In this document: one piece after another, positions 1 through 32,307 of the stretch | How the letters are laid out: the number at the start of each line of letters is the position of its first letter | Numbering within the stretch: the stretch's first letter is position 1 | DNA from: an uncultured Acidobacteriota bacterium | GTDB taxonomy: Bacteria > Acidobacteriota > Polarisedimenticolia > J045 | Length of the DNA: 32,307 bases | Direction of reading: 5' to 3' | Assembly (NCBI GenBank): GCA_964476985.1 | Contig: CAYZDB010000002.1 | Span: 1-32,307 of the forward strand | Notes under the pieces: model-generated | The model's database searches: none | What the model was told of the DNA's origin: nothing | Seen by the model: only the letters and a program-made list of their open reading frames with translations | Made by a program: the position numbers and the translations under genes

Positions 1-1134
1 CATCCACAGCTTGAGCGCGCGGAAGCGGCGGCCGAGCTGGATCCCGTACTCGTGGTAGTTGTGGACCTCGCCCTGGTCGCGGACCTTCAGGTACTCCGGC
101 ACCAGGCTGAAGGCGGCGCGGAAGGTCTCCGGCTGCCGGAACAGCAGCAGCGAGGCGTCGAACGGCGTCCAGAGCCACTTGTGGGGGTTGATCACGATCG
201 AGTCGGCGCGCTCCCAGCCGGCGAACAGGCCGCGCTGCTCGGGCGCCACCATCATCGCCCCGCCGTAGGCGGCGTCGACGTGCAGCCAGAGCGATTCGCG
301 CTCGCAGACTGCGGCGATCGCGTCGGCGGGGTCGACGCTGGTCGAGGAAGTCGTGCCCAGCGTCGCGACCACGCAGAACGGCCACCAGCCGGCGTCCCAA
401 TCCTCGCGGATCGCCTGCTCCAGCAGGTCCACGCGCATCCGGAAGGCGTCGTCGGCGGGAATGCGCCGCACGCCGCGCCGGCCGATCCCGGCGACGATCG
501 CCGCCTTCTCGATCGAGGAGTGCGCCTCGGTCGAGGCGTAGACGCGCAGCCGTCCGATCCCCGGCCGGCCGGCCAGCCCCTCGTCGCGCGCGTCGAGGCC
601 GGGCACCGCGTGGCGCGCCGCGACCAGCGCCATCAGAGAGGAGACCGACGCCGTGTCGGTGAACATCCCGTCGAACGCCTCGGGCAGCCCGACGAGCTGG
701 CGCAGCCAGGAGACGACGACCTCTTCCAGTTCGGTCGAGGACGGCGCGTTGCGCCAGAACATCACGTTGGAGTTAAGGCCCGCGGCCAGCCACTCGCCCA
801 GGATCCCCGGACCCGACGCGACCGACGGGAAGTAGGCCATGAAGCCGGGGTGCTGCCAGTGCGTGATGTTCGGTTCGATCAGCCGCGCGTAGTCGGCCAG
901 GATCGCCTCGAGCGGCTCGGGCTGCGCGGGAGGGGCAGCGGGGAGCGCGGCGCGGATCGAGCCCGGCTCGAGCCGCGGCAGGACCGGCAGGCTCTCGAGC
1001 CGGCCGAGGTAGTCCGCCACCCGATCCGCGACGCCGTGCGCCGCGGCGCGGAACTCCTCGGGCTGCATGTCGCCCAGCCCCTGCTGGGAGGGGAGAAGGT
1101 GCGGGGCGCCGCCGCCGGGCCGTTCGCTGGACAT
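1..1134 (-). CDS. PLP-dependent group II amino-acid decarboxylase (aromatic-L-amino-acid/tyrosine decarboxylase-like); C-terminus cut by window edge
   Basis: Minus-strand frame that runs off the window start, so it has no stop and is absent from the ORF track. ATG is at 1134-1132. My translation: MSSERPGG..HWQHPGFMAYFPS..TLGTTSSTSVDP..LWLHVDAAYGGAMMV..SIVINPHKWLWTPFDAS..YGIQLGRRFRALKLWM. NPHKW is the PLP-lysine motif of Pfam PF00282-type decarboxylases. GC3 bias is strong in this frame. It supersedes the Arg/Pro-rich plus-strand ORF 52..1239. Confidence 0.85.
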   Translation of the reverse strand, partial: MSSERPGGGAPHLLPSQQGLGDMQPEEFRAAAHGVADRVADYLGRLESLPVLPRLEPGSIRAALPAAPPAQPEPLEAILADYARLIEPNITHWQHPGFMAYFPSVASGPGILGEWLAAGLNSNVMFWRNAPSSTELEEVVVSWLRQLVGLPEAFDGMFTDTASVSSLMALVAARHAVPGLDARDEGLAGRPGIGRLRVYASTEAHSSIEKAAIVAGIGRRGVRRIPADDAFRMRVDLLEQAIREDWDAGWWPFCVVATLGTTSSTSVDPADAIAAVCERESLWLHVDAAYGGAMMVAPEQRGLFAGWERADSIVINPHKWLWTPFDASLLLFRQPETFRAAFSLVPEYLKVRDQGEVHNYHEYGIQLGRRFRALKLWM

Positions 1135-1201
1135 CGCGCGTTCCTCCGGGAAACCGCGCCGATTCTGCGCCTCCCGCCCGAGTTCCGGCGACGGCGAACC
1201 G

Positions 1202-1262
1202 CTCCCTACTTCGCCTTAATATCGCCTTGGCGTTCCTAACTCTCCTGTTAGCATCTAGGAAC
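1202..1262. promoter_or_regulatory. AT-enriched repeat patch in a divergent promoter: TCGCCTT x2 at 11-bp spacing, then GTTCCTA-N17-TAGGAAC inverted repeat
   Basis: TCGCCTT at 1211-1217 and 1222-1228; GTTCCTA at 1232-1238; TAGGAAC at 1256-1262; TCCCTA at 1203-1208. It shares the TAGGAAC core with the 19869-19912 array. Confidence 0.45.
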
Positions 1263-1330
1263 CGGGCCCACCGGGTCCCCCCATCCCGGGGTTCCCGCGC
1301 GGCCGCGGCGCCACGCCGGGAGACCGATCC

Positions 1331-3097
1331 ATGAACTACCCGATCTGGGACCTGCAGGGCTCCGGCCTGCTGATCGCCGTCGTCTCGATCGTCCACGTCT
1401 TCGTCTCGCACTTCGCGGTCGGCGGGGGCCTGTTCCTGGTCCTGACCGAGCGCAGGGCGCGCCGCACGAACGACCCCGCGCTGCTCGGCTTCGTGCGCTA
1501 CCTGTCGCGCTTCTTCATCCTGCTGACGCTGGTCTTCGGCGCGATCACCGGCGTCGGGATCTGGTTCGCGATCACGCTGGTCAGCCCGTGGGCGACCGCG
1601 AGCCTGATCAACACCTTCGTCTGGGGCTGGGCGATCGAGTGGACCTTCTTCCTGACCGAGATCGCCGCGGCGATGGTCTACTACTACGGCTGGGACCGGC
1701 TCTCCGCGCGCACGCACCTGGCGGTCGGCTGGATCTACTTCTGGGCCGCGTGGCTCTCGCTGGTGATCATCAACGGGATCCTGTCGTACATGCTGACGCC
1801 CGGGGCGTGGCTGGAGAACCGCGGCTTCTGGTCCGGCTTCTTCAACCCGACCTACTTCCCGTCGCTGTTCGCGCGGACCTTCGCGGCGATCGGGCTGGCC
1901 GGGCTGTACGCGGTCTTTACCGCCGGCTTCCTGCGCGACCCGCAGCTCAAGCGCACGGTCGCGCGCTGGGCCGGGACCTGGTGGGTCCTGCCCATGGTGA
2001 TCGCGCTCCCGCTCTCGCTGGCCTGGTACTTCGCCGCCGCGTCGTCCGCGGGAGTGCCGGTGGCCGAGATCTTCGGCAGCGGCTCGCCCGGCTTCCTCTC
2101 GCTCGTCGCCAGCGCCTTCGGTCCGCTCCCCGAGTCGGGCTACCCGATGGCGCAGCGCGCGCTCAAGGTCGCCCTGGCCGCGATGACCGCCGCGCTGGCC
2201 GTGACGCTCTTCGTGCTGCTGGCGCGGAGCGAACGCTACGGCCGGGTCTCCGGCGCGCTGCTGCTGCTCTCCGGGCTGTTCGCAATCGGCGGCGCGGAGT
2301 GGGTGCGCGAGGGGCTGCGCAAGCCCTGGGTGATCGGCGAGCACATGTTCGTCAACGGCGTGCGGGTGCCGCCCCGCGACGGGGCCCCGAGGCCGCCCGA
2401 GGGGTTCCCCGCCGACCGCTACACGGTCGAGGCGCTCGACGCCTCCGGGGTGCTGGCCGCGTCGCCCTGGGCCCGGCTCCCGGCGGGCTACGCGCCCGGG
2501 GCGCTGACGACGGACGCGATGGACCCGAAGAAGCTGATCGAGATGGAGGCCGCGGCGGGGCGCGAGATCTTCCGGCTGCAGTGCTTCGCCTGCCACTCCT
2601 ACGACCGCTACAACGGGATCGCGAAGCTGGTGAAGGGGAAGAGCTCCGCGACGATCGAGGGGATCCTCGGCCGGCTGGCCCGCCCGGTGAACGCGCGCGG
2701 CGAGGCCGCCCTTTGGACCGACCCGCAGCTCGCGCTCAAGACCTGGCGCGACCGGATGATGCCGCCCTTCGTCGGCACCGCGGCCGAGGCCCACGCGCTT
2801 TCGGTCTACCTCGCGACGCTGGGCGGCGGCGCGATCGAGGCGGCGGCGCCGCCGGCGACGGGCCCGCCGTCCGGCGCGAAGCTCTTCGAGGACCACTGCG
2901 CGATGTGTCACGCGCCGGAGAGCGACTTCCCGATGGCGAACTACCTCCGGGGCCAGGACGCCGACGCCTTCTACGCCGCGATCGGCCGGCTGGCGGAGCT
3001 GAACGAGCTGATGCCGCCGTTCGAGGGGACCGACGCCGAGCGGCGTGCGCTCGCCGAGTACCTGGCCGGGCTCGGCCAGCCGGCCGGCGCGCGGTGA
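1331..3097 (+). CDS. Polytopic (about 8 TM) membrane protein fused to a C-terminal dihaem cytochrome c domain; possibly CydA-like (cytochrome bd superfamily) subunit
   Basis: ATG 1331 follows GGGAGA (1318-1323). GC3 bias is strong. There are eight hydrophobic helices (e.g. LLIAVVSIVHVFVSHFAVGGGLFLVL, FFILLTLVFGAITGVGIWFAITLV). A soluble tail follows with two CXXCH motifs: CFACH (2582-2596) and CAMCH (2897-2911). The TM1 pattern H-x8-G resembles CydA TM1 (YHFLFVPLTLG); that family assignment is tentative. Confidence 0.8.
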   Translation: MNYPIWDLQGSGLLIAVVSIVHVFVSHFAVGGGLFLVLTERRARRTNDPALLGFVRYLSRFFILLTLVFGAITGVGIWFAITLVSPWATASLINTFVWGWAIEWTFFLTEIAAAMVYYYGWDRLSARTHLAVGWIYFWAAWLSLVIINGILSYMLTPGAWLENRGFWSGFFNPTYFPSLFARTFAAIGLAGLYAVFTAGFLRDPQLKRTVARWAGTWWVLPMVIALPLSLAWYFAAASSAGVPVAEIFGSGSPGFLSLVASAFGPLPESGYPMAQRALKVALAAMTAALAVTLFVLLARSERYGRVSGALLLLSGLFAIGGAEWVREGLRKPWVIGEHMFVNGVRVPPRDGAPRPPEGFPADRYTVEALDASGVLAASPWARLPAGYAPGALTTDAMDPKKLIEMEAAAGREIFRLQCFACHSYDRYNGIAKLVKGKSSATIEGILGRLARPVNARGEAALWTDPQLALKTWRDRMMPPFVGTAAEAHALSVYLATLGGGAIEAAAPPATGPPSGAKLFEDHCAMCHAPESDFPMANYLRGQDADAFYAAIGRLAELNELMPPFEGTDAERRALAEYLAGLGQPAGAR

Positions 3098-3111
3098 GGG
3101 AGGAGACGACG

Positions 3112-4245
3112 ATGATCCCGACCCTCCTCGCGGCGATCCCCCAGCTCGACCCGACCCCGCTCGCCGCCCCGGCGGCGCTGCTCTGGTTCCTGCTGATCCT
3201 GACCTTCTTCCTGCACCTCCTGCCGATGAACTTCGTGCTCGGCGGCTCGATCGTCGCGCTCGTCGCGCGGATCCGGGCCGCCCGCCCCGGCGGCGAGCAC
3301 TCGCGCGAGCTGGTGCGCTACTTCGCCAAGGGGATGCCGGTCGCGGTGGCGGCGGCGGTGTCGTTCGGCGTCGCTCCGCTGCTGTTCGTGCAGGCGCTGT
3401 ACGGCCGGCTCTTCTTCCCCAGCTCGGTCCTGATGGCCTGGTTCTGGTTCGCGGTGATCCCGCTGCTGATGCTGGCCTACTACGGCACCTACCTGCTGGC
3501 CTTCCAGCCGCATCGCCTGGGCGGCTCGACCGGCCTCGTCGCGTGGACGACCGCGATCTTCTTCGTCGTGATCGGCTTCCTCTACACCAATAACATGACG
3601 CTCATGCTGCGGCCCGACGCCTGGGTCGAGAAGTACGCGCGGAGCGCCGCCGGCCTGCAACTCAACCTGGACGACCCGACGCTCTGGCCGCGCTTCCTGC
3701 ACATGCTGTTCGGGGCGCTGGCGGTCACCGGGATCGCCGTCGCGCACTACGGCCTGTGGCGCCGCCGCCGCGACGCCGACCCCGCCTTCGGCAGCTGGGC
3801 GATGAAGCACGGCGCGCTCTGGTTCTGCATCCCGACCGGGATCAACATCCTGTGGGGGATGTGGTGGCTGATCGCGCTCCCCAAGGACGTGATGCTGCGG
3901 TTCATGGGGAAGGACATGTTCGCGACCGCCACGCTCGGGCTGGGGATCCTGCTCGGGCTGGCGTCGCTCTTCCTGATGGCGCTGGCGGTCTACGCGCCGC
4001 GGCCGGAGAAGCTGGTGCGGATCGGCTCGGGGACGCTGCTCCTGACGCTGGTGCTGATGATCCTCTCGCGCGACCAGGTCCGCCGCGGCATGCTGGAGGC
4101 CGCCGGGTTCGAGGCCAACCCGTGGGTCGAGCCGCAGTGGGGGCCGATCGCGCTGTTCGCGCTGCTGCTGGTCGCGGCGGTCGGTGCCGTGGCGTGGATG
4201 GTGCTGGCGTACGCCCGGTCCGGCCCCGGGCGCGCGGAGGGCTAG
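3112..4245 (+). CDS. Polytopic (about 9 TM) membrane protein, paralogous partner of the upstream haem-membrane protein
   Basis: ATG 3112 lies in frame inside track ORF 1588..4245, just after GGGAGGAG (3098-3105) and 15 nt after the upstream stop. The protein starts MIPTLLAAIPQLDPTPL. TM1 FFLHLLPMNFVLGG repeats the H-x8-G pattern of the upstream gene. The 5' two thirds of the track ORF is an Arg/Gly/Pro-rich alternative frame of gene 1331..3097. Confidence 0.8.
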   Translation: MIPTLLAAIPQLDPTPLAAPAALLWFLLILTFFLHLLPMNFVLGGSIVALVARIRAARPGGEHSRELVRYFAKGMPVAVAAAVSFGVAPLLFVQALYGRLFFPSSVLMAWFWFAVIPLLMLAYYGTYLLAFQPHRLGGSTGLVAWTTAIFFVVIGFLYTNNMTLMLRPDAWVEKYARSAAGLQLNLDDPTLWPRFLHMLFGALAVTGIAVAHYGLWRRRRDADPAFGSWAMKHGALWFCIPTGINILWGMWWLIALPKDVMLRFMGKDMFATATLGLGILLGLASLFLMALAVYAPRPEKLVRIGSGTLLLTLVLMILSRDQVRRGMLEAAGFEANPWVEPQWGPIALFALLLVAAVGAVAWMVLAYARSGPGRAEG

Positions 4246-4248
4246 GCG

Positions 4249-5316
4249 TTGGAACCCGAAATCGTCGACCTGCGCTCCGACACGGTGACGCTGCCCTCGC
4301 CCGCGATGCGCGAGGCGATGGTGGCCGCGCCGGTCGGCGACGACGTCTTCTCCGAGGACCCGACGATCAACGCGCTTGAGGAGCTGGCGGCCGAGTTGAC
4401 CGGCAAGGAAGCCGGGCTGTTCGTCCCCGCCGGCTGCATGGCGAACCTGATCGCGCAGATGGTCCACGTCCGGCGCGGCGACGAGGTCGTGCTGGGGGCC
4501 GGCGCGCACACCGTGCTGCACGAGGTCGGCGCGGGGGCGGCGATCGCCGGGGTCCAGTACAGCGTGATCCCCGGCAACGGCCTGTTCACGGCCGACCAGG
4601 TCGAGGAGCGGGTCAAGGCGCCGACCTTCCACACCCCGGGGACCGGCCTGGTCTGGATCGAGAACTCCCAGAACGCGGGGGGCGGGCTGATCTTCCCGCA
4701 GCCCGAGGTCGAGAAGATCGCGGCGGTCTGCCGCCGGCACGGGCTGCCGCTGCACCTCGACGGCGCGCGGATGTTCAACGTCGCGGTCGCGAGCGGGAAG
4801 AGCGCGGCGGAGATTGCGGCCCCCTTCGACTCGCTGTCGTTCTGCCTGTCCAAGGGGCTGGGCGCGCCCGTCGGCTCGGTGCTGTGCGGGACGAAGGCCT
4901 TCCGCGTCGCAGCCCACCGGCTGCGCAAGATGCTGGGGGGCGGGATGCGGCAGGCCGGGATCGTCGCGGCCGCCGGGATCTACGCGCTGCGGCACAACGT
5001 CGAGCGGCTGGCGGAGGACCACTCCCGGGCGCGGCGCCTGGCCCACGCCCTGGCCCCCTCGCCGCACCTGCGGGTCGACCCGGCCGCGGTGCAGACCAAC
5101 ATCGTGGTGGCGCGGCTCCCCGCCGGGGAGGCCGAGGAGCTGGTGGCGCGCTGCGAGCGCCGCGGGGTGCGGTTCCTGGACCTCGACCGGCGGCGCGTGC
5201 GGCTGGTGACGCATCTCGACGTCGACGGGCCCGGGATCGAGCGGGCCGCGAAGGTGATCGCCGAAGAGGCCGCGGGGCTGGCGCTCGCGTCTCACGGCCG
5301 GAGGACGGACCCATGA
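4249..5316 (+). CDS. ltaE: Low-specificity L-threonine aldolase (PLP, beta-eliminating lyase family)
   Basis: TTG start at 4249 lies 8 nt after GGAGGG (4235-4240). N-terminus EIVDLRSDTVTLPSPAMREAMVAAPVGDDVFSEDPTINALEE, plus ..ENSQNAGGG.. and ..FCLSKGLGAPVGSVLCG (PLP-Lys region), match the LtaE/PF01212 pattern. Confidence 0.85.
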   Translation: MEPEIVDLRSDTVTLPSPAMREAMVAAPVGDDVFSEDPTINALEELAAELTGKEAGLFVPAGCMANLIAQMVHVRRGDEVVLGAGAHTVLHEVGAGAAIAGVQYSVIPGNGLFTADQVEERVKAPTFHTPGTGLVWIENSQNAGGGLIFPQPEVEKIAAVCRRHGLPLHLDGARMFNVAVASGKSAAEIAAPFDSLSFCLSKGLGAPVGSVLCGTKAFRVAAHRLRKMLGGGMRQAGIVAAAGIYALRHNVERLAEDHSRARRLAHALAPSPHLRVDPAAVQTNIVVARLPAGEAEELVARCERRGVRFLDLDRRRVRLVTHLDVDGPGIERAAKVIAEEAAGLALASHGRRTDP

Positions 5317-5792
5317 CCCGGAAAACGATCGTGCTGACCGCACTGCTGTTCGCGCTGACGGCCGCCACGGCCGCGTCGCAGGACGCCCCCACGGGCGACA
5401 TCAAGACCGCGCGCGGCCTGCTCGCCGCGGAGCGGCAGACGCTGGTCGGGAAGAACCTCGCCCTGACGCCGGAGCAGGCGCAGAAGTTCTGGCCGCTCTA
5501 CCTGCAGTACCGCGGCGAGATGATGCGGATCGGCGATCGCGCGGTCGAGCTGCTCGAGACCATGACGAAGAGCGCCGACGCGATGGACGACAAGACCGCG
5601 CAGGGGATCCTCAAGGAGTACCTGTTCCTCAAGCAGCAGGAGTGGGAGCTGAAGTCGCGCTGGCGTGGCCGCTTCGAAACGGCGATCCCGCCGGCCAAGG
5701 TCCTGCGCTTCTACCAGATCGAGAACACGATCGACACCACGGTCGCGTCCGAGGTCTCGGGGATGACGCCGCTGGTGCTGCCGAAGAAGTAG
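5313..5792 (+). CDS. Small secreted/periplasmic helical protein with one LTXXQ motif (Spy/CpxP-like at best); function unknown
   Basis: ATG 5313 overlaps the ltaE stop (ATGA) and lies 7 nt after GGAGGA (5300-5305). Signal peptide: MTRKTIVLTALLFALTAATAASQ. LALTPEQAQKF carries an LTXXQ motif. It is in frame inside track ORF 4884..5792, whose 5' part is an alternative frame of ltaE. Confidence 0.7.
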   Translation: MTRKTIVLTALLFALTAATAASQDAPTGDIKTARGLLAAERQTLVGKNLALTPEQAQKFWPLYLQYRGEMMRIGDRAVELLETMTKSADAMDDKTAQGILKEYLFLKQQEWELKSRWRGRFETAIPPAKVLRFYQIENTIDTTVASEVSGMTPLVLPKK

Positions 5793-6357
5793 GCCGACCG
5801 GGGCGGCGCGGCCTGGCGGTGCTCGGCTGCCGGCCACGGGAAGGCGACCGAGGCAGCAGTCTGCGCTCCTGGTGGGATCAGGCCCATCGCCGGCGCGGCA
5901 CACCACGCGCGGGATGCACTCGGTACGCTGCTTCGGGGGTCGATGGTCCGGCGAATGTCGCAGACCCATTGAGTGCGGGAAAGGCTTGTCAAAGTGCGAC
6001 TCACTGGTCGCCGATCTGTTGCCGCGGACTGCCCTGCTGGCGCCGTCCTGTAAGTGTGACAACGTGTGAATCCTGCGAACTCGTCACGACGCTCCCCTTG
6101 CCTTTGCGATCCGGTCAGCGTCCAATCGTGACGAAACAAGGGGGCCGCGCACGACGGGACCGGCTGGCCGGCTCCGGTGAGAGGGTGTAGTGCTCACGGC
6201 GGAATCACCTCGTTGGTGGCCCTCGCGAGCATCCGCCAGGGGCTCCGCGTATCGCGATGAACCGAACGTTGGTCGGTCCGTCGGTCCGGAAGCGGCTCCG
6301 ACCCTTGCGGCGCCCGCCCACCGCGCGTTGCGGCCGGCCCAGTGCGACTTGGGCACT

Positions 6358-6389
6358 GTCCGAGTCAGCGCGGAGTCGGGCGCTCGGAC
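6358..6389 (+). promoter_or_regulatory. Hairpin in the rhs 5' leader, 11 nt upstream of the SD
   Basis: GTCCGAG (6358-6364) pairs with CTCGGAC (6383-6389), leaving an 18-nt loop. Function is unknown. Confidence 0.25.
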
Positions 6390-6410
6390 TGCAGAAGTCT
6401 AGGAGGGGAG

Positions 6411-6503
6411 ATGAAGAACGACCACAATCGACGGCGCATCGAACGCGGCCACGCGTTCGGCCTGCTGCTGTTCCTCATGATCCTGCCCGTCTGCGCGTTC
6501 GCG
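6411..6503 (+). other. Predicted Sec signal peptide of the Rhs protein (AFA/VA cleavage); not a canonical lipobox
   Basis: A positively charged n-region (RRRIER) is followed by the hydrophobic core FGLLLFLMILPV and then CAFA-VAQ. LPVC does not fit the L-[AS]-[GA]-C lipobox. Confidence 0.6.
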
Positions 6504-9500
6504 GTCGCGCAGGAGTCACCGCCCCCTCCCGCGGCGCCGCCGGGGGGTGGAGAGGACCCTCCTGGCGGCGGCGGTACCGGTGGCGTGTCCTCCATCACGG
6601 ATCTCACCGTCTACGATCACCTCAGCCTCGTTGCGCGAGCGCCGGGAATCCCCGAGGGATCGATCTTCGCAGGATTCGAGAACTCCGAGTCGGTCCAGGC
6701 GTTCAGCGGGAACCTCCTCGTCACGCACCCGAGCAGCCCCTCGTTTCCACTCGACGGAGGCGGCAGCTTCAGCCTTTCGCGCAGCTACAACAGCTCGCGG
6801 ACCCTGGAGATCGCGAACAGGGGCGCCGACGATGTCTACAAGCGATTCGCGCACGGCCGAAGCTGGGTCGGATACGGTTGGACGATGCATCTGGGGCGGG
6901 TCTTCAAGCGCGCAAAGATGCCGGACCGCAAGGAGCAAGACCACCTGAATGAGCTCTACTGTTATCACGACCGGGAGTTCGTCTTCGAGGATGGGGCGGG
7001 TACGCAAACGGTGTTTAACGAGAAGGAGCCGGACCCGGTGCGGTCTGCCGTTCAAGAACGCCCGATTCTCAAGGTTCGGTTCTTTCGGAAGCCAGGACAG
7101 GAATGCGAGTTCGGAAGTCGCCGGCCGCTCTGGTGCGATACCCCCAACCGCTCGTCGCTGCCCGAATGCGACCACTTCGACAATGACTGCGAGACGACGA
7201 CGGACGGCACGGCCCACTATGAGGTCACGCTGGAAGATGGCTCGATCCTTCGGCTGGAGAAGCGGGTCGACGAAGTTACGAACGACCTGGGCTTCATCAA
7301 GAACGCCGACCGCAGCGGCTGGTACACCACGCGCATCACGTTCCTCTCCGGCGCGGCGCTTCGAGTGGCGTATCACGACAGCACGGCGTTTCCCGAAGCC
7401 ATCTACAAGGTGCAGTCGGAACGTGATCAGACAGTCACGATCCAAACGACTCTGTGCGCGTCCGACGCCCATTGCTGCGCACCCGGCGCAGCCTGCAGCG
7501 CCGGCTCGGGCCTTACGGGCCTCTTGAAGACCGTCACGGCAACGGGACCAGGCGGCCAGACGGTCACCTACGAATACTCATATGAAGCCATGTCTCTCAA
7601 CGATGTCGGCGGACCGACGACTGTTCCCGTGCTGCGGCAGGTCAAGCTACCGGTGGTCGGAGGACAGAGCGCCGGGTCGATCCAGTACACCTACCGACCC
7701 AGCTATCAGCCGGAGGGCGCCGGGCCGGGCGAGCCGGGGACGGGTCCGCTCCTCGAGCGCCTGATCTATCCGCTGAATGGCGAGGCGAAGTACGAATACG
7801 GCGCGTGGTACTGCGGTCCCAAGAAGTCCGGCGCACCGTCGGAAACCTACGAGTGCTATCAGCCCGGGTCGCGCCGGTGCTTTGGAGTGACCGGTCGCAC
7901 CCTCTTCCCCGCCGGCAGCGGTGGCACCGAACCACCGGCTCGCGCCGATTGGCGCTGGGACCGGGACATCTCCTACACGGGGCTCTGCCCGGCGAGCAGC
8001 GGTAACTCATGTCAACCCGCCTTCGCAGAGAACAACCGATTCGTGATGCGCGGTCCTGACGGACGGACGACAATCAGCGAGTTCGAGTCACCCGTTGCAT
8101 GCGGTTTGGGAATCAACAAACTCGTGGGACGCATCAAGGCGGAGGAGTCCTATGACGGCGATGGCACGGCAGTGGCCACCCGCCTGCGTCGTGTCACCCA
8201 CGCCTACATGTATCCGCTGGAGCAGGCCGTCGAGACGGAGTTCTACGACGGACCCTCGGCCTGCGACGATGGGGTGGCAGCCAGTCCCGCACGGATGCGC
8301 ACCGAGCGCTTCGAGACGAGCGAGTGGGGCGAGTGGAACCTGACGGTCGTGAGCGGCGACTACCTGCCGGCAGAGGTCAAGCGCCGGTCGTACGTCGCGC
8401 ACGACGATCCGAAGACCATGCCCCCGTCCCGGCTCGAGAAGCATGTCGTGGGCCGGTTCGGGCGGGCCTATGTGGAAGAAGGCCGTTTCCAAGATCCTGG
8501 ACGCTACGAAGTGATGTACTGGCACGAGGGAGATCTCGGCTACGGCGGTGAATACAAGGGCCGACTGCTGCAGGTGGCGGCCGTCGCGTCCTATCAGACC
8601 GTCGGAACGACCATCGACACGACGGCCAATCCTCCGGCCGTGCAGACACCGGAGCCCCCGAGCACTCCGGAATCGCCCCCGAACCTGCGTTCAGTGCTCA
8701 GTTACGACGCCTCGAAGGGCAATCTGGCCCAAGTCGTGTTTTCCGGAGGAGACTCGAACGCGACGTACACCGTCGACTACACCTGGGACCAGGCGATGGC
8801 CAAGACGATGAAGCTGACGGCCTTGACCTACAACAGCCGCGAGATCGTCCCCGATCGAGGAGCGGTCTCGGCAGCGATCGATCCGAACGGCCTCCGCACC
8901 GATTTCGGCTGGGACGCCCTGGGCCGGATCAAGAGCCTCACCCCGCCCGGACCCGAGTACGCGACGCGAGTGGCCTATCCGTCGTTGCTCGAGACCCGCG
9001 TCATCCGTTCGCCAGGCGCGGAAACCGCGCCCACGACCGATCCGGAGCAGGTGTACTCCGACCAGCGTTACGACGGTCTCGGCCGGACAATCGAGCGACG
9101 TAAGACGGTGCAGGGCTGGACGGCGCTGCAGGTCGTCCGGTATGACGCTCTCGGCCGCGAGATCTTCGTCTCCGAGTGGCTGACCCAGTCCGAATTCGAC
9201 ACGGCACCGAAGATCGTGTGGCAAGACGCCATGGATCCGGATGGAACGGGCCCACGAAGTTGGAGCCACAAGGTCGTCGACATCCCGACGAAGGACGGGC
9301 GCCCGTGGGGCACCGTGACCTACTACGGCGTGCCGTCGGCGACGGCACCCGACAACCCGCTTCGCGCCATCCCCGACGGCCTCGGCCGGGTCCGTCGCGT
9401 CGTTCAGGCCGACGGCTCGATCGTCGACACCGAGTACTGCGGCCCGCACGAGACGGTGACCGTGCACGGGGTGGACCGCAACGGCGATGGCGTTGCAGCG

Positions 9501-12500
9501 GAGACGTCCATCACGAAGTACTGGAAGGATGGGCTCGGCCGGCTGGTACTGGTCGACACCGACGTCCGGGCCGGAGGCGCGGCCGGGGACGGGGCCGACG
9601 CGGTCTACCGCTTCGACCCACGCGGCAAGGTCCGTGCCGTCCACCTAGTGTCGCAGCTTCCGGCGGACGCTTTCAACCAGTGGCGAAATCCGGACTGGAC
9701 TCCGGCGAATCCCCAGACGCGGACGTTCGAATACGACGCGCTCGGCCGGTTGCGGCGGGCCACGAACCCGGAGAAGGGTCTGGAGGAGTTCCATGCCTAC
9801 GACGTCTGGGGCAACCTCCTGGCCTGGACGGACGAGCTGGGACGCCAGCGCGGGTACCACTTCCGCAACACGTTCGACGGCGCAGGCCGACTGACGAAGA
9901 CGGAGCGCTGGCGGGCGGCCTACGGGACCGCGGGGACGCCAAGCGACGTGGAGCGTCTCGGCAGCAACGGGACCTTCGAGGGCACATGGCCCGGGGCCTG
10001 GGTCGAAGGGACGATCGACGGCTCGAACAACTTCAAGCCAGCGACGACCTCGTGGGAGGCCGTAGCCTACGGAGCAACGTCCTGCTTCAAGGCGCCCCCC
10101 GTCGGGGGCGGAATGCGCGGCCTGCACCTCGGCGGCACGGCGTGCACGTACGACGCCGCCGACCGCGGGCGGGAAGTGGCCCGAATCGCGGTCACGGGCG
10201 TGACCCGAGACGACCTGCTCAGTTTCAAGTACTGGCGGCAGGTGCGGGAGCAGAGCGGCGGCTCGCGCGACGCCCTCGAGGTCTGGGTGACGCGGCAGTC
10301 GCCGGACGGCGCTTCGATCCTGCCGCGGCGCGTGGTGTTCAGGATGTCGGAATCGCACGCATCCTACGCGAAGTGGATCCAGAGCCCCGGCGTCGCGCCG
10401 GGGGACTTCTACAGTCCCGCGGACTGGCCGGAAGGGACGACGCGCGATCTCTTCGTCTACTTCGTGTTCGAGAAGGGGGACGACGTCAGCTCCGGTCTCG
10501 GGCTGGGGGTGCTGATCGACGACGTCACGCTCGGCCGCAAGGGGGTGGAGACACTGGAACAGACCACCTACGACACCGACGTCTGCAGCGGGAGCGAGGG
10601 GGGCGACGCCTGCCTCGAGGGCGCCAGCACGGTCAATGCGTACAAGGACAAACCGGCCAAGGTGGCGTCGTACCAAGATGGCCGGAAGGTGCTGGAGCGG
10701 CGCTTCGTGTACCGCGGCCTGAACGGCCGCCTCTCGGGCGTGCGTACGCTGTTCGACTGGCGCGGGATGGCGCGGGACAATCATCCCGAGGACTGGACGA
10801 GCGTGGTCTGGAACGCGACCTGGAACAGCCACGGCCTGCCCGCCGACCTGGTGGCGCCTTATGCGGCGGCGGCCGGCAAGCGACGCTACGCGCAGCTCTA
10901 CTACGGCACGCTGCTGCGCCGGATCACGAGCGGCACGACGCCGCTGCTGGTCGCGGAGGACGGGCTGGACGGCGTCTACTACGACGCCGCCGGCGAGCCG
11001 ACCGAGTTGCGCTTCGCCAACGGTGCGGGGACGGCGATCGCGCGGGACGCCCAGCACCGGCCGCGGTCGTACGCGGTCTGGGGCTCGCCGACCACCGAGA
11101 GGCCCTTCTGGGCGAGCGGGAACTACACCTTCGACGGCGCGGGGAACATCCTCGCGATCGGGACGCAGCGCTTCGGCTACGACGGCGCCTCGCGGCTGAC
11201 GCACGCCGAGCTGCTGCCGCAGGCGCAATCCCCGACGACGCTGACCTTCGACGTCGTGAACTGGACCTACGATCTCTACGGGAACATGACCGGGCAGACG
11301 CTCGTCGGCAGCTCGGCGGCCACCCCCCCGCCCCTGACGTTCCAGCACACCTACGGTGCCGCCGGCCCCGGCAACCACAACCAGGTCACGACGTCCGGCT
11401 TCGCCTACGACGGCAACGGCAACACCCGTCGCTTCACCGGCCAACTCGGCCCCGCGGACGCCGTCGGCGCACTCTGGGACTCCCAGAACCGCCTGACGGC
11501 GTTCGTCCAGGGCGACCCCTGGGCCGGCAGCGCACCCGGCGAGACGTACGCCTACGACGCCGACGGCTACCGCTTCCTGCGGCTCTCGCTCGACAACACG
11601 GGCAAGGCGCTGCTGTCGGTGCGCGATGGCGAGGGCCGGACGCTGTCGGAGTTCGTGGACGAGCCGAGCGGCGGGCTGAAGCTGGTGCGGGACTTCGTCT
11701 ACGGGGTCGGCCAGCTGCTGGTCGAGCGCCAGGTGACCAGCGCGCCGCCGCAGATGCTGCTGGGCAGCCCGCTGGTCTCCGGCGGGAGCTATCACCTGAC
11801 GGTGACCGACGGCAGCGCGGCGCCGAGCTACGAGCTGGACATCCGCACCGCGTCCGGCTTCCAGAACCGCCTGACCGGCCTGCAGCGCGACGCGGCCCAG
11901 CAGCTCCACGTGCCGGAGAGCGCCTTGTCCCCCGGCGAGACGAACGTCCTGCGGCTGCGGGCCGAGGGCGAGCCGGGGACCGGCTACTCGGTGCCGGTCT
12001 CGCTGCTGTACGATCCGAGCGTGACGCCCTCCTCCCCGAACCAGATCCGCGCGCTGGGGGTCTCGCGCAACGGGACCGACCTGGTGCTGCGCTGGGCGCT
12101 CTTGACCGAGAACGGCAAGCAGACCAGGGTGAGCTTCCGGCGGGCCGACACCGGGGCGACCTACGTGCTGACGCCGCAAGCGCTGGCGTCGTCGATCAAG
12201 TCGTACACGCTCTCGTCGCAGGCTCTGGCCTCGCCGTGCGGGGACTTCCTGCTGAGCCAGGTGCTGCAGTCCAACGAGACCGGCCCGACCCCGCCGCTCC
12301 GGAACCCGAGCAGCCAGAGCGGGACGCAGGGGACGGAGATCGATCCCTGCGACGACCCGCCGCCCGACCCAGCTCCGGGCCCGCGCTTCACCAACGCCTA
12401 CCACCACCGCGATCACCTGGGCACGCTGCGCAACGTAACCGGCGACGGGGGCTACCTGGCCGCGGCCTACGACTGGTACCCGTACGGGACGCGGATGAGA

Positions 12501-13250
12501 ACGGGCCTCGCCGGCTCCGCCTCGGACAGCCGGCGGGTGTTCACGGGGCACGAGCGGGATCTGGCGACGGGGCTGGATTACATGATGGCGAGGTACTACG
12601 GACCAAGCCTCGCCCGCTTCCTGAGCACCGATCCCGGAGACGACACCTACCTCGACGCCCCGCAGAGCTGGAGCGAGTATTCCTACGTTCGCGATCGTCC
12701 CATCGGCGCGAACGACCCGACGGGCAGATTCACGGATTGGGGACTGACCCGCGAGTTCCGCGTGAGCCCGCCCGCGGTGGCGGCGACAGGTGGCACCCCC
12801 CAGGCCGCCTCTCAGACGATCGAGCAGATTGCCAAGTCGACGTCGTCGGTGGCGAATACGGTCGGTTGCGGAGCACTACTTGGGGCGGTCGTCGCGGCAA
12901 TCGTTCCGGGGGGACAAGCAGCGGTTCCTCCCCTCCTGTCAGTCGCTGGCACGATGGGGACGATCTCGCTCGGCAGTGATGTCGCCGCGGCCGCAGCGGT
13001 CCCGTCAACCGATAACGTCAACACCGTCATTGCCGATGTGGTGACGACAGCAGCGGTGGCGGGTGCGCTCAGGGGCGCGGAAGCACAGATGAGCCCCGGC
13101 TCCCGGGTGGCTGTCGAGACAGCTGCGATTCCTGCTGCGACGGCAGTGACGAGCATCGCGGAATCTGTGGAGGATGCCGTCGACGACCGAGGGAAGACCG
13201 ACCCTGCTGCTCCCCAGCGGGAACCGGCAGACAAGGAACAGAAGAAGTAG
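6411..13250 (+). CDS. Rhs/YD-repeat polymorphic toxin (2279 aa) with N-terminal Sec-type signal peptide, RHS core and a novel C-terminal toxin tip
   Basis: ATG 6411 directly follows AGGAGGGGAG (6401-6410). Signal-like N-terminus: MKNDHNRRRIERGHAFGLLLFLMILPVCAFA/VAQ. Shell-start motif: FSLSRSYNS...GYGWTMHLG. There are at least ten YD repeats, including FGWDALGR ~8904, YDGLGR ~9067, YDALGR ~9139, YEYDALGRL ~9727, FDGAGRL ~9880, YTFDGAGN ~11125, FGYDGASRL ~11175, FAYDGNGN ~11400 and YAYDADGY ~11551. RHS-associated core: YHHRDHLGTLR..WYPYGTR..FTGHERDLATGLDYMMARYY..YSYVRDRPIGANDPTGRF, ending at 12731. Confidence 0.95.
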   Translation: MKNDHNRRRIERGHAFGLLLFLMILPVCAFAVAQESPPPPAAPPGGGEDPPGGGGTGGVSSITDLTVYDHLSLVARAPGIPEGSIFAGFENSESVQAFSGNLLVTHPSSPSFPLDGGGSFSLSRSYNSSRTLEIANRGADDVYKRFAHGRSWVGYGWTMHLGRVFKRAKMPDRKEQDHLNELYCYHDREFVFEDGAGTQTVFNEKEPDPVRSAVQERPILKVRFFRKPGQECEFGSRRPLWCDTPNRSSLPECDHFDNDCETTTDGTAHYEVTLEDGSILRLEKRVDEVTNDLGFIKNADRSGWYTTRITFLSGAALRVAYHDSTAFPEAIYKVQSERDQTVTIQTTLCASDAHCCAPGAACSAGSGLTGLLKTVTATGPGGQTVTYEYSYEAMSLNDVGGPTTVPVLRQVKLPVVGGQSAGSIQYTYRPSYQPEGAGPGEPGTGPLLERLIYPLNGEAKYEYGAWYCGPKKSGAPSETYECYQPGSRRCFGVTGRTLFPAGSGGTEPPARADWRWDRDISYTGLCPASSGNSCQPAFAENNRFVMRGPDGRTTISEFESPVACGLGINKLVGRIKAEESYDGDGTAVATRLRRVTHAYMYPLEQAVETEFYDGPSACDDGVAASPARMRTERFETSEWGEWNLTVVSGDYLPAEVKRRSYVAHDDPKTMPPSRLEKHVVGRFGRAYVEEGRFQDPGRYEVMYWHEGDLGYGGEYKGRLLQVAAVASYQTVGTTIDTTANPPAVQTPEPPSTPESPPNLRSVLSYDASKGNLAQVVFSGGDSNATYTVDYTWDQAMAKTMKLTALTYNSREIVPDRGAVSAAIDPNGLRTDFGWDALGRIKSLTPPGPEYATRVAYPSLLETRVIRSPGAETAPTTDPEQVYSDQRYDGLGRTIERRKTVQGWTALQVVRYDALGREIFVSEWLTQSEFDTAPKIVWQDAMDPDGTGPRSWSHKVVDIPTKDGRPWGTVTYYGVPSATAPDNPLRAIPDGLGRVRRVVQADGSIVDTEYCGPHETVTVHGVDRNGDGVAAETSITKYWKDGLGRLVLVDTDVRAGGAAGDGADAVYRFDPRGKVRAVHLVSQLPADAFNQWRNPDWTPANPQTRTFEYDALGRLRRATNPEKGLEEFHAYDVWGNLLAWTDELGRQRGYHFRNTFDGAGRLTKTERWRAAYGTAGTPSDVERLGSNGTFEGTWPGAWVEGTIDGSNNFKPATTSWEAVAYGATSCFKAPPVGGGMRGLHLGGTACTYDAADRGREVARIAVTGVTRDDLLSFKYWRQVREQSGGSRDALEVWVTRQSPDGASILPRRVVFRMSESHASYAKWIQSPGVAPGDFYSPADWPEGTTRDLFVYFVFEKGDDVSSGLGLGVLIDDVTLGRKGVETLEQTTYDTDVCSGSEGGDACLEGASTVNAYKDKPAKVASYQDGRKVLERRFVYRGLNGRLSGVRTLFDWRGMARDNHPEDWTSVVWNATWNSHGLPADLVAPYAAAAGKRRYAQLYYGTLLRRITSGTTPLLVAEDGLDGVYYDAAGEPTELRFANGAGTAIARDAQHRPRSYAVWGSPTTERPFWASGNYTFDGAGNILAIGTQRFGYDGASRLTHAELLPQAQSPTTLTFDVVNWTYDLYGNMTGQTLVGSSAATPPPLTFQHTYGAAGPGNHNQVTTSGFAYDGNGNTRRFTGQLGPADAVGALWDSQNRLTAFVQGDPWAGSAPGETYAYDADGYRFLRLSLDNTGKALLSVRDGEGRTLSEFVDEPSGGLKLVRDFVYGVGQLLVERQVTSAPPQMLLGSPLVSGGSYHLTVTDGSAAPSYELDIRTASGFQNRLTGLQRDAAQQLHVPESALSPGETNVLRLRAEGEPGTGYSVPVSLLYDPSVTPSSPNQIRALGVSRNGTDLVLRWALLTENGKQTRVSFRRADTGATYVLTPQALASSIKSYTLSSQALASPCGDFLLSQVLQSNETGPTPPLRNPSSQSGTQGTEIDPCDDPPPDPAPGPRFTNAYHHRDHLGTLRNVTGDGGYLAAAYDWYPYGTRMRTGLAGSASDSRRVFTGHERDLATGLDYMMARYYGPSLARFLSTDPGDDTYLDAPQSWSEYSYVRDRPIGANDPTGRFTDWGLTREFRVSPPAVAATGGTPQAASQTIEQIAKSTSSVANTVGCGALLGAVVAAIVPGGQAAVPPLLSVAGTMGTISLGSDVAAAAAVPSTDNVNTVIADVVTTAAVAGALRGAEAQMSPGSRVAVETAAIPAATAVTSIAESVEDAVDDRGKTDPAAPQREPADKEQKK
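11549..12599 (+). repeat. Direct repeat copy A (inside main rhs), partner of 13656-14631
   Basis: Line-by-line alignment: offset 2107 before a 75-nt indel and 2032 after it. 11813-12499 is identical to 13845-14531 at all 687 positions. Confidence 0.95.
12732..13247 (+). other. Rhs C-terminal toxin tip 1 (172 aa), Ala/Val/Gly-rich, unassignable; candidate membrane-active toxin
   Basis: This is the sequence after DPTGRF: TDWGLTREF..VGCGALLGAVVAAIVPGGQAAVPPLLSVAGTMGTISLG..VIADVVTTAAVAGAL..VAVETAAIPAATAVTSIA..KEQKK. By my count it has 37 Ala and about 40% Ala+Val+Gly, with no His, no Tyr and one Cys. I see no recognisable nuclease, deaminase or ART motif. Confidence 0.6.
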
Positions 13251-13277
13251 CGTGATCATCGGCCGGAGTGCGACCAG

Positions 13278-13475
13278 ATGAGAGCTTGGATCCAGGTTCT
13301 TCTGCTCATTGCGCTTGGTGCTGCGGCCTTGTGCCTCGCCGCCCGCATTCGGGTACCTCCTGATGAGCCCGGGTCAGTGCTGTACCCGACCTATCGGTAC
13401 CTTAGGCTGATGTTGCTCGTCTCCGGGGGGGGTGCTCTCTTAGTGGCGGTGCGACTTGTGGCATTCCCTCCGTGA
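13278..13475 (+). CDS. 65-aa two-TM membrane protein; candidate cognate immunity protein for toxin tip 1
   Basis: ATG 13278 lies 9 nt after GGAG (13265-13268) and 27 nt after the rhs stop. Two hydrophobic helices: WIQVLLLIALGAAALCLAA and LRLMLLVSGGGALLVAVRLVAF. Position immediately 3' of a polymorphic toxin tip is the classical immunity location. Confidence 0.6.
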   Translation: MRAWIQVLLLIALGAAALCLAARIRVPPDEPGSVLYPTYRYLRLMLLVSGGGALLVAVRLVAFPP

Positions 13476-13518
13476 AGGCGACCAAAGAAGTTAGACGGCG
13501 TCAGGACGGTCAGCGATC

Positions 13519-15330
13519 TTGGCTTCGCTCGGTGACGCCGGCCATGTGCACCTCCGGCTTGCGTCCGGGCTACAGCGAACAGGCCGCATGTTCGATTTGA
13601 TTTCCGCCGGGCTGCGAATCCCACCGGCTTTGGCAAGGGGGCACCGTGCACAACCCGCCTACGACGCCGACGGCTACCGCTTCCTGCGGCTTTCGCTCGA
13701 CAAAGCCGGCAAGGCGCTGCTGTCGGTGCGCGACTGGGAGGGCCGGAGGCTGTCGGAGTTCGTGGACGAGCCCATCGGCGGGCTGAAGCTGGTGCAGGAC
13801 TTCGTCTGCGGGGTCGGCCAGCAGCTGATCGAGCGCCAGGTGACCAGCGCGGCGCCGAGCTACGAGCTGGACATCCGCACCGCGTCCGGCTTCCAGAACC
13901 GCCTGACCGGCCTGCAGCGCGACGCGGCCCAGCAGCTCCACGTGCCGGAGAGCGCCTTGTCCCCCGGCGAGACGAACGTCCTGCGGCTGCGGGCCGAGGG
14001 CGAGCCGGGGACCGGCTACTCGGTGCCGGTCTCGCTGCTGTACGATCCGAGCGTGACGCCCTCCTCCCCGAACCAGATCCGCGCGCTGGGGGTCTCGCGC
14101 AACGGGACCGACCTGGTGCTGCGCTGGGCGCTCTTGACCGAGAACGGCAAGCAGACCAGGGTGAGCTTCCGGCGGGCCGACACCGGGGCGACCTACGTGC
14201 TGACGCCGCAAGCGCTGGCGTCGTCGATCAAGTCGTACACGCTCTCGTCGCAGGCTCTGGCCTCGCCGTGCGGGGACTTCCTGCTGAGCCAGGTGCTGCA
14301 GTCCAACGAGACCGGCCCGACCCCGCCGCTCCGGAACCCGAGCAGCCAGAGCGGGACGCAGGGGACGGAGATCGATCCCTGCGACGACCCGCCGCCCGAC
14401 CCAGCTCCGGGCCCGCGCTTCACCAACGCCTACCACCACCGCGATCACCTGGGCACGCTGCGCAACGTAACCGGCGACGGGGGCTACCTGGCCGCGGCCT
14501 ACGACTGGTACCCGTACGGGACGCGGATGAGGACGGGGGTCGCCGGCTCCGCGTTGGACAGCCGGAGGGTGTTCACGGGGCACGAGCGGGACCTGGCGAC
14601 GGGGCTGGATTACATGATGGCGAGGTACTACTCGTCACCGGGGGGGACGTTCCTGTCGGTGGATCCCGGGGAGGACACGGATCTCGATGATCCCCAATCC
14701 TGGAATGCCTACAGCTACGTTCGTCGCGACCCGCTCGGTGGGAACGATCCTGACGGCAGATTCGGGAATCTCCTGGTCGGCTTCGTCGTCGGGGCGGCTG
14801 TCGAGGCCGGGTCGCAAGTCGTGGCGGGGATGTCGGAAGGAAAGGGCCTCATCGATTCCGTAAAGGGCATCGAGGGGAACAAGGTCCTCCTCAGTGCTGC
14901 GGTCGGAGGGGTGACTTCGGGCGTGAGCGCAATCCGCGCGATTGGATTGGCCGGCCGGCTCGCCGTGGAGGCCGCTGGCAATGTCGCCGAGGGAGCTCTG
15001 CATGCCCAAGTTGATGATGCCTCCTACGGGTCTGCGGAGGTCGTCGACGACGCCATCGTCGGAGCTGTAGCAGGAGTAGTCGGAGAGGGCACCGAACGCC
15101 TGACGCACGCCGTCGCACAACAGACGGACGCGGCGAAAAGCCTCGCCCACGACGCGAAGCGCCTGGAGAACATCGCCGACAAGGGGCGCCCGCGGGCGGC
15201 CCAGGAGTTGCGCGCACAGCAAGCCAAGGAGAAGGCGGCAAGCTACGGCTCGAAGCTCGCATCGGTCACCGGCGCAGCGGCGAGCAACCTAACGAGCGAG
15301 GCTGCAGGGAACAAGAAGAAACAACCGTGA
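13519..15330 (+). CDS. Orphan Rhs C-terminal cassette (last YD repeat + Ig-like insert + RHS core + alternative toxin tip); no signal peptide or shell, start uncertain, possibly silent
   Basis: The track ORF starts at TTG 13519, with an in-frame ATG at 13588; neither has a convincing SD. From 13656 it is homologous to 11549 onward of the main rhs (AYDADGYRFLRLSLD...). It has the same core, YHHRDHLGTLR..FTGHERDLATGLDYMMARYY, then diverges: SSPGGTFLSVDPGEDTDLDDPQSWNAYSYVRRDPLGGNDPDGRF ends at 14763. Confidence 0.7.
   Translation: MASLGDAGHVHLRLASGLQRTGRMFDLISAGLRIPPALARGHRAQPAYDADGYRFLRLSLDKAGKALLSVRDWEGRRLSEFVDEPIGGLKLVQDFVCGVGQQLIERQVTSAAPSYELDIRTASGFQNRLTGLQRDAAQQLHVPESALSPGETNVLRLRAEGEPGTGYSVPVSLLYDPSVTPSSPNQIRALGVSRNGTDLVLRWALLTENGKQTRVSFRRADTGATYVLTPQALASSIKSYTLSSQALASPCGDFLLSQVLQSNETGPTPPLRNPSSQSGTQGTEIDPCDDPPPDPAPGPRFTNAYHHRDHLGTLRNVTGDGGYLAAAYDWYPYGTRMRTGVAGSALDSRRVFTGHERDLATGLDYMMARYYSSPGGTFLSVDPGEDTDLDDPQSWNAYSYVRRDPLGGNDPDGRFGNLLVGFVVGAAVEAGSQVVAGMSEGKGLIDSVKGIEGNKVLLSAAVGGVTSGVSAIRAIGLAGRLAVEAAGNVAEGALHAQVDDASYGSAEVVDDAIVGAVAGVVGEGTERLTHAVAQQTDAAKSLAHDAKRLENIADKGRPRAAQELRAQQAKEKAASYGSKLASVTGAAASNLTSEAAGNKKKQP
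13656..14631 (+). repeat. Direct repeat copy B (5' part of the orphan cassette)
   Basis: Same alignment as copy A. The identical antisense track ORFs 12161..12394 and 14193..14426 independently confirm the 2032-nt offset. Confidence 0.95.
14764..15327 (+). other. Orphan toxin tip 2 (188 aa), glycine-zipper-like hydrophobic N-part plus charged helical tail; candidate membrane-active toxin
   Basis: GNLLVGFVVGAAVEAGSQVVAG..LLSAAVGGVTSGVSAIRAIGLAG..AIVGAVAGVVGEG.., then AKSLAHDAKRLENIADKGRPRAAQELRAQQAKEKAASYG. Small-xxx-small spacing recurs. There is no recognisable enzymatic motif and no sequence similarity to tip 1. Confidence 0.55.
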
Positions 15331-15986
15331 GGCGGTCTCGCGAGGTAGAAGGGCAAGGAGGCGACTCCTCGCAAGCGCGGCCGTGGCCCTTGCGTTGGCT
15401 CGGCTCGCTGCTGTTGGTGAGTGTGGTCCATATCGCAACACCGGCCCTCCTCGCGGAGGCGGGCTCTGCGGAATACGCACGGAGTCGCGATCAGCTGTTC
15501 GTTGTGTGCTTCATCGCATTCCTCCTATTCATCGTTCTCGTCTCATACCTACGGGGGCGAAGACGCGAGTTCTCGCAAACGCGGCGGTGGGACCTGCGCT
15601 GGATCGGCCCACTGCTGCTGGCGGGTTTGGTTTACCTCGCGACAAGGGCGCATCTCGCGGAGGCGGGATCCGCGGATTACGCCCGACGTCACGGCCGGCT
15701 CTTCACAGTGTGTCTGCTCGCGTTTCTCCTATTCGTAGTCCGAGTCAGTACTCGCCCGGCCCCCTCGTTGATCAAGGCGGCTCGTAGCGCCGACCAGAAG
15801 TCGGAGTACATCCGCGGTGGGTGGATGTCGATCGACCTGGCCTTGCTCCTGTCTGCGGCCGCGGCAGTATTCGTGCTGGATTGGAGTGGCTGGCGCGACT
15901 ATCTCGTACAGATCGGCGTGGTCTCGGCGCTCATAATTGTTCGCATCGTTGTCAGTCTCGTCCAACGGGCGTTGGGAAAGAAGTGA
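15327..15986 (+). CDS. 219-aa, about 6-TM membrane protein with internal tandem duplication; candidate immunity protein for orphan tip 2
   Basis: GTG 15327 overlaps the orphan stop (GTGA). Hydrophobic helices: WLGSLLLVSVVHIATPALLA, LFVVCFIAFLLFIVLVSYL, WIGPLLLAGLVYLATRAHLA, LFTVCLLAFLLFVVRVS, IDLALLLSAAAAVFVLDW, IGVVSALIIVRIVVSLV. A sampled block is low in GC (15481-15540: 31/60). The start codon is uncertain. Confidence 0.65.
   Translation: MRRSREVEGQGGDSSQARPWPLRWLGSLLLVSVVHIATPALLAEAGSAEYARSRDQLFVVCFIAFLLFIVLVSYLRGRRREFSQTRRWDLRWIGPLLLAGLVYLATRAHLAEAGSADYARRHGRLFTVCLLAFLLFVVRVSTRPAPSLIKAARSADQKSEYIRGGWMSIDLALLLSAAAAVFVLDWSGWRDYLVQIGVVSALIIVRIVVSLVQRALGKK
15378..15785 (+). repeat. Tandem 204-nt (68-codon) duplication inside the candidate immunity gene
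   Basis: Unit 1: RPWPLRWLGSLLLVSVVHIATPALLAEAGSAEYARSRDQLFVVCFIAFLLFIVLVS. Unit 2: RRWDLRWIGPLLLAGLVYLATRAHLAEAGSADYARRHGRLFTVCLLAFLLFVVRVS. The Trp codons sit at 15384 and 15588. Similarity is visible at DNA level too (ctcgcggaggcgggctctgcggaatacgc vs ctcgcggaggcgggatccgcggattacgc). Confidence 0.85.
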
Positions 15987-16083
15987 CCGCACACGGCGTG
16001 GTTCGCACGAGGTTGCCGGCCAGGCAGAGTGCGGCGGGGCGAAGTGGCGTTGAAGGCCCCGCGGACGCCATCGGCGGGCCGGG

Positions 16084-16542
16084 TCAGGAGCGCTTGCGAC
16101 TTCGCTCCAGCGCCCGAACGTCGGCAAGATCCTGCGCGCGCGCAGTGGCCCGCTTGGCTGCGAGCAGGTCGTCGAGGCCGATGATCTCGACCGGGACGTC
16201 CGCCCACCGCGCCTGGAGACGCCGCTCCCAGGCCGCCGGGAAGTCGACTCCCGGGATCGTGCGGAAGATCTCGACCCGAACGGGTGCGGCGCCCATCCAC
16301 ACGATGTCATTCGGCCCGGCACTCTGGAGTTCTGCGAGTGCGGCAGCCGGCGCGCCGAAGGCCCGGAGTGCCGCGAGAACGCGGGAGAGATTCGACGGCT
16401 CCTCGCCGATCCAGAGGCCGAGGTCTTTCGTGAAGCGCGGGCGGCCGTGGAACGCGACGGCGTAGCCGCCCACGACGAGGTACTCAGCGTTCGCCGCGGC
16501 GAGTGCCGAAAAGAGATCTCTCAAGTCGGGGTGGAGGTCCAT
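16084..16542 (-). CDS. Nucleotidyltransferase-fold (MNT/AbiEii-like, DUF-type) protein, candidate toxin-antitoxin-like component
   Basis: MDLHPDLRDLFSALAAANAEYLVVGGYAVAFHGRPRFTKDLGLWI carries the hhGG-x(n)-D-x-[DE] NTase signature region, but reads D-L-G where relatives as I recall them read D-x-D. GC3 bias supports the frame. Confidence 0.75.
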   Translation of the reverse strand: MDLHPDLRDLFSALAAANAEYLVVGGYAVAFHGRPRFTKDLGLWIGEEPSNLSRVLAALRAFGAPAAALAELQSAGPNDIVWMGAAPVRVEIFRTIPGVDFPAAWERRLQARWADVPVEIIGLDDLLAAKRATARAQDLADVRALERSRKRS

Positions 16543-16714
16543 CGTTGCCCTCGATTGCCCACGCCTCTTCGACCAACTGCCACGCGGCGGCCAGCCGCAT
16601 CTCGGGTGGCGCGGCGAGCCAGAACGCGATCTCCGCGTCGAGAGCCTCGGCCCCGTGGCGGACGCGCCCCGCGGTCCAGCCCGGGCGCGTTGCAGGGTTC
16701 CGTTCGATCGTCAT
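16484..16714 (-). CDS. 76-aa small protein, upstream partner of the NTase-fold gene (antitoxin-like)
   Basis: ATG is at 16714. GC3 is high until the 59-nt overlap with the downstream gene. The tail ..AAWQLVEEAWAIEG..PRLERSLFGTRRGER resembles the C-terminal RL[EQ]R-type tail of small partner proteins found upstream of such NTase genes. That is recollection, not verified. Confidence 0.5.
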   Translation of the reverse strand: MTIERNPATRPGWTAGRVRHGAEALDAEIAFWLAAPPEMRLAAAWQLVEEAWAIEGNDGPPPRLERSLFGTRRGER

Positions 16715-16803
16715 GCACTGATTCTAGCAGAGGCCCGGCGAGAAGACGGCTGCCACCTGGCTGCGCGAAACCCTGAGCGTCTCCGACCCACGGCGCCACG
16801 GGA

Positions 16804-17955
16804 TTAGCGCAGCCGCTCCCCGTCGATCCGGAACCTCGCCACCCGGTCCTCGAGCACGGTCACGCCGATCCCCGGCCCGTGCGGCACCTCGATGAAGCCG
16901 TCCGCGCCCAGCACCACCGGCGGCTCGACCAGGTCTTCGTGGAAGTAGCGGCGGGTCTCCGAGGTGTCTCCCGGCAGCATGAATCCCGGCACCGTCTGCA
17001 GGTGGATGTTGACCGCCCGGCCGATCCCGGTCTCGTCCATGCCGCCCGACCAGGCCGGGGCCCCGCGCGCGGCGCAGGCCGCGGCGATCCGGACCGACTC
17101 CAGGAGCCCCCCGACCCGCCCCTGCTTGATGTTGACGATCCGGCAGGCCCCCAGCTCGAGCGCGGCGCAGGCGTCGTCCAGCGAGTGGATCGACTCGTCG
17201 AGGCAGAGCGGGGTCGCCAGGTGCCGCTGCAGCGTCGCGTGCTGCACGATGTCGGCGTACGACAGCGGCTGCTCGATCATCGTCAGCCCGAAGGGGTCGA
17301 GCTGCGCCAGGTGGTCGGCGTCGGCCAGGCTGTAGTCGCCGTTGGCGTCGGCCATCAGCTGGATCTCCGGGAAGCGCTCGCGCACGGCGCGCACCCACTC
17401 CACGTCGCGGCCGCGCATGATCTTGATCTTGACCCGGTGGTAGCGGTGCCGGACCGCCTCGTCGACGGCGGCCAGCAGCGCCTCGACCGAGTCCTGCAGC
17501 CCGATGCTGATCCCCGACGGGATCGGCTTGCGGGGCGCGCCGAGCAGCTCGTGGAGCGGCTGGCCGGCGCGCTTCGCGAGCAGGTCGAGCAGCGCGTTCT
17601 CGATCGTCGCCTTGGCCATCCCGTGGCCGCGCACCCGGCGGAACCGCGCCGCGAGCGCCCCGACCGTCAGCCCCGGCTCGACGCAGGGCAGCAGGAAGTC
17701 GCGGAGGATGTGCCGCGCGGTGGTGGTCGTCTCGCTGGCGTAGTACGGGTCCGGATCGGCGACGCACTCCCCCCAGCCGACGAGGCCGCCGGCCTCGACC
17801 CGCAGCAGCACCGCCTCCTTGCAGGTCCAGGTGGCGACGCTGGTGCCGAACGGGCTGACGAAGGGGAGGCGCACCACGATCACGTCGACGCGGTCGAGCG
17901 CGGGGATCTCGAGCGCCTCGATCCGGTCGAGCGGCGACGGGGACGGCGGCGTCAT
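16804..17955 (-). CDS. menC: o-Succinylbenzoate synthase / N-acylamino-acid racemase family enzyme (enolase superfamily, MLE subgroup)
   Basis: KxK motif in RVKIKIMRG. Metal ligand contexts: LMADANGDY, MIEQPL, LCLDESI. Second catalytic Lys in IVNIKQGRVGG. No other men genes are in the window, so racemase versus OSBS remains open. Confidence 0.8.
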   Translation of the reverse strand: MTPPSPSPLDRIEALEIPALDRVDVIVVRLPFVSPFGTSVATWTCKEAVLLRVEAGGLVGWGECVADPDPYYASETTTTARHILRDFLLPCVEPGLTVGALAARFRRVRGHGMAKATIENALLDLLAKRAGQPLHELLGAPRKPIPSGISIGLQDSVEALLAAVDEAVRHRYHRVKIKIMRGRDVEWVRAVRERFPEIQLMADANGDYSLADADHLAQLDPFGLTMIEQPLSYADIVQHATLQRHLATPLCLDESIHSLDDACAALELGACRIVNIKQGRVGGLLESVRIAAACAARGAPAWSGGMDETGIGRAVNIHLQTVPGFMLPGDTSETRRYFHEDLVEPPVVLGADGFIEVPHGPGIGVTVLEDRVARFRIDGERLR

Positions 17956-17986
17956 CGCGTGGCCTCGCTTTCCTGTCGCCGCGGCA

Positions 17987-19387
17987 TCAGGGCCGCTCGG
18001 CGAGCGTGACCTCGCCGTCCAGCTCGAGCCGGAATCGCCCGCGCCCCGAGGGCGCGATCCGGATCGCCGGGCAGCGCTCCTCGAGCCGCCGCCGCAGCAG
18101 GATCAGCCGGCTCTCGAGGTTGTCCTTGATCACCGGGAGCTGCAGCGACTTGTCGAGCCGCAGCAGGCGGTTGGTGAACTCGCCGCGCCCCTCGTCGCGG
18201 TGCTCGCGCAGCACCTTGCGCAGGATCTTCGCCGGCAGCCCGCGGACCAGGTACTCGCCGTCGACCAGCACGCACTCGTCGGCGGCGTAGTAGGCGACCT
18301 CGAGCGCGGCCGGCGCGGCGCCGGGGACCGCCGTCGCCGCGTCGCGCGCCGCCCCGGGCGCGGCCGGCGGCGCCGCCCCGGCCGGCTCCTCGACCTCCTC
18401 GGTGCGCTCGCGGTGCAGCACGTTCTGGATGGCGATCGCCAGGTAGCCGCCCAGCACCTCCAGGTAGGCCCGGTCCTCCTCGTGGAAGCGGTAGGCCTGC
18501 TCGCTCTCGATGCAGAGCACGCCGACCAGGTCGTCGTGCGCCAGCAGCGGGATCCCCAGCACGCTGTCCGGGTTGGCGAGGCCCGGGAGCGGGATCCGCC
18601 GGTCCTCCGGGCAGAGCCCGCGCTCCTGCGCGCGCCGCGCGACGGCGAAGGCGTAGAGCATCTGCCGCAGCATCCCCGAGATCCGGACCGGCTTCCTCGC
18701 CTCGGCCACCATCCCGATGATCCCCTCGCCGAAGCCGACCTCCGAGCCGGCGCCCCCCGGCGGGTAGCCGCGGCTGGCGATCAGCTCCAGCCGGTCCGGC
18801 CGCTCCGAGGCCAGCAGGATCATCGAGTGGCGGAAGCCGAAGGAGTTCTCCAGCGACTCCAGGACCGAGTCGAGCAGGCCGTCGAGCGTCGCGGCGCGGT
18901 GGATCCGGTCCGAGAACTCCTGCAGCGCGCGCATCGTGAACGGGACGCCGGCGGCCGGCCGCGGCGCGGCGGCCCCCGCGGGGCGGCCCCGCTCATGCGG
19001 GACCGGTTCGATCGCCAGGACCTCGTAGATGTCGGCCCCCAGCAGCTTGAAGATCCCCTTCAGCCCGCTGTGCGAGGCGATCGCCTCGATCCGCAGCTTC
19101 ATCGACTCGAACAGCGGGCCGGCCGTCTCGGTCCGGACGAAGCGGACCGACAGGGCGTACATCTGCAGCGTGTCGGGGTCGTAGAGCCGGACCAGCGCGC
19201 GCGGGTTCTCCGCGATGTTGCGCTTGCTCTTGTTGAAGAACTGGAACGACAGCGCGACGTGCGAGGGGTCGACGTAGTCGACGTGGCTGAGCATCGCGAC
19301 GTTGGGAACGCCCGCGGCGGAGCAGGTGCAGAGCCAGGCCGGCAGCAGGCCCTGGAAGCAGGGGGTGAGCGTCTCGAGCGGGATCAT
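17987..19387 (-). CDS. Three-domain one-component regulator: PNPOx-like split-barrel + GAF + OmpR/PhoB-type winged-helix-like C-terminus
   Basis: N-terminus: LLPAWLCTCSAAGVPNVAMLSHVDYVDPSHVALSFQFFNKSKRNIAENPRALVRLYDP (PNPOx-like). Middle: LDGLLDSVLESLENSFGFRHSMILLAS..GEGIIGMVAEARKPVRISG..VLGIPLLAHDDLVGVLCIESEQAYRFHEEDRAYLEVLGGYLAIAI (GAF). C-terminus: GLPAKILRKVLREHRDEGRGEFTNRLL..NLESRLILLRRRLEE..IRIAPSGRGRFRLEL, which resembles the wHTH ...ISRLRRKLE...I.TVRG.GY.L. Confidence 0.8.
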   Translation of the reverse strand: MIPLETLTPCFQGLLPAWLCTCSAAGVPNVAMLSHVDYVDPSHVALSFQFFNKSKRNIAENPRALVRLYDPDTLQMYALSVRFVRTETAGPLFESMKLRIEAIASHSGLKGIFKLLGADIYEVLAIEPVPHERGRPAGAAAPRPAAGVPFTMRALQEFSDRIHRAATLDGLLDSVLESLENSFGFRHSMILLASERPDRLELIASRGYPPGGAGSEVGFGEGIIGMVAEARKPVRISGMLRQMLYAFAVARRAQERGLCPEDRRIPLPGLANPDSVLGIPLLAHDDLVGVLCIESEQAYRFHEEDRAYLEVLGGYLAIAIQNVLHRERTEEVEEPAGAAPPAAPGAARDAATAVPGAAPAALEVAYYAADECVLVDGEYLVRGLPAKILRKVLREHRDEGRGEFTNRLLRLDKSLQLPVIKDNLESRLILLRRRLEERCPAIRIAPSGRGRFRLELDGEVTLAERP

Positions 19388-19857
19388 CGCAGCGGCTCGC
19401 CGGCACCGGGGCCCGGCGTCTGCTCGTACAGCTCGGTCACGCGCAGCCGCAGCGCCACCGCGGGCCAGACCGCCCAGCCGGCGGTCAGCGCGCGGGGGAT
19501 GCCGATCGCCTCGAGCTGCGCGAGGAAGCCGTCGGCCTGGCGCTCGACCTCGGCCCGCTCCCCCGGCCGGGCGCGGCGCGAGGATTCGAAACGCCCCTTG
19601 ACCTGGCAGGCCCGGTTGTCGACCGGCCGGTCGAAGGCGAGCGCGATCTCGGGGTGCCGCTCGAGGTTCCGCAGCAGGGCCGGCGCGGCCCGGCCGTGGA
19701 CGAAGACGGTCAGGTGCGCGCCGTCGGGGTCGATCCGCACGGCCCAGGCCCGGGCCCCGTCCGGGCTCAGTTCGCCGTCGCGGGTGCCGACCGTGATCGA
19801 CAGGCCGGACTCCAGGTAGGCCGCAAGTTCGGCGGAAATCGACGCCAGCGAGGTCAT
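19384..19857 (-). CDS. Pyridoxamine 5'-phosphate oxidase-like (FMN-binding split-barrel) family protein
   Basis: SGLSITVGTRDGELSPDGARAWAVRIDPDGAHLTVFVHGRAAPALLRNLERHPEIALAF fits the PNPOx-family pattern. Its stop overlaps the start of the downstream regulator (ATGA at 19384-19387), so the two form an operon. Confidence 0.8.
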   Translation of the reverse strand: MTSLASISAELAAYLESGLSITVGTRDGELSPDGARAWAVRIDPDGAHLTVFVHGRAAPALLRNLERHPEIALAFDRPVDNRACQVKGRFESSRRARPGERAEVERQADGFLAQLEAIGIPRALTAGWAVWPAVALRLRVTELYEQTPGPGAGEPLR

Positions 19858-19868
19858 CGGTCGGGCCT

Positions 19869-19912
19869 TAGGAAGAGTTTAGGAAAAGTGTAGGACAGCT
19901 TGAGGAACACCG
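19869..19912 (+). promoter_or_regulatory. Four direct heptamer repeats at exact 11-bp phasing (TAGGAAG / TAGGAAA / TAGGACA / GAGGAAC); candidate operator/activator site in a divergent promoter
   Basis: Repeat starts are at 19869, 19880, 19891 and 19902. The patch is AT-enriched in an otherwise very GC-rich spacer. It is followed by the perfect 14-bp palindrome CCGCCCCGGGGCGG (19910-19923) and a -10-like TATTGT (19928-19933). Confidence 0.55.
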
Positions 19913-19985
19913 CCCCGGGGCGGTCGGTATTGTCCCCGAAACGGCCGGACGAGCCGGCCGCCGTCACCCGAGGGAGGGATACCCG

Positions 19986-20600
19986 ATGTCGCACCGCAGG
20001 AACCCGTCGCCGGCGCACCGCGCCCTGCTCCTTCTCGCCGCCCTGCCGCTGGCCGCGCTGTCCGCGCGGGCCGCCGGCCCGGCCGGCCCCGCTGCCCCCG
20101 CCACTCCCGCCGCCCCCGCCGACGCCCAGGTCGCGCGCGGCGCCTACCTGGTCAAGATCATGGTCTGCAACGACTGCCACACGCCGTGGAAGGTCGGTCC
20201 GCGCGGGCCGGAACCGGACATGTCGCGCGCGCTGTCGGGCCACCCGCAGGACCTGGTGATGCCCCCGCCCCCGGCGCTGGGCGGCGGGCCGTGGGTCTGG
20301 GCCGGCGCCGGCTCGAACACGGCGTTCGCGGGACCCTGGGGGGTCAGCTTCGCGGCGAACCTGACGCCGGACCGGGAGACCGGGCTGGGGACCTGGACCG
20401 CCGAGACCTTCCTGGCCGCGCTGCGCACCGGGCGCCACGAGGGGCAGGGGCGCCCGATCCTGCCGCCGATGCCGTACCCGTGGTTCCGCCAGGCGACGGA
20501 CGAGGACCTGCGCGCGATCTTCGCCTACCTGCAGTCGCTCGCGCCGATCCGCAACCGCGTTCCGCTGCCGGTCGAGCCGGCCGCGGCGCCCGCGCATTGA
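19986..20600 (+). CDS. Secreted mono-haem c-type cytochrome
   Basis: ATG 19986 follows GAGGGAGGG (19971-19979). Signal peptide: ALLLLAALPLAALSARAAG. Haem motif: YLVKIMVCNDCHTP (CXXCH). The distal region PILPPMPYPWF..DEDLRAIFAYLQS is typical of cytochrome c domains. Confidence 0.85.
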   Translation: MSHRRNPSPAHRALLLLAALPLAALSARAAGPAGPAAPATPAAPADAQVARGAYLVKIMVCNDCHTPWKVGPRGPEPDMSRALSGHPQDLVMPPPPALGGGPWVWAGAGSNTAFAGPWGVSFAANLTPDRETGLGTWTAETFLAALRTGRHEGQGRPILPPMPYPWFRQATDEDLRAIFAYLQSLAPIRNRVPLPVEPAAAPAH

Positions 20601-20632
20601 GCGCCGGGCCGCGCCGGCGGACGAGGACCCCG

Positions 20633-21718
20633 ATGCGCTCGTGCAGGACGGCGAGGCGGCTCGTGCCCGCGCTGCTGGTGCTGCTGGCCGGCGGCTCGGG
20701 CCTGGCGCGCTCCGGCTCTCCCGCGACGATGACCGCCGCGCCGCCCCGGCTGTCCGAGACCGGGCTCTACGCGGCGGACGGCTCGATCGACCCGCGCAAC
20801 CTGCCGTACGCGCCGCAGTACCCGCTCTGGACCGACGGCGCCGCGAAGGCCCGCTGGATCCGGCTGCCGGAAGGGGAGGCGATCGACGTCTCCGATCCCG
20901 ACGCGTGGCGCTTCCCGGCCGGGACGATCCTCTGGAAGGAGTTCGCGTTCCACGGCCGCAAGGTCGAGACGCGGATGATCTGGCAGACCGACGCGGGGAC
21001 CTGGGAGTTCGCGACCTACGCCTGGAACGAGGCGCAGACCGACGCGCTGCTGGTCCCGCCCGAGGGGATCCCCGACGCGGCCGAGATCGCGCCGGGCCGC
21101 CGCCACGCGATCCCCGGCGTCGCCGACTGCCTCTCGTGCCACGCCTCGTCGCCGTCGCCGGTGCTGGGCTTCAACGCGCTGCAGCTCTCCGACGACCGCG
21201 ACCCCCTGGCCCCGCACGCCGAGCCGCCCCGGCCCGGGATGGTGACGCTGCGCGCGCTCGTCGACTTCAACCGGCTCGACCCGCCGCGTCCCGCGTGGGC
21301 CGCCGACCCGCCGCGGATCCGCGCCGCGGACCCGGTGGCGCGCGCCGCGCTCGGCTACCTCTCCGCGAACTGCGGCCACTGCCACAACGACCGCGGCCCG
21401 CTCGCGCGCCTGGGCTTCTCGCTCCGTCACGACGAGGCCGGGGAGCGCGGCGCCCCCGAGCCGGCGCTCGCGACCGCGGTGGGGGCGCCGGGGCGCTTCG
21501 TCGTCCCGGGCGTTTCCCGCGACGACTCGCGCCTCGTCGCGCCCGGTCTTCCCGCGCACAGCGCGCTGCTGCACCGGATGGAGACGCGCCGCCCGGCGAC
21601 GCAGATGCCGCCCCTCGGGACCGTGATCGAGGACGAGGACGCGACCCGGCTGGTCCGGGCCTGGATCGTGTCGTTGAGCGCCGGGGATCCCGGGGCTATC
21701 CTCGCGCCCTCCCGCTAG
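20633..21718 (+). CDS. Secreted dihaem c-type cytochrome (resembles the SO_2930/HNE_0200-type family by the LSETGLY N-terminal motif; recollection only)
   Basis: ATG 20633 is in frame inside track ORF 20186..21718. Signal peptide: RRLVPALLVLLAGGSGLA. There are two CXXCH motifs, CLSCH and CGHCH. Confidence 0.8.
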   Translation: MRSCRTARRLVPALLVLLAGGSGLARSGSPATMTAAPPRLSETGLYAADGSIDPRNLPYAPQYPLWTDGAAKARWIRLPEGEAIDVSDPDAWRFPAGTILWKEFAFHGRKVETRMIWQTDAGTWEFATYAWNEAQTDALLVPPEGIPDAAEIAPGRRHAIPGVADCLSCHASSPSPVLGFNALQLSDDRDPLAPHAEPPRPGMVTLRALVDFNRLDPPRPAWAADPPRIRAADPVARAALGYLSANCGHCHNDRGPLARLGFSLRHDEAGERGAPEPALATAVGAPGRFVVPGVSRDDSRLVAPGLPAHSALLHRMETRRPATQMPPLGTVIEDEDATRLVRAWIVSLSAGDPGAILAPSR

Positions 21719-21785
21719 AACGGTCAGCGGACACCCGGCATTCGCGCTCGCGAGGGGCCGGCCGAAGGAACCGAGGAGAAGAACG

Positions 21786-22199
21786 ATGCGGAACACGATG
21801 GCGGTCCTGCTGGTCCTGGGGGCGCTGCTGCTCGCCGGCGGGGCCACGCTGGCCGCGGACAGCCCGATCGACGCGGTGAAGAAGGCCTGCAACACGGAGC
21901 TCACCACCTTCTGCAAGGGCGTGAAGCCGGGGGACGGTCGCGTCCTCGCCTGCCTCTACGCCTTCGAAGACCAGGTCTCCGACAAGTGCACCTACGCGGT
22001 CTACAACGCGGCCGCCGAGCTCGAGCAGGCCGTCAACGCCCTGAAGTTCGTGGCCGCGCAGTGCAAGGACGATCTCCTGAAGTACTGCGGCGACGTCCAG
22101 GTCGGCGAGGGGCGCGGCCTCGCCTGTCTCGAGAAGAACGAGAAGACCGTGAGCCAGGCCTGCAAGGACGCGCTGAAGCAGACCGGTCTGAAGAAGTAG
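21786..22199 (+). CDS. Secreted cysteine-rich repeat protein (two copies of a C-x7-C-x(n)-G-x-G-R-x3-CL-x(n)-C unit)
   Basis: ATG 21786 follows GAGGAG. Signal peptide: AVLLVLGALLLAGGATLAA. Repeats: CNTELTTFCKGVKPGDGRVLACLYAFEDQVSDKC and CKDDLLKYCGDVQVGEGRGLACLEKNEKTVSQAC. This is the pattern of Pfam 'cysteine rich repeat' (PF00839-like) bacterial proteins. Confidence 0.8.
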   Translation: MRNTMAVLLVLGALLLAGGATLAADSPIDAVKKACNTELTTFCKGVKPGDGRVLACLYAFEDQVSDKCTYAVYNAAAELEQAVNALKFVAAQCKDDLLKYCGDVQVGEGRGLACLEKNEKTVSQACKDALKQTGLKK

Positions 22200-22203
22200 G
22201 TCG

Positions 22204-22219
22204 GCCGGCGCGCGCCGGC
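22204..22219 (+). terminator. Perfect 16-bp GC palindrome 5 nt after the Cys-rich protein stop; possible U-tract-less terminator hairpin
   Basis: GCCGGCGCGCGCCGGC is followed by two more short hairpins (CCGGGG..CCCCGG and GCGAGG..CCTCGC) in the 22200-22320 spacer. No T-tract follows. Confidence 0.3.
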
Positions 22220-22391
22220 AGCGGGCTGGGAGCCCGGGTCCCGGGGGGAATCCCCGGCACGGGGATCGATCCAGCTCGACCCGCCGGGACGCGGCGAGGG
22301 GAGTATCCTCGCCCGCAGTGAGGCGCGGGACGCCGGTCCAGGGCCCGCGATCTGACGAGTGGATCGTCGTTCCGGCGGGAAAGGCGGCGCC

Positions 22392-23582
22392 ATGACCGGG
22401 CCCGTACCCATCGACCGATCGGACGACTTCTCGCTCGTGCTGGGCGGTCCGCTGTACCAGCTGTTCCGGCGGTCGCGCCTCGTCGGCGACGCGATGGAGC
22501 TGCTCAAGCGGCGGATCCTGGTCATCACGCTCATGGCGTGGCTGCCGCTGCTGCTCCTGTCGGTGATCGGCGGGAGCGCCCTGGGCGGCGGGATCAAGGT
22601 CCCGTTCCTGCACGACGTCGAGATGCACGTCAAGTTCCTGGTCGCGCTGCCCGCCCTGATCGCCGCCGAACTGGTCGTCCACCTGCGCATCCGTCCGACC
22701 GTGAAGGCGTTCCTGAACCGGGGCGTCGTCCCCCCGGGAGAGGTGCCGAGATTCAACGCGGCCATCGCCTCCGTCCTGCGGGCGCGCAACTCCGTCGCCC
22801 TGGAACTCGCGCTGGTGGCCGTCGTCTACACGCTCGGCCTCTGGATCTGGCGCAGCCAGACGGCCCTCGAGGCGGCCACCTGGTACGCGAGGCCGGAGGG
22901 CGGGCACCTCAACCTGACTCCCGCCGGCTACTGGTTCGTCCTGGTCAGCCTCCCGATCTTCCAGTTCATCCTGCTGCGCTGGTACATGCGGATCGTCCTC
23001 TGGTTCGTCTTCCTGTGGCGGGTCTCGCGGCTCGATCTGCACCTCGTCCCCACCCATCCGGACCGGGCCGGAGGCCTCGGCTTCCTGGGCCAGGGCACCT
23101 ACGCCTTCGGCCCGATCCTCTTCGCGCAGGGCACCCTGCTCTCCGGCCAGATCGCCGGCCGGATCTTCCAGCAGGGCGCGAACCTGGTGGACTTCAAGGT
23201 GCAGATCGTGGGGTTCATCGCCTTCTTCCTGGCGTTCATCCTCGGCCCGCTCGTCGTCTTCACGCCGCCCCTTGCGCGGGCGAGGCGGCGCGGGTTGAGC
23301 GAGTACGGGACGCTCGCGAGCCGGTACGTCCAGGCGTTCGACGAGAAGTGGCTTCGCGGTGGCGCATCGCGGGAGGACGAATTCCTGGGCACCGGCGACA
23401 TCCAGTCCCTGGCCGACCTGGGGAACAGTTTCGCGGTCGTCCAGGAGATGCGCTTCGTACCCTTCGGTGCCCGCGACGCGGTGAGGCTGGCCGCGATGAC
23501 TGCCGCCCCGCTGGCGCCGCTGGTCCTCACGATCTTCTCGCTGGACGACCTGGTGACCCAGCTGCTCAAGGCGATCTTCTAG
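22392..23582 (+). CDS. Conserved-looking polytopic membrane protein of unknown function
   Basis: I prefer ATG 22392 (GAAAGG upstream) to the track GTG 22359. There are multiple TM helices (ILVITLMAWLPLLLLSVIGG, FLVALPALIAAELVVHL, LELALVAVVYTLGLWIW, YWFVLVSLPIFQFILL, IVLWFVFLWRV, IVGFIAFFLAFILGPLVVF). GC3 bias is strong. Confidence 0.75.
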   Translation: MTGPVPIDRSDDFSLVLGGPLYQLFRRSRLVGDAMELLKRRILVITLMAWLPLLLLSVIGGSALGGGIKVPFLHDVEMHVKFLVALPALIAAELVVHLRIRPTVKAFLNRGVVPPGEVPRFNAAIASVLRARNSVALELALVAVVYTLGLWIWRSQTALEAATWYARPEGGHLNLTPAGYWFVLVSLPIFQFILLRWYMRIVLWFVFLWRVSRLDLHLVPTHPDRAGGLGFLGQGTYAFGPILFAQGTLLSGQIAGRIFQQGANLVDFKVQIVGFIAFFLAFILGPLVVFTPPLARARRRGLSEYGTLASRYVQAFDEKWLRGGASREDEFLGTGDIQSLADLGNSFAVVQEMRFVPFGARDAVRLAAMTAAPLAPLVLTIFSLDDLVTQLLKAIF

Positions 23583-23632
23583 CGCCCCCTTCCGCCGGCC
23601 AGGGCCCCGGAGGCGTCCGTCGCGGTACATTC

Positions 23633-26600
23633 ATGGCCGCTCCCAGGGGAGAGTTCGCGATGCCCGCTGCCTTGGCCCGCCGTTGCCGGCCTTTCCGCCC
23701 CGGCGCCGGTCCGCTCGCCGCGCTTGCCACGGCGGTCCTGCTGGCCGGCGGATCGGCCCGCCCGGCCCAGGCCTACACCCCCGGCTCCGGCACGCTCTAC
23801 ACCGCGAACTTCGAGTCCGAGCTGGACGCCGACTGGGAGCAGGGGAACGGGCTGGGCCAGCCCTCCCCCTGGACGCGGATCCCGGACGGCGGCGACAGCA
23901 GCTTCTACGCCGACGGGAAGGGGCCCTACGCCAGCTCGCCCTCGAAGCACTGGGCCCGCCACCACGTCGTGCCGGCCACGGCCACGAGCTTCTCGATCGC
24001 CTTCGAGTACCGGACCGAGCTGGGCGCCGCCTACTACTTCGACCTCGACCTCGAACAGCGCGCCCCCACGCCGCGCAAGTACCGGCTGCGCGTCGACAGC
24101 GCCGGCCGGCTCTCGCTCTGGCGGACCGAGAACGGCGTCTTCGTGCAGAAGGCGGCGACGGGCACGGCCGCGATCCCGGTCAACCAGAAGCGCTGGATCC
24201 GCCTCGCGATCCAGCCCGGCAGCGGGCACCCGCTCGTCCGCGCGCGCGTCTGGTCGGGCTCCGCGGGCTCGGAGCCGGCGAGCTGGACGCTCGAGTTCAC
24301 CGACGAGAACGACACGCTCGCCCGCGTCCACCGCTTCGAGCTGACGACCGACGGGCCGGCCGGGAACGAGACCTGGATCGACGACCTGGACGCCTTCGGC
24401 GACGCGTCGGAGGGCGTCGCGTCGACGGTGAAGACGATCTACATCGCCGAGTGGAGCCACCTCGACATCGGCTTCACCGAGCCGCCGGACGAGATCGAGG
24501 CCTTCGCCAAGACGCACCTCGACCAGGTGCTGGCGAACCTCGCGGCCGACCCGGCGTACCGCTTCTTCATCGAGGAGTCGTGGTTCCTGGCGCGCTGGTG
24601 GGAGCGCTCCACCGAGAGCGAGCGGGACGACATGGTGGCCTGGCTGCGCAGCGGGCGGCTGTCGCTGGGCGCCGGCTACGCCTCGCTCCACACCACGACC
24701 GCGGGCCACGAGGAGCTGACGCGCAACCTCTACTGGGCCTCGCGCTTCGCGCGCCAGCACCAGGTTCCGCTCCGGACCTGGATCACCGACGACGTGCCGG
24801 GGTCGACCTTCGCGCTGCCCGAGCTGCTGGCCCGCAGCGGCATCGAGTACTACCTGGCCGGGATGAACACGCCGTTCGGCGGCCGGGTCCAGCACCCGCA
24901 CCACGGCGAGCGCCCGTGGTGGTGGGTCGGGCCCGACGGCAGCCGGGTGCTGACCTGGCACACCTTCGACGCCTACGCCGAGGCCTTCGACTGGGGCTTC
25001 TCGTTCTTCGACGGGATCGCGGACATCCGCAACAAGACCGGGAAGAAGCTGCCCGAGCTGGAGGAGCTGGGCTACCCGTACCCCGAGCTGATGCTGATGC
25101 GGGCCTTCGACAACCACTACCAGGGGTTCAAGGTCCGCGACCTGGTCAACCAGTGGAACGCGACCTACCAGACCCCGAAGTTCGTGATGGCGACGCCCGA
25201 GGAGTTCCTCGACCTGATGCTCGCCCGCTACGGCCCGGACGCCTTCCCGTCGTTCTCGGGCGACTTCGGCGCGGCCTGGTCGGGGAGCCACGCCGACGCG
25301 CCGCACACCGAGCGGATGGTGCGCCAGGCCCACCGCGAGACGCGGTCGGCCGAGGCGCTGCTGGCCGCGGGGTCGCTGGTCGACGGGCTGCCGGTCCCGC
25401 AGGCCGACGTCGACCACGCCTACCGGCGGATGCTCGAGGTCGACGAGCACTCCGGGGCGGGCGGCTGGCCCGGCTACTTCACGCCGGAGGAGATGGACCG
25501 CAACAACCGGGCCCACCTCTCGTACGCCGTCGAGGCCAGCACGAGTTCCTCGTCGCTCCTGGCGGAGGGGCACCAGCGCGCCACCGCGGCGATCCCCGCG
25601 GCCGGCGACGCGGTGATCGTCAGCAACCCGCTGGGCCGCGCGCGCGACGGCTGGGCGCGCGTGGCGCTGCCGGCGGCGCTCTACGGCACCGCCTTCCGCG
25701 TCGTGGATCGCGCCACGGGCCAGGAGCTGCCGTACCAGCGCTTCGACGCCAGCTCCGAGATCGCCTTCCGCGCGCTGAACCTGCCGGCGGTCGGCTATCG
25801 CGTGTACGACCTGCAGCCGGGCGCGCCGTCCGCCGTGCCGGAGGGGATGCTGCAGGTCACGGCGACGACGCTGGAGAACGACCACTACCGGCTGGTGGTC
25901 GATCCCGCGGACGGCTCGCTGACGACGCTGACCGAGAAGGCCACCGGCCGCGCGCTGATCGACCCCGGCAGCAGCTACCGCTTCAACCGGCTGGCCTCCA
26001 GCACCAAGTCCGACGTCCAGGCCGGCCGCGCGCCGACCGCCGCCGCGGTGGGAGGCGCCAGCGTGACCGTGAGGACCGCGGGGCCGCTGATCGCCGAGCT
26101 GCAGGTCACGCGCACCGGGACGCCGCACACCTCGACCGTCTACCGGCTGCGGCGCGGCGAGAACCGGGTCGAGTTCGACAACACGATCAATCGCAACGCC
26201 ACCCCCTACGTCAACAACGCCACCAGCTACCGCTGGTACACCGTGACGCTCCCGTTCAACCTGCAGAACCTCTCGATCTACAGCGAGACCACGACCCGCT
26301 TCCTGCGCTACCCGCAGGACGGCTTCCCGCGCGACAACTACTTCGACTGGCACAACGTCGAGCACACGCTGGGGCTGTTCGACGAGGACGGCGGCGTGCT
26401 CTACGCGGTCGACAACACCGACGCCCACCACCTGGAGAAGTTCAAGCAGCTCACGCCGCCGTCGCCGTCGCTGGCGACGGGGCTGCTGCTCTCGCGGATG
26501 TACGACCGCTCGGACGAGTACGAGTTCGAAGGCGGGACGATCGGGCCCTACACGATGGAGCCCGACACCGCGCCGGCGCTGCGCTTCACGCACTCCGTGC

Positions 26601-27187
26601 GCGGGGTGCCGCCGCTGTTCGACCCGGTCGCGGCCAGCCGCTTCGGTTTCGAGGCGCTCAACGCGCCGCTGGCCCGCTACGTCGCGGCCCGCCCGGGGTC
26701 GCTGCCGGGCGGGGAGGCCTCGTTCTTCTCGGTCGACGCGCCGAACGTCCTGCTCTACACCGTCAAGCGCGCCGACGACGGCGACGGCGTGATCCTGCGG
26801 ATGACGGAGCTGGCCGGCGTGCCGACCACCGCCCGCATCTCTTCGGGCATTTTCACGCTCTCGGCGCCGCTGCTGGCCGAGCAGGACGAGGAGGGCGGCT
26901 CGCCGCTGGCGCTGGACGGCGGCGCGGTGGTGGTCGAGCTGGCGCCCTACGTGACGGCGACGGTCCGCGTTCGCGCGGCGCTCCCGGTCGTGGCCGTGAC
27001 CCGCAACGACGCCGCGGGGGCGGTGCACCTGGAGTGGGCCGGCGGCGCGGCGCCGTTCCGGCTGGTGCGGGCCGAGGACGCGCAGTTCACCGTCGGCGTG
27101 ACCACGCTGCTCGACGGCTCGGGCGAGCGCAGCTACGACGATCCGGTGCTGGGCGACGGAAAGACCTACTTCTACCGGGTGGAGTGA
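23633..27187 (+). CDS. Secreted glycoside hydrolase family 38-like (alpha-mannosidase-type) protein with N-terminal jelly-roll/LamG-like domain and C-terminal FN3-like domain
   Basis: ATG 23633 (alternative 23660) is in frame inside track ORF 22538..27187. Signal: LAALATAVLLAGGSARPAQA. GH38 N-terminal metal motif: TIYIAEWSHLDIGFT. Further GH38-like stretches: WFLARWWE, ..TWITDDVPGSTFALPELLARSGIEYYLAGMN.. and WWWVGPDGSRVLTWH. Confidence 0.8.
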   Translation: MAAPRGEFAMPAALARRCRPFRPGAGPLAALATAVLLAGGSARPAQAYTPGSGTLYTANFESELDADWEQGNGLGQPSPWTRIPDGGDSSFYADGKGPYASSPSKHWARHHVVPATATSFSIAFEYRTELGAAYYFDLDLEQRAPTPRKYRLRVDSAGRLSLWRTENGVFVQKAATGTAAIPVNQKRWIRLAIQPGSGHPLVRARVWSGSAGSEPASWTLEFTDENDTLARVHRFELTTDGPAGNETWIDDLDAFGDASEGVASTVKTIYIAEWSHLDIGFTEPPDEIEAFAKTHLDQVLANLAADPAYRFFIEESWFLARWWERSTESERDDMVAWLRSGRLSLGAGYASLHTTTAGHEELTRNLYWASRFARQHQVPLRTWITDDVPGSTFALPELLARSGIEYYLAGMNTPFGGRVQHPHHGERPWWWVGPDGSRVLTWHTFDAYAEAFDWGFSFFDGIADIRNKTGKKLPELEELGYPYPELMLMRAFDNHYQGFKVRDLVNQWNATYQTPKFVMATPEEFLDLMLARYGPDAFPSFSGDFGAAWSGSHADAPHTERMVRQAHRETRSAEALLAAGSLVDGLPVPQADVDHAYRRMLEVDEHSGAGGWPGYFTPEEMDRNNRAHLSYAVEASTSSSSLLAEGHQRATAAIPAAGDAVIVSNPLGRARDGWARVALPAALYGTAFRVVDRATGQELPYQRFDASSEIAFRALNLPAVGYRVYDLQPGAPSAVPEGMLQVTATTLENDHYRLVVDPADGSLTTLTEKATGRALIDPGSSYRFNRLASSTKSDVQAGRAPTAAAVGGASVTVRTAGPLIAELQVTRTGTPHTSTVYRLRRGENRVEFDNTINRNATPYVNNATSYRWYTVTLPFNLQNLSIYSETTTRFLRYPQDGFPRDNYFDWHNVEHTLGLFDEDGGVLYAVDNTDAHHLEKFKQLTPPSPSLATGLLLSRMYDRSDEYEFEGGTIGPYTMEPDTAPALRFTHSVRGVPPLFDPVAASRFGFEALNAPLARYVAARPGSLPGGEASFFSVDAPNVLLYTVKRADDGDGVILRMTELAGVPTTARISSGIFTLSAPLLAEQDEEGGSPLALDGGAVVVELAPYVTATVRVRAALPVVAVTRNDAAGAVHLEWAGGAAPFRLVRAEDAQFTVGVTTLLDGSGERSYDDPVLGDGKTYFYRVE

Positions 27188-27191
27188 CACG

Positions 27192-27587
27192 ATGCGGGCG
27201 CGCACCCCCCTCGCCGGCTGCGCGCTGGCCGCGGCGGTCCTCGCGGCGGCGATCGGCGCGGCATGGGCCCACGGCGCGTCGCGCGGCCTGCACCTGCACC
27301 TCTCGCCCGACAAGGCGGCGCGCGGCGCGGACGTCGCGGTCGCGGTCAACGCGGCCGAGCCGATCGTCGCGCTGGCGGTCGGCTTCGTCGGCCAGGAGCC
27401 GGTGCGGATCGCGGTCAAGCCGGCGGCGCGCGACGCGGCGGTCACGCTGAAGGTCCCGGACGGCGCGGCCGGCGAGTCGATCAACGTGCAGGCCGAGGCC
27501 ACGACGGAGTCGGGCCGGACGCTGCGCGCCGCGGCGATCCTGCAGCTGCTGCCGCGCGGGGAACGGCGGGCCGAGGGGGGCCGCTGA
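27192..27587 (+). CDS. Small secreted hypothetical protein
   Basis: ATG 27192 follows GGGTGGAG. Signal peptide: LAGCALAAAVLAAAIGAAWA. Beta-rich and Ala/Val-rich, with no recognisable motif. Confidence 0.55.
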   Translation: MRARTPLAGCALAAAVLAAAIGAAWAHGASRGLHLHLSPDKAARGADVAVAVNAAEPIVALAVGFVGQEPVRIAVKPAARDAAVTLKVPDGAAGESINVQAEATTESGRTLRAAAILQLLPRGERRAEGGR

Positions 27588-28915
27588 TCCGGATCGCGGT
27601 CGAGCGCCCGGGCTCCGGCGGCTGGTTCACGGGCCGCGGCGACGACGGCGCGTCCTGGAATCTCTACGGAGCCGCCCCGGGCGACGTCGTCGAGGCCCGG
27701 CCGGTCGCCGGGCGCGCCGGCTGGGCCGAACTCGTCGCGACGCGCGAGCGCGGTCCGGGACGGCGCGAGCCCCCCTGCCCGCTGGCCGCGTCCTGCGGCG
27801 GCTGCCACTGGCTTCAGCTCGAGGAGGCGACGCAGGGCGACTGGCGCGAGCGAATGCTGCGCGAGCAGGCCGCCGCGCGCGGGGTCGACCTGGCGGCGCG
27901 CCGGGTCCCGGTGCGCCGCGTCGCCTCGCCGCAGGCGCTGGGCTACCGCTGGCGCGCGCGCTTCCAGTCCGGCTTCGGCGACGGCGCGCCGACGATCGGC
28001 TTCCACGGGAAGGGGCACTGGCGCGTGGTCGACGTGCCGGAGTGCCCGCTGCTCGCGCCGCCGCTGGCCGCGGCCTACGCGGCGCTGCGCGCCGCGCTCT
28101 TCCGCCTCGCGCCGCCCGACCTGACCGGCTTCGAGTTGACGGTGCTGCCCGGTGCGCCCGGCGCACTGCTGTCGCTCAATCCACGCGACCGTCCGCCGGC
28201 GTCGTGGCCTGCGCTGGGGGAGAGCCTGCTCGGAGACGCCGGCTGCGGCCTGGCCGGGGTCGCGGTCAGTCCGCCGCGCGGCGACCCGCGCCCGGCGCGG
28301 CTGGGCGCCCCGTCGATCCAGGGCCGGACGCCCGCGGGCCGGCCGGTGGCGGTCGCGGCGCGCGGTTTCCTGCAGTCGAACCTCGCGGCGGGCGACCGGC
28401 TCGCGGACGAGGTCGTGCGGATGGCGGGTGCGTCGCGCGGCCCGAAGCTGCTGGAGCTCTACGCCGGCTCCGGGTTCCTGTCGTGGCCGCTGGCGGCGGC
28501 GGGAGCGCGGGTCGCGGCGCACGAGGAGAGCGCGGCGGCGATCGACGCGGCCCGGGCGCTGCCACCGCCTCCGCCCGGCGCGGGCGGTGCGCTGCAGCTG
28601 GCGCCGGGCGAGTCGCACGCGACCTGGTCGGCGCGCGCCGGGGAAGGCTGGGAGGTCCTCGTCGCCGATCCGCCGCGCCCCGGGCTGGGGCCGCTGGCCC
28701 GCGACCTCGCGCGCGCCGGTGCGGCCGACGCGCCGGGCCGCATCGTGCTGGTCGGCTGCTCGCTCGCCGCCGTGGCGCGCGACCTCGCCGCGCTGGCGGC
28801 CGGCGGCTGGGAACCGGCCGAGATCGTGCAGGTCGACATGTTCCCGCAGACCCGCCACGCCGAGACGGTCGTGCGGCTCGAGCGGGGCGGGAGCCCCTCG
28901 GCGCCGACGAACTGA
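27584..28915 (+). CDS. RumA/TrmA-family SAM-dependent RNA (uracil-5)-methyltransferase with [4Fe-4S] Cys cluster; start codon uncertain
   Basis: Fe-S cysteines: CPLAASCGGCHWLQL plus VPECPLL. SAM motif: LLELYAGSGFLS. ADPPRPGL is present. Nucleophile motif IVLVGCSLAAVARDL (compare SCNPATLARD) and VDMFPQTRHAETVV (compare DMFPHTHHVE). It is in frame inside track ORF 27263..28915, whose 5' part is an alternative frame of the previous gene. Confidence 0.75.
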   Translation: MIRIAVERPGSGGWFTGRGDDGASWNLYGAAPGDVVEARPVAGRAGWAELVATRERGPGRREPPCPLAASCGGCHWLQLEEATQGDWRERMLREQAAARGVDLAARRVPVRRVASPQALGYRWRARFQSGFGDGAPTIGFHGKGHWRVVDVPECPLLAPPLAAAYAALRAALFRLAPPDLTGFELTVLPGAPGALLSLNPRDRPPASWPALGESLLGDAGCGLAGVAVSPPRGDPRPARLGAPSIQGRTPAGRPVAVAARGFLQSNLAAGDRLADEVVRMAGASRGPKLLELYAGSGFLSWPLAAAGARVAAHEESAAAIDAARALPPPPPGAGGALQLAPGESHATWSARAGEGWEVLVADPPRPGLGPLARDLARAGAADAPGRIVLVGCSLAAVARDLAALAAGGWEPAEIVQVDMFPQTRHAETVVRLERGGSPSAPTN

Positions 28916-29121
28916 CGTAAGTAACTTCGGCAGCGTGTCTTGTAAATGCGTGATTCGTCCCGTCGTCCCCTGCTTCCGTCCCCTTGGCTTACCTTTTCGC
29001 TTGCGGGGTGAGGGCCCCCTCCCGCAAACTTCCCGATCCGCTGCCTCGCACCGAGCCCGGCGCCTTCGTCGGGAGACCGGTTCCGCGCCAAGCGGCGAGG
29101 CTGCATCCACAGGGGCAGGAC

Positions 29122-30912
29122 ATGAGAGACGACCTGGTCATCGGCATGGCCGGCTCGGGAGGCGACGGCATCGTCTCCGCCGGCGAGTTCCTGATCGCAG
29201 GGGCGGCCCGCGAGGGCTACCACGGGATCATGACCAAGAGCTTCGGCTCGCAGATCCGTGGCGGCGAGTCTTCGTGCCGCGTGCGGCTCTCGACGCGGCC
29301 CGTGCTCAACCCCGGCGGCGCGCTCGACGTCGCCGTCGCGCTGAACTGGGAAGACTTCATGAAGTTCGGCGGCGAGCTGCCGGTGCTGGGCAGCACGATC
29401 GTCCTCTACGAGGAAAAGACGGGCACGGCGCCGGACCAGCTCCCGCTGGTCGGCGTGACGCCGGCGCAGGCGATCGCGGTCCCGTTCGCCGACCTGGCCA
29501 AGAAGGCGGCCGGCACCGAGCGCGCCAAGAACACGGTCGTGCTGGGACTGATCTCCGGCTGGTTCGGCCTGGGGCGCGACGCGCTGATGGGCGGGATCCG
29601 CAAGAAGCTGGCCAAGAAGGGGGCCGAGCTGGTCGAGGCCAACGAGCGCGCCTTCGACGCCGGCGTCGAGTTCGCCAAGGCCCACCCGCTGGTCCAGGAC
29701 ATGACGCTCGCGCTGCAGGAGAAGGAGCGCAAGCACCTGCTCCTGACCGACGGCAACGACATGAGCGGCGCGGCCGCGATCTTCGCCGGCTGCACCTTCT
29801 TCGGCGGCTACCCGATCACGCCGTCGTCCGAGGTGATGCAGTTCTTCTCGGACCACGTCTGGAAGTACGGCGGCTCGATCGTCCAGGCCGAGGACGAGAT
29901 CGCCGGGATCGGCACCGCGCTGGGCGCGTCGTTCGCCGGCCAGAAGGCGATGACCGTGACCTCCGGCCCCGGGCTGTCGCTCAAGACCGAGATCATGGGC
30001 CTGGCGACGATCGCCGAGCTGCCGCTGGTGATTCTCGACGTCCAGCGCGGCGGCCCGTCGACCGGCCTGCCGACCAAGTCCGAGCAGGGCGACCTGTTCG
30101 CGGCGGTCTTCTCCGCGCACGGCGACGTGGTGCGGCCGGTCCTGGCGCCGACCACCGTGGCCGACACCTTCGACGTGACCGTCGAGGCCTTCAACCTGGC
30201 CGAGCAGTACCAGACGCCGGTGATCATCCTGAGCGACCAGGAGATCGCGCAGCGCAAGGAGATCGTCGACCCGATCGACACCAGCAAGTTCAAGCTGGTC
30301 GAGCGGCTGAAGCCGACCGAGGCCGAGCTGCAGGACTACACGCGCTTCCGCTTCACCGAGTCGGGGATCAGCCCGATCAGCCACCCGGGGATGAAGGGCG
30401 GCAACTACCTGGCCTCCGGGATCGAGCACAACGAGGCCGGCGGGCCGATCGCCGGCGGCGCGATGCACCACAAGATGAACGAGAAGCGGTTCCGGAAGCT
30501 CGAACCGCTCAAGCGCCGCCGGGACCTGTTCGTGATCGAGGGGAACCCCAAGGCGCCGATCGGCCTGATCAGCTGGGGCAGCAGCGCGGGGGTCTGCCGC
30601 GAAGCCCTGCACCTGGCGCAGGCCGCCGGGATCGACGTCAAGCTGCTGGTGCCGTACCTGCTCTACCCGGTGGTCGAGGACGTCTACCGCGACTTCTTCG
30701 CCTCGCTCAAGGGCGGCGTGATCGTCGAGCAGTCGTACCAGGGCCAGCTCTGGCGGGTGCTCCGGATGTTCATCGACGTTCCGAAGGTGATCGAGCCGAT
30801 GTGCCGCAGCGGCGCCAACCCGTTCCAGCCGGCGGAGGTCGTCGACCGGCTGAAGGGCGTGCTGAAGAAGATCCACGGCCAGACCGGCGAAAAGATGCAG
30901 CCGCAGGAGTGA
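29122..30912 (+). CDS. korA: 2-oxoglutarate/2-oxoacid:ferredoxin oxidoreductase alpha subunit (fused gamma-alpha type)
   Basis: ATG 29122 is in frame inside track ORF 28984..30912. MRDDLVIGMAGSGGDGIVSAGEFLI (gamma-like N-terminus), ..GNDMSGAAAIFAGCTFFGGYPITPSSEVM.., QAEDEIAGIGTALGASFAGQKAMTVTSGPGLSLK and GGPSTGLPTKSEQGDL are classical KorA motifs. Confidence 0.9.
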   Translation: MRDDLVIGMAGSGGDGIVSAGEFLIAGAAREGYHGIMTKSFGSQIRGGESSCRVRLSTRPVLNPGGALDVAVALNWEDFMKFGGELPVLGSTIVLYEEKTGTAPDQLPLVGVTPAQAIAVPFADLAKKAAGTERAKNTVVLGLISGWFGLGRDALMGGIRKKLAKKGAELVEANERAFDAGVEFAKAHPLVQDMTLALQEKERKHLLLTDGNDMSGAAAIFAGCTFFGGYPITPSSEVMQFFSDHVWKYGGSIVQAEDEIAGIGTALGASFAGQKAMTVTSGPGLSLKTEIMGLATIAELPLVILDVQRGGPSTGLPTKSEQGDLFAAVFSAHGDVVRPVLAPTTVADTFDVTVEAFNLAEQYQTPVIILSDQEIAQRKEIVDPIDTSKFKLVERLKPTEAELQDYTRFRFTESGISPISHPGMKGGNYLASGIEHNEAGGPIAGGAMHHKMNEKRFRKLEPLKRRRDLFVIEGNPKAPIGLISWGSSAGVCREALHLAQAAGIDVKLLVPYLLYPVVEDVYRDFFASLKGGVIVEQSYQGQLWRVLRMFIDVPKVIEPMCRSGANPFQPAEVVDRLKGVLKKIHGQTGEKMQPQE

Positions 30913-30920
30913 GGTGAGAG

Positions 30921-31805
30921 ATGTCGACGATGCCTCCGTGTGGAGTACTCACCCCCAAGGACTTCAAGAGCGAGCTGCGCCCGATCTGGTGCCCCGGGTG
31001 CGGCGACTACAGCGTGCTGCAGGCGGTCTACCGCGCCCTCGCCGCGATCAACCGGCCGCCGCACGAGATCGCCTTCGTGTCGGGGATCGGCTGTTCGTCC
31101 CGGATCCCGGGCTACACGACGGCCTACGGCTTCAACAGCGTCCACGGCCGCGCCCTGCCGATCGCGCAGGGGATCAAGATGGCGCGGCCCGACCTGCTCG
31201 TGCTGGCGGCCGGCGGTGACGGCGACGGCTTCTCGATCGGCGGCGGCCACGTCGCCCACGCGATCCGCCGCAACGTGGACATCACCTACATCGTGATGGA
31301 CAACCAGATCTACGGCCTGACCAAGGGCCAGCTCTCGCCGACCTCGGCGCGCGGCACCAGGACCTGCACCTCGCGGCTGGGGAGCCTCGAGCAGCCGGTG
31401 AACCCGCTGCTCTACGTGCTCGGCTACGGCTGCGCGTTCGTCGCGCAGGGGACGCCGGCCGACATGCCGGGCCTGACCGCGATGCTCGAGGAAGCGATCC
31501 GCTACCCGGGCTTCGCGCTGGTCAACATCCAGTCGCCGTGCGTCACCTACGGCGAGGAAGACCAGCTGATCAAGGCCCACCGTGCGAGGATGACGACGCT
31601 CGAGAGCCTCGGCCACGACCCGTCCGACCTGATCAAGGCGATGGACAAGGCCCAGCACTACGGGACCGATCTCTTCACCGGCGTCTTCTACCGCAATCCC
31701 GAGCCGCCCCCGACCTTCGAGGGGCTGGCGGCCGAGCGGCAGCAGGAGATGATGAAGACGGCCCCGCCGCGCGAGAAGATCCTCGACCTGTTCCTTCAGA
31801 AGTAG
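30921..31805 (+). CDS. korB: 2-oxoglutarate/2-oxoacid:ferredoxin oxidoreductase beta subunit (TPP-binding)
   Basis: PIWCPGCGDYSVLQAV, FVSGIGCSSRIPGY, GGDGDGFSIGGGHVAHAIRRNVDITYIVMDNQIYGLTKGQ (TPP motif GDG-x(n)-NN-like). It lies 8 nt after the korA stop, with GAGGTGAGAG as SD. Confidence 0.9.
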   Translation: MSTMPPCGVLTPKDFKSELRPIWCPGCGDYSVLQAVYRALAAINRPPHEIAFVSGIGCSSRIPGYTTAYGFNSVHGRALPIAQGIKMARPDLLVLAAGGDGDGFSIGGGHVAHAIRRNVDITYIVMDNQIYGLTKGQLSPTSARGTRTCTSRLGSLEQPVNPLLYVLGYGCAFVAQGTPADMPGLTAMLEEAIRYPGFALVNIQSPCVTYGEEDQLIKAHRARMTTLESLGHDPSDLIKAMDKAQHYGTDLFTGVFYRNPEPPPTFEGLAAERQQEMMKTAPPREKILDLFLQK

Positions 31806-31834
31806 CGGCCCCGAGCCCGAGGAGCGACCGACCG

Positions 31835-32307
31835 ATGGCCATCGACTTTTCCCGCCTCTCCCTGAAGGACGCGCTGGACCTCGCCGTGCTGATCGAGCAG
31901 GAGGCCGAGGAGCGCTACCTGGAGTTCGCGGACCAGATGACGGCGCACCACACGCCCGACGCGGAGAAGTTCTTCCGCTTCATGGCGGTCAACGAGGAGA
32001 AGCACGGCAGCGAGCTGGCGGCCCGCCGCAAGCACCTGTTCGGCGACGCGCCGAGCACCGTCTCGTCGACGATGATCCTCGACGTCGAGGCGCCGGAGTA
32101 CGACCAGGCGCGGGCCTTCATGAGCCCGCGCGCGGCCCTGGCGACCGCTCTCCGCTCGGAGGAGAAGGCGTACGCCTACTTCGACCGCGCGCTTCCCAGC
32201 ATCACCAACGCCGACGTGCGGGCCCTGTTCGAGGAGCTGCGCGGCGACGAGATCCACCACATCGAGCTGGTGAAGGCGGAACTGGCGAAGCTTCCGCCGG
32301 GCGAGGA
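31835..32307 (+). CDS. Ferritin-like/rubrerythrin-family di-iron protein, C-terminus cut by window edge
   Basis: ATG 31835 follows GGAG (31821-31824). It has no stop in the window, so it is absent from the ORF track. LKDALDLAVLIEQEAEERYLEFA and ..ALRSEEKAYAYFD..LFEELRGDEIHHIELV show the paired E..EEx2..(H) helices of ferritin-like domains. Confidence 0.75.
   Translation, partial: MAIDFSRLSLKDALDLAVLIEQEAEERYLEFADQMTAHHTPDAEKFFRFMAVNEEKHGSELAARRKHLFGDAPSTVSSTMILDVEAPEYDQARAFMSPRAALATALRSEEKAYAYFDRALPSITNADVRALFEELRGDEIHHIELVKAELAKLPPGE

Follow-up and report, generated by a model that had tools for sequence, protein, structure and literature searches.

A locus in an Acidobacteriota genome probably encodes a stand-alone, Sec-exported Rhs/YD polymorphic toxin and forms an island of lower GC content. 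In the window (the whole 32-kb stretch of DNA analysed, 32,307 nt), the locus contains, in order, a main Rhs gene ending in a tip (tip 1), a 65-aa membrane ORF, an orphan cassette with a second tip (tip 2), and a 219-aa membrane ORF. The main reading frame is open across 6342–13250; its ATG at 6411, with GGAGGGGAG just 5′, starts a 2279-aa product that has full-length homologues at 35–48% identity. The features are:

6411–13250 (+), main Rhs/YD polymorphic toxin gene, 2279 aa (ORF and ribosome-binding site; RHS_repeat and TIGR03696 matches)
6411–6512 (+), predicted type-I-like signal peptide, aa 1–34, SPase I site AVA↓QE (sequence features)
6513–6593 (+), Pro/Gly-rich linker, aa 35–61 (composition)
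6594–6920 (+), N-terminal plug-like domain, aa ∼62–170, …AGFEN.E.V…NGNL…GWTMHLGR (conserved columns)
6690–9710 (+), predicted N-terminal half of the YD shell, aa ∼94–1100, all-beta with TcB-like geometry (AF2 and Foldseek)
9909–10565 (+), MAM/jelly-roll-like beta-sandwich insert, aa ∼1167–1385 (AF2, Foldseek)
11748–12320 (+), tandem FN3-like domains just N-terminal of the core, aa ∼1780–1970 (AF2, Foldseek)
11813–12599 (+), direct repeat copy A, 99.1% identical to 13845–14631
12477–12731 (+), Rhs-associated core with aspartyl autoprotease motifs (TIGR03696, motif positions)
12732–13247 (+), tip 1, 172 aa, Ala/Gly/Val-rich with one strongly hydrophobic segment and a charged tail (composition)
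13278–13475 (+), candidate immunity 1, 65 aa, two hydrophobic helices (ORF features)
13656–15330 (+), orphan cassette: 5′-truncated shell end, FN3 pair with a 25-aa deletion, Rhs core and tip 2 (blastn against the main gene)
13845–14631 (+), direct repeat copy B, 99.1% identical to 11813–12599
14764–15327 (+), tip 2, 188 aa, Gly/Ala-rich N-part and helical, charged C-part (homologue alignment)
15327–15986 (+), candidate immunity 2, 219 aa, ∼6 TM segments, internal two-helix duplication (ORF features)

Each feature that an earlier, sequence-only reading had placed here was recovered at its coordinates by ORF, profile and repeat analysis, and profile searches, the repeats within the locus and comparison to a close relative all support the full polymorphic-toxin grammar it described, orphan cassette included. 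Two of the profiles it had proposed as a check match the main protein: Pfam RHS_repeat (E 4e-14) and NCBIfam TIGR03696, the Rhs core (aa 2023–2105, E 5e-14). The orphan cassette matches TIGR03696 with an E-value of 3.5e-14 and itself lacks a signal peptide and a shell. The neighbours were rightly described as housekeeping or metabolic genes; they encode a PLP decarboxylase, cytochrome bd-like and cytochrome c proteins, a beta-eliminating lyase, and MR/MLE, GAF, GH38 and POR proteins. GC content is 0.61–0.68 in the locus versus 0.71–0.74 in the genes directly flanking it on both sides; all other genes measured also exceed it, at 0.69–0.74 (POR, 0.689). Similarly, GC3 is ∼0.82 in the locus and 0.96–1.0 outside.

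In the N-terminus, MKNDHNRRRIERGH-AFGLLLFLMILPVCAF-AVA↓QE, a positive n-region is followed by a hydrophobic core of 16 residues and then by a cleavage motif of the form AxA; the leader has no good lipobox. This canonical n-h-c layout, together with an empty PAAR scan (E ≤ 5), supports the claim that a Sec-type leader replaces a PAAR/T6SS N-terminus. Profile scans of aa 1–1000 at the same threshold returned no PAAR, SpvB, TcdB-mid, NHL or TPS domain, and the AARxxDxxxH prePAAR motif is absent. AF2 pLDDT is 22–27 across residues 1–60. The plug-like domain that follows is the densest block of invariant columns in a sequence alignment (A1), shows weak similarity to DUF6531, and is common to signal-peptide Rhs proteins of Proteobacteria. 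The homologues also have leaders ending in A-x-A↓Q/A, as do most full-length representatives in the plug-like domain family. In its 96 clusters (50% identity) the domain begins at residue ∼20–80, which leaves space upstream for a leader only. In an association new to this work, the domain nearly always lies directly behind a predicted signal peptide, other phyla included.

No ORF scanned in the window matches PAAR, VgrG, Hcp, DUF1795 or TPS profiles, and no PAAR, VgrG, Hcp, Eag, TPS or TcA genes occur near eight homologues (∼10-kb flanks). The absence of T6SS, PAAR and VgrG context that had been claimed thus holds across both. The gene belongs to a small, newly recognized family found almost only in Acidobacteriota.

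The AF2 model of the N-terminal shell half (m16b0429e8c57, pTM 0.69) gives Foldseek TMq values of 0.43–0.46 to YenB and TcdB2-TccC3 versus 0.16–0.20 to T6SS Rhs proteins. As modelled, this half is closer to TcB in the ‘BC’ cocoons of Tc toxins than to T6SS Rhs cages, a likeness reported here for the first time. Two conserved inserts in the shell are likewise new. The MAM-like insert (AF2 model 2, residues 18–207, pLDDT 77–90) matches meprin alpha in Foldseek and is kept at 34–47% in the family loci. The tandem FN3 insert (pLDDT 80–90) matches fibronectin FN3 tandems, is present in all family members and is duplicated again in their orphan cassettes. The mature protein contains 24 cysteines, and its Cys-rich loops are conserved across the family. 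The records of several homologues list TEN_YD-shell (PF25023). The core has R2069, D2074 in STDP and D2102 in NDPTG, so that both catalytic aspartates are retained, and these D and R residues are invariant or nearly so in a second alignment (A2). It can be aligned with the cores of TccC2, TccC3, YenC2, SGS1 and Tse5, and cleavage is expected after DPTGRF (aa 2102–2107). AF2 confidence is below 35 for the core and tip.

The main gene and orphan cassette share a 787-nt, 99% repeat and then part ways inside the core; upstream, 13656–13857 is 93% identical to 11549–11750 (blastn). In the close relative (L004), which has the same shell with another main tip, homology to the main gene also stops at 12599. 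The relative lacks both tip 1 and candidate immunity 1 and keeps the orphan cassette with tip 2 and a 74% identical candidate immunity 2 in the same position. The C-terminal tip is thus exchangeable at a fixed junction in the core, because the main/orphan breakpoint coincides with that between the window and the relative. Repeat copy A would be both the recombination substrate and the tip-swap junction. Relative to L004, dN/dS is 0.26 for the shell, 0.30 for tip 2 and 0.50 for candidate immunity 2; these ratios indicate purifying selection on the orphan tip and its membrane ORF.

Pfam, NCBIfam and PDB sequence searches returned no match for either tip, in keeping with the earlier remark that both look unlike known enzymatic toxin domains. 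A word-seeded search of 5.8e9 proteins found no homologue of tip 1. Four homologues of tip 2 share the motifs TSG.SA, AAG.VAE…HA and RL.NIA..GRPRAAQ, and two of them are visibly joined to Rhs cores, directly after a DPDGRF cut site. Tip 2 also has conserved polar residues (E, H and several R), which might belong to an enzymatic or binding site and not to a pore. A membrane ORF does follow each tip, as had been noted. Candidate immunity 1 has a GGAG 9 nt upstream of its ATG, the locus minimum in GC (0.61) and no homologue in the fetched loci; candidate immunity 2 begins within the tip-2 stop (GTGA). Because of the composition and hydrophobic segments of the tips, and because both cognate ORFs encode polytopic membrane proteins, we favour membrane-acting tips. 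Glycine zippers ([GAS]xxx[GAS]xxx[GAS]) are no more frequent in the tips than in composition-matched shuffles (p ∼0.2). Recognized toxins that the family carries elsewhere include DUF6765, a Tox-HNH-EHHH orphan beside P0006, and the tip of the Mor1 homologue with a deaminase signature (CAE…PCxxC) after a similar Gly/Ala-rich hydrophobic stretch. Such HNH nuclease and deaminase tips must reach the cytoplasm, and membrane action is therefore not the family's general mode.

T6SS effectors make up most of the Gram-negative Rhs toxins characterised so far (PDB matches 7q97, 8cp6, 8qja and 8uxt), and the hydrophobic stretch could be a prePAAR-type TM anchor of a cargo loaded in trans, with an Eag chaperone and with vgrG and PAAR elsewhere in the genome. 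We consider this very unlikely: PAAR (E ≤ 5) and the prePAAR motif are both missing, the hydrophobic core lies only ∼27 disordered residues away from the conserved domain, and the n-h-c leader with its AxA↓Q site is conserved across the family and phyla. The lack of DUF1795, VgrG or Hcp genes in the window and eight homologous loci, the cysteines and conserved Cys-rich loops of the mature part, and the weak fit to T6SS Rhs cages also speak against it. The TcB-like superposition of the N-terminal 1100 aa (best on 4igl, 4o9x and 6suf), a ∼2000-aa shell as long as TcdB2-TccC3 fusions, and the core alignment to TccC2, TccC3 and YenC2 would suit the fused BC subunit in a Tc-like (ABC) toxin, possibly aimed at eukaryotic cells; lysis (type 10 secretion) would release this subunit, which would dock onto a TcA-like pentameric translocator encoded elsewhere. 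However, SpvB and TcdB_toxin_mid are not detected at E ≤ 5, none of nine loci has a TcA-like gene, and the orphan cassettes, adjoining immunity-like ORFs and the orphan HNH nuclease are typical traits of polymorphic toxins that act between bacteria. The Sec leader is always present in the family, and Tc components are not known to carry one; this reading, too, is highly improbable.

Somewhat less remote, though still unlikely, is a surface-displayed bacterial teneurin-like protein (TLP) that serves chiefly in adhesion or kin recognition. In its favour, the protein is Sec-dependent and combines a YD shell with a ∼15–19 kDa polymorphic CTD and an adjoining immunity gene, and TLPs are reported from Acidobacteriota (PMC13018210); the PF25023 records and the adhesion-type MAM-like and FN3 inserts fit this reading as well. 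Against it, no NHL/TEN_NHL or FN-plug profile matches, the family profile matches 9ifo and 9pt5 in the Rhs core only, Foldseek TMq to 9ifo is 0.17, and the leader is SPI-like, whereas Gram-negative TLPs are reported to have leaders of the SPII/lipoprotein type. About equally doubtful is the view that the Ala/Gly-rich tips are membrane-insertion or anchor segments, or translocation helpers that have lost their catalytic domain, the downstream ORFs being small membrane proteins with no relation to them. Neither tip matches any toxin family, the Mor1 hydrophobic stretch precedes a deaminase-signature domain, and the alignment to the best PDB sequence matches, SGS1 and SGS4, extends past the core into a Gly/Ala-rich region; the C-terminal helices of mosquito SGS1 have been proposed as membrane-insertion or anchor segments. 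That extension is of low confidence and compositional, however, and tip and downstream ORF behave as one unit: the close relative keeps tip 2 with its ORF (dN/dS <1) and lacks tip 1 and its ORF jointly. The stop–start overlap after tip 2, and tip-2 homologues directly after the DPDGRF of other Rhs cores, likewise speak against this view.

A stand-alone Sec-exported toxin has precedents. The Gram-positive, wall-associated WapA has a Sec signal peptide, Rhs repeats and cell-wall-binding domains, and its C-terminal toxin is paired with a cognate immunity gene. In Bacillus subtilis and Streptococcus suis it is described as T6SS-independent (PMC12704120); unlike WapA, the present protein comes from a diderm phylum, has no detected wall-binding domain and has a shell about twice as long. 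Tse5 of P. aeruginosa ends in a hydrophobic, pore-forming toxin that depolarises membranes, and its immunity protein is embedded in the membrane. It shares an Rhs cage and a homologous core (the best profile match, PDB 8cp6), but is T6SS/VgrG-dependent and lacks a Sec leader; its cage is smaller (TMq 0.16), and its tip shows no sequence similarity to those here. Sec-dependent Rhs toxins were catalogued in 2012: Table 1 of Zhang et al. (PMC3482391) lists a ‘T2SS/Sec-dependent, signal peptide’ trafficking class with RHS repeats, Acidobacteria included. Like that class, our locus has RHS repeats, an adjoining immunity gene and exchangeable C-terminal cassettes, and the signal peptide is its sole trafficking signature. 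The class was defined computationally and comes with no delivery mechanism, the present tips match none of the domains it names, and its account does not appear to describe a large TcB-like shell with MAM-like and FN3 inserts or the present N-terminal domain. Sec-dependent teneurin-like YD toxins with immunity genes were characterised in 2026 from six phyla, including Acidobacteriota, their delivery being declared unknown (Raoelijaona et al., PMC13018210). The rarity implied by the sequence-only reading was therefore overstated (PMC3482391, PMC13018210), while its point that delivery is poorly understood stands. With TLPs (9ifo, 9pt5) the locus shares a Sec-dependent YD-shell cage, DPxG…DPxG autoproteolysis, and a small polymorphic CTD inside the shell with an immunity gene directly downstream; it differs in lacking a detected NHL propeller or FN-plug, in its SPI leader and structural fit (TMq 0.17), and in its orphan arrays and MAM/FN3 shell inserts. 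[quoted passage not shown] The Tc BC cocoon (YenB-YenC2, TcdB2-TccC3) shares the N-terminal fit, shell size and homologous core protease, but the present locus lacks SpvB/TcdB-mid and a nearby TcA and has a Sec leader and toxin/immunity/orphan grammar. Mosquito SGS1 and SGS4 (PDB 8fjp, 9on3), as portrayed in PMC9935623, share a large decorated YD shell, receptor-type domains and a Gly/Ala-rich helical region past the core; they are eukaryotic secreted proteins of ∼3300 aa without immunity/orphan grammar and with weak similarity outside the core.

We propose that Sec would translocate the precursor, that the leader would be removed at AVA↓QE, and that the shell would fold outside the cytoplasm, which fits the cysteine content and conserved Cys-rich loops. 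By our estimate, a folded cocoon of BC size looks too large for a T2SS secretin, which therefore leaves no candidate machinery for the outer-membrane step. The core would cleave itself after DPTGRF, the 17-kDa tip staying inside the cage, and the MAM-like and FN3 domains may be outward-facing binding modules. The tips would act on the cytoplasmic membrane of the target, or through it, and the two downstream integral-membrane proteins would shield the producer at its own. Finally, if 2032 bp were deleted between the direct repeats, tip 2 would take the place of tip 1 and candidate immunity 1, and the toxin type would therefore switch.

The open frame at 6342–13250 comprises 2302 codons; its ATG at 6411 is preceded by GGAGGGGAG and opens a 2279-aa protein whose N-terminus reads MKNDHNRRRIERGH, then AFGLLLFLMILPVCAF, then AVA|QE. 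On inspection, this leader has a positive n-region, a 16-residue hydrophobic core, and a small-x-small cleavage motif, the layout of a type I Sec signal. The lipobox pattern [LVI][ASTVI][GAS]C does not occur in the leader, where an AxA|Q site is found instead. From the n-h-c layout, the main protein is predicted to carry a Sec/SPI-type signal peptide. The sequence-only reading had proposed a Sec-type leader in place of a PAAR N-terminus, and both halves of that proposal hold, as the leader ends in AVA|QE and PAAR is absent at E ≤ 5. The locus is organized as follows.

6411–13250 (+): main gene, Rhs/YD protein of 2279 aa ending in tip 1
13278–13475: 65-aa ORF, first immunity candidate
13656–15330: orphan cassette (shell end, FN3 pair, Rhs core, and tip 2)
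15327–15986: 219-aa ORF, second immunity candidate

The Pfam and NCBIfam profiles RHS_repeat (PF05593, E = 4e-14) and TIGR01643 match the main protein, and the Rhs-associated core TIGR03696 lies at aa 2023–2105, with a second match in the downstream 603-codon ORF. Searches with the whole protein and its segments at E ≤ 5 returned only RHS_repeat, the Rhs core, and weak DUF6531 and DUF6443 similarity; toxin, PAAR, SpvB, NHL, and TPS domains were not matched. Of the three profiles that the sequence-only reading had suggested searching, RHS_repeat and the core were thus recovered and PAAR was not. The core contains the aspartyl-protease motifs around D2074 (STDP) and D2102 (NDPTG), with R2069 five residues ahead of D2074. 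All three residues are invariant or nearly so across the family alignment, and their spacing matches the …DP… x27 …DPxG pattern, from which autoprotease activity is predicted. The core also aligns with those of TccC3, YenC2, SGS1, and Tse5. An Rhs core ending in DPTGRF, a variable tip, and a small membrane ORF had all been read from the sequence, and each was recovered. The mature protein contains 24 Cys, and Cys-rich loops are conserved in the family consensus, consistent with folding outside the cytoplasm. A promoter and terminator scan of the locus gave signal at the level of shuffled sequence.

To characterize the shell, we modeled the main protein with AF2 and the family alignment in two parts (aa ∼94–1100 and aa 1181–2279) and compared the models using Foldseek. 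The models match Rhs/Tc/teneurin shells with a Foldseek probability of 1.00. The first part is all-beta (pTM 0.69) and in overall geometry is closest to the TcB half of the BC cocoons of Tc toxins (4igl, 4o9x, and 6suf; query TM score 0.43–0.46), compared with 0.16–0.20 for T6SS Rhs cages and 0.11–0.17 for teneurins and bacterial teneurin-like proteins (TLPs). The second part contains further shell and inserted domains: a well-predicted beta-sandwich at aa ∼1167–1385 that matches the MAM region of meprin, and two FN3-like domains at aa ∼1780–1970, just ahead of the core. Both kinds of insert are conserved family-wide and are candidate receptor-binding modules. The core and tip have pLDDT values below 35, with the tip modeled, unreliably, as helical, and we therefore draw no fold inference for the tips.

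A whole-protein search identified about a dozen full-length homologues at 35–48% identity and one at 86%. An exact-protein look-up had no hit. In a scan of one genome per species, full-length relatives occurred almost only in Acidobacteriota, in MAGs and in the complete genome of ‘Acidobacteria bacterium Mor1’, and several genomes carry two copies. Matches also came from two ‘Deltaproteobacteria’ MAGs, one (L023) at 29% identity across almost the entire N-terminal length and the other (L024) limited to the N-terminal plug-like domain, aa 64–172. All homologues have an N-terminal leader ending in A-x-A|Q/A and unrelated tips after the DPxG site. Pfam recognized only DUF6765 among ten homologue tips. 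In the Mor1 tip, a Gly/Ala-rich hydrophobic stretch is followed by a deaminase signature (CAE…PVCEAC), and an orphan cassette downstream of another homologue (P0006) encodes a Tox-HNH-EHHH nuclease domain (L046 17002–17961). Such unrelated tips, including the deaminase signature and the HNH nuclease, indicate a genuine polymorphic toxin family. The nuclease orphan further implies that the family also delivers cytoplasm-acting toxins, and with the deaminase signature it means that some family tips must reach the target cytoplasm. Ahead of the Mor1 homologue (L001, CP011806.1, 8064–9537 and 10001–17023) are genes for a SUKH (SMI1_KNR4) immunity-type protein, a DUF3592 protein, and a weakly matching T2SSG pseudopilin-like protein; a second Mor1 paralogue lies at 1.38 Mb (L016).

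The best-conserved part of the main protein is aa ∼62–170, which has weak similarity to DUF6531. This domain also occurs in Rhs proteins of Beta- and Gammaproteobacteria (Undibacterium, Polaromonas, Halioglobus, and Hahella), which likewise start with classical signal peptides. An exhaustive HMMER search of 1.84e9 representatives placed it in 96 clusters. In nearly all full-length members it starts at residue 20–80, right behind the hydrophobic leader, leaving no room for a PAAR domain. Signal-peptide Rhs proteins thus form a coherent class that spans several phyla rather than an isolated case.

An Rhs protein such as this could be a T6SS-delivered effector, a Tc BC subunit, or a TLP. For the first, PAAR is unmatched at E ≤ 5, neither the window nor the eight homologous loci encode vgrG, hcp, or Eag (DUF1795), and a prePAAR reading of the N-terminus was rejected. 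Among the window ORFs nothing resembles PAAR, VgrG, Hcp, Eag/DUF1795, TPS, or TcA, and precomputed Pfam annotation of the eight homologous loci contains no T6SS, TPS, or Tc genes. The homologues' contexts are mutually unrelated, with no conserved neighbour as a secretion partner. The claim that vgrG, hcp, PAAR, and TPS genes are missing among housekeeping and metabolic neighbours was borne out by profile scans within the window, and the interpretation built on it is supported, the absence of T6SS holding locally across the window and the eight homologous loci. As to a Tc BC subunit, the resemblance to TcB is confined to the general geometry of the shell; SpvB and TcdB_toxin_midN/midC are unmatched in Pfam at E ≤ 5, and none of the nine loci encodes a TcA-type translocator. 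TLPs are defined by an FN-plug, an NHL propeller, and a YD-shell superfold (Raoelijaona et al. 2026, PMC13018210). The YD shell is present here, but no NHL, TEN_NHL, or FN-plug profile matches, and because NHL and FN-plug are undetected we reject TLP membership. The family profile matches the TLP structures 9ifo and 9pt5 at the core only, and the Foldseek query TM score of the modeled shell is 0.17. Moreover, Gram-negative TLPs carry an SPII/lipoprotein signal and 96% of members have a TIP domain (PMC13018210), whereas the leader of the present family is SPI-like.

Sec-dependent teneurin-like YD proteins have been shown experimentally to be polymorphic toxins with immunity genes (Raoelijaona et al. 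2026, PMC13018210), and Zhang et al. (2012, PMC3482391) had already placed RHS repeats in a trafficking class termed ‘T2SS/Sec-dependent, signal peptide’, with Acidobacteria among its phyla. The present family works like these Sec/signal-peptide RHS toxins and TLPs, yet it groups with neither the TLPs, the Tc BC subunits, nor the T6SS Rhs effectors. Our literature search on T6SS in Acidobacteriota and on T6SS-independent Gram-negative Rhs returned nothing decisive. WapA is the Gram-positive analogue. The main protein resembles WapA-type Rhs in its predicted Sec signal peptide (n-h-c layout, AVA|QE); unlike WapA, which has cell-wall-binding domains and a monoderm host, it contains no such Pfam domain, and its full-length relatives occur in Acidobacteriota MAGs, Mor1, and the ‘Deltaproteobacteria’ MAG L023. 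New here is an almost Acidobacteriota-only family with an SPI leader, a BC-sized Rhs cage decorated with MAM and FN3 domains, and uncatalogued tips.

The orphan cassette is largely a second copy of the 3′ part of the main gene. The match starts at 13656: 13656–13857 is 93% identical to 11549–11750, and 13845–14631 is 99.1% identical to 11813–12599, after which the two copies part ways inside the core. A 75-nt deletion in the orphan separates the two blocks (main 11751–11825; orphan 13857). It removes 25 codons (PQMLLGSPLVSGGSYHLTVTDGSAA) where the first FN3-like domain begins and is bordered by a short SA(P/A)PS repeat. The sequence-only reading had also described an orphan core and tip with a further membrane ORF; TIGR03696 in the orphan, the 188-aa tip 2, and the 219-aa ORF substantiate this. 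The stop codon of tip 2 overlaps the GTG start of the 219-aa ORF.

A close relative (L004) has the same layout at ∼90% DNA identity, with assembly frameshifts, the many of which suggest a noisy assembly. The L004 main gene runs collinearly with the window as far as 12599, exactly the main/orphan breakpoint, beyond which it leads into another tip, and L004 lacks both tip 1 and the small ORF that goes with it. At the orphan position, tip 2 is kept at 87% aa identity and the six-TM ORF at 74%. Between the window and L004, dN/dS is 0.30 for tip 2, 0.50 for the 219-aa membrane ORF, and 0.26 for the shell, and the first two values argue that the orphan is kept as coding sequence. Tips differ in all 10 homologues, and the 12599 breakpoint is common to the main/orphan and window/L004 comparisons. 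Other family loci (L007, L009, and L015) carry two or three FN3 + core + tip orphan cassettes. Judging by the repeat structure, the 787-nt 99% repeat would be an obvious substrate for a 2032-bp deletion fusing the shell to tip 2. The main tip of L004 (…VLVFKSASGGPHVATYVG…; L004 15900–17300) is unrelated to tip 1, and a second, fragmented Rhs locus with DUF6531, RHS_repeat, and TEN_YD-shell pieces lies upstream on the same contig (L004 1–5005). Only three homopolymers of at least 7 nt occur in the 32-kb window, all within the Rhs locus; these could be hot spots for slippage or recombination, or sites prone to sequencing error.

Homopolymer runs in the Rhs locus
11323–11329: C7, in the shell
13425–13432: G8, within the 65-aa immunity candidate
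14640–14646: G7, nine bases past the main/orphan homology breakpoint

Tip 1 consists of 172 Ala/Gly/Val-rich residues after DPTGRF and is followed by the 65-aa ORF, which encodes two hydrophobic helices. Both tips are 31–34% Ala+Gly and contain hydrophobic segments. The 219-aa ORF has ∼6 hydrophobic segments with an internal two-helix duplication, visible in the DNA as a 192-nt tandem repeat of the two-helix unit (15351–15542 and 15555–15746, 72% identity). A candidate immunity ORF thus follows each tip, and these ORFs co-vary with the tips between the window and L004. The tips had been described as unlike known toxin domains, and neither matched in Pfam, NCBIfam, or PDB sequences. A word-seeded search of 5.8e9 proteins, which remote relatives may escape, found no homologues of tip 1, and tip 2 had no sequence match in the PDB. 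Similarity was not significant between tips 1 and 2 or between tip 2 and the Gly/Ala-rich segment of Mor1. Two further relatives of tip 2 (43–47% identity) immediately follow the DPDGRF site in other Rhs cores, and the motifs TSG.SA, AAG.VAE…HA, and RL.NIA..GRPRAAQ are conserved among tip-2 relatives. The two tips represent families missing from current toxin catalogues.

The locus shows the combination by which pore-forming or depolarising tips are recognised: small-residue-rich hydrophobic tips together with membrane-protein immunity candidates (2 and ∼6 TM). Precedents exist for such tips. The hydrophobic CTD of BiTLP shows toxicity only when it acts from the periplasm, and E. coli cells then become permeable to propidium (PMC13018210). 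Tox-WTIP, according to Zhang et al. (2012, PMC3482391), is a two-TM-helix pore-forming tip listed with RHS repeats, and the two-TM immunity proteins Imm-CdiI/Imm17 are described there separately from it. That the tips act on membranes is suggested by their composition, by the kind of ORF paired with them, and by the BiTLP and Tox-WTIP precedents. This reading is weakened by the conserved polar residues in tip 2 and by the glycine-zipper motif count, which falls within composition-matched shuffles and was for that reason dropped as evidence. The WxSIP motif of Tox-WTIP is in neither tip, and PDB and Pfam searches gave no homology to pore-forming Rhs/CDI tips of the Tse5-CT, Tox-WTIP, or CdiA-CT EC93 type.

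At the sequence level, the locus combines a predicted Sec/SPI-type leader, a cage with intact autoprotease motifs, and exchangeable tips paired with membrane ORFs. We infer that the main protein would be exported by Sec and cleaved at A34|Q35, and that its cage would fold oxidatively outside the cytoplasm. Self-cleavage after DPTGRF would leave the tip inside the cage, with the MAM-like and FN3 domains as putative external binding modules. The tips may then act at or through the cytoplasmic membrane, with the polytopic membrane proteins as the likely immunity. The sequence gives no clue as to how a folded ∼240-kDa cage exits the outer membrane of a diderm cell, or how the cage opens; by rough estimate, a BC-sized cocoon seems too large to pass a T2SS secretin. 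We conjecture, tentatively and at well under even confidence, that the family is a self-sufficient one-polypeptide device: a Sec/SPase I-exported, BC-sized YD cocoon that leaves the diderm cell by a route new for Rhs, binds through its MAM-like and FN3 domains, and releases membrane-active or cytoplasm-acting (HNH, deaminase) tips, without T6SS, TcA, CdiB, or a lipoprotein anchor. Should this hold, the N-terminal pairing of signal peptide and plug domain (∼100 clusters in several phyla) would mark a distinct, unstudied mode of Rhs secretion and delivery.

To our knowledge, mechanistic understanding of Gram-negative Rhs toxins comes nearly all from T6SS effectors and Tc toxins, and we know of no signal-peptide Rhs of diderms for which the outer-membrane export route, receptor, or cage-opening trigger is established. 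Such proteins have been catalogued computationally since 2012 (PMC3482391), and the teneurin-like subset was studied in 2026 (PMC13018210). The delivery question is already recognised in the literature, and this locus sharpens it without answering it. With its main gene, orphan, and two membrane immunity candidates, it is a compact and complete case; the close relative L004 adds a natural tip swap, and the N-terminal domain after the signal peptide provides a defined marker. Immediate testing is limited by uncultured or poorly studied Acidobacteriota hosts.

Base composition sets the Rhs locus apart from its surroundings. Whole-window G+C is ∼70%; the locus has a G+C of 0.61–0.68, against 0.71–0.74 in the immediately flanking genes on both sides and 0.69–0.74 in all other genes measured (POR 0.689), and a GC3 of ∼0.82 against 0.96–1.0. 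G+C is lowest in the two membrane ORFs. Lower G+C and GC3 are the usual signature of an acquired island. Profile scans assign all remaining genes of the window to metabolism or regulation. They encode a PLP decarboxylase and a beta-eliminating lyase, cytochrome bd-like and cytochrome c proteins, a methyltransferase, an MR/MLE enzyme, a GH38 mannosidase-like protein, a GAF protein, and pyruvate:ferredoxin oxidoreductase subunits. Four of the surrounding ORFs deserve description.

5313–5792 (+): 159-aa protein encoded just before the Rhs gene; it has a signal peptide of its own and is weakly similar to LTXXQ/Metal_resist (CpxP/Spy-like periplasmic chaperone)
16084–16542 (−): DUF6036-type nucleotidyltransferase ORF immediately past the second membrane ORF (E = 9e-5, narrowly missing the Pfam cutoff)
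21786–22199 (+): small Cys_rich_FGFR-repeat protein, unrelated to the Rhs locus
23633–27187 (+): the GH38 alpha-mannosidase-like protein, 1184 aa, with an apparent N-terminal leader (by eye), unrelated to the Rhs locus

The LTXXQ-like small secreted protein was not found beside the homologues, and the DUF6036-type ORF is typical of the small cargo, mobile or TA-like, that lies at the edges of islands. Next to one homologous locus (L003, encoding P0004) lies a bacteriocin-type export cluster (L003 2538–6976), with two Peptidase_C39 proteins (one an ABC transporter, one a VKOR fusion), two 41–42-aa ORFs, and a LytTR two-component system; it is probably a separate antagonism system.

Follow-up and report, generated by a model that had tools for sequence, protein, structure and literature searches.

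In a 32,307-nt stretch of DNA from an uncultured soil Acidobacteriota bacterium (GCA_964476985.1 CAYZDB010000002.1:1-32307; the whole stretch is termed the window, and coordinates are window positions), we very probably see a genuine main-plus-orphan Rhs polymorphic-toxin array, whose direct repeat is a conserved, recombination-competent homology arm kept alike by concerted evolution. According to our proposal, this ~1 kb repeat would be the conserved 3' part of rhs (last YD repeats, tandem FN3-like insert and beginning of the Rhs-associated core), which each tip cassette would bring along as its 5' homology arm. The very high identity of the two copies would result from concerted evolution of the expressed gene and the stored cassette, either by gene conversion or by the recombination through which the present tip 1 cassette arrived. 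Such a repeat would be a competent substrate for RecA-type homologous recombination, and a crossover would put tip 2 onto the full-length secreted shell. We infer recent conversion, and switching within the source population.

The main rhs gene and its orphan cassette

The main rhs gene (6411-13250, on the plus strand like the other features described here) comprises 2279 codons from the ATG at 6411, with a frame open from 6342. It encodes a Sec-type signal peptide at the N-terminus and a YD/RHS shell, followed by a tandem FN3-like insert, the Rhs-associated core and, last, tip 1. The N-terminus resembles a Sec signal peptide, with a basic stretch followed by a hydrophobic h-region (residues 12-37). 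RHS repeats were recognized by PF05593 (RHS_repeat; E=5e-14, 52.7 bits at a cut-off of 22) and weakly by TIGR01643, and the Rhs-associated core by TIGR03696 (residues 2046-2128; 52.6 bits at a cut-off of 32.5). The core ends with NDPTG and has sequence matches in the PDB to TccC3, YenC2 and a T6SS Rhs core; the DPxG motif at its end is the predicted self-cleavage site. The cassette-specific core end and tip 1 occupy 12600-13250, with the NDPTG motif at 12711-12725 and tip 1 at 12726-13247 (174 aa, rich in Ala, Val, Thr and Gly, with one strongly hydrophobic segment). GC3 falls to 0.68-0.78 in 12600-13250; generally, it amounts to 0.90-1.0 in the core versus 0.64-0.78 in tips and immunity candidates, a difference that exchangeable cassettes would be expected to show.

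Downstream of tip 1 follows immunity candidate 1 (13278-13475; 65 aa, two hydrophobic segments), for which profile searches gave no family match. No tip 1 homologue was found in 22 family genomes or among 8000 scored candidates, and immunity candidate 1 with its spacer likewise has no counterpart in these 22 genomes. A terminator-like hairpin with a T-rich tail, matching the consensus weakly, lies at 13576-13604 between immunity candidate 1 and the orphan core fragment; four terminator-like sites were found, compared to 1.7 +/- 1.4 in shuffles. A scan for sigma-70-like promoter sites in 13000-16900, of a kind uninformative for this phylum, gave none.

The orphan rhs-CT cassette (13656-15330) is located downstream in the same orientation as the main gene, in a frame open from 13495 to 15330. 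It consists of a core fragment that is homologous to the main gene but truncated at the 5' end, and of a different tip; RHS repeats as well as the Rhs-associated core domain were detected in both main gene and orphan, in agreement with the layout proposed in the preliminary description. The segment 14532-15330 comprises the 3' flank of the repeat, a cassette-specific core end with an NDPDG motif and tip 2; TIGR03696 matches orphan residues 331-413. Since 18 of 18 family-invariant core residues are retained, along with 24 of 25 near-invariant residues of core and insert, and the frame is open, the cassette is probably still functional.

Tip 2 (14758-15327, 190 aa) is a member of an uncharacterised family of Rhs C-termini, ~170 aa long and without a Pfam model. 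At E<=1e-3 this family comprises 69 representatives, of which three form the C-terminal end of RHS-repeat proteins of 2068-2500 aa; the AlphaFold model of tip 2 is all-helical, with a mean pLDDT of only 61. Kinship between the two tips could not be demonstrated (local alignment score 72; shuffles mean 47, maximum 80). The GTG start of immunity candidate 2 (15327-15986; 219 aa, 5-6 hydrophobic segments and an internal 68-aa tandem duplication) overlaps the stop codon of tip 2 (GTGA). This candidate likewise had no family match in profile searches; it is kept beside tip 2 at 87-89% nucleotide identity in a same-genus genome (G002) and on two metagenome contigs. Two JGI contigs carry a tip 2 relative (91%) and begin just inside tip 2, ~270 nt downstream of where the exact tract stops, and thus say nothing on the sequence upstream. 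Although such relatives exist, two exact-pattern scans of metagenome contigs retrieved no tip 2-linked sequence. We infer that the tips are toxins and the small membrane proteins immunity factors; as homologues or family matches are missing, the toxin role of tip 1 and the immunity roles of both candidates are assigned from position and hydrophobicity only.

The direct repeat and arrays in related genomes

Comparing the two copies position by position, we found 11813-12499 in the main gene equal to 13845-14531 in the orphan at every position (687 nt, offset 2032), as had been noticed before. This tract codes for most of two FN3-like domains (AlphaFold pLDDT mostly 80-96; Foldseek matches to tandem FN3 domains with E about 2e-6) and for the initial ~30 residues of the Rhs-associated core. 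On the 5' side, the last YD repeats of the main copy (11549-11737) are identical to 13656-13844 at 175 of 189 positions (92.6%), the offset here being 2107, unlike that of the tract. A further 75 nt (25 codons; 11738-11812), bounded by a 7-nt microhomology (CAGCGCG), are present in the main gene only. The preliminary description had recognized the diverged homology on this side and given unequal lengths, but had not named this indel. Because the orphan of a same-genus relative retains the 75 nt, their deletion from the studied orphan is derived. On the 3' side, where divergence followed by loss of homology had been described, 93 of 100 positions agree between 12500-12599 and 14532-14631, and past 12599 the identity indeed drops to 43-55%. 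Altogether, the homologous region covers 1051 nt of the main gene and 976 nt of the orphan.

The 5' flank differs between main gene and orphan by nine replacement versus three synonymous changes, the 3' flank by five synonymous and two replacement changes. Thus, the part of the repeat that a crossover would use is under constraint, whereas the part it would discard is not. The 5' core fragment of the orphan (13656-13844), the longest branch among four compared copies, looks like a decaying remnant.

A crossover placed in the tract in silico removes 2032 nt and yields an open fusion of 2295 codons from ATG 6411, the repeat having the same codon phase in the main and orphan copies; the earlier frame arithmetic was thus right. 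With tract and 3' flank together forming 787 nt at 99.1% as assembled, and an open fusion product, the two copies qualify in length, similarity and shared phase as a direct repeat suited to homologous recombination. Of the suggestion that a single deletion would switch the toxin, the fusion to tip 2 stands; a simple deletion would, however, also deprive the cell of the immunity candidate for tip 1, whereas Salmonella recombinants kept rhsI-main.

A main-plus-orphan layout with a ~1 kb repeat is ordinary and common among the relatives of this bacterium. We identified at least six further arrays in four related genomes (among them G002 C40, C33 and C30, G008 C37, and G015 C139 and C8). They share layout and protein family (43-60% identity over the arm) with the array described here; theirs have up to four or five orphans, whereas here there is one. 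Their main/orphan repeats span 0.8-2.3 kb at 91-99%, one relative having a 2244-nt exact repeat, and in comparison the studied mismatch-free tract (as assembled) is of intermediate length. Accordingly, the characterization of the repeat as unusually long and pristine holds against Salmonella Typhimurium LT2 (see below), but not against related Acidobacteriota. Among 20 full-length relatives the mean core identity is 47%, and tips are alike in only 2 of 190 pairs. No near-identical full-length relative with tip 2 on the shell was found, the best protein-database match being 60% identical. A mosaic test for gene conversion on the four copies of G002 C40 gave 10, 7 and 5 sites for the three partitions, without significant clustering (p=0.12).

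Contig C30 of the long-read genome G002 carries the same array. Up to 12599, the identity to its main core is 94-96%; beyond, C30 has an unrelated main tip, with an identity of 44%, i.e. the random level. This break at 12599/12600 is at the same position as the end of the orphan homology. In the C30 orphan, tip 2 and immunity candidate 2 are conserved at 87-89%. The differing main tip is comparative evidence that tips are turned over at this boundary.

Origin of the tract identity

From the perfect identity, the preliminary description had concluded that gene conversion was recent. This conclusion is not proven, since a k=55 assembler would print identity even in the presence of sparse differences. 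In the source genome (88% complete, estimated contamination 2.9%, 2255 N) we counted 80 contig-end overlaps of exactly 55 nt, with no other overlap length being common, which indicates a k=55 de Bruijn graph assembly. Metagenome graph assemblers collapse bulges formed by sparse differences. Identical runs between main gene and orphan do not exceed 39 nt outside the tract, thus staying below k, and there is a single run of 687 nt inside. For both reasons the exactness of the 687 nt is not independent evidence: the tract behaves like a single graph edge used twice, in which sparse differences could have been collapsed by the assembler.

It is quite conceivable, if somewhat short of probable, that the assembly produced the perfect identity, the copies being perhaps 97-99.9% alike, merged as one edge and written twice. 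Besides the 55-nt overlaps and the N residues, the distribution of identical runs is exactly the pattern expected of one shared edge. Also, the best main/orphan repeat of the long-read same-genus genome reaches 97.6%, and its exact runs do not exceed 261 nt; Microflora Danica genomes were assembled from Nanopore data (PMC12313526). On the other hand, copies diverged by 7%, the level of the flanks, could not have merged into one edge, so that the identity is certainly high, and genuine identity of both copies is perfectly possible. At ~93% flank identity, a mismatch-free run of 687 nt has a chance of ~0.93^687, roughly 1e-22. Purifying selection is ruled out as the source of the tract identity: there are 0 synonymous differences in 229 tract codons, whereas 3-5 occur within the 33-63 codons of the flanks, whose GC3 is equal. 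As a lesson for method, when a short-read graph assembly shows an exact repeat that exceeds k in length, this is unusable as evidence of recent gene conversion.

A second alternative, which we regard as rather unlikely, sees the identity as the footprint of a recent cassette insertion instead of gene conversion. In one version, a piece of DNA, circular or linear, with the core fragment, tip 1, immunity candidate 1 and the spacer would have recombined with an ancestral main gene bearing tip 2 at that time, so that the arm was duplicated (Campbell-type); in the other, an older cassette would have been replaced by two crossovers, in the main core and in the orphan core fragment. The sister genome with another main tip and the same orphan fits this idea, the swapped unit extending from 12600 to ~13655 between homology arms; so do the lack of counterparts of tip 1, immunity candidate 1 and spacer in the 22 family genomes, and the lower GC3 of tips compared to the core. 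However, for the incoming arm to match the resident one exactly, the donor would have to be almost the same strain, and the identity of the tract to G002, 95.3% to the main gene and 93.2% to the orphan, is compatible with either direction.

We consider it improbable that, in this family of Acidobacteriota, the long near-identical arms linking arrays of silent cassettes to an Rhs gene that is Sec-secreted and T6SS-independent are actively maintained by frequent non-reciprocal gene conversion, in the sense of a programmed cassette switching in which immunity genes are kept. Such a process would be comparable to pilin antigenic variation, the alternative being that the arms are a passive residue of past insertions; if true, it would change the deployed toxin without loss of an immunity gene. 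Hardly credible is an erroneous joining, in the assembly, of two strains that have either tip 1 or tip 2 but not both: metagenome bins can mix strains, and the contamination of this bin is ~2.9%, but the unique sequence 12600-13655 runs from the tract end into the diverged core fragment with its 75-nt deletion and then into the tract again, so that some molecule must have core fragment and tract downstream of tip 1, and the same order of main gene, tip and orphan is found in the independently assembled same-genus genome.

Significance and comparison with known systems

Our preferred reading, a genuine array with arms kept alike by concerted evolution, would add a clear main/orphan Rhs array outside the Proteobacteria, on a protein with a Sec signal and in a genome without a detected T6SS. 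Such arrays are common within a family of soil Acidobacteriota. Both tips with their membrane-protein partners represent uncharacterised candidate membrane-acting toxin/immunity pairs, and tip 2 defines a recurrent family lacking a Pfam model.

For enterobacterial rhs genes, a displacement model of core and core extension, along with CdiA-CT/CdiI orphan arrays, was reportedly put forward by Poole and colleagues in 2011. A GC-rich conserved core is said to be joined to tips of lower GC, and displaced tips to pile up downstream together with their immunity genes. The array described here resembles this model in its GC-rich core joined to lower-GC variable tips and in its downstream orphan. In contrast to the model, homology at the nucleotide level does not reach the DPxG motif but ends 42 codons ahead of it, and hence the last part of the core moves together with the tip. 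Also, the shared arm includes the tandem FN3-like insert, which has no sequence match in solved Rhs/TcC structures.

As for delivery, neither TssC (PF05943) nor PAAR (PF05488) was detected in the bacterium's own genome at 88% completeness, and the neighbouring genes are housekeeping genes; together with the Sec-like N-terminus, this does not fit a T6SS effector. The Salmonella protein is T6SS-linked, whereas the Acidobacteriota protein has a Sec-type signal peptide. [quoted passage not shown] 2014, PMC3967940), compared to 976-1051 nt here, 787 nt of which are 99% identical as assembled. Recombinants were observed in Salmonella, where they arose after a locus duplication that kept rhsI-main (PMC3967940), whereas for the Acidobacteriota locus they are predicted from the sequence. 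Common to both systems is a complete rhs gene and, downstream of it in equal orientation, a core fragment that lacks its 5' part and bears another tip together with an immunity gene of its own (a candidate in our case); through the direct repeat, the shell could be joined in frame to the tip of the orphan.

Main gene, orphan and tip cassettes

The main rhs gene, with RHS repeats (PF05593), is open from 6342 to its end at 13250, the ATG at 6411 being the likely start. Its product begins with a basic stretch and a hydrophobic segment ending in AFA, as is typical of a signal peptide, and carries the Rhs-associated core domain (TIGR03696, residues 2046-2128, terminal NDPTG). The orphan frame (13519-15330) contains the same domain with a terminal NDPDG. 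Downstream of this motif follow tips of 174 (tip 1) and 190 residues (tip 2), which are mutually unrelated; Ala, Gly and Val are abundant in both. After each tip comes a small gene for a hydrophobic protein, the putative immunity partner: 13278-13475 for tip 1 (65 aa, two hydrophobic segments) and 15327-15986 for tip 2 (219 aa, five or six such segments), the GTG start of the latter overlapping the tip 2 stop. Within the tip 2 partner (15351-15746) a two-helix unit of 68 residues is duplicated in tandem with 72% nucleotide identity; the unit is about as large as the whole 65-residue tip 1 partner.

In this genome, each of the three tips terminates in a Lys-rich tail: KEQKK (13230-13250), NKKKQP (15307-15330) and KLKEKKP (C244:1400-1433, a further contig). 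The purine-rich codons of these tails immediately precede the start of the partner gene. These tails could reflect translational coupling or a common cassette end. The third tip belongs to a second rhs locus, the halves of which lie on C244:3-1433 and C30:13855-15834. C244 begins at a site homologous to the start of the repeat described below (50% amino acid identity), and its tip, with an HEVGH metallopeptidase-type motif, precedes a small signal-anchored protein; an N-terminal paralogue (34% identity) lies at the end of C30. The genes flanking the rhs island of the window are housekeeping genes, and at its downstream edge an ORF on the minus strand (16084-16542) has a strong coding signature (GC3 0.8-0.9). 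TssC and PAAR were not found in this genome, which is 88% complete.

Repeat anatomy and the assembly

Repeat search and position-by-position comparison confirmed, for the sequence as assembled, the exact repeat noted in the preliminary description: 11813-12499 and 13845-14531 agree at 687 of 687 positions (offset 2032). In local alignments, the 3' flank matches at 93 of 100 positions (12500-12599 versus 14532-14631) and the 5' flank at 175 of 189 (11549-11737 versus 13656-13844). The 5' offset is 2107 instead of 2032, so the orphan copy lacks 75 nt, corresponding to 25 codons of the main gene (11738-11812) and bordered by the 7-nt repeat CAGCGCG. Past 12599, identity drops to 43-55%. This boundary (12599/12600) precedes the DPxG motif by 42 codons, implying that the terminal portion of the core domain travels with each tip; its GC3 is low, like that of the tip.

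The tract encodes most of a tandem FN3-like domain pair (AlphaFold pLDDT mostly 80-96; Foldseek match to tandem FN3 structures, E about 2e-6) and the first about 30 residues of the core. The pair is an insert (11738-12400) that follows the last YD repeat and precedes the Rhs-associated core. In solved Rhs/TcC structures the insert found no sequence match, the core part alone resembling them; across the family the insert is conserved, with 33% mean identity in 20 relatives. The source genome contains the tract nowhere else; related pieces are limited to a 128-nt relic (93%) on C109 and, on C244, a paralogue with 66% identity. The C109 piece, at 3934-4095, is a lone 54-codon relic of the insert that shares 93% nucleotide and 78% amino acid identity with the tract and has no further rhs sequence nearby.

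The window is the entire contig C2 of a bin of 516 contigs (3.25 Mb, 88% complete), to which uncultured Acidobacteriota are the nearest named relatives. Among its oriented contig ends, overlaps of exactly 55 nt occur in 80 cases and other lengths hardly at all, a signature of de Bruijn graph assembly with a final k of 55. The longest identical run between main gene and orphan is 39 nt outside the tract versus a single 687 nt inside; a graph of this kind represents the tract by a single edge with two entries and two exits. The contig can contain the tract twice only through the assembler's walk around a loop, both printed copies being the same edge, and the earlier proposal that perfect identity indicates recent gene conversion is unproven. 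Sparse differences with at least 55 identical bases on either side would give bulges, which metagenome assemblers would collapse. As the copies merged, they must be much more alike than the flanks, yet the assembled contig does not allow 100% to be distinguished from, say, 98-99%. The best repeat in the long-read relative G002, of the same genus, has 97.6% identity and no exact stretch longer than 261 nt. The array topology is safer than the identity, since the unique segment 12600-13655 connects the end of the tract, by way of a diverged core fragment with the deletion, back to the tract, and since the order is the same in G002.

Related arrays and tip exchange

A search with the arm protein (tract plus flanks) gave matches in 34 of 60 related genomes, in many of which shorter frames (550-1000 aa) come after a full-length one of about 2300 aa. 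Self-comparison of fetched arrays from three Acidobacteriota relatives revealed repeats of 1181 nt (97.6%) and 1063 nt (95.1%) in G002 C40, an array of at least four cassettes, 918 nt (94.2%) in G002 C33, 939 nt (93.0%) in G008 C37, and 962 nt (97.8%) and 2329 nt (98.8%) in G015 C8 and C139. The tract is therefore not unusual in its family. The bin G002 stems from the Microflora Danica project, which used Nanopore long reads (PMC12313526).

The array on G002 C30 is orthologous. Its main core is 94-96% identical to that of the window up to exactly 12599, where unrelated sequence replaces tip 1 and its partner, while its orphan retains the 75 nt and has tip 2 and partner at 87-89% identity. Two species of the genus thus differ by an exchange of the main-gene tip; its breakpoint coincides with the end of main/orphan homology, and the orphan remained in place. 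The G002 C30 array has numerous frame breaks, which may stem from Nanopore indels or from genuine decay. An IS-type integrase gene (rve) lies directly downstream of the cassette of tip 2 and its partner, both at this locus (L027, 6011-6970) and on a metagenome contig (L042, 1488-2792).

The tip 2 family comprises 69 representatives at E<=1e-3 with a conserved GRPRxAQ motif and has no Pfam model; it occurs C-terminally in 2068-2500-aa proteins with RHS repeats and in numerous short ones. Relatives of tip 1 were not detectable. The closest full-length protein in a large database is 60% identical, none being near-identical, and scans of metagenome contigs with exact patterns gave no match.

A substrate for tip switching

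Most probably, the arm serves as homology for tip-cassette exchange through homologous recombination; RecA-dependent recombination becomes more frequent with repeat length and identity. Joining main 12499 to orphan 14532 in silico deletes 2032 nt and leaves an open frame of 2295 codons, bearing out the predicted in-frame fusion to tip 2. Like this open fusion, several other features point to the orphan being a usable cassette. It keeps 18 of 18 residues invariant in 20 full-length relatives. Its 5' fragment, the longest branch of four copies compared, differs from the main gene by nine replacements (Gly to Trp and Tyr to Cys among them) and three synonymous changes, against two replacements and five synonymous changes in the 3' flank; a crossover would discard the former and use the latter. 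The core has a GC3 of 0.90-1.0, the tips and small partner genes one of 0.64-0.78.

The high identity of the arms most probably results from concerted evolution, either by gene conversion or by the event that brought in the tip 1 cassette. The tract is 95.3% (main) and 93.2% (orphan) identical to G002, and a mosaic-structure test on the long-read G002 C40 array was not significant; these comparisons do not distinguish between the two.

With a single intramolecular crossover, tip 2 would be deployed but the tip 1 partner gene lost, whereas unequal sister-chromosome exchange or non-reciprocal conversion would spare it. Salmonella recombinants retained rhsI-main because the locus had been duplicated beforehand (PMC3967940). 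Interpreting the locus as a main/orphan substrate for switching is sound, and the G002 C30 tip exchange adds comparative support. In Salmonella LT2 the repeat is shorter and less clean (522 bp at 95%; PMC3967940), and in that comparison the description of the tract as unusually long and pristine holds; within the family, with repeats up to 2329 nt (2244 exact, in G015 C139), it does not. The locus is an ordinary example of the known main/orphan type.

Follow-up and report, generated by a model that had tools for sequence, protein, structure and literature searches.

The window analysed here, the whole 32,307-nt stretch of an uncultured Acidobacteriota bacterium, harbors a gene for an Rhs/YD-repeat polymorphic toxin (6411..13250, +), recognized from its open reading frame, its Pfam and NCBIfam matches and a GC3 of 0.75–0.99 in the gene frame. 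The frame is open from a GTG at 6342 (ORF 6342-13250, +), with the ATG at 6411 being the probable start codon of a 2279-aa protein; the residues 2108–2279, given as the toxin tip in the first-pass annotation, are numbered from this ATG. The protein matches Pfam RHS_repeat (5e-14) in three stretches as well as NCBIfam YD_repeat_2x, and it thus has the central RHS/YD repeats that are the shell-forming feature of Rhs polymorphic toxin systems. A putative Sec-type signal peptide is encoded by 6411..6503 (+), namely MKNDHNRRRIERGHAFGLLLFLMILPVCAFA followed by VAQ, whose basic n-region, hydrophobic core and AxA site were read off the translation. Neither T6SS, CdiB nor TcA genes were detected in the 32-kb window, and the ORFs scanned in it include no PAAR, VgrG or Hcp.

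The Rhs-associated core (12477..12731, +), comprising the C-terminal plug and the aspartyl-protease region, was delimited by the match to NCBIfam Rhs_assc_core TIGR03696 (5e-14, aa 2046–2128), by the motif positions and by alignment with the cores of TccC3, YenC2 and SGS1, and it ends in DPTGRF (nt 12714–12731). The protease motif, as defined together with the cleavage after DPxGL in PMC10684867, is represented by the variant DPGD-x24-DPTG, in which DPGD stands as the first element and a regular DPxG (DPTG) as the second, with an Asp-to-Asp spacing of 28 compared to 22 in DPXGX18DPXG. The same DPGD...DPTG variant occurs in the orphan rhs module lying further downstream and in the two homologous metagenomic proteins, P0001 and P0002, described below. 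The alignment with SGS1 and SGS4 ran on into the tip with low accuracy, which reflects compositionally alike hydrophobic tails and not homology.

The tip itself, hereafter tip 1, occupies 12732..13250 (+) and consists of the 172 codons following DPTGRF (nt 12732–13247) and the stop codon, its extent being supported by the ORF, by the homologues P0001 and P0002 and by the sense-frame match to them. If the cleavage register of Tse5 and TccC3 applies, the released fragment probably begins one residue earlier, at the Phe encoded from nt 12729. Tip 1 is rich in Ala, Val, Gly and Thr, with 37 Ala, 21 Val and 15 Gly, no His or Tyr, and one each of Cys, Trp and Phe; the earlier count of 37 Ala, about 40% Ala+Val+Gly, no His or Tyr and one Cys is exact, the A+V+G share being 42.4% on recounting, and all four hydrophobic stretches quoted with it are found in the tip. 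Ala accounts for 21.5% of the tip, compared to 8.9% in the remainder of the Rhs protein. GC and GC3 are lower across tip 1 and its partner gene (0.615–0.67 vs 0.69–0.755 in the flanks), as would be expected for an exchangeable tip, and the composition is not a GC artefact because the tip is richer in Ala than the rest of the protein even though its DNA is less GC-rich.

The candidate immunity gene (13278..13475, +), assigned on the basis of the ORF, hydropathy and homologues, starts 27 nt 3′ of the Rhs stop codon and codes for 65 aa with two predicted transmembrane (TM) helices at about aa 4–22 and 43–62. The two-helix membrane protein noted at this position by the first-pass annotation is borne out by the Kyte–Doolittle profile, in which windows of 19 residues rise above 1.6 in two blocks, with window starts at residues 1–9 and 42–47. 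A basic loop some 20 residues long connects the helices and contains a conserved P-x-[YD]-[DE]-P-x-S-V motif, and a GGAG Shine–Dalgarno-like site, read from the sequence, is located at 13265..13268 (+), 9 nt before the ATG. As the partner and its homologues are small (60–69 aa), with a loop of this length between two hydrophobic helices, any neutralization would have to take place in or at the bilayer. Membrane-embedded immunity had also been taken as the hallmark of pore-forming or ionophoric toxins; it is suggestive of one but not diagnostic, and small membrane partners also accompany toxins that hit membrane proteins without forming pores.

A phmmer search of 1.84 billion representative proteins returned only two relatives of tip 1, P0001 (E 1e-26, 48% identity) and P0002 (E 1e-13, 41% identity), both of which come from metagenomes and are orphan C-terminal pieces of Rhs proteins, truncated at the 5′ end; being such, they may be inactive. 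Directly 3′ of each there is a two-helix ORF of 60 or 69 aa homologous to the partner, with identities of 55% and 41% (alignment A3), so that what was proposed as a candidate toxin/immunity pair is a cassette both genuine and conserved. Whichever two of the three loci are compared, the sense frame gives the best score for both genes. Antisense coding of the tip region was considered and rejected: antisense frames do align across the loci at 1.6e-11, as expected from Ala-rich codons, but the sense-frame alignment is far stronger (2e-27). The composition is likewise a family trait, with Ala at 22–25%, no Tyr and at most one each of His, Cys and Trp in the three members, although conservation and co-variation drawn from three sequences carry little statistical weight.

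Wider searches were made for further members. The word-indexed tip search, the tip profile A2 and the immunity profile A3 yielded no new family member beyond a Logan contig; nothing was found in genome contigs, viral contigs or by TBLASTN against plasmids, nor in metagenome contigs searched by protein profile, the last being a weak null since that collection evidently lacks both JGI contigs. A 26-base degenerate DNA pattern, which recovers the window, L001, L002 and L083, found nothing new either. The only additional sequence was the 932-bp Logan contig, which matches the window almost exactly and on which the independently called protein P0003 is identical to the partner. Judging by these searches, tip 1 is a very rare sequence family.

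This conservation bears on the suggestion of a decayed or inert filler at the Rhs C-terminus, with tip 1 being a low-complexity Ala-rich tail and the neighboring ORF a small membrane protein without a protective role. The extreme rarity of the family, the truncated state of both homologues and the low confidence of the structure models described below would all suit such a filler, as would the fact that the partner's 65-codon frame stays open in 23% of shuffles and is not significant by itself (the 172 codons of tip 1 stay open in 1%). On the other hand, 41–48% sense-frame identity has been maintained at three loci together with long blocks of invariant residues and an unvarying PG turn, the partner is co-conserved at 41–55% identity, and tip 1 lies in frame with an intact 2279-aa Rhs protein having a putative signal peptide and a core. 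The partner ORF is taken as real because it is conserved at two other loci and on the near-identical contig of an independent run, and the preservation of both tip and partner speaks against neutral decay. On these comparisons tip 1 and the partner ORF are both judged to be real genes, and an inert filler is quite improbable.

The three members of the tip family gave no Pfam match at E values up to 10, and for tip 1 there was no NCBIfam match beyond the Rhs core and nothing in the PDB by phmmer or profile, with the profile A2 reaching only a chance match among PDB sequences (E 1.6). An apparent match to ribosomal protein uL16 (E 7.7e-4) was discarded as a chance one, scoring 19 bits where the cutoff is 284. 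Foldseek, proposed earlier as a check of the tip, returned nothing from the PDB below E 0.5 and only generic or designed helical bundles at or above it, which is weak evidence given models with a pLDDT of 43. The earlier failure to place the tip in any known family thus stands in Pfam, NCBIfam, PDB and Foldseek alike, and the statement that it has no catalytic-looking residues agrees with the finding of neither an enzymatic fold nor a catalytic-looking motif.

An enzymatic toxin of an unrecognized fold, acting for example on a lipid-linked or periplasmic substrate and bound by its partner at the membrane surface, would be compatible with the missing database matches and could draw on the polar residues invariant in the three members (E31, T37, S38, D83, S92, N95, T98 and D102). 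It is nevertheless highly improbable: the family has hardly any His, Tyr, Cys or Trp and the tip is 42% Ala, Val and Gly, only helices are predicted, the domain contains a long uncharged hairpin, no enzymatic toxin family or fold is matched, and the partner has no soluble domain able to occlude an active site.

The tip contains a conserved hydrophobic helical hairpin of 43 residues, VANTVGCGALLGAVVAAIV-PGGQ-AAVPPLLSVAGTMGTISLGS, at tip aa 40–82 (12849..12977, +), delimited by invariant columns, hydropathy and charge. Its helix segments, aa 40–58 and 63–82, are uncharged in the window and in L002; L001 has one Lys, located at the turn, and the PG turn is invariant in the three members. The invariant columns are G45, A48, L49, A52, A55, A56, P59, G60, A64, V65, P67, L68, L69, A72, G73, T74, G76 and S79, and the DNA pattern of this block has a single match in the window against 0 expected. 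Only aa 40–58 come near true transmembrane hydrophobicity: on the summed Hessa scale they cost about 2 kcal/mol compared to 5–8 kcal/mol for the other segments of the tip, and their hydrophobic moment is very low at a mean hydrophobicity of 0.54–0.68. A strict GxxxGxxxG glycine zipper is not conserved across the three members, in which GxxxG occurs 2, 2 and 0 times with no shared position; what is conserved instead is a small-xxx-small arrangement, namely [GAS]xxx[GAS]xxx[GAS] ladders at 47/48-52-56 within the run 47/48-51/52-55/56, and a second ladder lies at 72/73-76-79. AlphaFold predicts an all-helical tip with low confidence (pLDDT 43, whether from the single sequence or from the three-sequence alignment), and the four long helices obtained with the alignment (pTM 0.39) are too uncertain to fix the number of helices.

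Taking these features together, it seems reasonably probable, though by no means assured, that nt 12732–13475 form a variable toxin/immunity cassette in which the tip is a membrane-inserting pore-forming or ionophore toxin and the partner neutralizes it within the membrane. The tip of about 172 aa would be made within the Rhs shell and cut off next to DPTGRF by the aspartyl-protease plug of that shell. After delivery into a competitor, the hairpin of aa 40–82 would enter the cytoplasmic membrane, the flanking Ala-rich helices would insert after it, and several copies of the tip would then assemble into a pore or ionophore, leading to the collapse of the membrane potential. In the producer, the 65-aa two-helix protein would reside in the inner membrane and block the toxin through helix–helix contacts in the bilayer. 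The membrane activity and the immunity function are predicted from composition, hydropathy and gene order, and we infer cleavage, insertion, pore formation, depolarization, protection and the delivery route likewise.

The same hydrophobic hairpin, two-helix partner and lack of an enzymatic fold would also suit a membrane-targeted toxin that enters the inner membrane without forming a pore and acts against one particular integral membrane protein or complex there (a transporter, a respiratory complex or a lipid carrier pathway, for instance), with the partner competing for or shielding the toxin surface. Published membrane toxins often need specific membrane proteins: contact-dependent inhibition (CDI) ionophores require AcrB, SecY, YciB, PuuP/PlaP or DtpA/B (PMC11630599), and a pore-forming T6SS toxin of Bacteroidales is reported to require the Rnf complex (PMC12718326). 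In these published cases, though, the membrane protein serves as the insertion receptor and toxicity still comes from depolarization, and no particular target is indicated by the sequence of tip 1, so a poison of this kind appears unlikely.

A pore or ionophore, the reading preferred here, invites comparison with several characterized systems; the likeness to Tse5-CT and to CdiA-CT EC93 drawn in the first-pass annotation agrees with what has been published on these toxins and their two-helix immunity proteins (PMC9637101, PMC11630599). The pore domain of colicins comprises 10 helices in about 200 aa, and colicin immunity proteins have three or four transmembrane helices; colicins also carry receptor and translocation domains. 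Tip 1 would resemble the pore-forming colicins (A, B, N, E1, Ia and K types) in having a water-compatible helical domain around an uncharged hairpin of about 40 residues that enters the inner membrane, and in an integral membrane immunity protein making presumed intramembrane helix contacts. It differs in that colicins have no Rhs shell and in the absence of a Pfam colicin-domain match in any of the three members at E values up to 10.

A close parallel in architecture is Tse5-CT/Tsi5 from Pseudomonas aeruginosa (PA2684 / PA2683.1; PMC9637101, PMC10684867), in which the Rhs shell also ends in an aspartyl-protease DPxG motif, the one here belonging to the variant described above. Tse5-CT is a 149-aa domain with no predicted function and with transmembrane and amphipathic helices, paired with the two-TM Tsi5 (PMC9637101), and thus both systems have a C-terminal tip of about 150–170 aa without a predicted enzymatic function but with hydrophobic and amphipathic helices. 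With its two hydrophobic helices the 65-aa partner is likewise of the small two-TM type found in the Tse5 family, Tsi5 being a small inner-membrane immunity protein with two predicted TM helices, encoded directly downstream. The Tse5-CT family is further marked by toxins that enter membranes spontaneously and form ion-selective pores, and by a depolarization that the immunity protein reverses. No homology to Tse5-CT (Ile1169–Gln1317) was seen among the phmmer matches from the 1.84 billion representatives, and the profile search of the PDB gave no match to Tse5, although the PDB copy used may lack a Tse5 chain. Unlike the present protein with its predicted Sec signal peptide, Tse5 is PAAR-like at its N-terminus and is carried by VgrG4 of a T6SS, and its protease spacing is 23 (DPXGX19DPXG, Asp1141 to Asp1164) compared to 22 in the enterobacterial motif and 28 here.

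CDI ionophores of the CdiA-CT EC93 family are all-helical domains that span the membrane as a bundle of five helices and form the C-terminal end of a polymorphic toxin, the helices of tip 1 being predicted ones, and their toxin/immunity pairs are highly polymorphic. They are paired with CdiI proteins of 72–100 aa, very hydrophobic two-helix hairpins predicted to touch the toxin helices inside the membrane (PMC11630599). They differ from the present system in the carrier, CdiA with a VENN demarcation instead of Rhs, in a separate N-terminal entry domain that is not evident here, and in a GxxxGxxxG motif in helix α-4, their only shared motif, which is not conserved in the tip 1 family. CdiI is also larger than the partners of 60–69 aa and its termini are predicted to be cytoplasmic, while the loop is the most basic region of the partner, which suggests the opposite orientation.

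The depolarizing T7SS and T6SS toxins with glycine zippers, TelE, EsxX, TspA, Ssp6 and Tse4, are reported to be similarly small C-terminal domains rich in small residues with membrane-protein immunity (PMC10434224, PMC12744356, PMC7456083, PMC12169545). Their carriers are LXG/T7SS proteins or they are stand-alone T6SS effectors. They show no sequence similarity to tip 1 in the search of 1.84 billion representatives, and the small-xxx-small ladder of tip 1 is based on Ala instead of a Gly zipper.

A bolder version of the preferred reading can be formulated, which we offer tentatively and consider rather doubtful as a whole: tip 1 would be a new minimal ion-conducting toxin, a four-helix alanine-ladder (“Ala-coil”) bundle unrelated to the colicin, CdiA-CT, Tse5 and glycine-zipper folds, inserting by itself from outside, delivered in Acidobacteriota by a Sec-exported, T6SS-independent Rhs shell, and countered by an immunity hairpin of 60–69 aa oriented opposite to CdiI. 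If pore or ionophore formation holds, a sequence-novel family would join the short list of Rhs-delivered membrane-depolarizing toxins, of which Tse5 is the main characterized one, and its source would be a poorly studied soil phylum with an Rhs protein seemingly exported by Sec and not by a T6SS. With a toxin of about 170 aa and a 65-aa immunity hairpin, the compact pair would lend itself to studies of how the bilayer is entered by a water-compatible helical domain and how this is blocked. Uncharacterized hydrophobic Rhs tips are common, and the pair opens no long-standing question, since unclassified hydrophobic tips with membrane partners are expected in the diversity of polymorphic toxins; as far as can be read from sequence, the kind of system is familiar and the sequence family is new.

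Downstream of the partner, a terminator-like hairpin with a T-rich tail (13576..13594, +) was found as a weak consensus match, one of four such matches in the region where 1.3 are expected. It is followed by the orphan rhs C-terminal module (13656..15330, +), identified by self-comparison and its Rhs_assc_core, which is a copy of nt 11549–12599 of the main gene followed by a second tip. The identity to the main gene is 93% over 189 nt and 99.1% over 787 nt, with a 75-nt deletion, and the similarity stops at 12599/14631. With a putative cognate immunity gene and an orphan module following the main gene, the layout is that of Rhs systems, the pairing of tip and partner being kept at L001 and L002. 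Kinship was considered between tip 1 and tip 2 (14764-15327, +) and between their membrane ORFs, and sequence comparison shows them to be unrelated in both cases. The multi-pass membrane ORF 3′ of tip 2 (15327..15986, +), recognized from its translation and an internal repeat, is probably the immunity gene of tip 2, and it contains a tandem duplication, with 15351–15542 and 15555–15746 sharing 72% identity.

The tip examined here (tip 1; 12732-13247, forward strand) spans 172 codons in the Rhs frame after the DPTGRF motif and ends in TAG. The composition reported in the first-pass annotation was reproduced exactly, with 37 Ala, 21 Val and 15 Gly residues (42.4% together), no His, no Tyr and one Cys, besides which there are one Trp and one Phe, and the four hydrophobic stretches quoted there are all found in the tip. 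Ala accounts for 21.5% of the tip residues versus 8.9% of those in the remaining Rhs protein although the tip DNA is GC-poorer (0.615-0.67 versus 0.69-0.755 in the Rhs body), so GC bias does not explain the composition. The partner gene (13278-13475, forward strand) starts 27 nt past the tip stop codon, is preceded by GGAG (13265-13268, forward strand) and codes for a 65-aa product which does contain the two strongly hydrophobic segments described earlier. About 100 nt 3' of the partner, before the orphan rhs module, there is a terminator-like hairpin with a T-rich tail (13576-13594), a weak consensus match of a kind found at four sites in the scanned region versus 1.3 expected.

The GC content of the window is 70.9%. 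In shuffled DNA the tip frame ran open through all 172 codons in 1% of cases and the 65-codon ORF was open in 23%, and since long open frames are frequent at this GC, the case for both genes rests on their conservation. No tip relatives came out of 5.8 billion protein clusters in a word-indexed search, and phmmer over 1.84 billion representatives returned only two metagenome proteins, P0001 (E 1e-26, 48% identity) and P0002 (E 1e-13, 41%), each about 230 aa long, starting with MLARYY within the Rhs core and aligning to the entire tip length. A small ORF lies 3' of each relative on the respective JGI metagenome contig (L001:8705-8887, 60 aa; L002:873-1082, 69 aa), with 55% and 41% identity, respectively, to the 65-aa partner. 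Motifs common to all three partners are G-A-A-x-L (helix 1), P-x-[YD]-[DE]-P-x-S-V (loop) and G-x-G-x-L-x-x-A-x-R (helix 2). In the six-frame comparison the annotated frames scored best for both genes in all three locus pairs (toxin 2e-27, 1e-15 and 1e-16; partner 1e-17, 5e-5 and 6e-5). An inert or decayed tail followed by a fortuitous small ORF is quite improbable, as the co-conservation of both genes is hard to square with it; on sequence evidence the tip and the partner form a real gene pair that has been conserved together.

The 932-bp Logan contig L083 from an unrelated sequencing run (SRR31761332) corresponds to 12570-13501 with one mismatch and has the 65-aa partner gene called on it, so the window sequence is not an assembly artefact. 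This contig is confined between the duplicated rhs core copies, the duplicated sequence stopping at 12599 and starting again at 13656, and its 5' end falls within the first copy; this extent fits an assembly broken around the repeat. No further family members were found in genome, metagenome, viral or plasmid collections; the DNA pattern used was validated on known members. The tip is the founder of a very rare sequence family, with three loci among about 15 billion proteins.

At both other loci the toxin is an orphan, 5'-truncated fragment, the one in L001 including extra core residues, RDRETELDY, directly after the stop codon of a HEPN gene; judging by these sequences, the window holds the sole full-length Rhs protein with this tip among the loci found. 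In L001 (7220-9314) the cassette comes immediately after a nucleotidyltransferase/HEPN toxin-antitoxin pair, and behind the cassette there is one more small membrane ORF with two helices (9036-9314) and weak matches to Pfam 2TM and DUF6320, possibly a further orphan immunity gene. In L002 (125-5135) the cassette lies at the contig end, followed by three transposase/integrase genes (DDE_Tnp_ISAZ013, DDE_3 and rve), suggesting that the region is mobile or rearranged.

The earlier failure to assign the tip to a known family holds for all the databases searched: no Pfam family was found at E up to 10 for any of the three members, NCBIfam gave no credible match, and PDB chain sequences, searched with phmmer and the family profile, gave no match within the tip. 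In the Foldseek check that had been proposed, the low-confidence model gave nothing below E 0.5 against PDB, designed or generic helical bundles being on top. The partner matched no family in Pfam or NCBIfam.

The composition is common to all three tips (Ala 22-25%, no Tyr, and His, Cys and Trp each once or not at all). The most conserved block, aa 40-82 counted from the first residue after DPTGRF, consists of two apolar segments with an invariant Pro-Gly turn between them (consensus G-x-[GA]-A-L-[LI]-x-A-x-x-A-A-x-x-P-G-x-x-x-A-V-x-P-L-L-x-[VI]-A-G-T-x-G-x-x-S). The segments (aa 40-58 and 63-82) are uncharged in the window and L002, L001 having one Lys, at the turn. The hairpin has a mean hydrophobicity of 0.5-0.68 and a hydrophobic moment near nil; on the summed Hessa scale the first arm scores about 2 kcal/mol, borderline for a transmembrane helix, and the second 5-7 kcal/mol. 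Small residues (Ala, Gly or Ser) recur every four positions, forming ladders at 47/48, 51/52 and 55/56 and at 72/73, 76 and 79. The hairpin is preceded by a short polar amphipathic segment (aa 23-39, hydrophobic moment up to 0.46) and followed by two more Ala-rich, weakly charged helices, the second with an invariant I-P-A-A, and by a Pro-rich tail with Lys residues last. AlphaFold predicted only helices, at low confidence (mean pLDDT 43, pTM 0.3-0.39), and with the three-sequence alignment, also at low confidence, four long ones (aa 23-57, 61-89, 93-119 and 122-153). Pore-forming colicins have an uncharged hairpin of about 40 residues at their centre and are blocked by integral membrane immunity proteins. 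A novel enzyme is very unlikely, being disfavoured by the tip composition and the uncharged hairpin, and the partner is too small to occlude an active site. The loop is the most basic part of every partner in the family, with a net charge of +2 to +3, so by the positive-inside rule it would be cytoplasmic with both termini outside.

The Rhs gene (6342-13250, forward strand) is 2302 codons long when counted from the first GTG, ATG 6411 being the probable start, and codes for an RHS/YD-repeat protein (Pfam RHS_repeat, 5e-14; NCBIfam YD_repeat_2x; Rhs_assc_core TIGR03696, 5e-14, aa 2046-2128). Its N-terminus from Met24, MKNDHNRRRIERGHAFGLLLFLMILPVCAFA followed by VAQ, was read by eye from the translation and looks like a Sec signal peptide (6411-6503, forward strand), with no PAAR or other T6SS adaptor at that end. 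The core ends with DPTGRF (12714-12731, forward strand). The aspartyl-protease motif (12630-12731) is a variant, DPGD-x24-DPTG, with 28 residues from Asp to Asp versus 22 in the canonical DPXGX18DPXG, and is common to the main Rhs, the orphan module, P0001 and P0002. The closest PDB sequence matches of the core are mosquito SGS1/SGS4, TccC3 and YenC2; over 12399-12731 the salivary SGS4 (9on3, E 8e-8) and SGS1 (8fjp, 2e-7) outrank bacterial TccC and YenC. The SGS tails beyond the core are also hydrophobic and Gly/Ala-rich, and the SGS alignment running on into the tip was rejected as compositional similarity only.

Among Rhs proteins, Tse5 has a 149-aa C-terminal fragment with no predicted function but with transmembrane and amphipathic helices, which inserts spontaneously into lipid layers, forms ion-selective pores and is neutralised by Tsi5 with two predicted TM regions (PMC9637101); it is freed by the aspartyl-protease plug, which cuts after the DPxG-Leu motif (PMC10684867). 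CDI ionophores are helical bundles whose immunity proteins, very hydrophobic two-helix hairpins of 72-100 aa, are predicted to touch the toxin helices (PMC11630599). By analogy, the tip/partner layout matches these membrane-depolarising polymorphic toxins, and the tip is probably akin to Tse5-CT, CDI ionophores and colicins in its mode of action, although it has no detectable sequence homology to any of them. The strict GxxxGxxxG glycine zipper of CDI ionophores is not conserved across the three tips, CdiA and colicins differ from Rhs as carriers, Tse5 has a PAAR-like T6SS adaptor where the window protein has the Sec-type signal peptide, and the published predicted orientation of CdiI is the reverse of that suggested for the partner.

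A mechanism may be proposed in which the Rhs protein leaves by Sec with the tip kept inside the shell and the plug protease cleaves adjacent to DPTGRF. When the motif is aligned with TccC3 and Tse5 (PMC10684867), the cut would fall after the residue following Gly, so that Phe, one position ahead of the start given in the first-pass annotation, would be the first residue of the fragment. At the competitor's inner membrane the hairpin would go in, followed by the flanking Ala-rich helices, and the small-residue ladders would pack into an oligomeric pore or ionophore dissipating the membrane potential. The partner would guard the producer from within the bilayer, where it must act for lack of a soluble domain. 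The analysis shows the structural features themselves; we infer that the tip is cleaved off, inserts, conducts ions and is countered by the partner, and likewise how it crosses the target's outer membrane. This mechanism is the most likely one and, as a whole, reasonably probable; that the tip poisons one specific membrane protein without forming a pore is unlikely. The membrane-active toxin/immunity pair proposed earlier is thus plausible and better founded, with the pair conserved and the hairpin and composition family-wide. This kind of system, in which an Rhs tip has a membrane immunity partner, is already known, and a specialist would be only modestly surprised; the interest lies in how novel the sequence is, in a host from the Acidobacteriota, in an Rhs that seems independent of T6SS and in how very small the toxin/partner pair is.

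The orphan rhs C-terminal module with its membrane ORF occupies 13656-15986. The main gene at 11549-12599 matches 13656-14631 (93% over 189 nt and 99.1% over 787 nt), the orphan copy lacking 75 nt that correspond to 11738-11812, and the similarity ends about 115 nt short of the DPxG motif. In the shared core GC3 is 0.92-0.99, and it drops to 0.64-0.79 across the tip and partner; exchangeable Rhs tips typically show both features. Tip 2 (14764-15327), unrelated to tip 1, is Ala/Gly/Val-rich with four GxxxG motifs and a Lys-rich end, and is followed by a multi-pass membrane ORF of 219 aa (15327-15986) with an internal tandem duplication (15351-15542 versus 15555-15746, 72% identity, 204-nt spacing). 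Each repeat is a two-helix unit of about 68 aa, near the tip-1 partner in size and unrelated to it by hhalign; together, tip 2 and this ORF are probably a second membrane toxin/immunity pair. Pro-rich then Lys-rich ends occur in all four tips (..KEQKK, ..TEKKK and ..DKKETCP in the family, ..GNKKKQP in tip 2), at 13193-13247, 15300-15327 and the L001 and L002 toxin ends, tips 1 and 2 being otherwise unrelated.

No VgrG, PAAR, Hcp, CdiB or TcA-like genes were found among the scanned ORFs of the 32-kb window, the identified neighbours being a cytochrome bd/c fusion, threonine aldolase, an enolase-superfamily enzyme, a GAF protein and 2-oxoacid:ferredoxin oxidoreductase. The alpha subunit of the latter shows 94-97% identity to uncultured Acidobacteriota MAG proteins, so the host is a diderm soil bacterium. 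A small ORF at 21786-22199, unconnected to the tip and partner, codes for Cys-rich repeats (Pfam Cys_rich_FGFR, 6e-13).

Follow-up and report, generated by a model that had tools for sequence, protein, structure and literature searches.

An orphan Rhs tip with a Tse5-like N-terminal module and its candidate membrane immunity partner in an uncultured Acidobacteriota bacterium

Orphan rhs-CT/rhsI modules are a feature of Enterobacteria (the rhs loci of Salmonella and E. coli, and Serratia). They are 5'-truncated and share the 3' end of the core with the main gene. They carry an alternative tip and an immunity gene, and homologous recombination can put this tip in place of the main one. To our knowledge, no pore-forming Rhs toxin other than Tse5 has been investigated in detail, and Tse5 has been regarded as a lone case from Pseudomonas that belongs to no family. 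Its C-terminal toxin domain (Tse5-CT; PA2684 residues 1169-1317, PDB 8cp6 chain C) lies C-terminal to an Rhs shell and is cut at DPxG, as expected for the tip described below. Tse5-CT is a depolarising pore-former by experiment, and Tsi5 is an inner-membrane protein with two transmembrane (TM) helices (PMC9637101, PMC10684867).

The window, a 32,307-nucleotide stretch of DNA analysed here as a whole, contains a main rhs gene with its tip (tip 1) and, downstream, an orphan that carries a second one (tip 2). The features of the orphan are listed in Table 1. Tip 2 and the open reading frame that follows it are probably a toxin-immunity cassette that a Rhs polymorphic-toxin locus of a Thermoanaerobaculia-like bacterium keeps in store as an orphan; they would encode a Tse5-like pore-former and a membrane immunity protein.

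Table 1. Features of the orphan module and of the related part of the main rhs gene (window positions)
Feature	Position	Strand	Basis or detail
Repeated 3' part of main rhs gene	11549..12599	+	Local alignment to orphan
Orphan Rhs core fragment	13656..14763	+	TIGR03696, repeat analysis, sequence
NDPDGRF cleavage-type motif	14743-14763	+	Sequence
Tip 2, putative C-terminal toxin domain, including stop codon	14764..15330	+	188 aa
N-terminal Tse5-like module of tip 2, residues 2-56	14767..14931	+	hhalign, controls, conservation
C-terminal helical hairpin of tip 2, residues 112-176	15097..15291	+	AlphaFold2 helices 112-140 and 145-176, low confidence (pLDDT 53-62)
Family motif NIAxxGRPRAAQ within C-terminal hairpin	15169-15204	+	Conserved in family alignments A1 and A3
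Partner gene, six-helix membrane protein, candidate immunity	15327..15986	+	219 aa; hydropathy, AlphaFold2, homologues
Tandem internal duplication in partner gene	15351..15746	+	Copies 15351-15542 and 15555-15746, one two-helix hairpin each

The orphan core and its repeat

A true Rhs core precedes tip 2: the TIGR03696 model (Rhs_assc_core) matches positions 14509-14757 (orphan residues 331-413) with 53-57 bits, and the cleavage-type motif stands directly before the tip. The initial annotation of an orphan Rhs tip is confirmed. The coding part of tip 2 spans 14764-15327, followed by the stop codon at 15328-15330; the coordinates in that annotation were exact, as were the peptides quoted in it (GNLLVGFVVGAAVEAGSQVVAG, AAVGGVTSGVSAIRAIGLAG and IVGAVAGVVGEG), all of which fall within tip 2.

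The core is a copy of the 3' part of the main gene. Local alignment pairs 11549-11737 with 13656-13844 (92.6% nucleotide identity) and 11813-12599 with 13845-14631 (787 nt, 99.1%), leaving an in-frame deletion of 75 nt, or 25 residues of the shell, in the orphan relative to the main gene. The homology stops about 130 nt ahead of the cleavage motif. The upstream shell, the N-terminal region and a signal peptide are all absent from the orphan. With a 5'-truncated core copy, a different tip and a downstream gene of its own, the arrangement is that of a Rhs orphan toxin-immunity module. The repeat of about 1 kb is the likely substrate of a recombination by which tip 2 and its partner would take the place of tip 1 and its partner. 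The two tips have no detectable common sequence, as first noted; kinship of tip 1 with tip 2 or with Tse5 was considered and rejected.

The tip 2 family and its Tse5-like module

A phmmer search of 1.84 billion representative proteins found the tip 2 domain in 64 protein clusters at E<=1e-3, 17 of them at E<=1e-10 across the full domain length. The matches span about residues 2-180 of tip 2 and are always C-terminal, beginning 2-6 residues past the Rhs DPxG. These numbers are beyond chance and identify tip 2 as a real domain of an uncatalogued Rhs-CT family. Tip 2 has no match in Pfam or NCBIfam, including colicin-type and other catalogued pore or ionophore domains, and 41 family members gave no consistent match in the same databases. 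A search of the genome contigs with a closer sub-alignment of the family produced 40 pattern matches, none of which was confirmed.

In the PDB, the family profile matches 8cp6_C ("Toxin protein Tse5") best, at E 0.0083 against 0.62 for the runner-up, and the 18.5 bits of this match compare with a maximum of 11.3 among 2000 shuffles. Aligned by hhalign with ten Tse5-CT homologues, family alignment A1 gave a probability of 96.3% (E 2e-9), pairing tip 2 residues 2-56 with Tse5-CT residues 9-78; reversed and column-shuffled controls reached at most 0.9%. The Tse5-like CT of Chiayiivirga scores 37.8 bits with the tip 2 family profile. Because the profile-profile match over these first 55 residues is so far above the shuffled controls, "Tse5-like" denotes homology, beyond resemblance, between residues 2-56 and the N-terminal half of Tse5-CT. 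The Tse5 comparison made in the initial annotation thus holds as a remote homology of the N-terminal ~55 residues only. The C-terminal two-thirds of tip 2 are family-specific; their match to the C-terminus of Tse5 is weak, at 11 bits.

Within the module, G6, G10, E/D14 and Q18 are conserved in a hydrophobic helix, which is followed by a loop and by a conserved segment with S44, G48 and G53, corresponding to the G-x3-G-A-x2-E-x-G-x-Q helix, loop and S-A-x-x-G segment common to tip 2 and Tse5-CT. Both domains lack an enzymatic signature, and each is followed by a gene for an integral membrane protein, with a start that overlaps or abuts the toxin stop. Unlike Tse5-CT (149 aa), tip 2 is 188 aa long, and its middle region and NIAxxGRPRAAQ hairpin are specific to its family; this copy is an orphan in an Acidobacteriota host, unlike Tse5 of Pseudomonas aeruginosa (PA2684/PA2683). 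Tse5-CT itself has no Pfam family in a Pfam and NCBIfam scan. On this evidence Tse5-CT does have relatives: its N-terminal half falls within a far broader group of Rhs tips, so far uncatalogued, from Acidobacteriota, Bacteroidota-like and Pseudomonadota genomes, and some of the Rhs proteins concerned seem to be exported by Sec instead of being fired by a T6SS.

Enzymes are common among Rhs tips, and it is conceivable that tip 2 is instead a soluble enzymatic or nucleic acid-targeting toxin of a new fold, the membrane protein having no part in immunity and being, for instance, a piece of a transporter or an aid to export. The AlphaFold2 model of tip 2 (26-row alignment) has a pLDDT of 37 and no confident fold, which leaves room for an unrecognised one, and the Arg-rich GRPRAAQ could bind nucleic acid. 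However, the invariant residues of the family are Gly, Ser, Gln and Ala, with no conserved His/Cys/Asp/Glu catalytic set. The Pfam and NCBIfam scans returned no enzyme family, in agreement with the earlier observation that tip 2 has no enzymatic signature. Its N-terminal module is homologous to part of a proven pore-former, and a membrane partner is tightly linked to tip 2 in four lineages and recurs across the family, whereas soluble partners stand beside other tips. We therefore regard a soluble toxin as highly improbable.

The initial annotation had also described small-xxx-small repeats and an Ala/Lys/Gln-rich C-terminal tail. The tail is present, and so are the quoted motifs, but the motif counts lie within the expectation for the composition of tip 2: 16 matches to [GAS]xxx[GAS]xxx[GAS] (12.5 +/- 3.4 in shuffles) and four to GxxxG (3.1). 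GxxxGxxxG does not occur in tip 2. A single relaxed zipper, A45xxxG49xxxG53 (shuffle mean 1.6), lies at a site conserved in 28 of the 41 family members, and G6xxxG10 is nearly invariant across the family. The further claim that glycine zippers are the basis of the pore activity of Tse5 is not supported: the two Tse5 papers make no mention of glycine or GxxxG, and the early glycine-zipper proposal is credited to Tse4 (PMC11630599). An extended glycine zipper is defined as (G/A/S)xxxGxxxG or GxxxGxxx(G/S/T), usually repeated (PMC12744356). TM-like hydropathy is reached by only one segment of tip 2, residues 3-21 (Kyte-Doolittle 1.78; family mean 1.3).

Elsewhere this N-terminal module stands ahead of an HNH nuclease (P0061; PF01844, 41.5 bits) or of polar C-terminal parts of other kinds (P0060, P0070 and L028); the open reading frame downstream of the last encodes a soluble protein. 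The module alone thus need not be the toxic principle. It might serve only as an insertion or translocation device, with toxicity residing in residues ~57-188, the part with the NIAxxGRPRAAQ hairpin, which would act on a membrane-associated target rather than form a pore, perhaps by binding to a membrane protein or blocking it, and would be neutralised by the partner. A precedent is the T6SS DNase Tde1 of Agrobacterium tumefaciens, in which a short Gly-rich hydrophobic N-terminal stretch with GxxxG, placed before the toxin cargo like the module in P0061, permeabilises or crosses the target inner membrane and is required for the effector to be translocated into prey (PMC10240207). The likeness is one of description with no sequence relationship claimed; Tde1 does not belong to the Rhs tips, and tip 2 has no separate cargo domain. 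The strong conservation of the Arg-rich motif in the C-terminal hairpin also suits a function of this part. Against such a division of labour, the whole 149-aa Tse5-CT forms pores without a separate cargo domain, the C-terminal part of tip 2 is a low-complexity Ala/Lys/Gln helix that matches no enzyme or binding family, and the partner is membrane-embedded throughout the family, so that we consider it improbable. The occurrence of the module before nucleases gives a testable way into the question of how the cargo of Rhs proteins gets to, or through, the inner membrane of the target.

The downstream membrane protein

The GTG start of the partner gene overlaps the TGA stop of tip 2 by 4 nt (GTGA). 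Its product contains six hydrophobic segments, in line with the six TM helices first proposed; in the window copy one of them falls short of a Kyte-Doolittle value of 1.6, which all six pass in homologues. The AlphaFold2 model (4 rows) consists of six long helices, with no confident fold (pLDDT 43.5). Pfam and NCBIfam scans of the partner gave no meaningful match. Only three homologues are known (74-78% identity); all of them follow the same tip immediately, with the same overlap. The duplicated copies within the gene are 72% identical in nucleotides and 55% in amino acids (z = 33 against shuffles). A third hairpin follows; it was rejected as a third repeat copy (z of 1.4 and -0.7).

A small polytopic membrane protein is encoded downstream in every intact tip 2 family locus examined, namely L011 (73 aa, 2 TM), L012 (143 aa, about 4 TM), L013 (at least 3 TM), L027 (3 TM) and the window (6 TM). 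Likewise, the downstream proteins of ten Tse5 loci are 60-75 aa long and have two hydrophobic helices in nine cases; that of the Chiayiivirga locus (L023) has one segment above threshold. Tips of other types in the same loci stand next to soluble partners, Imm32 among them. The partner has no homology to those of other family members or to the immunity 1 protein of the window, and a W-IGP/AEAG...RR likeness to the L027 partner (5-6 bits) is within the shuffle range. Its repeat units show no homology to ten Tsi5 homologues (hhalign probability 1.8%; Smith-Waterman z = 1.6), and its six helices with an internal duplication differ from the two helices of Tsi5. The six-helix protein most likely protects its owner.

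In our preferred reading, that of a Tse5-like pore-former with a membrane immunity protein, tip 2 would be joined to a full-length rhs gene by recombination across the repeat. The joined tip would be enclosed in the YD shell, whose aspartyl protease would cut NDPDGR|F, and be released at the cytoplasmic membrane of the target cell. There it could insert through its hydrophobic, Gly-rich N-terminal module and amphipathic helices, and dissipate the membrane potential. In the inner membrane of the producer, the partner, built of a duplicated two-helix hairpin and a third hairpin, would block tip 2 as the two-helix Tsi5 blocks Tse5.

A more speculative combination, which we hold to be rather unlikely, treats the module of ~55-70 residues as a portable insertion or translocation unit, the cargo of Tse5 and tip 2 as reduced to amphipathic helices, and the partner as a covalently fused Tsi5-type oligomer. 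If so, the unit would serve Rhs systems of several phyla to place cargo across the inner membrane of the target or to carry it through, the translocator itself would have become the weapon in Tse5 and tip 2, and immunity would act as a multimer capping the inserted module. The duplicated-hairpin partner is a natural experiment on whether immunity may act as an oligomer.

Selection, expression state and relation to known systems

Comparison with sister loci gives dN/dS values of 0.22-0.34 for tip 2 and 0.29-0.43 for the partner, indicating that both are under purifying selection, and the GTGA overlap is kept in four lineages. Relatives of tip 2 are broken by a frameshift in L001, a truncation in L002 and a frameshift in L026. 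In L001 and L002 the partner has stayed whole beside its broken tip, which fits the expectation for an immunity gene.

These broken tips, with a whole partner in two loci, could also mean that the orphan tip is unexpressed and drifting to a pseudogene, the partner alone being used as "orphan immunity" against neighbours armed with tip 2. The orphan has no N-terminal region, signal peptide or evident promoter or start of its own, and carries the 25-residue shell deletion. Between immunity 1 and the orphan there is a weak terminator-like hairpin (13576-13594). Searches of positions 12900-16600 for promoters, terminators and Rfam families gave nothing above background. However, the tip 2 reading frame in the window is intact and its dN/dS is low, the overlap retained in all four lineages suggests coupled translation, and 787 nt at 99% identity to the main gene keep recombination available. 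A silent cassette is a serious possibility, to which we give somewhat less than an even chance. It bears only on whether the cassette is expressed and does not conflict with the Tse5-like toxin-immunity cassette proposed here as what is encoded.

The initial annotation further suggested a lineage that diversifies membrane-targeting over enzymatic tips. This is not supported: in the same genome, contig C244 encodes a Rhs tip with a HEVGH metallopeptidase motif, and the main tip of sister locus L001 is different and lacks hydrophobic segments.

For a toxin of the Tse5 type, delivery by a T6SS, with a PAAR-like N-terminus and a VgrG partner, would be expected. In contrast, the main Rhs protein here begins with a Sec-type signal, and VipB/TssC, VgrG and PAAR, or other T6SS core genes, were not found in the 88%-complete MAG; the one find was an Hcp-like open reading frame with its own signal peptide, on contig C253. 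In a MAG of this completeness such genes may have been missed.

The cassette is a familiar kind of bacterial weapon, whereas the family itself is uncatalogued. The general picture of polymorphic toxins is unchanged, and the practical value lies in the family definition and in constructs. The T7SS glycine-zipper toxins TelE, EsxX and TspA also have small depolarising C-terminal domains, and their immunity proteins, like the tip 2 partner, are polytopic membrane proteins, six-TM ones included; they differ in having an extended glycine zipper and an LXG delivery domain, where tip 2 has a single relaxed match and no detected homology (PMC12744356). CdiA-CT ionophores (E. coli EC93 type) are polymorphic contact-dependent toxins that dissipate the membrane potential, to which tip 2 can be likened. 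Their polytopic CdiI proteins are highly variable and specific; like the candidate immunity protein of tip 2, these are membrane-embedded and encoded immediately downstream. The toxins differ in using a CdiA/CdiB delivery scaffold and entry domains that exploit inner-membrane receptors (PMC11630599). The searches run here gave no sequence match between tip 2 and these toxins. In gene organization the cassette resembles the orphan modules of Enterobacteria, compared with which the repeat in the window is about 1 kb long, is 93-99% identical to the main gene and carries the 75-nt deletion.

Organization of the orphan cassette

The window corresponds to the whole of contig C2 in a metagenome-assembled genome of 3.25 Mb that is 88% complete. 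The product of a neighbouring o-succinylbenzoate-synthase gene shares 81% identity with a protein labelled "Acidobacteria bacterium" and 69-73% with proteins from Thermoanaerobaculia/Thermoanaerobaculales MAGs. Tip 2, the putative C-terminal toxin domain of an orphan Rhs fragment, lies behind the main rhs gene and is followed by a candidate immunity gene (15327-15986). The tip sequence given in the initial annotation was recovered exactly at 14764-15327.

Coordinates and characteristics of features in the window (C2) and at related loci
Feature	Location	Strand	Remarks
Main Rhs protein	C2 6342-13250		2302 aa; N-terminal Sec-type signal; tip 1 at end
Tip-1 partner			65-aa two-helix ORF after main rhs
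Terminator-like hairpin	C2 13576-13594	+	weak; followed by ATTTGATTTC
Orphan repeat	C2 13656-14631		equals 11549-12599 of main gene; 93-99% nucleotide identity, 75-nt in-frame deletion
Rhs-associated core in orphan	C2 14509-14757		TIGR03696
NDPDGRF motif	C2 14743-14763
Tip 2	C2 14764-15327		188 aa
Partner ORF	C2 15327-15986		219 aa; GTG start overlapping tip-2 TGA stop
DUF6036 nucleotidyltransferase-like ORF	C2 16087-16542	-	22.8 bits, slightly below Pfam cut-off
76-aa ORF	C2 16487-16714	-	overlaps DUF6036-like ORF from upstream
Second Rhs 3' end (L007)	C244 3-1433	+	different tip; HEVGHMVG metallopeptidase-type motif
Hcp-family ORF (L024)	C253 488-1054	-	PF05638, 80.8 bits; N-terminal signal-peptide-like segment
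IS-type integrase gene (rve), L001	L001 11495-12778	-	right behind partner gene
IS-type integrase gene (rve), L002	L002 1488-2792	-	right behind partner gene
N-terminal module with other C-terminal part (L028)	L028 691-2013		same phylum; also L029

The segment deleted from the orphan (at 13845) corresponds to main-gene positions 11738-11812 (25 aa, PQMLLGSPLVSGGSYHLTVTDGSAA); it is flanked by short SA(P/A)P repeats and is present in the orphan of the sister locus L001. The terminator-like hairpin separates the tip-1 partner gene from the onset of orphan homology; a scan of the region found 4 such sites versus 1.6 expected. Directly beyond the cassette, the DUF6036-like ORF and the 76-aa ORF might represent a toxin-antitoxin-like pair.

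The orphan lacks an N-terminus, a promoter-like site and any evident start of its own. It is probably active only after recombination with the main gene across the repeat, an event that would remove tip 1 and its partner within a segment of about 2 kb. Searches of the 88%-complete genome for TssC, VgrG and PAAR found none. A single Hcp-like ORF, which encodes a signal peptide of its own, was detected on a 2.5-kb contig, where a polytopic membrane protein adjoins it. The second Rhs 3' end of this genome carries a HEVGH-motif tip, behind which lies a 183-aa ORF with a single hydrophobic segment at its N-terminus. The presence of this tip runs counter to the earlier suggestion of a lineage favouring membrane-targeting tips.

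Tip 2 and its relationship to Tse5

Tip 2 is a genuine domain. A phmmer search of 1.84 billion representative proteins returned 64 matching clusters at E≤1e-3 and 17 at E≤1e-10, nearly all covering tip-2 residues ~2-180 and placing them at the C-terminus. The family domain begins 2-6 residues past the Rhs "NNPxxxxDPxG" motif. Full-length Rhs proteins, 2068-2500 aa long, account for three of the matches; the remainder are mostly fragments or orphan modules. In an alignment of 41 family sequences (A1), G6, G10, E/D14 and Q18 are conserved within the hydrophobic helix at the N-terminus, and a second segment conserves S44, G48 and G53; further conserved features are the motifs "EGA", "DAxxG" and, at the C-terminus, "AxRxxNIAxxGRPRxAQxxRA...YG". 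Some members (including P0015, P0016, P0019, P0024, P0037 and P0043) are extended at the C-terminus and terminate in a conserved (A/S)D(N/K)TRV-x-(I/V) motif (A1 columns ~285-312), which is missing from tip 2. The absence of a catalytic signature noted initially was borne out by Pfam and NCBIfam scans of tip 2 and its relatives, in which no model matched. The family is rare in its own phylum, occurring in 3 of 300 other genomes and in none of the 4 from the same taxonomic family. It is uncatalogued, and the host and secretion context of the cassette are unusual.

The A1 profile was compared with all PDB sequences. The best match was "Toxin protein Tse5" (8cp6_C, the 149-aa Tse5-CT; E 0.0083), with the runner-up at E 0.62; the matched Tse5 fragment scored 18.5 bits, compared with a maximum of 11.3 across 2000 shuffles. 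A second alignment (A4) was built from the CTs of ten Tse5-CT homologues, cut at the DPxGL motif, from Pseudomonas spp., Phytopseudomonas, Trinickia and Chiayiivirga (98-34% identity). The profile comparison proposed in the initial annotation, carried out with hhalign, aligned tip-2 residues 2-56 with Tse5-CT 9-78 over 55 columns (Prob 96.3%, E 2e-9), while reversed A4 gave Prob 0.6% and 60 column-shuffled versions gave ≤0.9%. With the A1 HMM, the CT of Chiayiivirga reached 37.8 bits and another Pseudomonas CT 30.3 bits. On the strength of these profile matches and the low controls, the N-terminal modules of tip 2 and Tse5-CT are homologous as judged from sequence. The rest of tip 2 yielded only a weak 11-bit alignment of Ala/Arg/Lys-rich helices. 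The comparison with Tse5 made earlier therefore reflects a true relationship, stronger than could have been known at the time. Tse5-CT has been shown experimentally to be an ion-selective pore-former that inserts into membranes and depolarises cells, and its immunity protein Tsi5 is a two-TM protein of the inner membrane (PMC9637101, PMC10684867).

The argument that had led to Tse5 concerned glycine zippers. GxxxGxxxG is absent from tip 2; small-xxx-small-xxx-small occurs 16 times versus 12.5 ± 3.4 in composition-matched shuffles (41% Gly+Ala+Ser), and GxxxG 4 times versus 3.1. A relaxed zipper definition (PMC12744356) gives one match, A45xxxG49xxxG53 (shuffle average 1.6), kept at this place in 28 of the 41 family members. 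Transmembrane-like hydropathy is confined to residues 3-21 (KD 1.78; family mean 1.3). Tip 2 is thus a Gly/Ala-rich, amphipathic domain with one conserved zipper-like site, and not a zipper-repeat protein. Glycine zippers receive no mention anywhere in the Tse5 papers (PMC9637101, PMC10684867); the early zipper proposal is credited to Tse4 (PMC11630599). The correct relative was therefore reached through a partly incorrect argument.

Membrane proteins encoded downstream

The membrane character described for the partner was confirmed by hydropathy, which identified six hydrophobic segments. AlphaFold2 modelled it with six long helices (22-44, 48-81, 93-112, 116-142, 166-184 and 189-217), though at low confidence (pLDDT 43.5). 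The gene contains a tandem duplication (15351-15542 versus 15555-15746, 72% nucleotide identity), and the two encoded two-helix hairpins share 55% amino-acid identity (z = 33). The third hairpin, considered as a further copy, is unrelated to the other two.

Only three partner homologues (74-78% identity) were found among 5.8 billion clusters, all directly 3' of this tip and overlapping it by GTGA as in the window. Tip and partner are both intact in L004, where another orphan follows. The tip is frameshifted in L001 (at ~9459) and 5'-truncated in L002, with the partner intact in both; these are also the two loci with an rve gene. When the window, L004 and the lineage of L001/L002 were compared, dN/dS was 0.22-0.34 in the tip and 0.29-0.43 in the partner gene.

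The partner has no detectable relationship to Tsi5 or to the partners of other family members. The downstream ORFs of those members are of membrane type: 73 aa with 2 TM in L011, 143 aa with about 4 TM in L012, at least 96 aa (to the contig end) with at least 3 TM in L013, and 171 aa with 3 TM in L027. In 10 of 10 Tse5 loci the downstream ORF encodes a hydrophobic membrane protein of 60-75 aa, with two hydrophobic helices in nine; that of Chiayiivirga (L023) has one segment over the hydropathy threshold. In contrast, tips of other types in the same loci have soluble or secreted partners: Imm32 in L012, for example, and in L011 a 207-aa protein with a signal peptide, behind a HExxH-type tip. 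Among the independent arguments for a tip-2 family that may act in the membrane, this association is the principal one. The cassette is best described as a putative Tse5-related Rhs membrane toxin with a candidate polytopic immunity protein; the original observation is confirmed and its interpretation partly supported.

A portable N-terminal module

Several phmmer matches are limited to the first 60-85 residues of tip 2. In P0061, this module is followed by an HNH endonuclease (PF01844, 41.5 bits), and in P0060, P0070 and L028 by other polar C-terminal parts. The C-terminal part of P0070 is Lys-rich, with a D...E-x-K pattern recognized by eye only. In L028 the module leads into a polar domain of unassigned type, and a 188-aa ORF without TM segments follows the tip. 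Judging from these matches, the N-terminal module is portable.

The position of the module ahead of HNH and other domains is reminiscent of Tde1, a DNase effector whose GxxxG region precedes the DNase and is needed for translocation into prey (PMC10240207). This likeness, together with the portability of the module across tips, suggests that the module may insert into the membrane or carry cargo across it, and that tip-2-family toxicity, putatively neutralised by the membrane partner, also depends on the family-specific C-terminal two-thirds.

What the first reader, a model, noticed from the sequence alone, without database searches (positions are those of the whole stretch)
19869..19933. Four TAGGAA-type heptamers at exact 11-bp phasing in the divergent promoter next to a winged-helix regulator gene
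TAGGAAG (19869), TAGGAAA (19880), TAGGACA (19891) and GAGGAAC (19902) start exactly one helical turn apart, in the only AT-enriched patch of the 128-nt spacer between the PNPOx/regulator operon (ATG 19857, minus) and the cytochrome c operon (ATG 19986, plus). Head-to-tail repeats with 10-11 bp periodicity are the binding architecture of OmpR/PhoB-type winged-helix proteins (pho box: 7-bp repeats plus 4-bp spacer). The adjacent 466-aa protein ends in an OmpR-like wHTH. The last repeat sits about where a -35 element would be relative to the -10-like TATTGT (19928-19933), as in PhoB-activated promoters. A perfect 14-bp palindrome, CCGCCCCGGGGCGG (19910-19923), lies between them.
Basis: partly seen in the sequence, partly recalled or inferred. 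Interest (0 to 1): 0.6.

Follow-up and report, generated by a model that had tools for sequence, protein, structure and literature searches.

The report
Conserved 11-bp-phased TTAGGAA operator array
The four phased TAGGAA repeats are real and are conserved next to the same uncharacterised sensor-regulator gene in bacteria from several phyla, so they are most likely that regulator's DNA docking site, switching on the neighbouring cytochrome c genes; the mechanism is a familiar kind, but the regulator family is undescribed.

Summary
Observation confirmed. Units TTAGGAA (19868), TTAGGAA (19879), GTAGGAC (19890) and TGAGGAA (19901) lie exactly 11 bp apart. This is the only such array found in the 3.25-Mb, 88%-complete genome.

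An equivalent array (TTARGRW plus 4 nt; 2-6 units; spacing 11 bp, sometimes 10, 12 or 22) occurs in 75 of 81 loci that encode an orthologue of the adjacent 466-aa PNPOx-like/GAF regulator. The array follows the regulator when the target gene changes: cytochrome c in Acidobacteriota and others, a cupin in a Terriglobales MAG, a hemerythrin-like gene in Burkholderiales.

In three separate clades the last unit starts 27 bp upstream of a -10-like TAnnnT. That places it at about -39 to -33, in a spacer with no sigma-70 -35/-10 pair, which suggests an activator-dependent promoter.

The regulator's C-terminal domain models confidently as a winged helix. Its nearest structural neighbours are OmpR/PhoB-family domains, but it fails Pfam Trans_reg_C and profile-profile tests. 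It is OmpR-like in fold only and is not a shown family member.

The 14-bp palindrome is not conserved, and such palindromes are common in this genome.

Verdict: a real operator of a known type (phased direct repeats) for an uncharacterised, multi-phylum one-component regulator family. Binding and the direction of regulation are inferred, not shown.

The parts
19868..19874 (+). Unit 1, TTAGGAA. It is the most distal unit from the cytochrome c promoter and lies only 11 nt from the PNPOx start codon.
   Evidence: The equivalent unit is conserved in orthologous spacers.
19879..19885 (+). Unit 2, TTAGGAA.
   Evidence: the pair of units 1 and 2 scores 23.1 bits, and the next best pair in the genome scores 13.3.
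19890..19896 (+). Unit 3, GTAGGAC.
   Evidence: It reads CTAGGAA or GTAGGGA at the same slot in the window's clade.
19901..19907 (+). Unit 4, TGAGGAA, the promoter-proximal unit. It is conserved in this clade as TTGAG(G/C)AAC and contains GGAAC (19904-19908). It starts 27 bp upstream of the -10-like hexamer, so it lies at about -39 to -33.
19910..19923 (.). Perfect 14-bp G/C palindrome in the promoter spacer. It is judged incidental.
   Evidence: It is not conserved in orthologues. The genome holds 2688 perfect 14-bp palindromes.
19928..19933 (+). -10-like hexamer TATTGT of the cytochrome c operon promoter. It overlaps a possible ECF-type -10 (CGGT at 19925-28, 16 nt after GGAAC).
   Evidence: A TAnnnT hexamer at offset 27 from the last unit recurs in the window clade, a second Acidobacteriota clade and Burkholderiales (and hand counts). 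No transcription start site is mapped.
19973..19977 (+). Shine-Dalgarno GGAGG, 8 nt before the cytochrome c ATG.
   Evidence: conserved as GGAGG in orthologous spacers.
19986..20600 (+). Target gene 1: secreted mono-haem c-type cytochrome (CNDCH motif), 204 aa.
   Evidence: It lies divergent from the PNPOx-regulator operon in about 75 of 80 loci.
20186..21718 (+). Open frame holding target gene 2, an SO2930-family dihaem c-type cytochrome. The real start is probably between about 20600 and 20740.
   Evidence: NCBIfam TIGR03806, E 4e-48, over residues 186-497 of the frame.
21786..22199 (+). Small cysteine-rich repeat protein downstream of the cytochromes. It may belong to the same operon.
   Evidence: Pfam PF00839, E 6e-13. 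Operon membership was not tested.
19384..19857 (-). Stand-alone PNPOx-like protein, 157 aa. It is the first gene of the regulator operon and overlaps the regulator gene by 4 nt.
   Evidence: It is co-conserved with the regulator.
17987..19387 (-). One-component regulator, 466 aa: PNPOx-like beta-barrel (1-128), GAF (about 150-332), a disordered linker of about 30 aa, and a winged-helix domain (362-466).
17990..18304 (-). C-terminal winged-helix output domain of the regulator (residues 362-466), the inferred reader of the array.
   Evidence: AF2 model with pLDDT 91.4. Nearest PDB folds are BaeR, SaeR and PhoB DNA-binding domains. The helix KDNLESRLILLRRRL and the GRGRF wing are invariant.

Best explanation
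The array is the operator of the adjacent PNPOx-like/GAF/winged-helix one-component regulator (17987-19387, minus strand).

Inferred mechanism:
- Several copies of the C-terminal winged-helix domain bind head to tail, one per 11-bp unit (a 7-bp TTARGRW core plus 4 bp), on one face of the helix. A disordered linker of about 30 residues after the GAF domain would allow this.
- The promoter-proximal unit (19901-19907, about -39 to -33) stands where a -35 element is missing. A bound regulator would therefore recruit RNA polymerase to the cytochrome c operon promoter, as a class II-type activator.
- The distal units lie 11-30 nt from the PNPOx start codon, so they overlap whatever promoter or 5' end drives the PNPOx-regulator operon. 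That predicts autoregulation, probably negative.
- The signal sensed by the PNPOx-like and GAF domains is unknown. The target genes (c-type cytochromes, hemerythrin-like protein, cupin) hint at a redox, O2, NO or haem signal.

Shown here: the array exists, is non-random and is conserved; it is tied to the regulator family; the geometry relative to the -10-like element is fixed; the domain has a winged-helix fold.

Inferred: binding itself, stoichiometry, activation versus repression, and the ligand.
For: - Uniqueness: there is one array in the genome. In five genomes of 5.4-6.9 Mb, the triple pattern with at most 1 mismatch hits the regulator locus in three, hits nothing in the other two (their arrays carry 21/22-bp gaps), and hits one extra site.
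- Conservation: 75 of 81 regulator loci carry an array. Gaps are 11 bp in 130 cases, 10 bp in 19, 12 bp in 7 and 21/22 bp in 18. Across 484 kb of loci, 157 pair hits lie in the array zones and 1 lies elsewhere.
- The array follows the regulator. In L107 (43% identity) it precedes a divergent cupin gene. In Burkholderiales (44-83% identity to one another) a four-slot array precedes a hemerythrin-like gene that converges on the regulator, or lies in the divergent position. Cytochrome c homologues in two related genomes where no regulator was found have no array.
- Geometry: TAnnnT lies at offset 27 (plus multiples of 11) from the last unit in three clades. The spacer has no sigma-70 -35/-10 pair.
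- The reader domain: the C-terminal model has pLDDT 91.4 and a beta3-alpha1-beta-alpha2-alpha3-hairpin topology. Top Foldseek hits are OmpR-family DNA-binding domains: BaeR, probability 0.93; PhoB 1qqi, TM 0.59/0.61. The putative recognition helix is invariant wherever TTAGG arrays occur.
- The domain sits in the output position behind GAF, PAS and STAND-TPR sensor modules.
- Spacing of 11 or 22 bp is the documented rule for OmpR-like SARP activators (PMC10936776).
Against:
- The domain is not detectably homologous to Trans_reg_C. Pfam gives no hit at E 10. A six-frame PF00486 search finds six other genes but not this one. hhalign gives 0.2% probability. All Foldseek E-values exceed 0.05.
- The last unit ends 20 bp from the -10-like hexamer. 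That differs from SARP operators (8 bp, PMC10936776) and from pho boxes (about 10 bp, from memory).
- In 18 loci the downstream promoter looks ECF-sigma-like (GAAC-N15-18-CGT[CT]). The window also has GGAAC-N16-CGGT, so unit 4 might be a -35 element and not a binding unit.
- One locus with a near-identical recognition helix (L105, where the cytochrome c gene converges on the operon) has no array within 6 kb.
- The weight matrix was trained on the same loci that it then scored.
Confidence: 0.72

Rival explanations
1. The array is a real operator, but it is read by a different protein, for example one of the six canonical OmpR-family response regulators of this genome or a global factor. On this reading the neighbouring regulator is a bystander.
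For: The genome encodes six bona fide Trans_reg_C proteins, and that family is known to read 10-11-bp phased direct repeats. The adjacent regulator's domain fails the sequence-based family tests.
Against: The array co-occurs with this regulator family across several phyla and in three different gene arrangements. It occurs essentially once per genome, at the regulator locus. A global or two-component factor would be expected to have more sites and no fixed linkage.
Confidence: 0.1
2. The regulator binds the array but acts mainly as a repressor or autorepressor, occluding the promoters in the spacer. The cytochrome c operon would then be transcribed by an ECF-type sigma factor that uses GGAAC (19904-08) and CGGT (19925-28).
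For: An ECF-like GAAC-N15-18-CGT[CT] motif sits in exactly the unit-4 slot in 18 loci, against 0.8 expected from shuffles. The window has GGAAC-N16-CGGT. The array abuts the PNPOx start codon. In Vicinamibacterales, units 1-2 overlap a TTAAGA-N17-TATACT promoter on the minus strand. A cytochrome c paralogue in G008 lies beside an ECF-sigma-like gene.
Against: In Burkholderiales and two Acidobacteriota clades the downstream element is a sigma-70-type TAnnnT with no -35, at a fixed 27 bp. That is activator-type architecture. The window's CGGT departs from the CGT[CT] form of the motif.
Confidence: 0.2
3. The repeats are not a protein-binding site. They would be phased A-tracts giving intrinsic DNA curvature, or an UP-like element that stimulates the divergent promoters.
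For: The window units contain GGAAAAG or GGAAGAG runs phased at one helical turn, in the only AT-enriched patch (50% GC against 73% for the genome).
Against: The conserved part is the TTARG core and not the A-run. Many orthologous units (TTAAGGT, TTAGCGT, TTAGGGT) have no A-tract. Conservation of specific bases across phyla exceeds what curvature needs.
Confidence: 0.04
4. The repeats act at the RNA level, as UUCCUAA repeats in the 5' leader of the PNPOx-regulator mRNA.
For: In the window's clade the array begins 8-25 nt from the PNPOx start codon. Part of it may therefore be transcribed.
Against: There is no Rfam match. In Burkholderiales the array lies beyond the 3' end of the regulator gene, upstream of another gene, with the same orientation and the same distance to a -10-like hexamer. 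The array's register is tied to the target promoter and not to the PNPOx gene.
Confidence: 0.03

Closest known systems
PhoB and the pho box (OmpR/PhoB family, E. coli)
   Same: Both have 7-bp direct repeats with a 4-bp spacer (11-bp period), head-to-tail orientation toward the gene, a promoter lacking a -35 element, and an operator unit at about -40. The predicted fold of the reader domain superposes on the PhoB DNA-binding domain 1qqi with TM 0.59/0.61.
   Different: There is no receiver domain; the input is PNPOx-like plus GAF. There is no Pfam Trans_reg_C match. The core sequence is TTAGGAA and there are 2-6 units. The slot at about -28 is empty, so the last unit ends 20 bp from the -10-like hexamer and not about 10 bp (the pho box figure is from memory).
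SARP activators (AfsR, ActII-ORF4, DnrI) and their heptamer repeats
   Same: Both use an OmpR-like DNA-binding domain outside two-component signalling. Repeats are separated by 11 or 22 bp and overlap the -35 region (PMC10936776). Here the gaps are 11 bp in 130 cases and 21/22 bp in 18. One relative of the domain is fused to a STAND NTPase plus TPR module, as in AfsR.
   Different: SARPs carry the DNA-binding domain at the N-terminus, followed by a BTAD domain, and their 3' repeat lies 8 bp from the -10. Here the domain is C-terminal, no BTAD was found, and the 3' unit is 20 bp from the -10-like hexamer.
One-component OmpR-like regulators without a receiver domain (CadC, ToxR)
   Same: A winged-helix domain of OmpR type is coupled directly to a sensor in one polypeptide.
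   Different: In CadC and ToxR the DNA-binding domain is N-terminal and the protein is membrane-anchored. This protein appears cytoplasmic, carries the domain at the C-terminus behind GAF, and has a cofactor-type N-terminal barrel. This comparison rests on general knowledge and was not tested here.
GAF-containing transcription activators (NifA, NorR, FhlA)
   Same: A GAF sensor domain controls a DNA-binding output. Weak NCBIfam similarity of the GAF region to NifA and NorR was seen.
   Different: Those proteins are sigma-54 enhancer-binding proteins with an AAA+ domain and a Fis-type HTH, and they bind inverted repeats far upstream. None of these features is present here.

Membership tests
OmpR/PhoB-type winged-helix DNA-binding domain (Pfam Trans_reg_C, PF00486) | Match to the PF00486 profile above the gathering score | tested here: not met
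   There is no hit for the 105-aa C-terminus or for the whole protein even at E 10. A six-frame PF00486 search of the genome finds six other genes but not 17990-18304.
OmpR/PhoB-type winged-helix DNA-binding domain (Pfam Trans_reg_C, PF00486) | Detectable profile-profile or profile-sequence homology to canonical members | tested here: not met
   hhalign of A1 against six own-genome Trans_reg_C domains aligns 8 columns (LLRRRLEE with rlRkKLe) at probability 0.2%. The profile searched against PDB sequences finds no OmpR-family hit.
OmpR/PhoB-type winged-helix DNA-binding domain (Pfam Trans_reg_C, PF00486) | Fold: N-terminal beta-sheet, alpha1, beta, alpha2, recognition helix alpha3, C-terminal beta-hairpin wing | tested here: inconclusive
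   The AF2 model (pLDDT 91.4) has that order of elements plus one extra C-terminal strand. The best PDB neighbours are BaeR, SaeR and PhoB DNA-binding domains, but TM is only 0.5-0.6 and no E-value is below 0.05.
OmpR/PhoB-type winged-helix DNA-binding domain (Pfam Trans_reg_C, PF00486) | Binds direct repeats with 10-11-bp periodicity, head to tail | not testable with these tools
   Only cis evidence is available: a co-conserved 11-bp array. Binding itself needs EMSA or footprinting.
Two-component response regulator | N-terminal phospho-receiver (Response_reg) domain | tested here: not met
   Pfam finds PNPOx_N (weak) and GAF only. The full-length model shows a beta-barrel, GAF and a winged helix.
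Pho-box-type operator | 7-bp direct repeats separated by 4 bp, replacing the -35 element | tested here: met
   The matrix TTARGRW plus 4 weakly conserved positions, the dominant 11-bp gaps, and the absence of a -35/-10 consensus pair in the spacer.
Pho-box-type operator | Proximal repeat ends about 10 bp upstream of the -10 hexamer (established knowledge, from memory) | tested here: not met
   The last unit ends at 19907 and the -10-like hexamer starts at 19928, a 20-bp gap. The same offset of 27 from unit start recurs in other clades.
SARP-type operator and regulator | Repeats 11 or 22 bp apart | tested here: met
   Gaps are 11 bp in 130 cases and 21/22 bp in 18. The rule is stated in PMC10936776.
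SARP-type operator and regulator | 3' repeat 8 bp from the -10, and an N-terminal OmpR-like domain followed by BTAD | tested here: not met
   The gap is 20 bp. No BTAD domain was found and the DNA-binding domain is C-terminal.

The most novel reading that the evidence does not exclude
The array and its neighbour define an undescribed one-component regulator family found in several phyla. The sensor is a PNPOx-like cofactor barrel plus GAF. The output is a new winged-helix family with no Pfam model, also found behind PAS and STAND-TPR sensors. The family has its own DNA code (TTARGRW every 11 bp, last unit 27 bp before the -10-like hexamer) and a regulon of essentially one promoter per genome. 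It would switch periplasmic c-type cytochromes, hemerythrin-like proteins or cupins in response to a redox, O2, NO or haem signal.
Probability: 0.55. Interest if true: 0.6.

Novelty: new variant of a known kind. Interest (0 to 1): 0.5.

Why it matters
Gene regulation in Acidobacteriota and other soil phyla known mainly from metagenomes is almost unstudied. This locus offers a regulator, an operator and a target, all predicted from sequence, with a precise motif and promoter geometry. The family is large: the output domain alone has 1079 clusters at 50% identity, and current annotation calls these proteins only 'GAF domain-containing protein' or 'adenylate cyclase'. The prediction can be tested directly by EMSA and reporter assays. 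Cultured Burkholderiales, for example Ideonella sp. YS5, carry a homologous module. Confirmation would add a new DNA-binding output domain to the winged-helix repertoire. It would also link a flavin- or haem-type sensor to control of respiratory cytochromes.

Tried and rejected
- Pfam and NCBIfam scans of the C-terminal domain gave no hit.
- A profile of the domain against PDB sequences gave only a spurious ornithine decarboxylase hit at E 0.76.
- hhalign against this genome's own OmpR-type domains gave essentially nothing.
- The Rfam scan of the spacer found nothing.
- The consensus promoter and terminator scan found nothing in 19700-20100.
- The palindrome as a second operator was rejected: it is not conserved and is common in the genome.
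- Reading TTGAGG (19900-05) as a sigma-70 -35 was rejected, because the spacer to TATTGT would be 22 bp.
- A search for further regulon sites found only two weak pairs, C23:~7260 and C91:1737 (13 bits against 23). Neither has a -10-like hexamer at the right offset, and the C91 pair lies at the edge of long open frames.
- A literature search for this domain combination found no relevant paper. One search call failed on syntax.
- Co-occurrence of array and regulator across all 61 related genomes was not run. A pattern loose enough to catch the divergent arrays would give one or more chance hits per genome.

Full report
**1. The observation**

- Heptamers at 19869, 19880, 19891 and 19902.
- Palindrome at 19910-19923.
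- TATTGT at 19928-19933.
- PNPOx start codon on the minus strand at 19857.
- Cytochrome c start codon at 19986, with a GGAGG Shine-Dalgarno at 19973-19977.

In the register defined by orthologues, the units are TTAGGAA (19868-74), TTAGGAA (19879-85), GTAGGAC (19890-96) and TGAGGAA (19901-07).

The window is contig C2 of a 3.25-Mb assembly with 516 contigs, 73% GC and 88% completeness.

**2. Is it more than chance?**

- TAGGA occurs 558 times on both strands. AGGA x3 and x4 at 11-bp spacing occur only at this locus.
- A 7-mer weight matrix finds exactly one triple array above 18 bits at period 11 and none at periods 8-10 or 12-14.
- The best pair scores 23.1 bits, against 13.3 for the runner-up.
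- In mononucleotide shuffles, an exact 5-mer repeated three times at any period from 8 to 14 arose in 13 of 5000 shuffles of the spacer. It arose in 6 of 20000 shuffles of the 50%-GC patch.

The array is not a chance feature. The palindrome is different. The genome has 2688 perfect 14-bp palindromes, about one per 1.2 kb, and 486 of them are G/C only.

**3. The genes around it**

On the minus strand there are two genes that overlap by 4 nt.
- A 157-aa PNPOx-like protein (19384-19857).
- A 466-aa protein (17987-19387) with a weak PNPOx_N match, a clear GAF domain (E 8e-18) and a C-terminal 105 residues with no Pfam or NCBIfam match.

On the plus strand there are three genes.
- A secreted c-type cytochrome (19986-20600).
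- An SO2930-family dihaem cytochrome (TIGR03806, E 4e-48).
- A small cysteine-rich repeat protein.

A full-length AF2 model (mean pLDDT 70) shows three domains.
- A beta-barrel at residues 1-128.
- A GAF domain at about 150-332.
- A compact C-terminal domain at 362-466 with pLDDT around 90.

The domains are joined by disordered linkers at 132-148 and 331-359.

**4. Conservation of the array**

Whole-genome searches of relatives found full-length orthologues at 50-84% identity. The protein database shows more than 100 close homologues. They are annotated only as 'GAF domain-containing protein' or 'adenylate cyclase'.

A scan of species-representative genomes returned 80 loci. By record title they come from Acidobacteriota (mostly Vicinamibacteria), Zixibacteria, Planctomycetota, Ignavibacteriales, Gemmatimonadaceae, Delta- and Betaproteobacteria.

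The divergent arrangement, PNPOx-regulator on one side and cytochrome c on the other, holds in about 75 of the 80 loci. The spacers are otherwise unalignable, yet nearly all contain TTAGG- or TTAAG-type units in phase.

The derived matrix is T-T-A-(G/A)-G-(A/G)-(A/T) followed by four weakly conserved positions.

Chain building gives these numbers.
- Arrays in 75 of 81 loci.
- 2-6 units per array.
- Gaps of 11 bp in 130 cases, 10 bp in 19, 12 bp in 7 and 21/22 bp in 18.

Base autocorrelation peaks at lags 11, 22 and 33. Within the 484 kb of fetched loci, 157 pair hits of at least 12 bits fall in the array zones and one falls elsewhere. One caveat applies: the matrix was trained on these same spacers.

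**5. The array follows the regulator, not the cytochrome**

- In a Terriglobales MAG (L107, regulator 43% identical), three perfect TTAGGAA units at 11 bp precede a divergent cupin gene (PF07883) in place of a cytochrome.
- In Betaproteobacteria (L108-L110, and 14 further Burkholderiales genomes, L125-L139) most loci have a four-slot array at 11-bp phase. In the majority it lies beyond the 3' end of the regulator gene, upstream of a hemerythrin-like gene (PF01814, E 6.5e-5, just under the cut-off) that converges on the regulator. In three loci it lies in the divergent position.
- Cytochrome c homologues (51-55% identity) in two related genomes where no regulator was found have no array upstream.
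- In five genomes of 5.4-6.9 Mb, the triple pattern with at most one mismatch hits the regulator locus in three, nothing in two, and one extra site. The two without a hit have arrays interrupted by 21/22-bp gaps.
- The putative recognition helix KDNLE(S/T)RLILLRRR(L/I) is invariant in the Acidobacteriota-type proteins and in L107. It is slightly altered (SDNLEARL(V/I)LLQRRL) in Betaproteobacteria, whose units are also more degenerate.
- One exception is L105, a Planctomycetota MAG in which the cytochrome c gene converges on the operon. It has the conserved helix but no array within the 6-kb locus.

**6. Promoter geometry**

A -10-like TAnnnT hexamer peaks at offset 27 from the first base of the last unit. 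Secondary peaks at 38 and 49 arise where the chain stopped one or two units early.

Hand counts on the printed sequences give offset 27 in each of these.
- The window: 19901 to 19928.
- Its clade: TAGCTT, TACCGT, TAGGTT, TACGGT.
- A second Acidobacteriota clade: TAGAGT, TACAGT, TACATT.
- Burkholderiales: TAGACT, TACAGT, TATCGT, TAAGCT.

If the hexamer spans -12 to -7, the last unit spans about -39 to -33. No sigma-70 -35/-10 pair exists in the spacer on either strand. This is the layout of an activator-dependent promoter.

There is a complication. In 18 Vicinamibacterales-type loci the slot after the last good unit reads (C/G)GAAC, followed 15-18 nt later by CGT(C/T). That is an ECF-sigma-like motif, and shuffles give 0.8 such loci on average. 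The window's unit 4 contains GGAAC, followed 16 nt later by CGGT. The sigma factor that reads this promoter is therefore uncertain. Unit 4 may double as a -35 element.

On the other side, many Vicinamibacterales loci carry a conserved GAGTATAGC box just left of unit 1. On the minus strand it reads TATACT, 17 bp from TTAAGA, which is the reverse complement of unit 2's TCTTAA. That looks like a promoter for the PNPOx-regulator operon overlapping units 1-2, so autoregulation is likely.

The window's clade lacks this box, and its PNPOx start codon lies only 11 nt from unit 1. The operon's promoter must therefore lie within or beyond the array.

**7. The reader domain**

A 21-sequence alignment of the C-terminal 109 residues gives an AF2 model with pLDDT 91.4 and pTM 0.84. 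Its topology is three strands, helix, strand, short helix, long helix, beta-hairpin and a final strand.

Foldseek against the PDB ranks OmpR-family proteins first.
- BaeR 4b09: probability 0.93, TM 0.56.
- SaeR DNA-binding domain: TM 0.55/0.62.
- PhoB domain 1qqi: TM 0.59/0.61, rmsd 3.0 Å.

No hit reaches E below 0.05, and other winged helices (ORC, ESCRT-II, ScpA/B) follow closely.

Sequence tests fail.
- No Pfam hit.
- No PDB sequence hit.
- Not found by a six-frame PF00486 search that finds six canonical genes in the same genome.
- hhalign probability 0.2%, aligning only LLRRRLEE with rlRkKLe.

By eye, the LRRRLEE ... GRGRF(R/L) arrangement recalls the LRkKLe ... GvGY motif of the family, but this is only a resemblance.

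A profile search of 1.84 billion representative proteins finds 1079 clusters at E of 1e-3 or better, and 712 at 1e-10 or better. In a sample of them the domain always sits at the C-terminus of the hit. It follows PNPOx-GAF, GAF alone, PAS, or a STAND NTPase with MalT-like TPR. That is the behaviour of a modular DNA-binding output domain.

**8. Mechanism proposed**

The regulator would bind the array head to tail, one winged helix per 11-bp unit, on one face of the DNA.
- The proximal unit at about -39 to -33 would substitute for the missing -35 and recruit RNA polymerase to the target promoter.
- Occupancy of the distal units would interfere with the divergent PNPOx-regulator promoter.

The 11/22-bp rule matches what is documented for OmpR-like SARP activators (PMC10936776). 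The distance to the -10-like hexamer does not match: 20 bp after the unit end here, against 8 bp for SARPs.

Binding, stoichiometry, the sign of regulation and the ligand are inferences. The target genes (cytochromes c, hemerythrin-like protein, cupin), the cofactor-type barrel and the GAF domain point loosely to a redox, O2, NO or haem signal.

**9. Rivals**

- Another factor reads the array (0.10). This is countered by the multi-phylum linkage to this regulator and by the single site per genome.
- The regulator represses an ECF-type promoter (0.20). This is not exclusive of binding. The GAAC-N16-CGT subclade supports it and the sigma-70-type clades argue against it.
- Intrinsic curvature or an UP-like element (0.04). 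The conserved bases are the TTARG core and not the A-tracts.
- An RNA leader element (0.03). There is no Rfam hit, and the Burkholderiales arrangement separates the array from the PNPOx gene.

**10. Verdict**

The type of element, a phased direct-repeat operator for a winged-helix activator, is well known. Three things are new.
- The regulator family and its unmodelled output domain.
- The specific motif and geometry.
- The breadth of conservation.

I found no paper describing this domain combination.

Novelty: new variant of a known kind. Interest: 0.5.

Noticed in passing
L057-L059, L063-L066, L073, L074, L076, L079, L082 and others; window 19904-19928: An ECF-sigma-like motif, GAAC-N15-18-CGT(C/T), lies 15-16 bp after the last array unit in 18 orthologous loci, against 0.8 expected from shuffles. 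It sits in the slot that the window's unit 4 (GGAAC) occupies. This suggests the cytochrome c operon is read by an ECF-type sigma factor in at least one subclade.
   Followed up: partly
Left edge of the array in many Vicinamibacterales loci, e.g. L058, L064, L076: A conserved GAGTATAGC box reads TATACT on the minus strand, 17 bp from TTAAGA (the reverse complement of unit 2). It is a likely promoter of the PNPOx-regulator operon overlapping units 1-2. The window's clade lacks it.
   Followed up: partly
Whole genome G000; window 19910-19923: Perfect 14-bp palindromes are very frequent in this 73%-GC genome: 2688 in total, or 827 per Mb, of which 486 are G/C only. Isolated G/C palindromes should not be read as operators here.
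   Followed up: yes
G000 contig C23, around 7260, minus strand: A weak second candidate array, ATAAGGG-TGAA-GTAAGGG-TTCAGT-GGTAGGA (pair score 13.3 bits against 23.1 at the main site), lies in an AT-richer stretch upstream of GGAGGAAA. No -10-like hexamer sits at offset 27, and the downstream gene was not identified.
   Followed up: partly
Proteins P0175, P0205, P0151: The regulator's C-terminal winged-helix domain, which has no Pfam model, also occurs behind a STAND NTPase with MalT-like TPR (852 aa, two copies of the domain matched), behind PAS (335 aa) and behind GAF alone (about 300 aa). It is a modular output domain with 1079 clusters at 50% identity.
   Followed up: partly
L091 and L103: In two loci the PNPOx gene is reduced to its last 30-50 codons and the cytochrome c gene follows almost directly, with no array. 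This is either a real deletion of the spacer or a MAG assembly artefact.
   Followed up: no
L118 (G008:C4:212037-215582): A cytochrome c homologue (51% identity), in a related genome where the regulator was not found, lies directly downstream of an ECF-sigma-like gene and has no TTAGG array.
   Followed up: no
L108/L125 and L139 (Ideonella sp. YS5, NZ_JBPZHD010000019.1 and a second contig): A cultured betaproteobacterium carries two paralogues of the regulator (44-46% identity to the window's protein). One has an array upstream of a convergent hemerythrin-like gene, which makes this organism a practical test system.
   Followed up: partly
window 21786-22199: A small ORF with two Pfam 'cysteine rich repeat' (PF00839) matches follows the two cytochrome genes. 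It may be part of the regulated operon.
   Followed up: no
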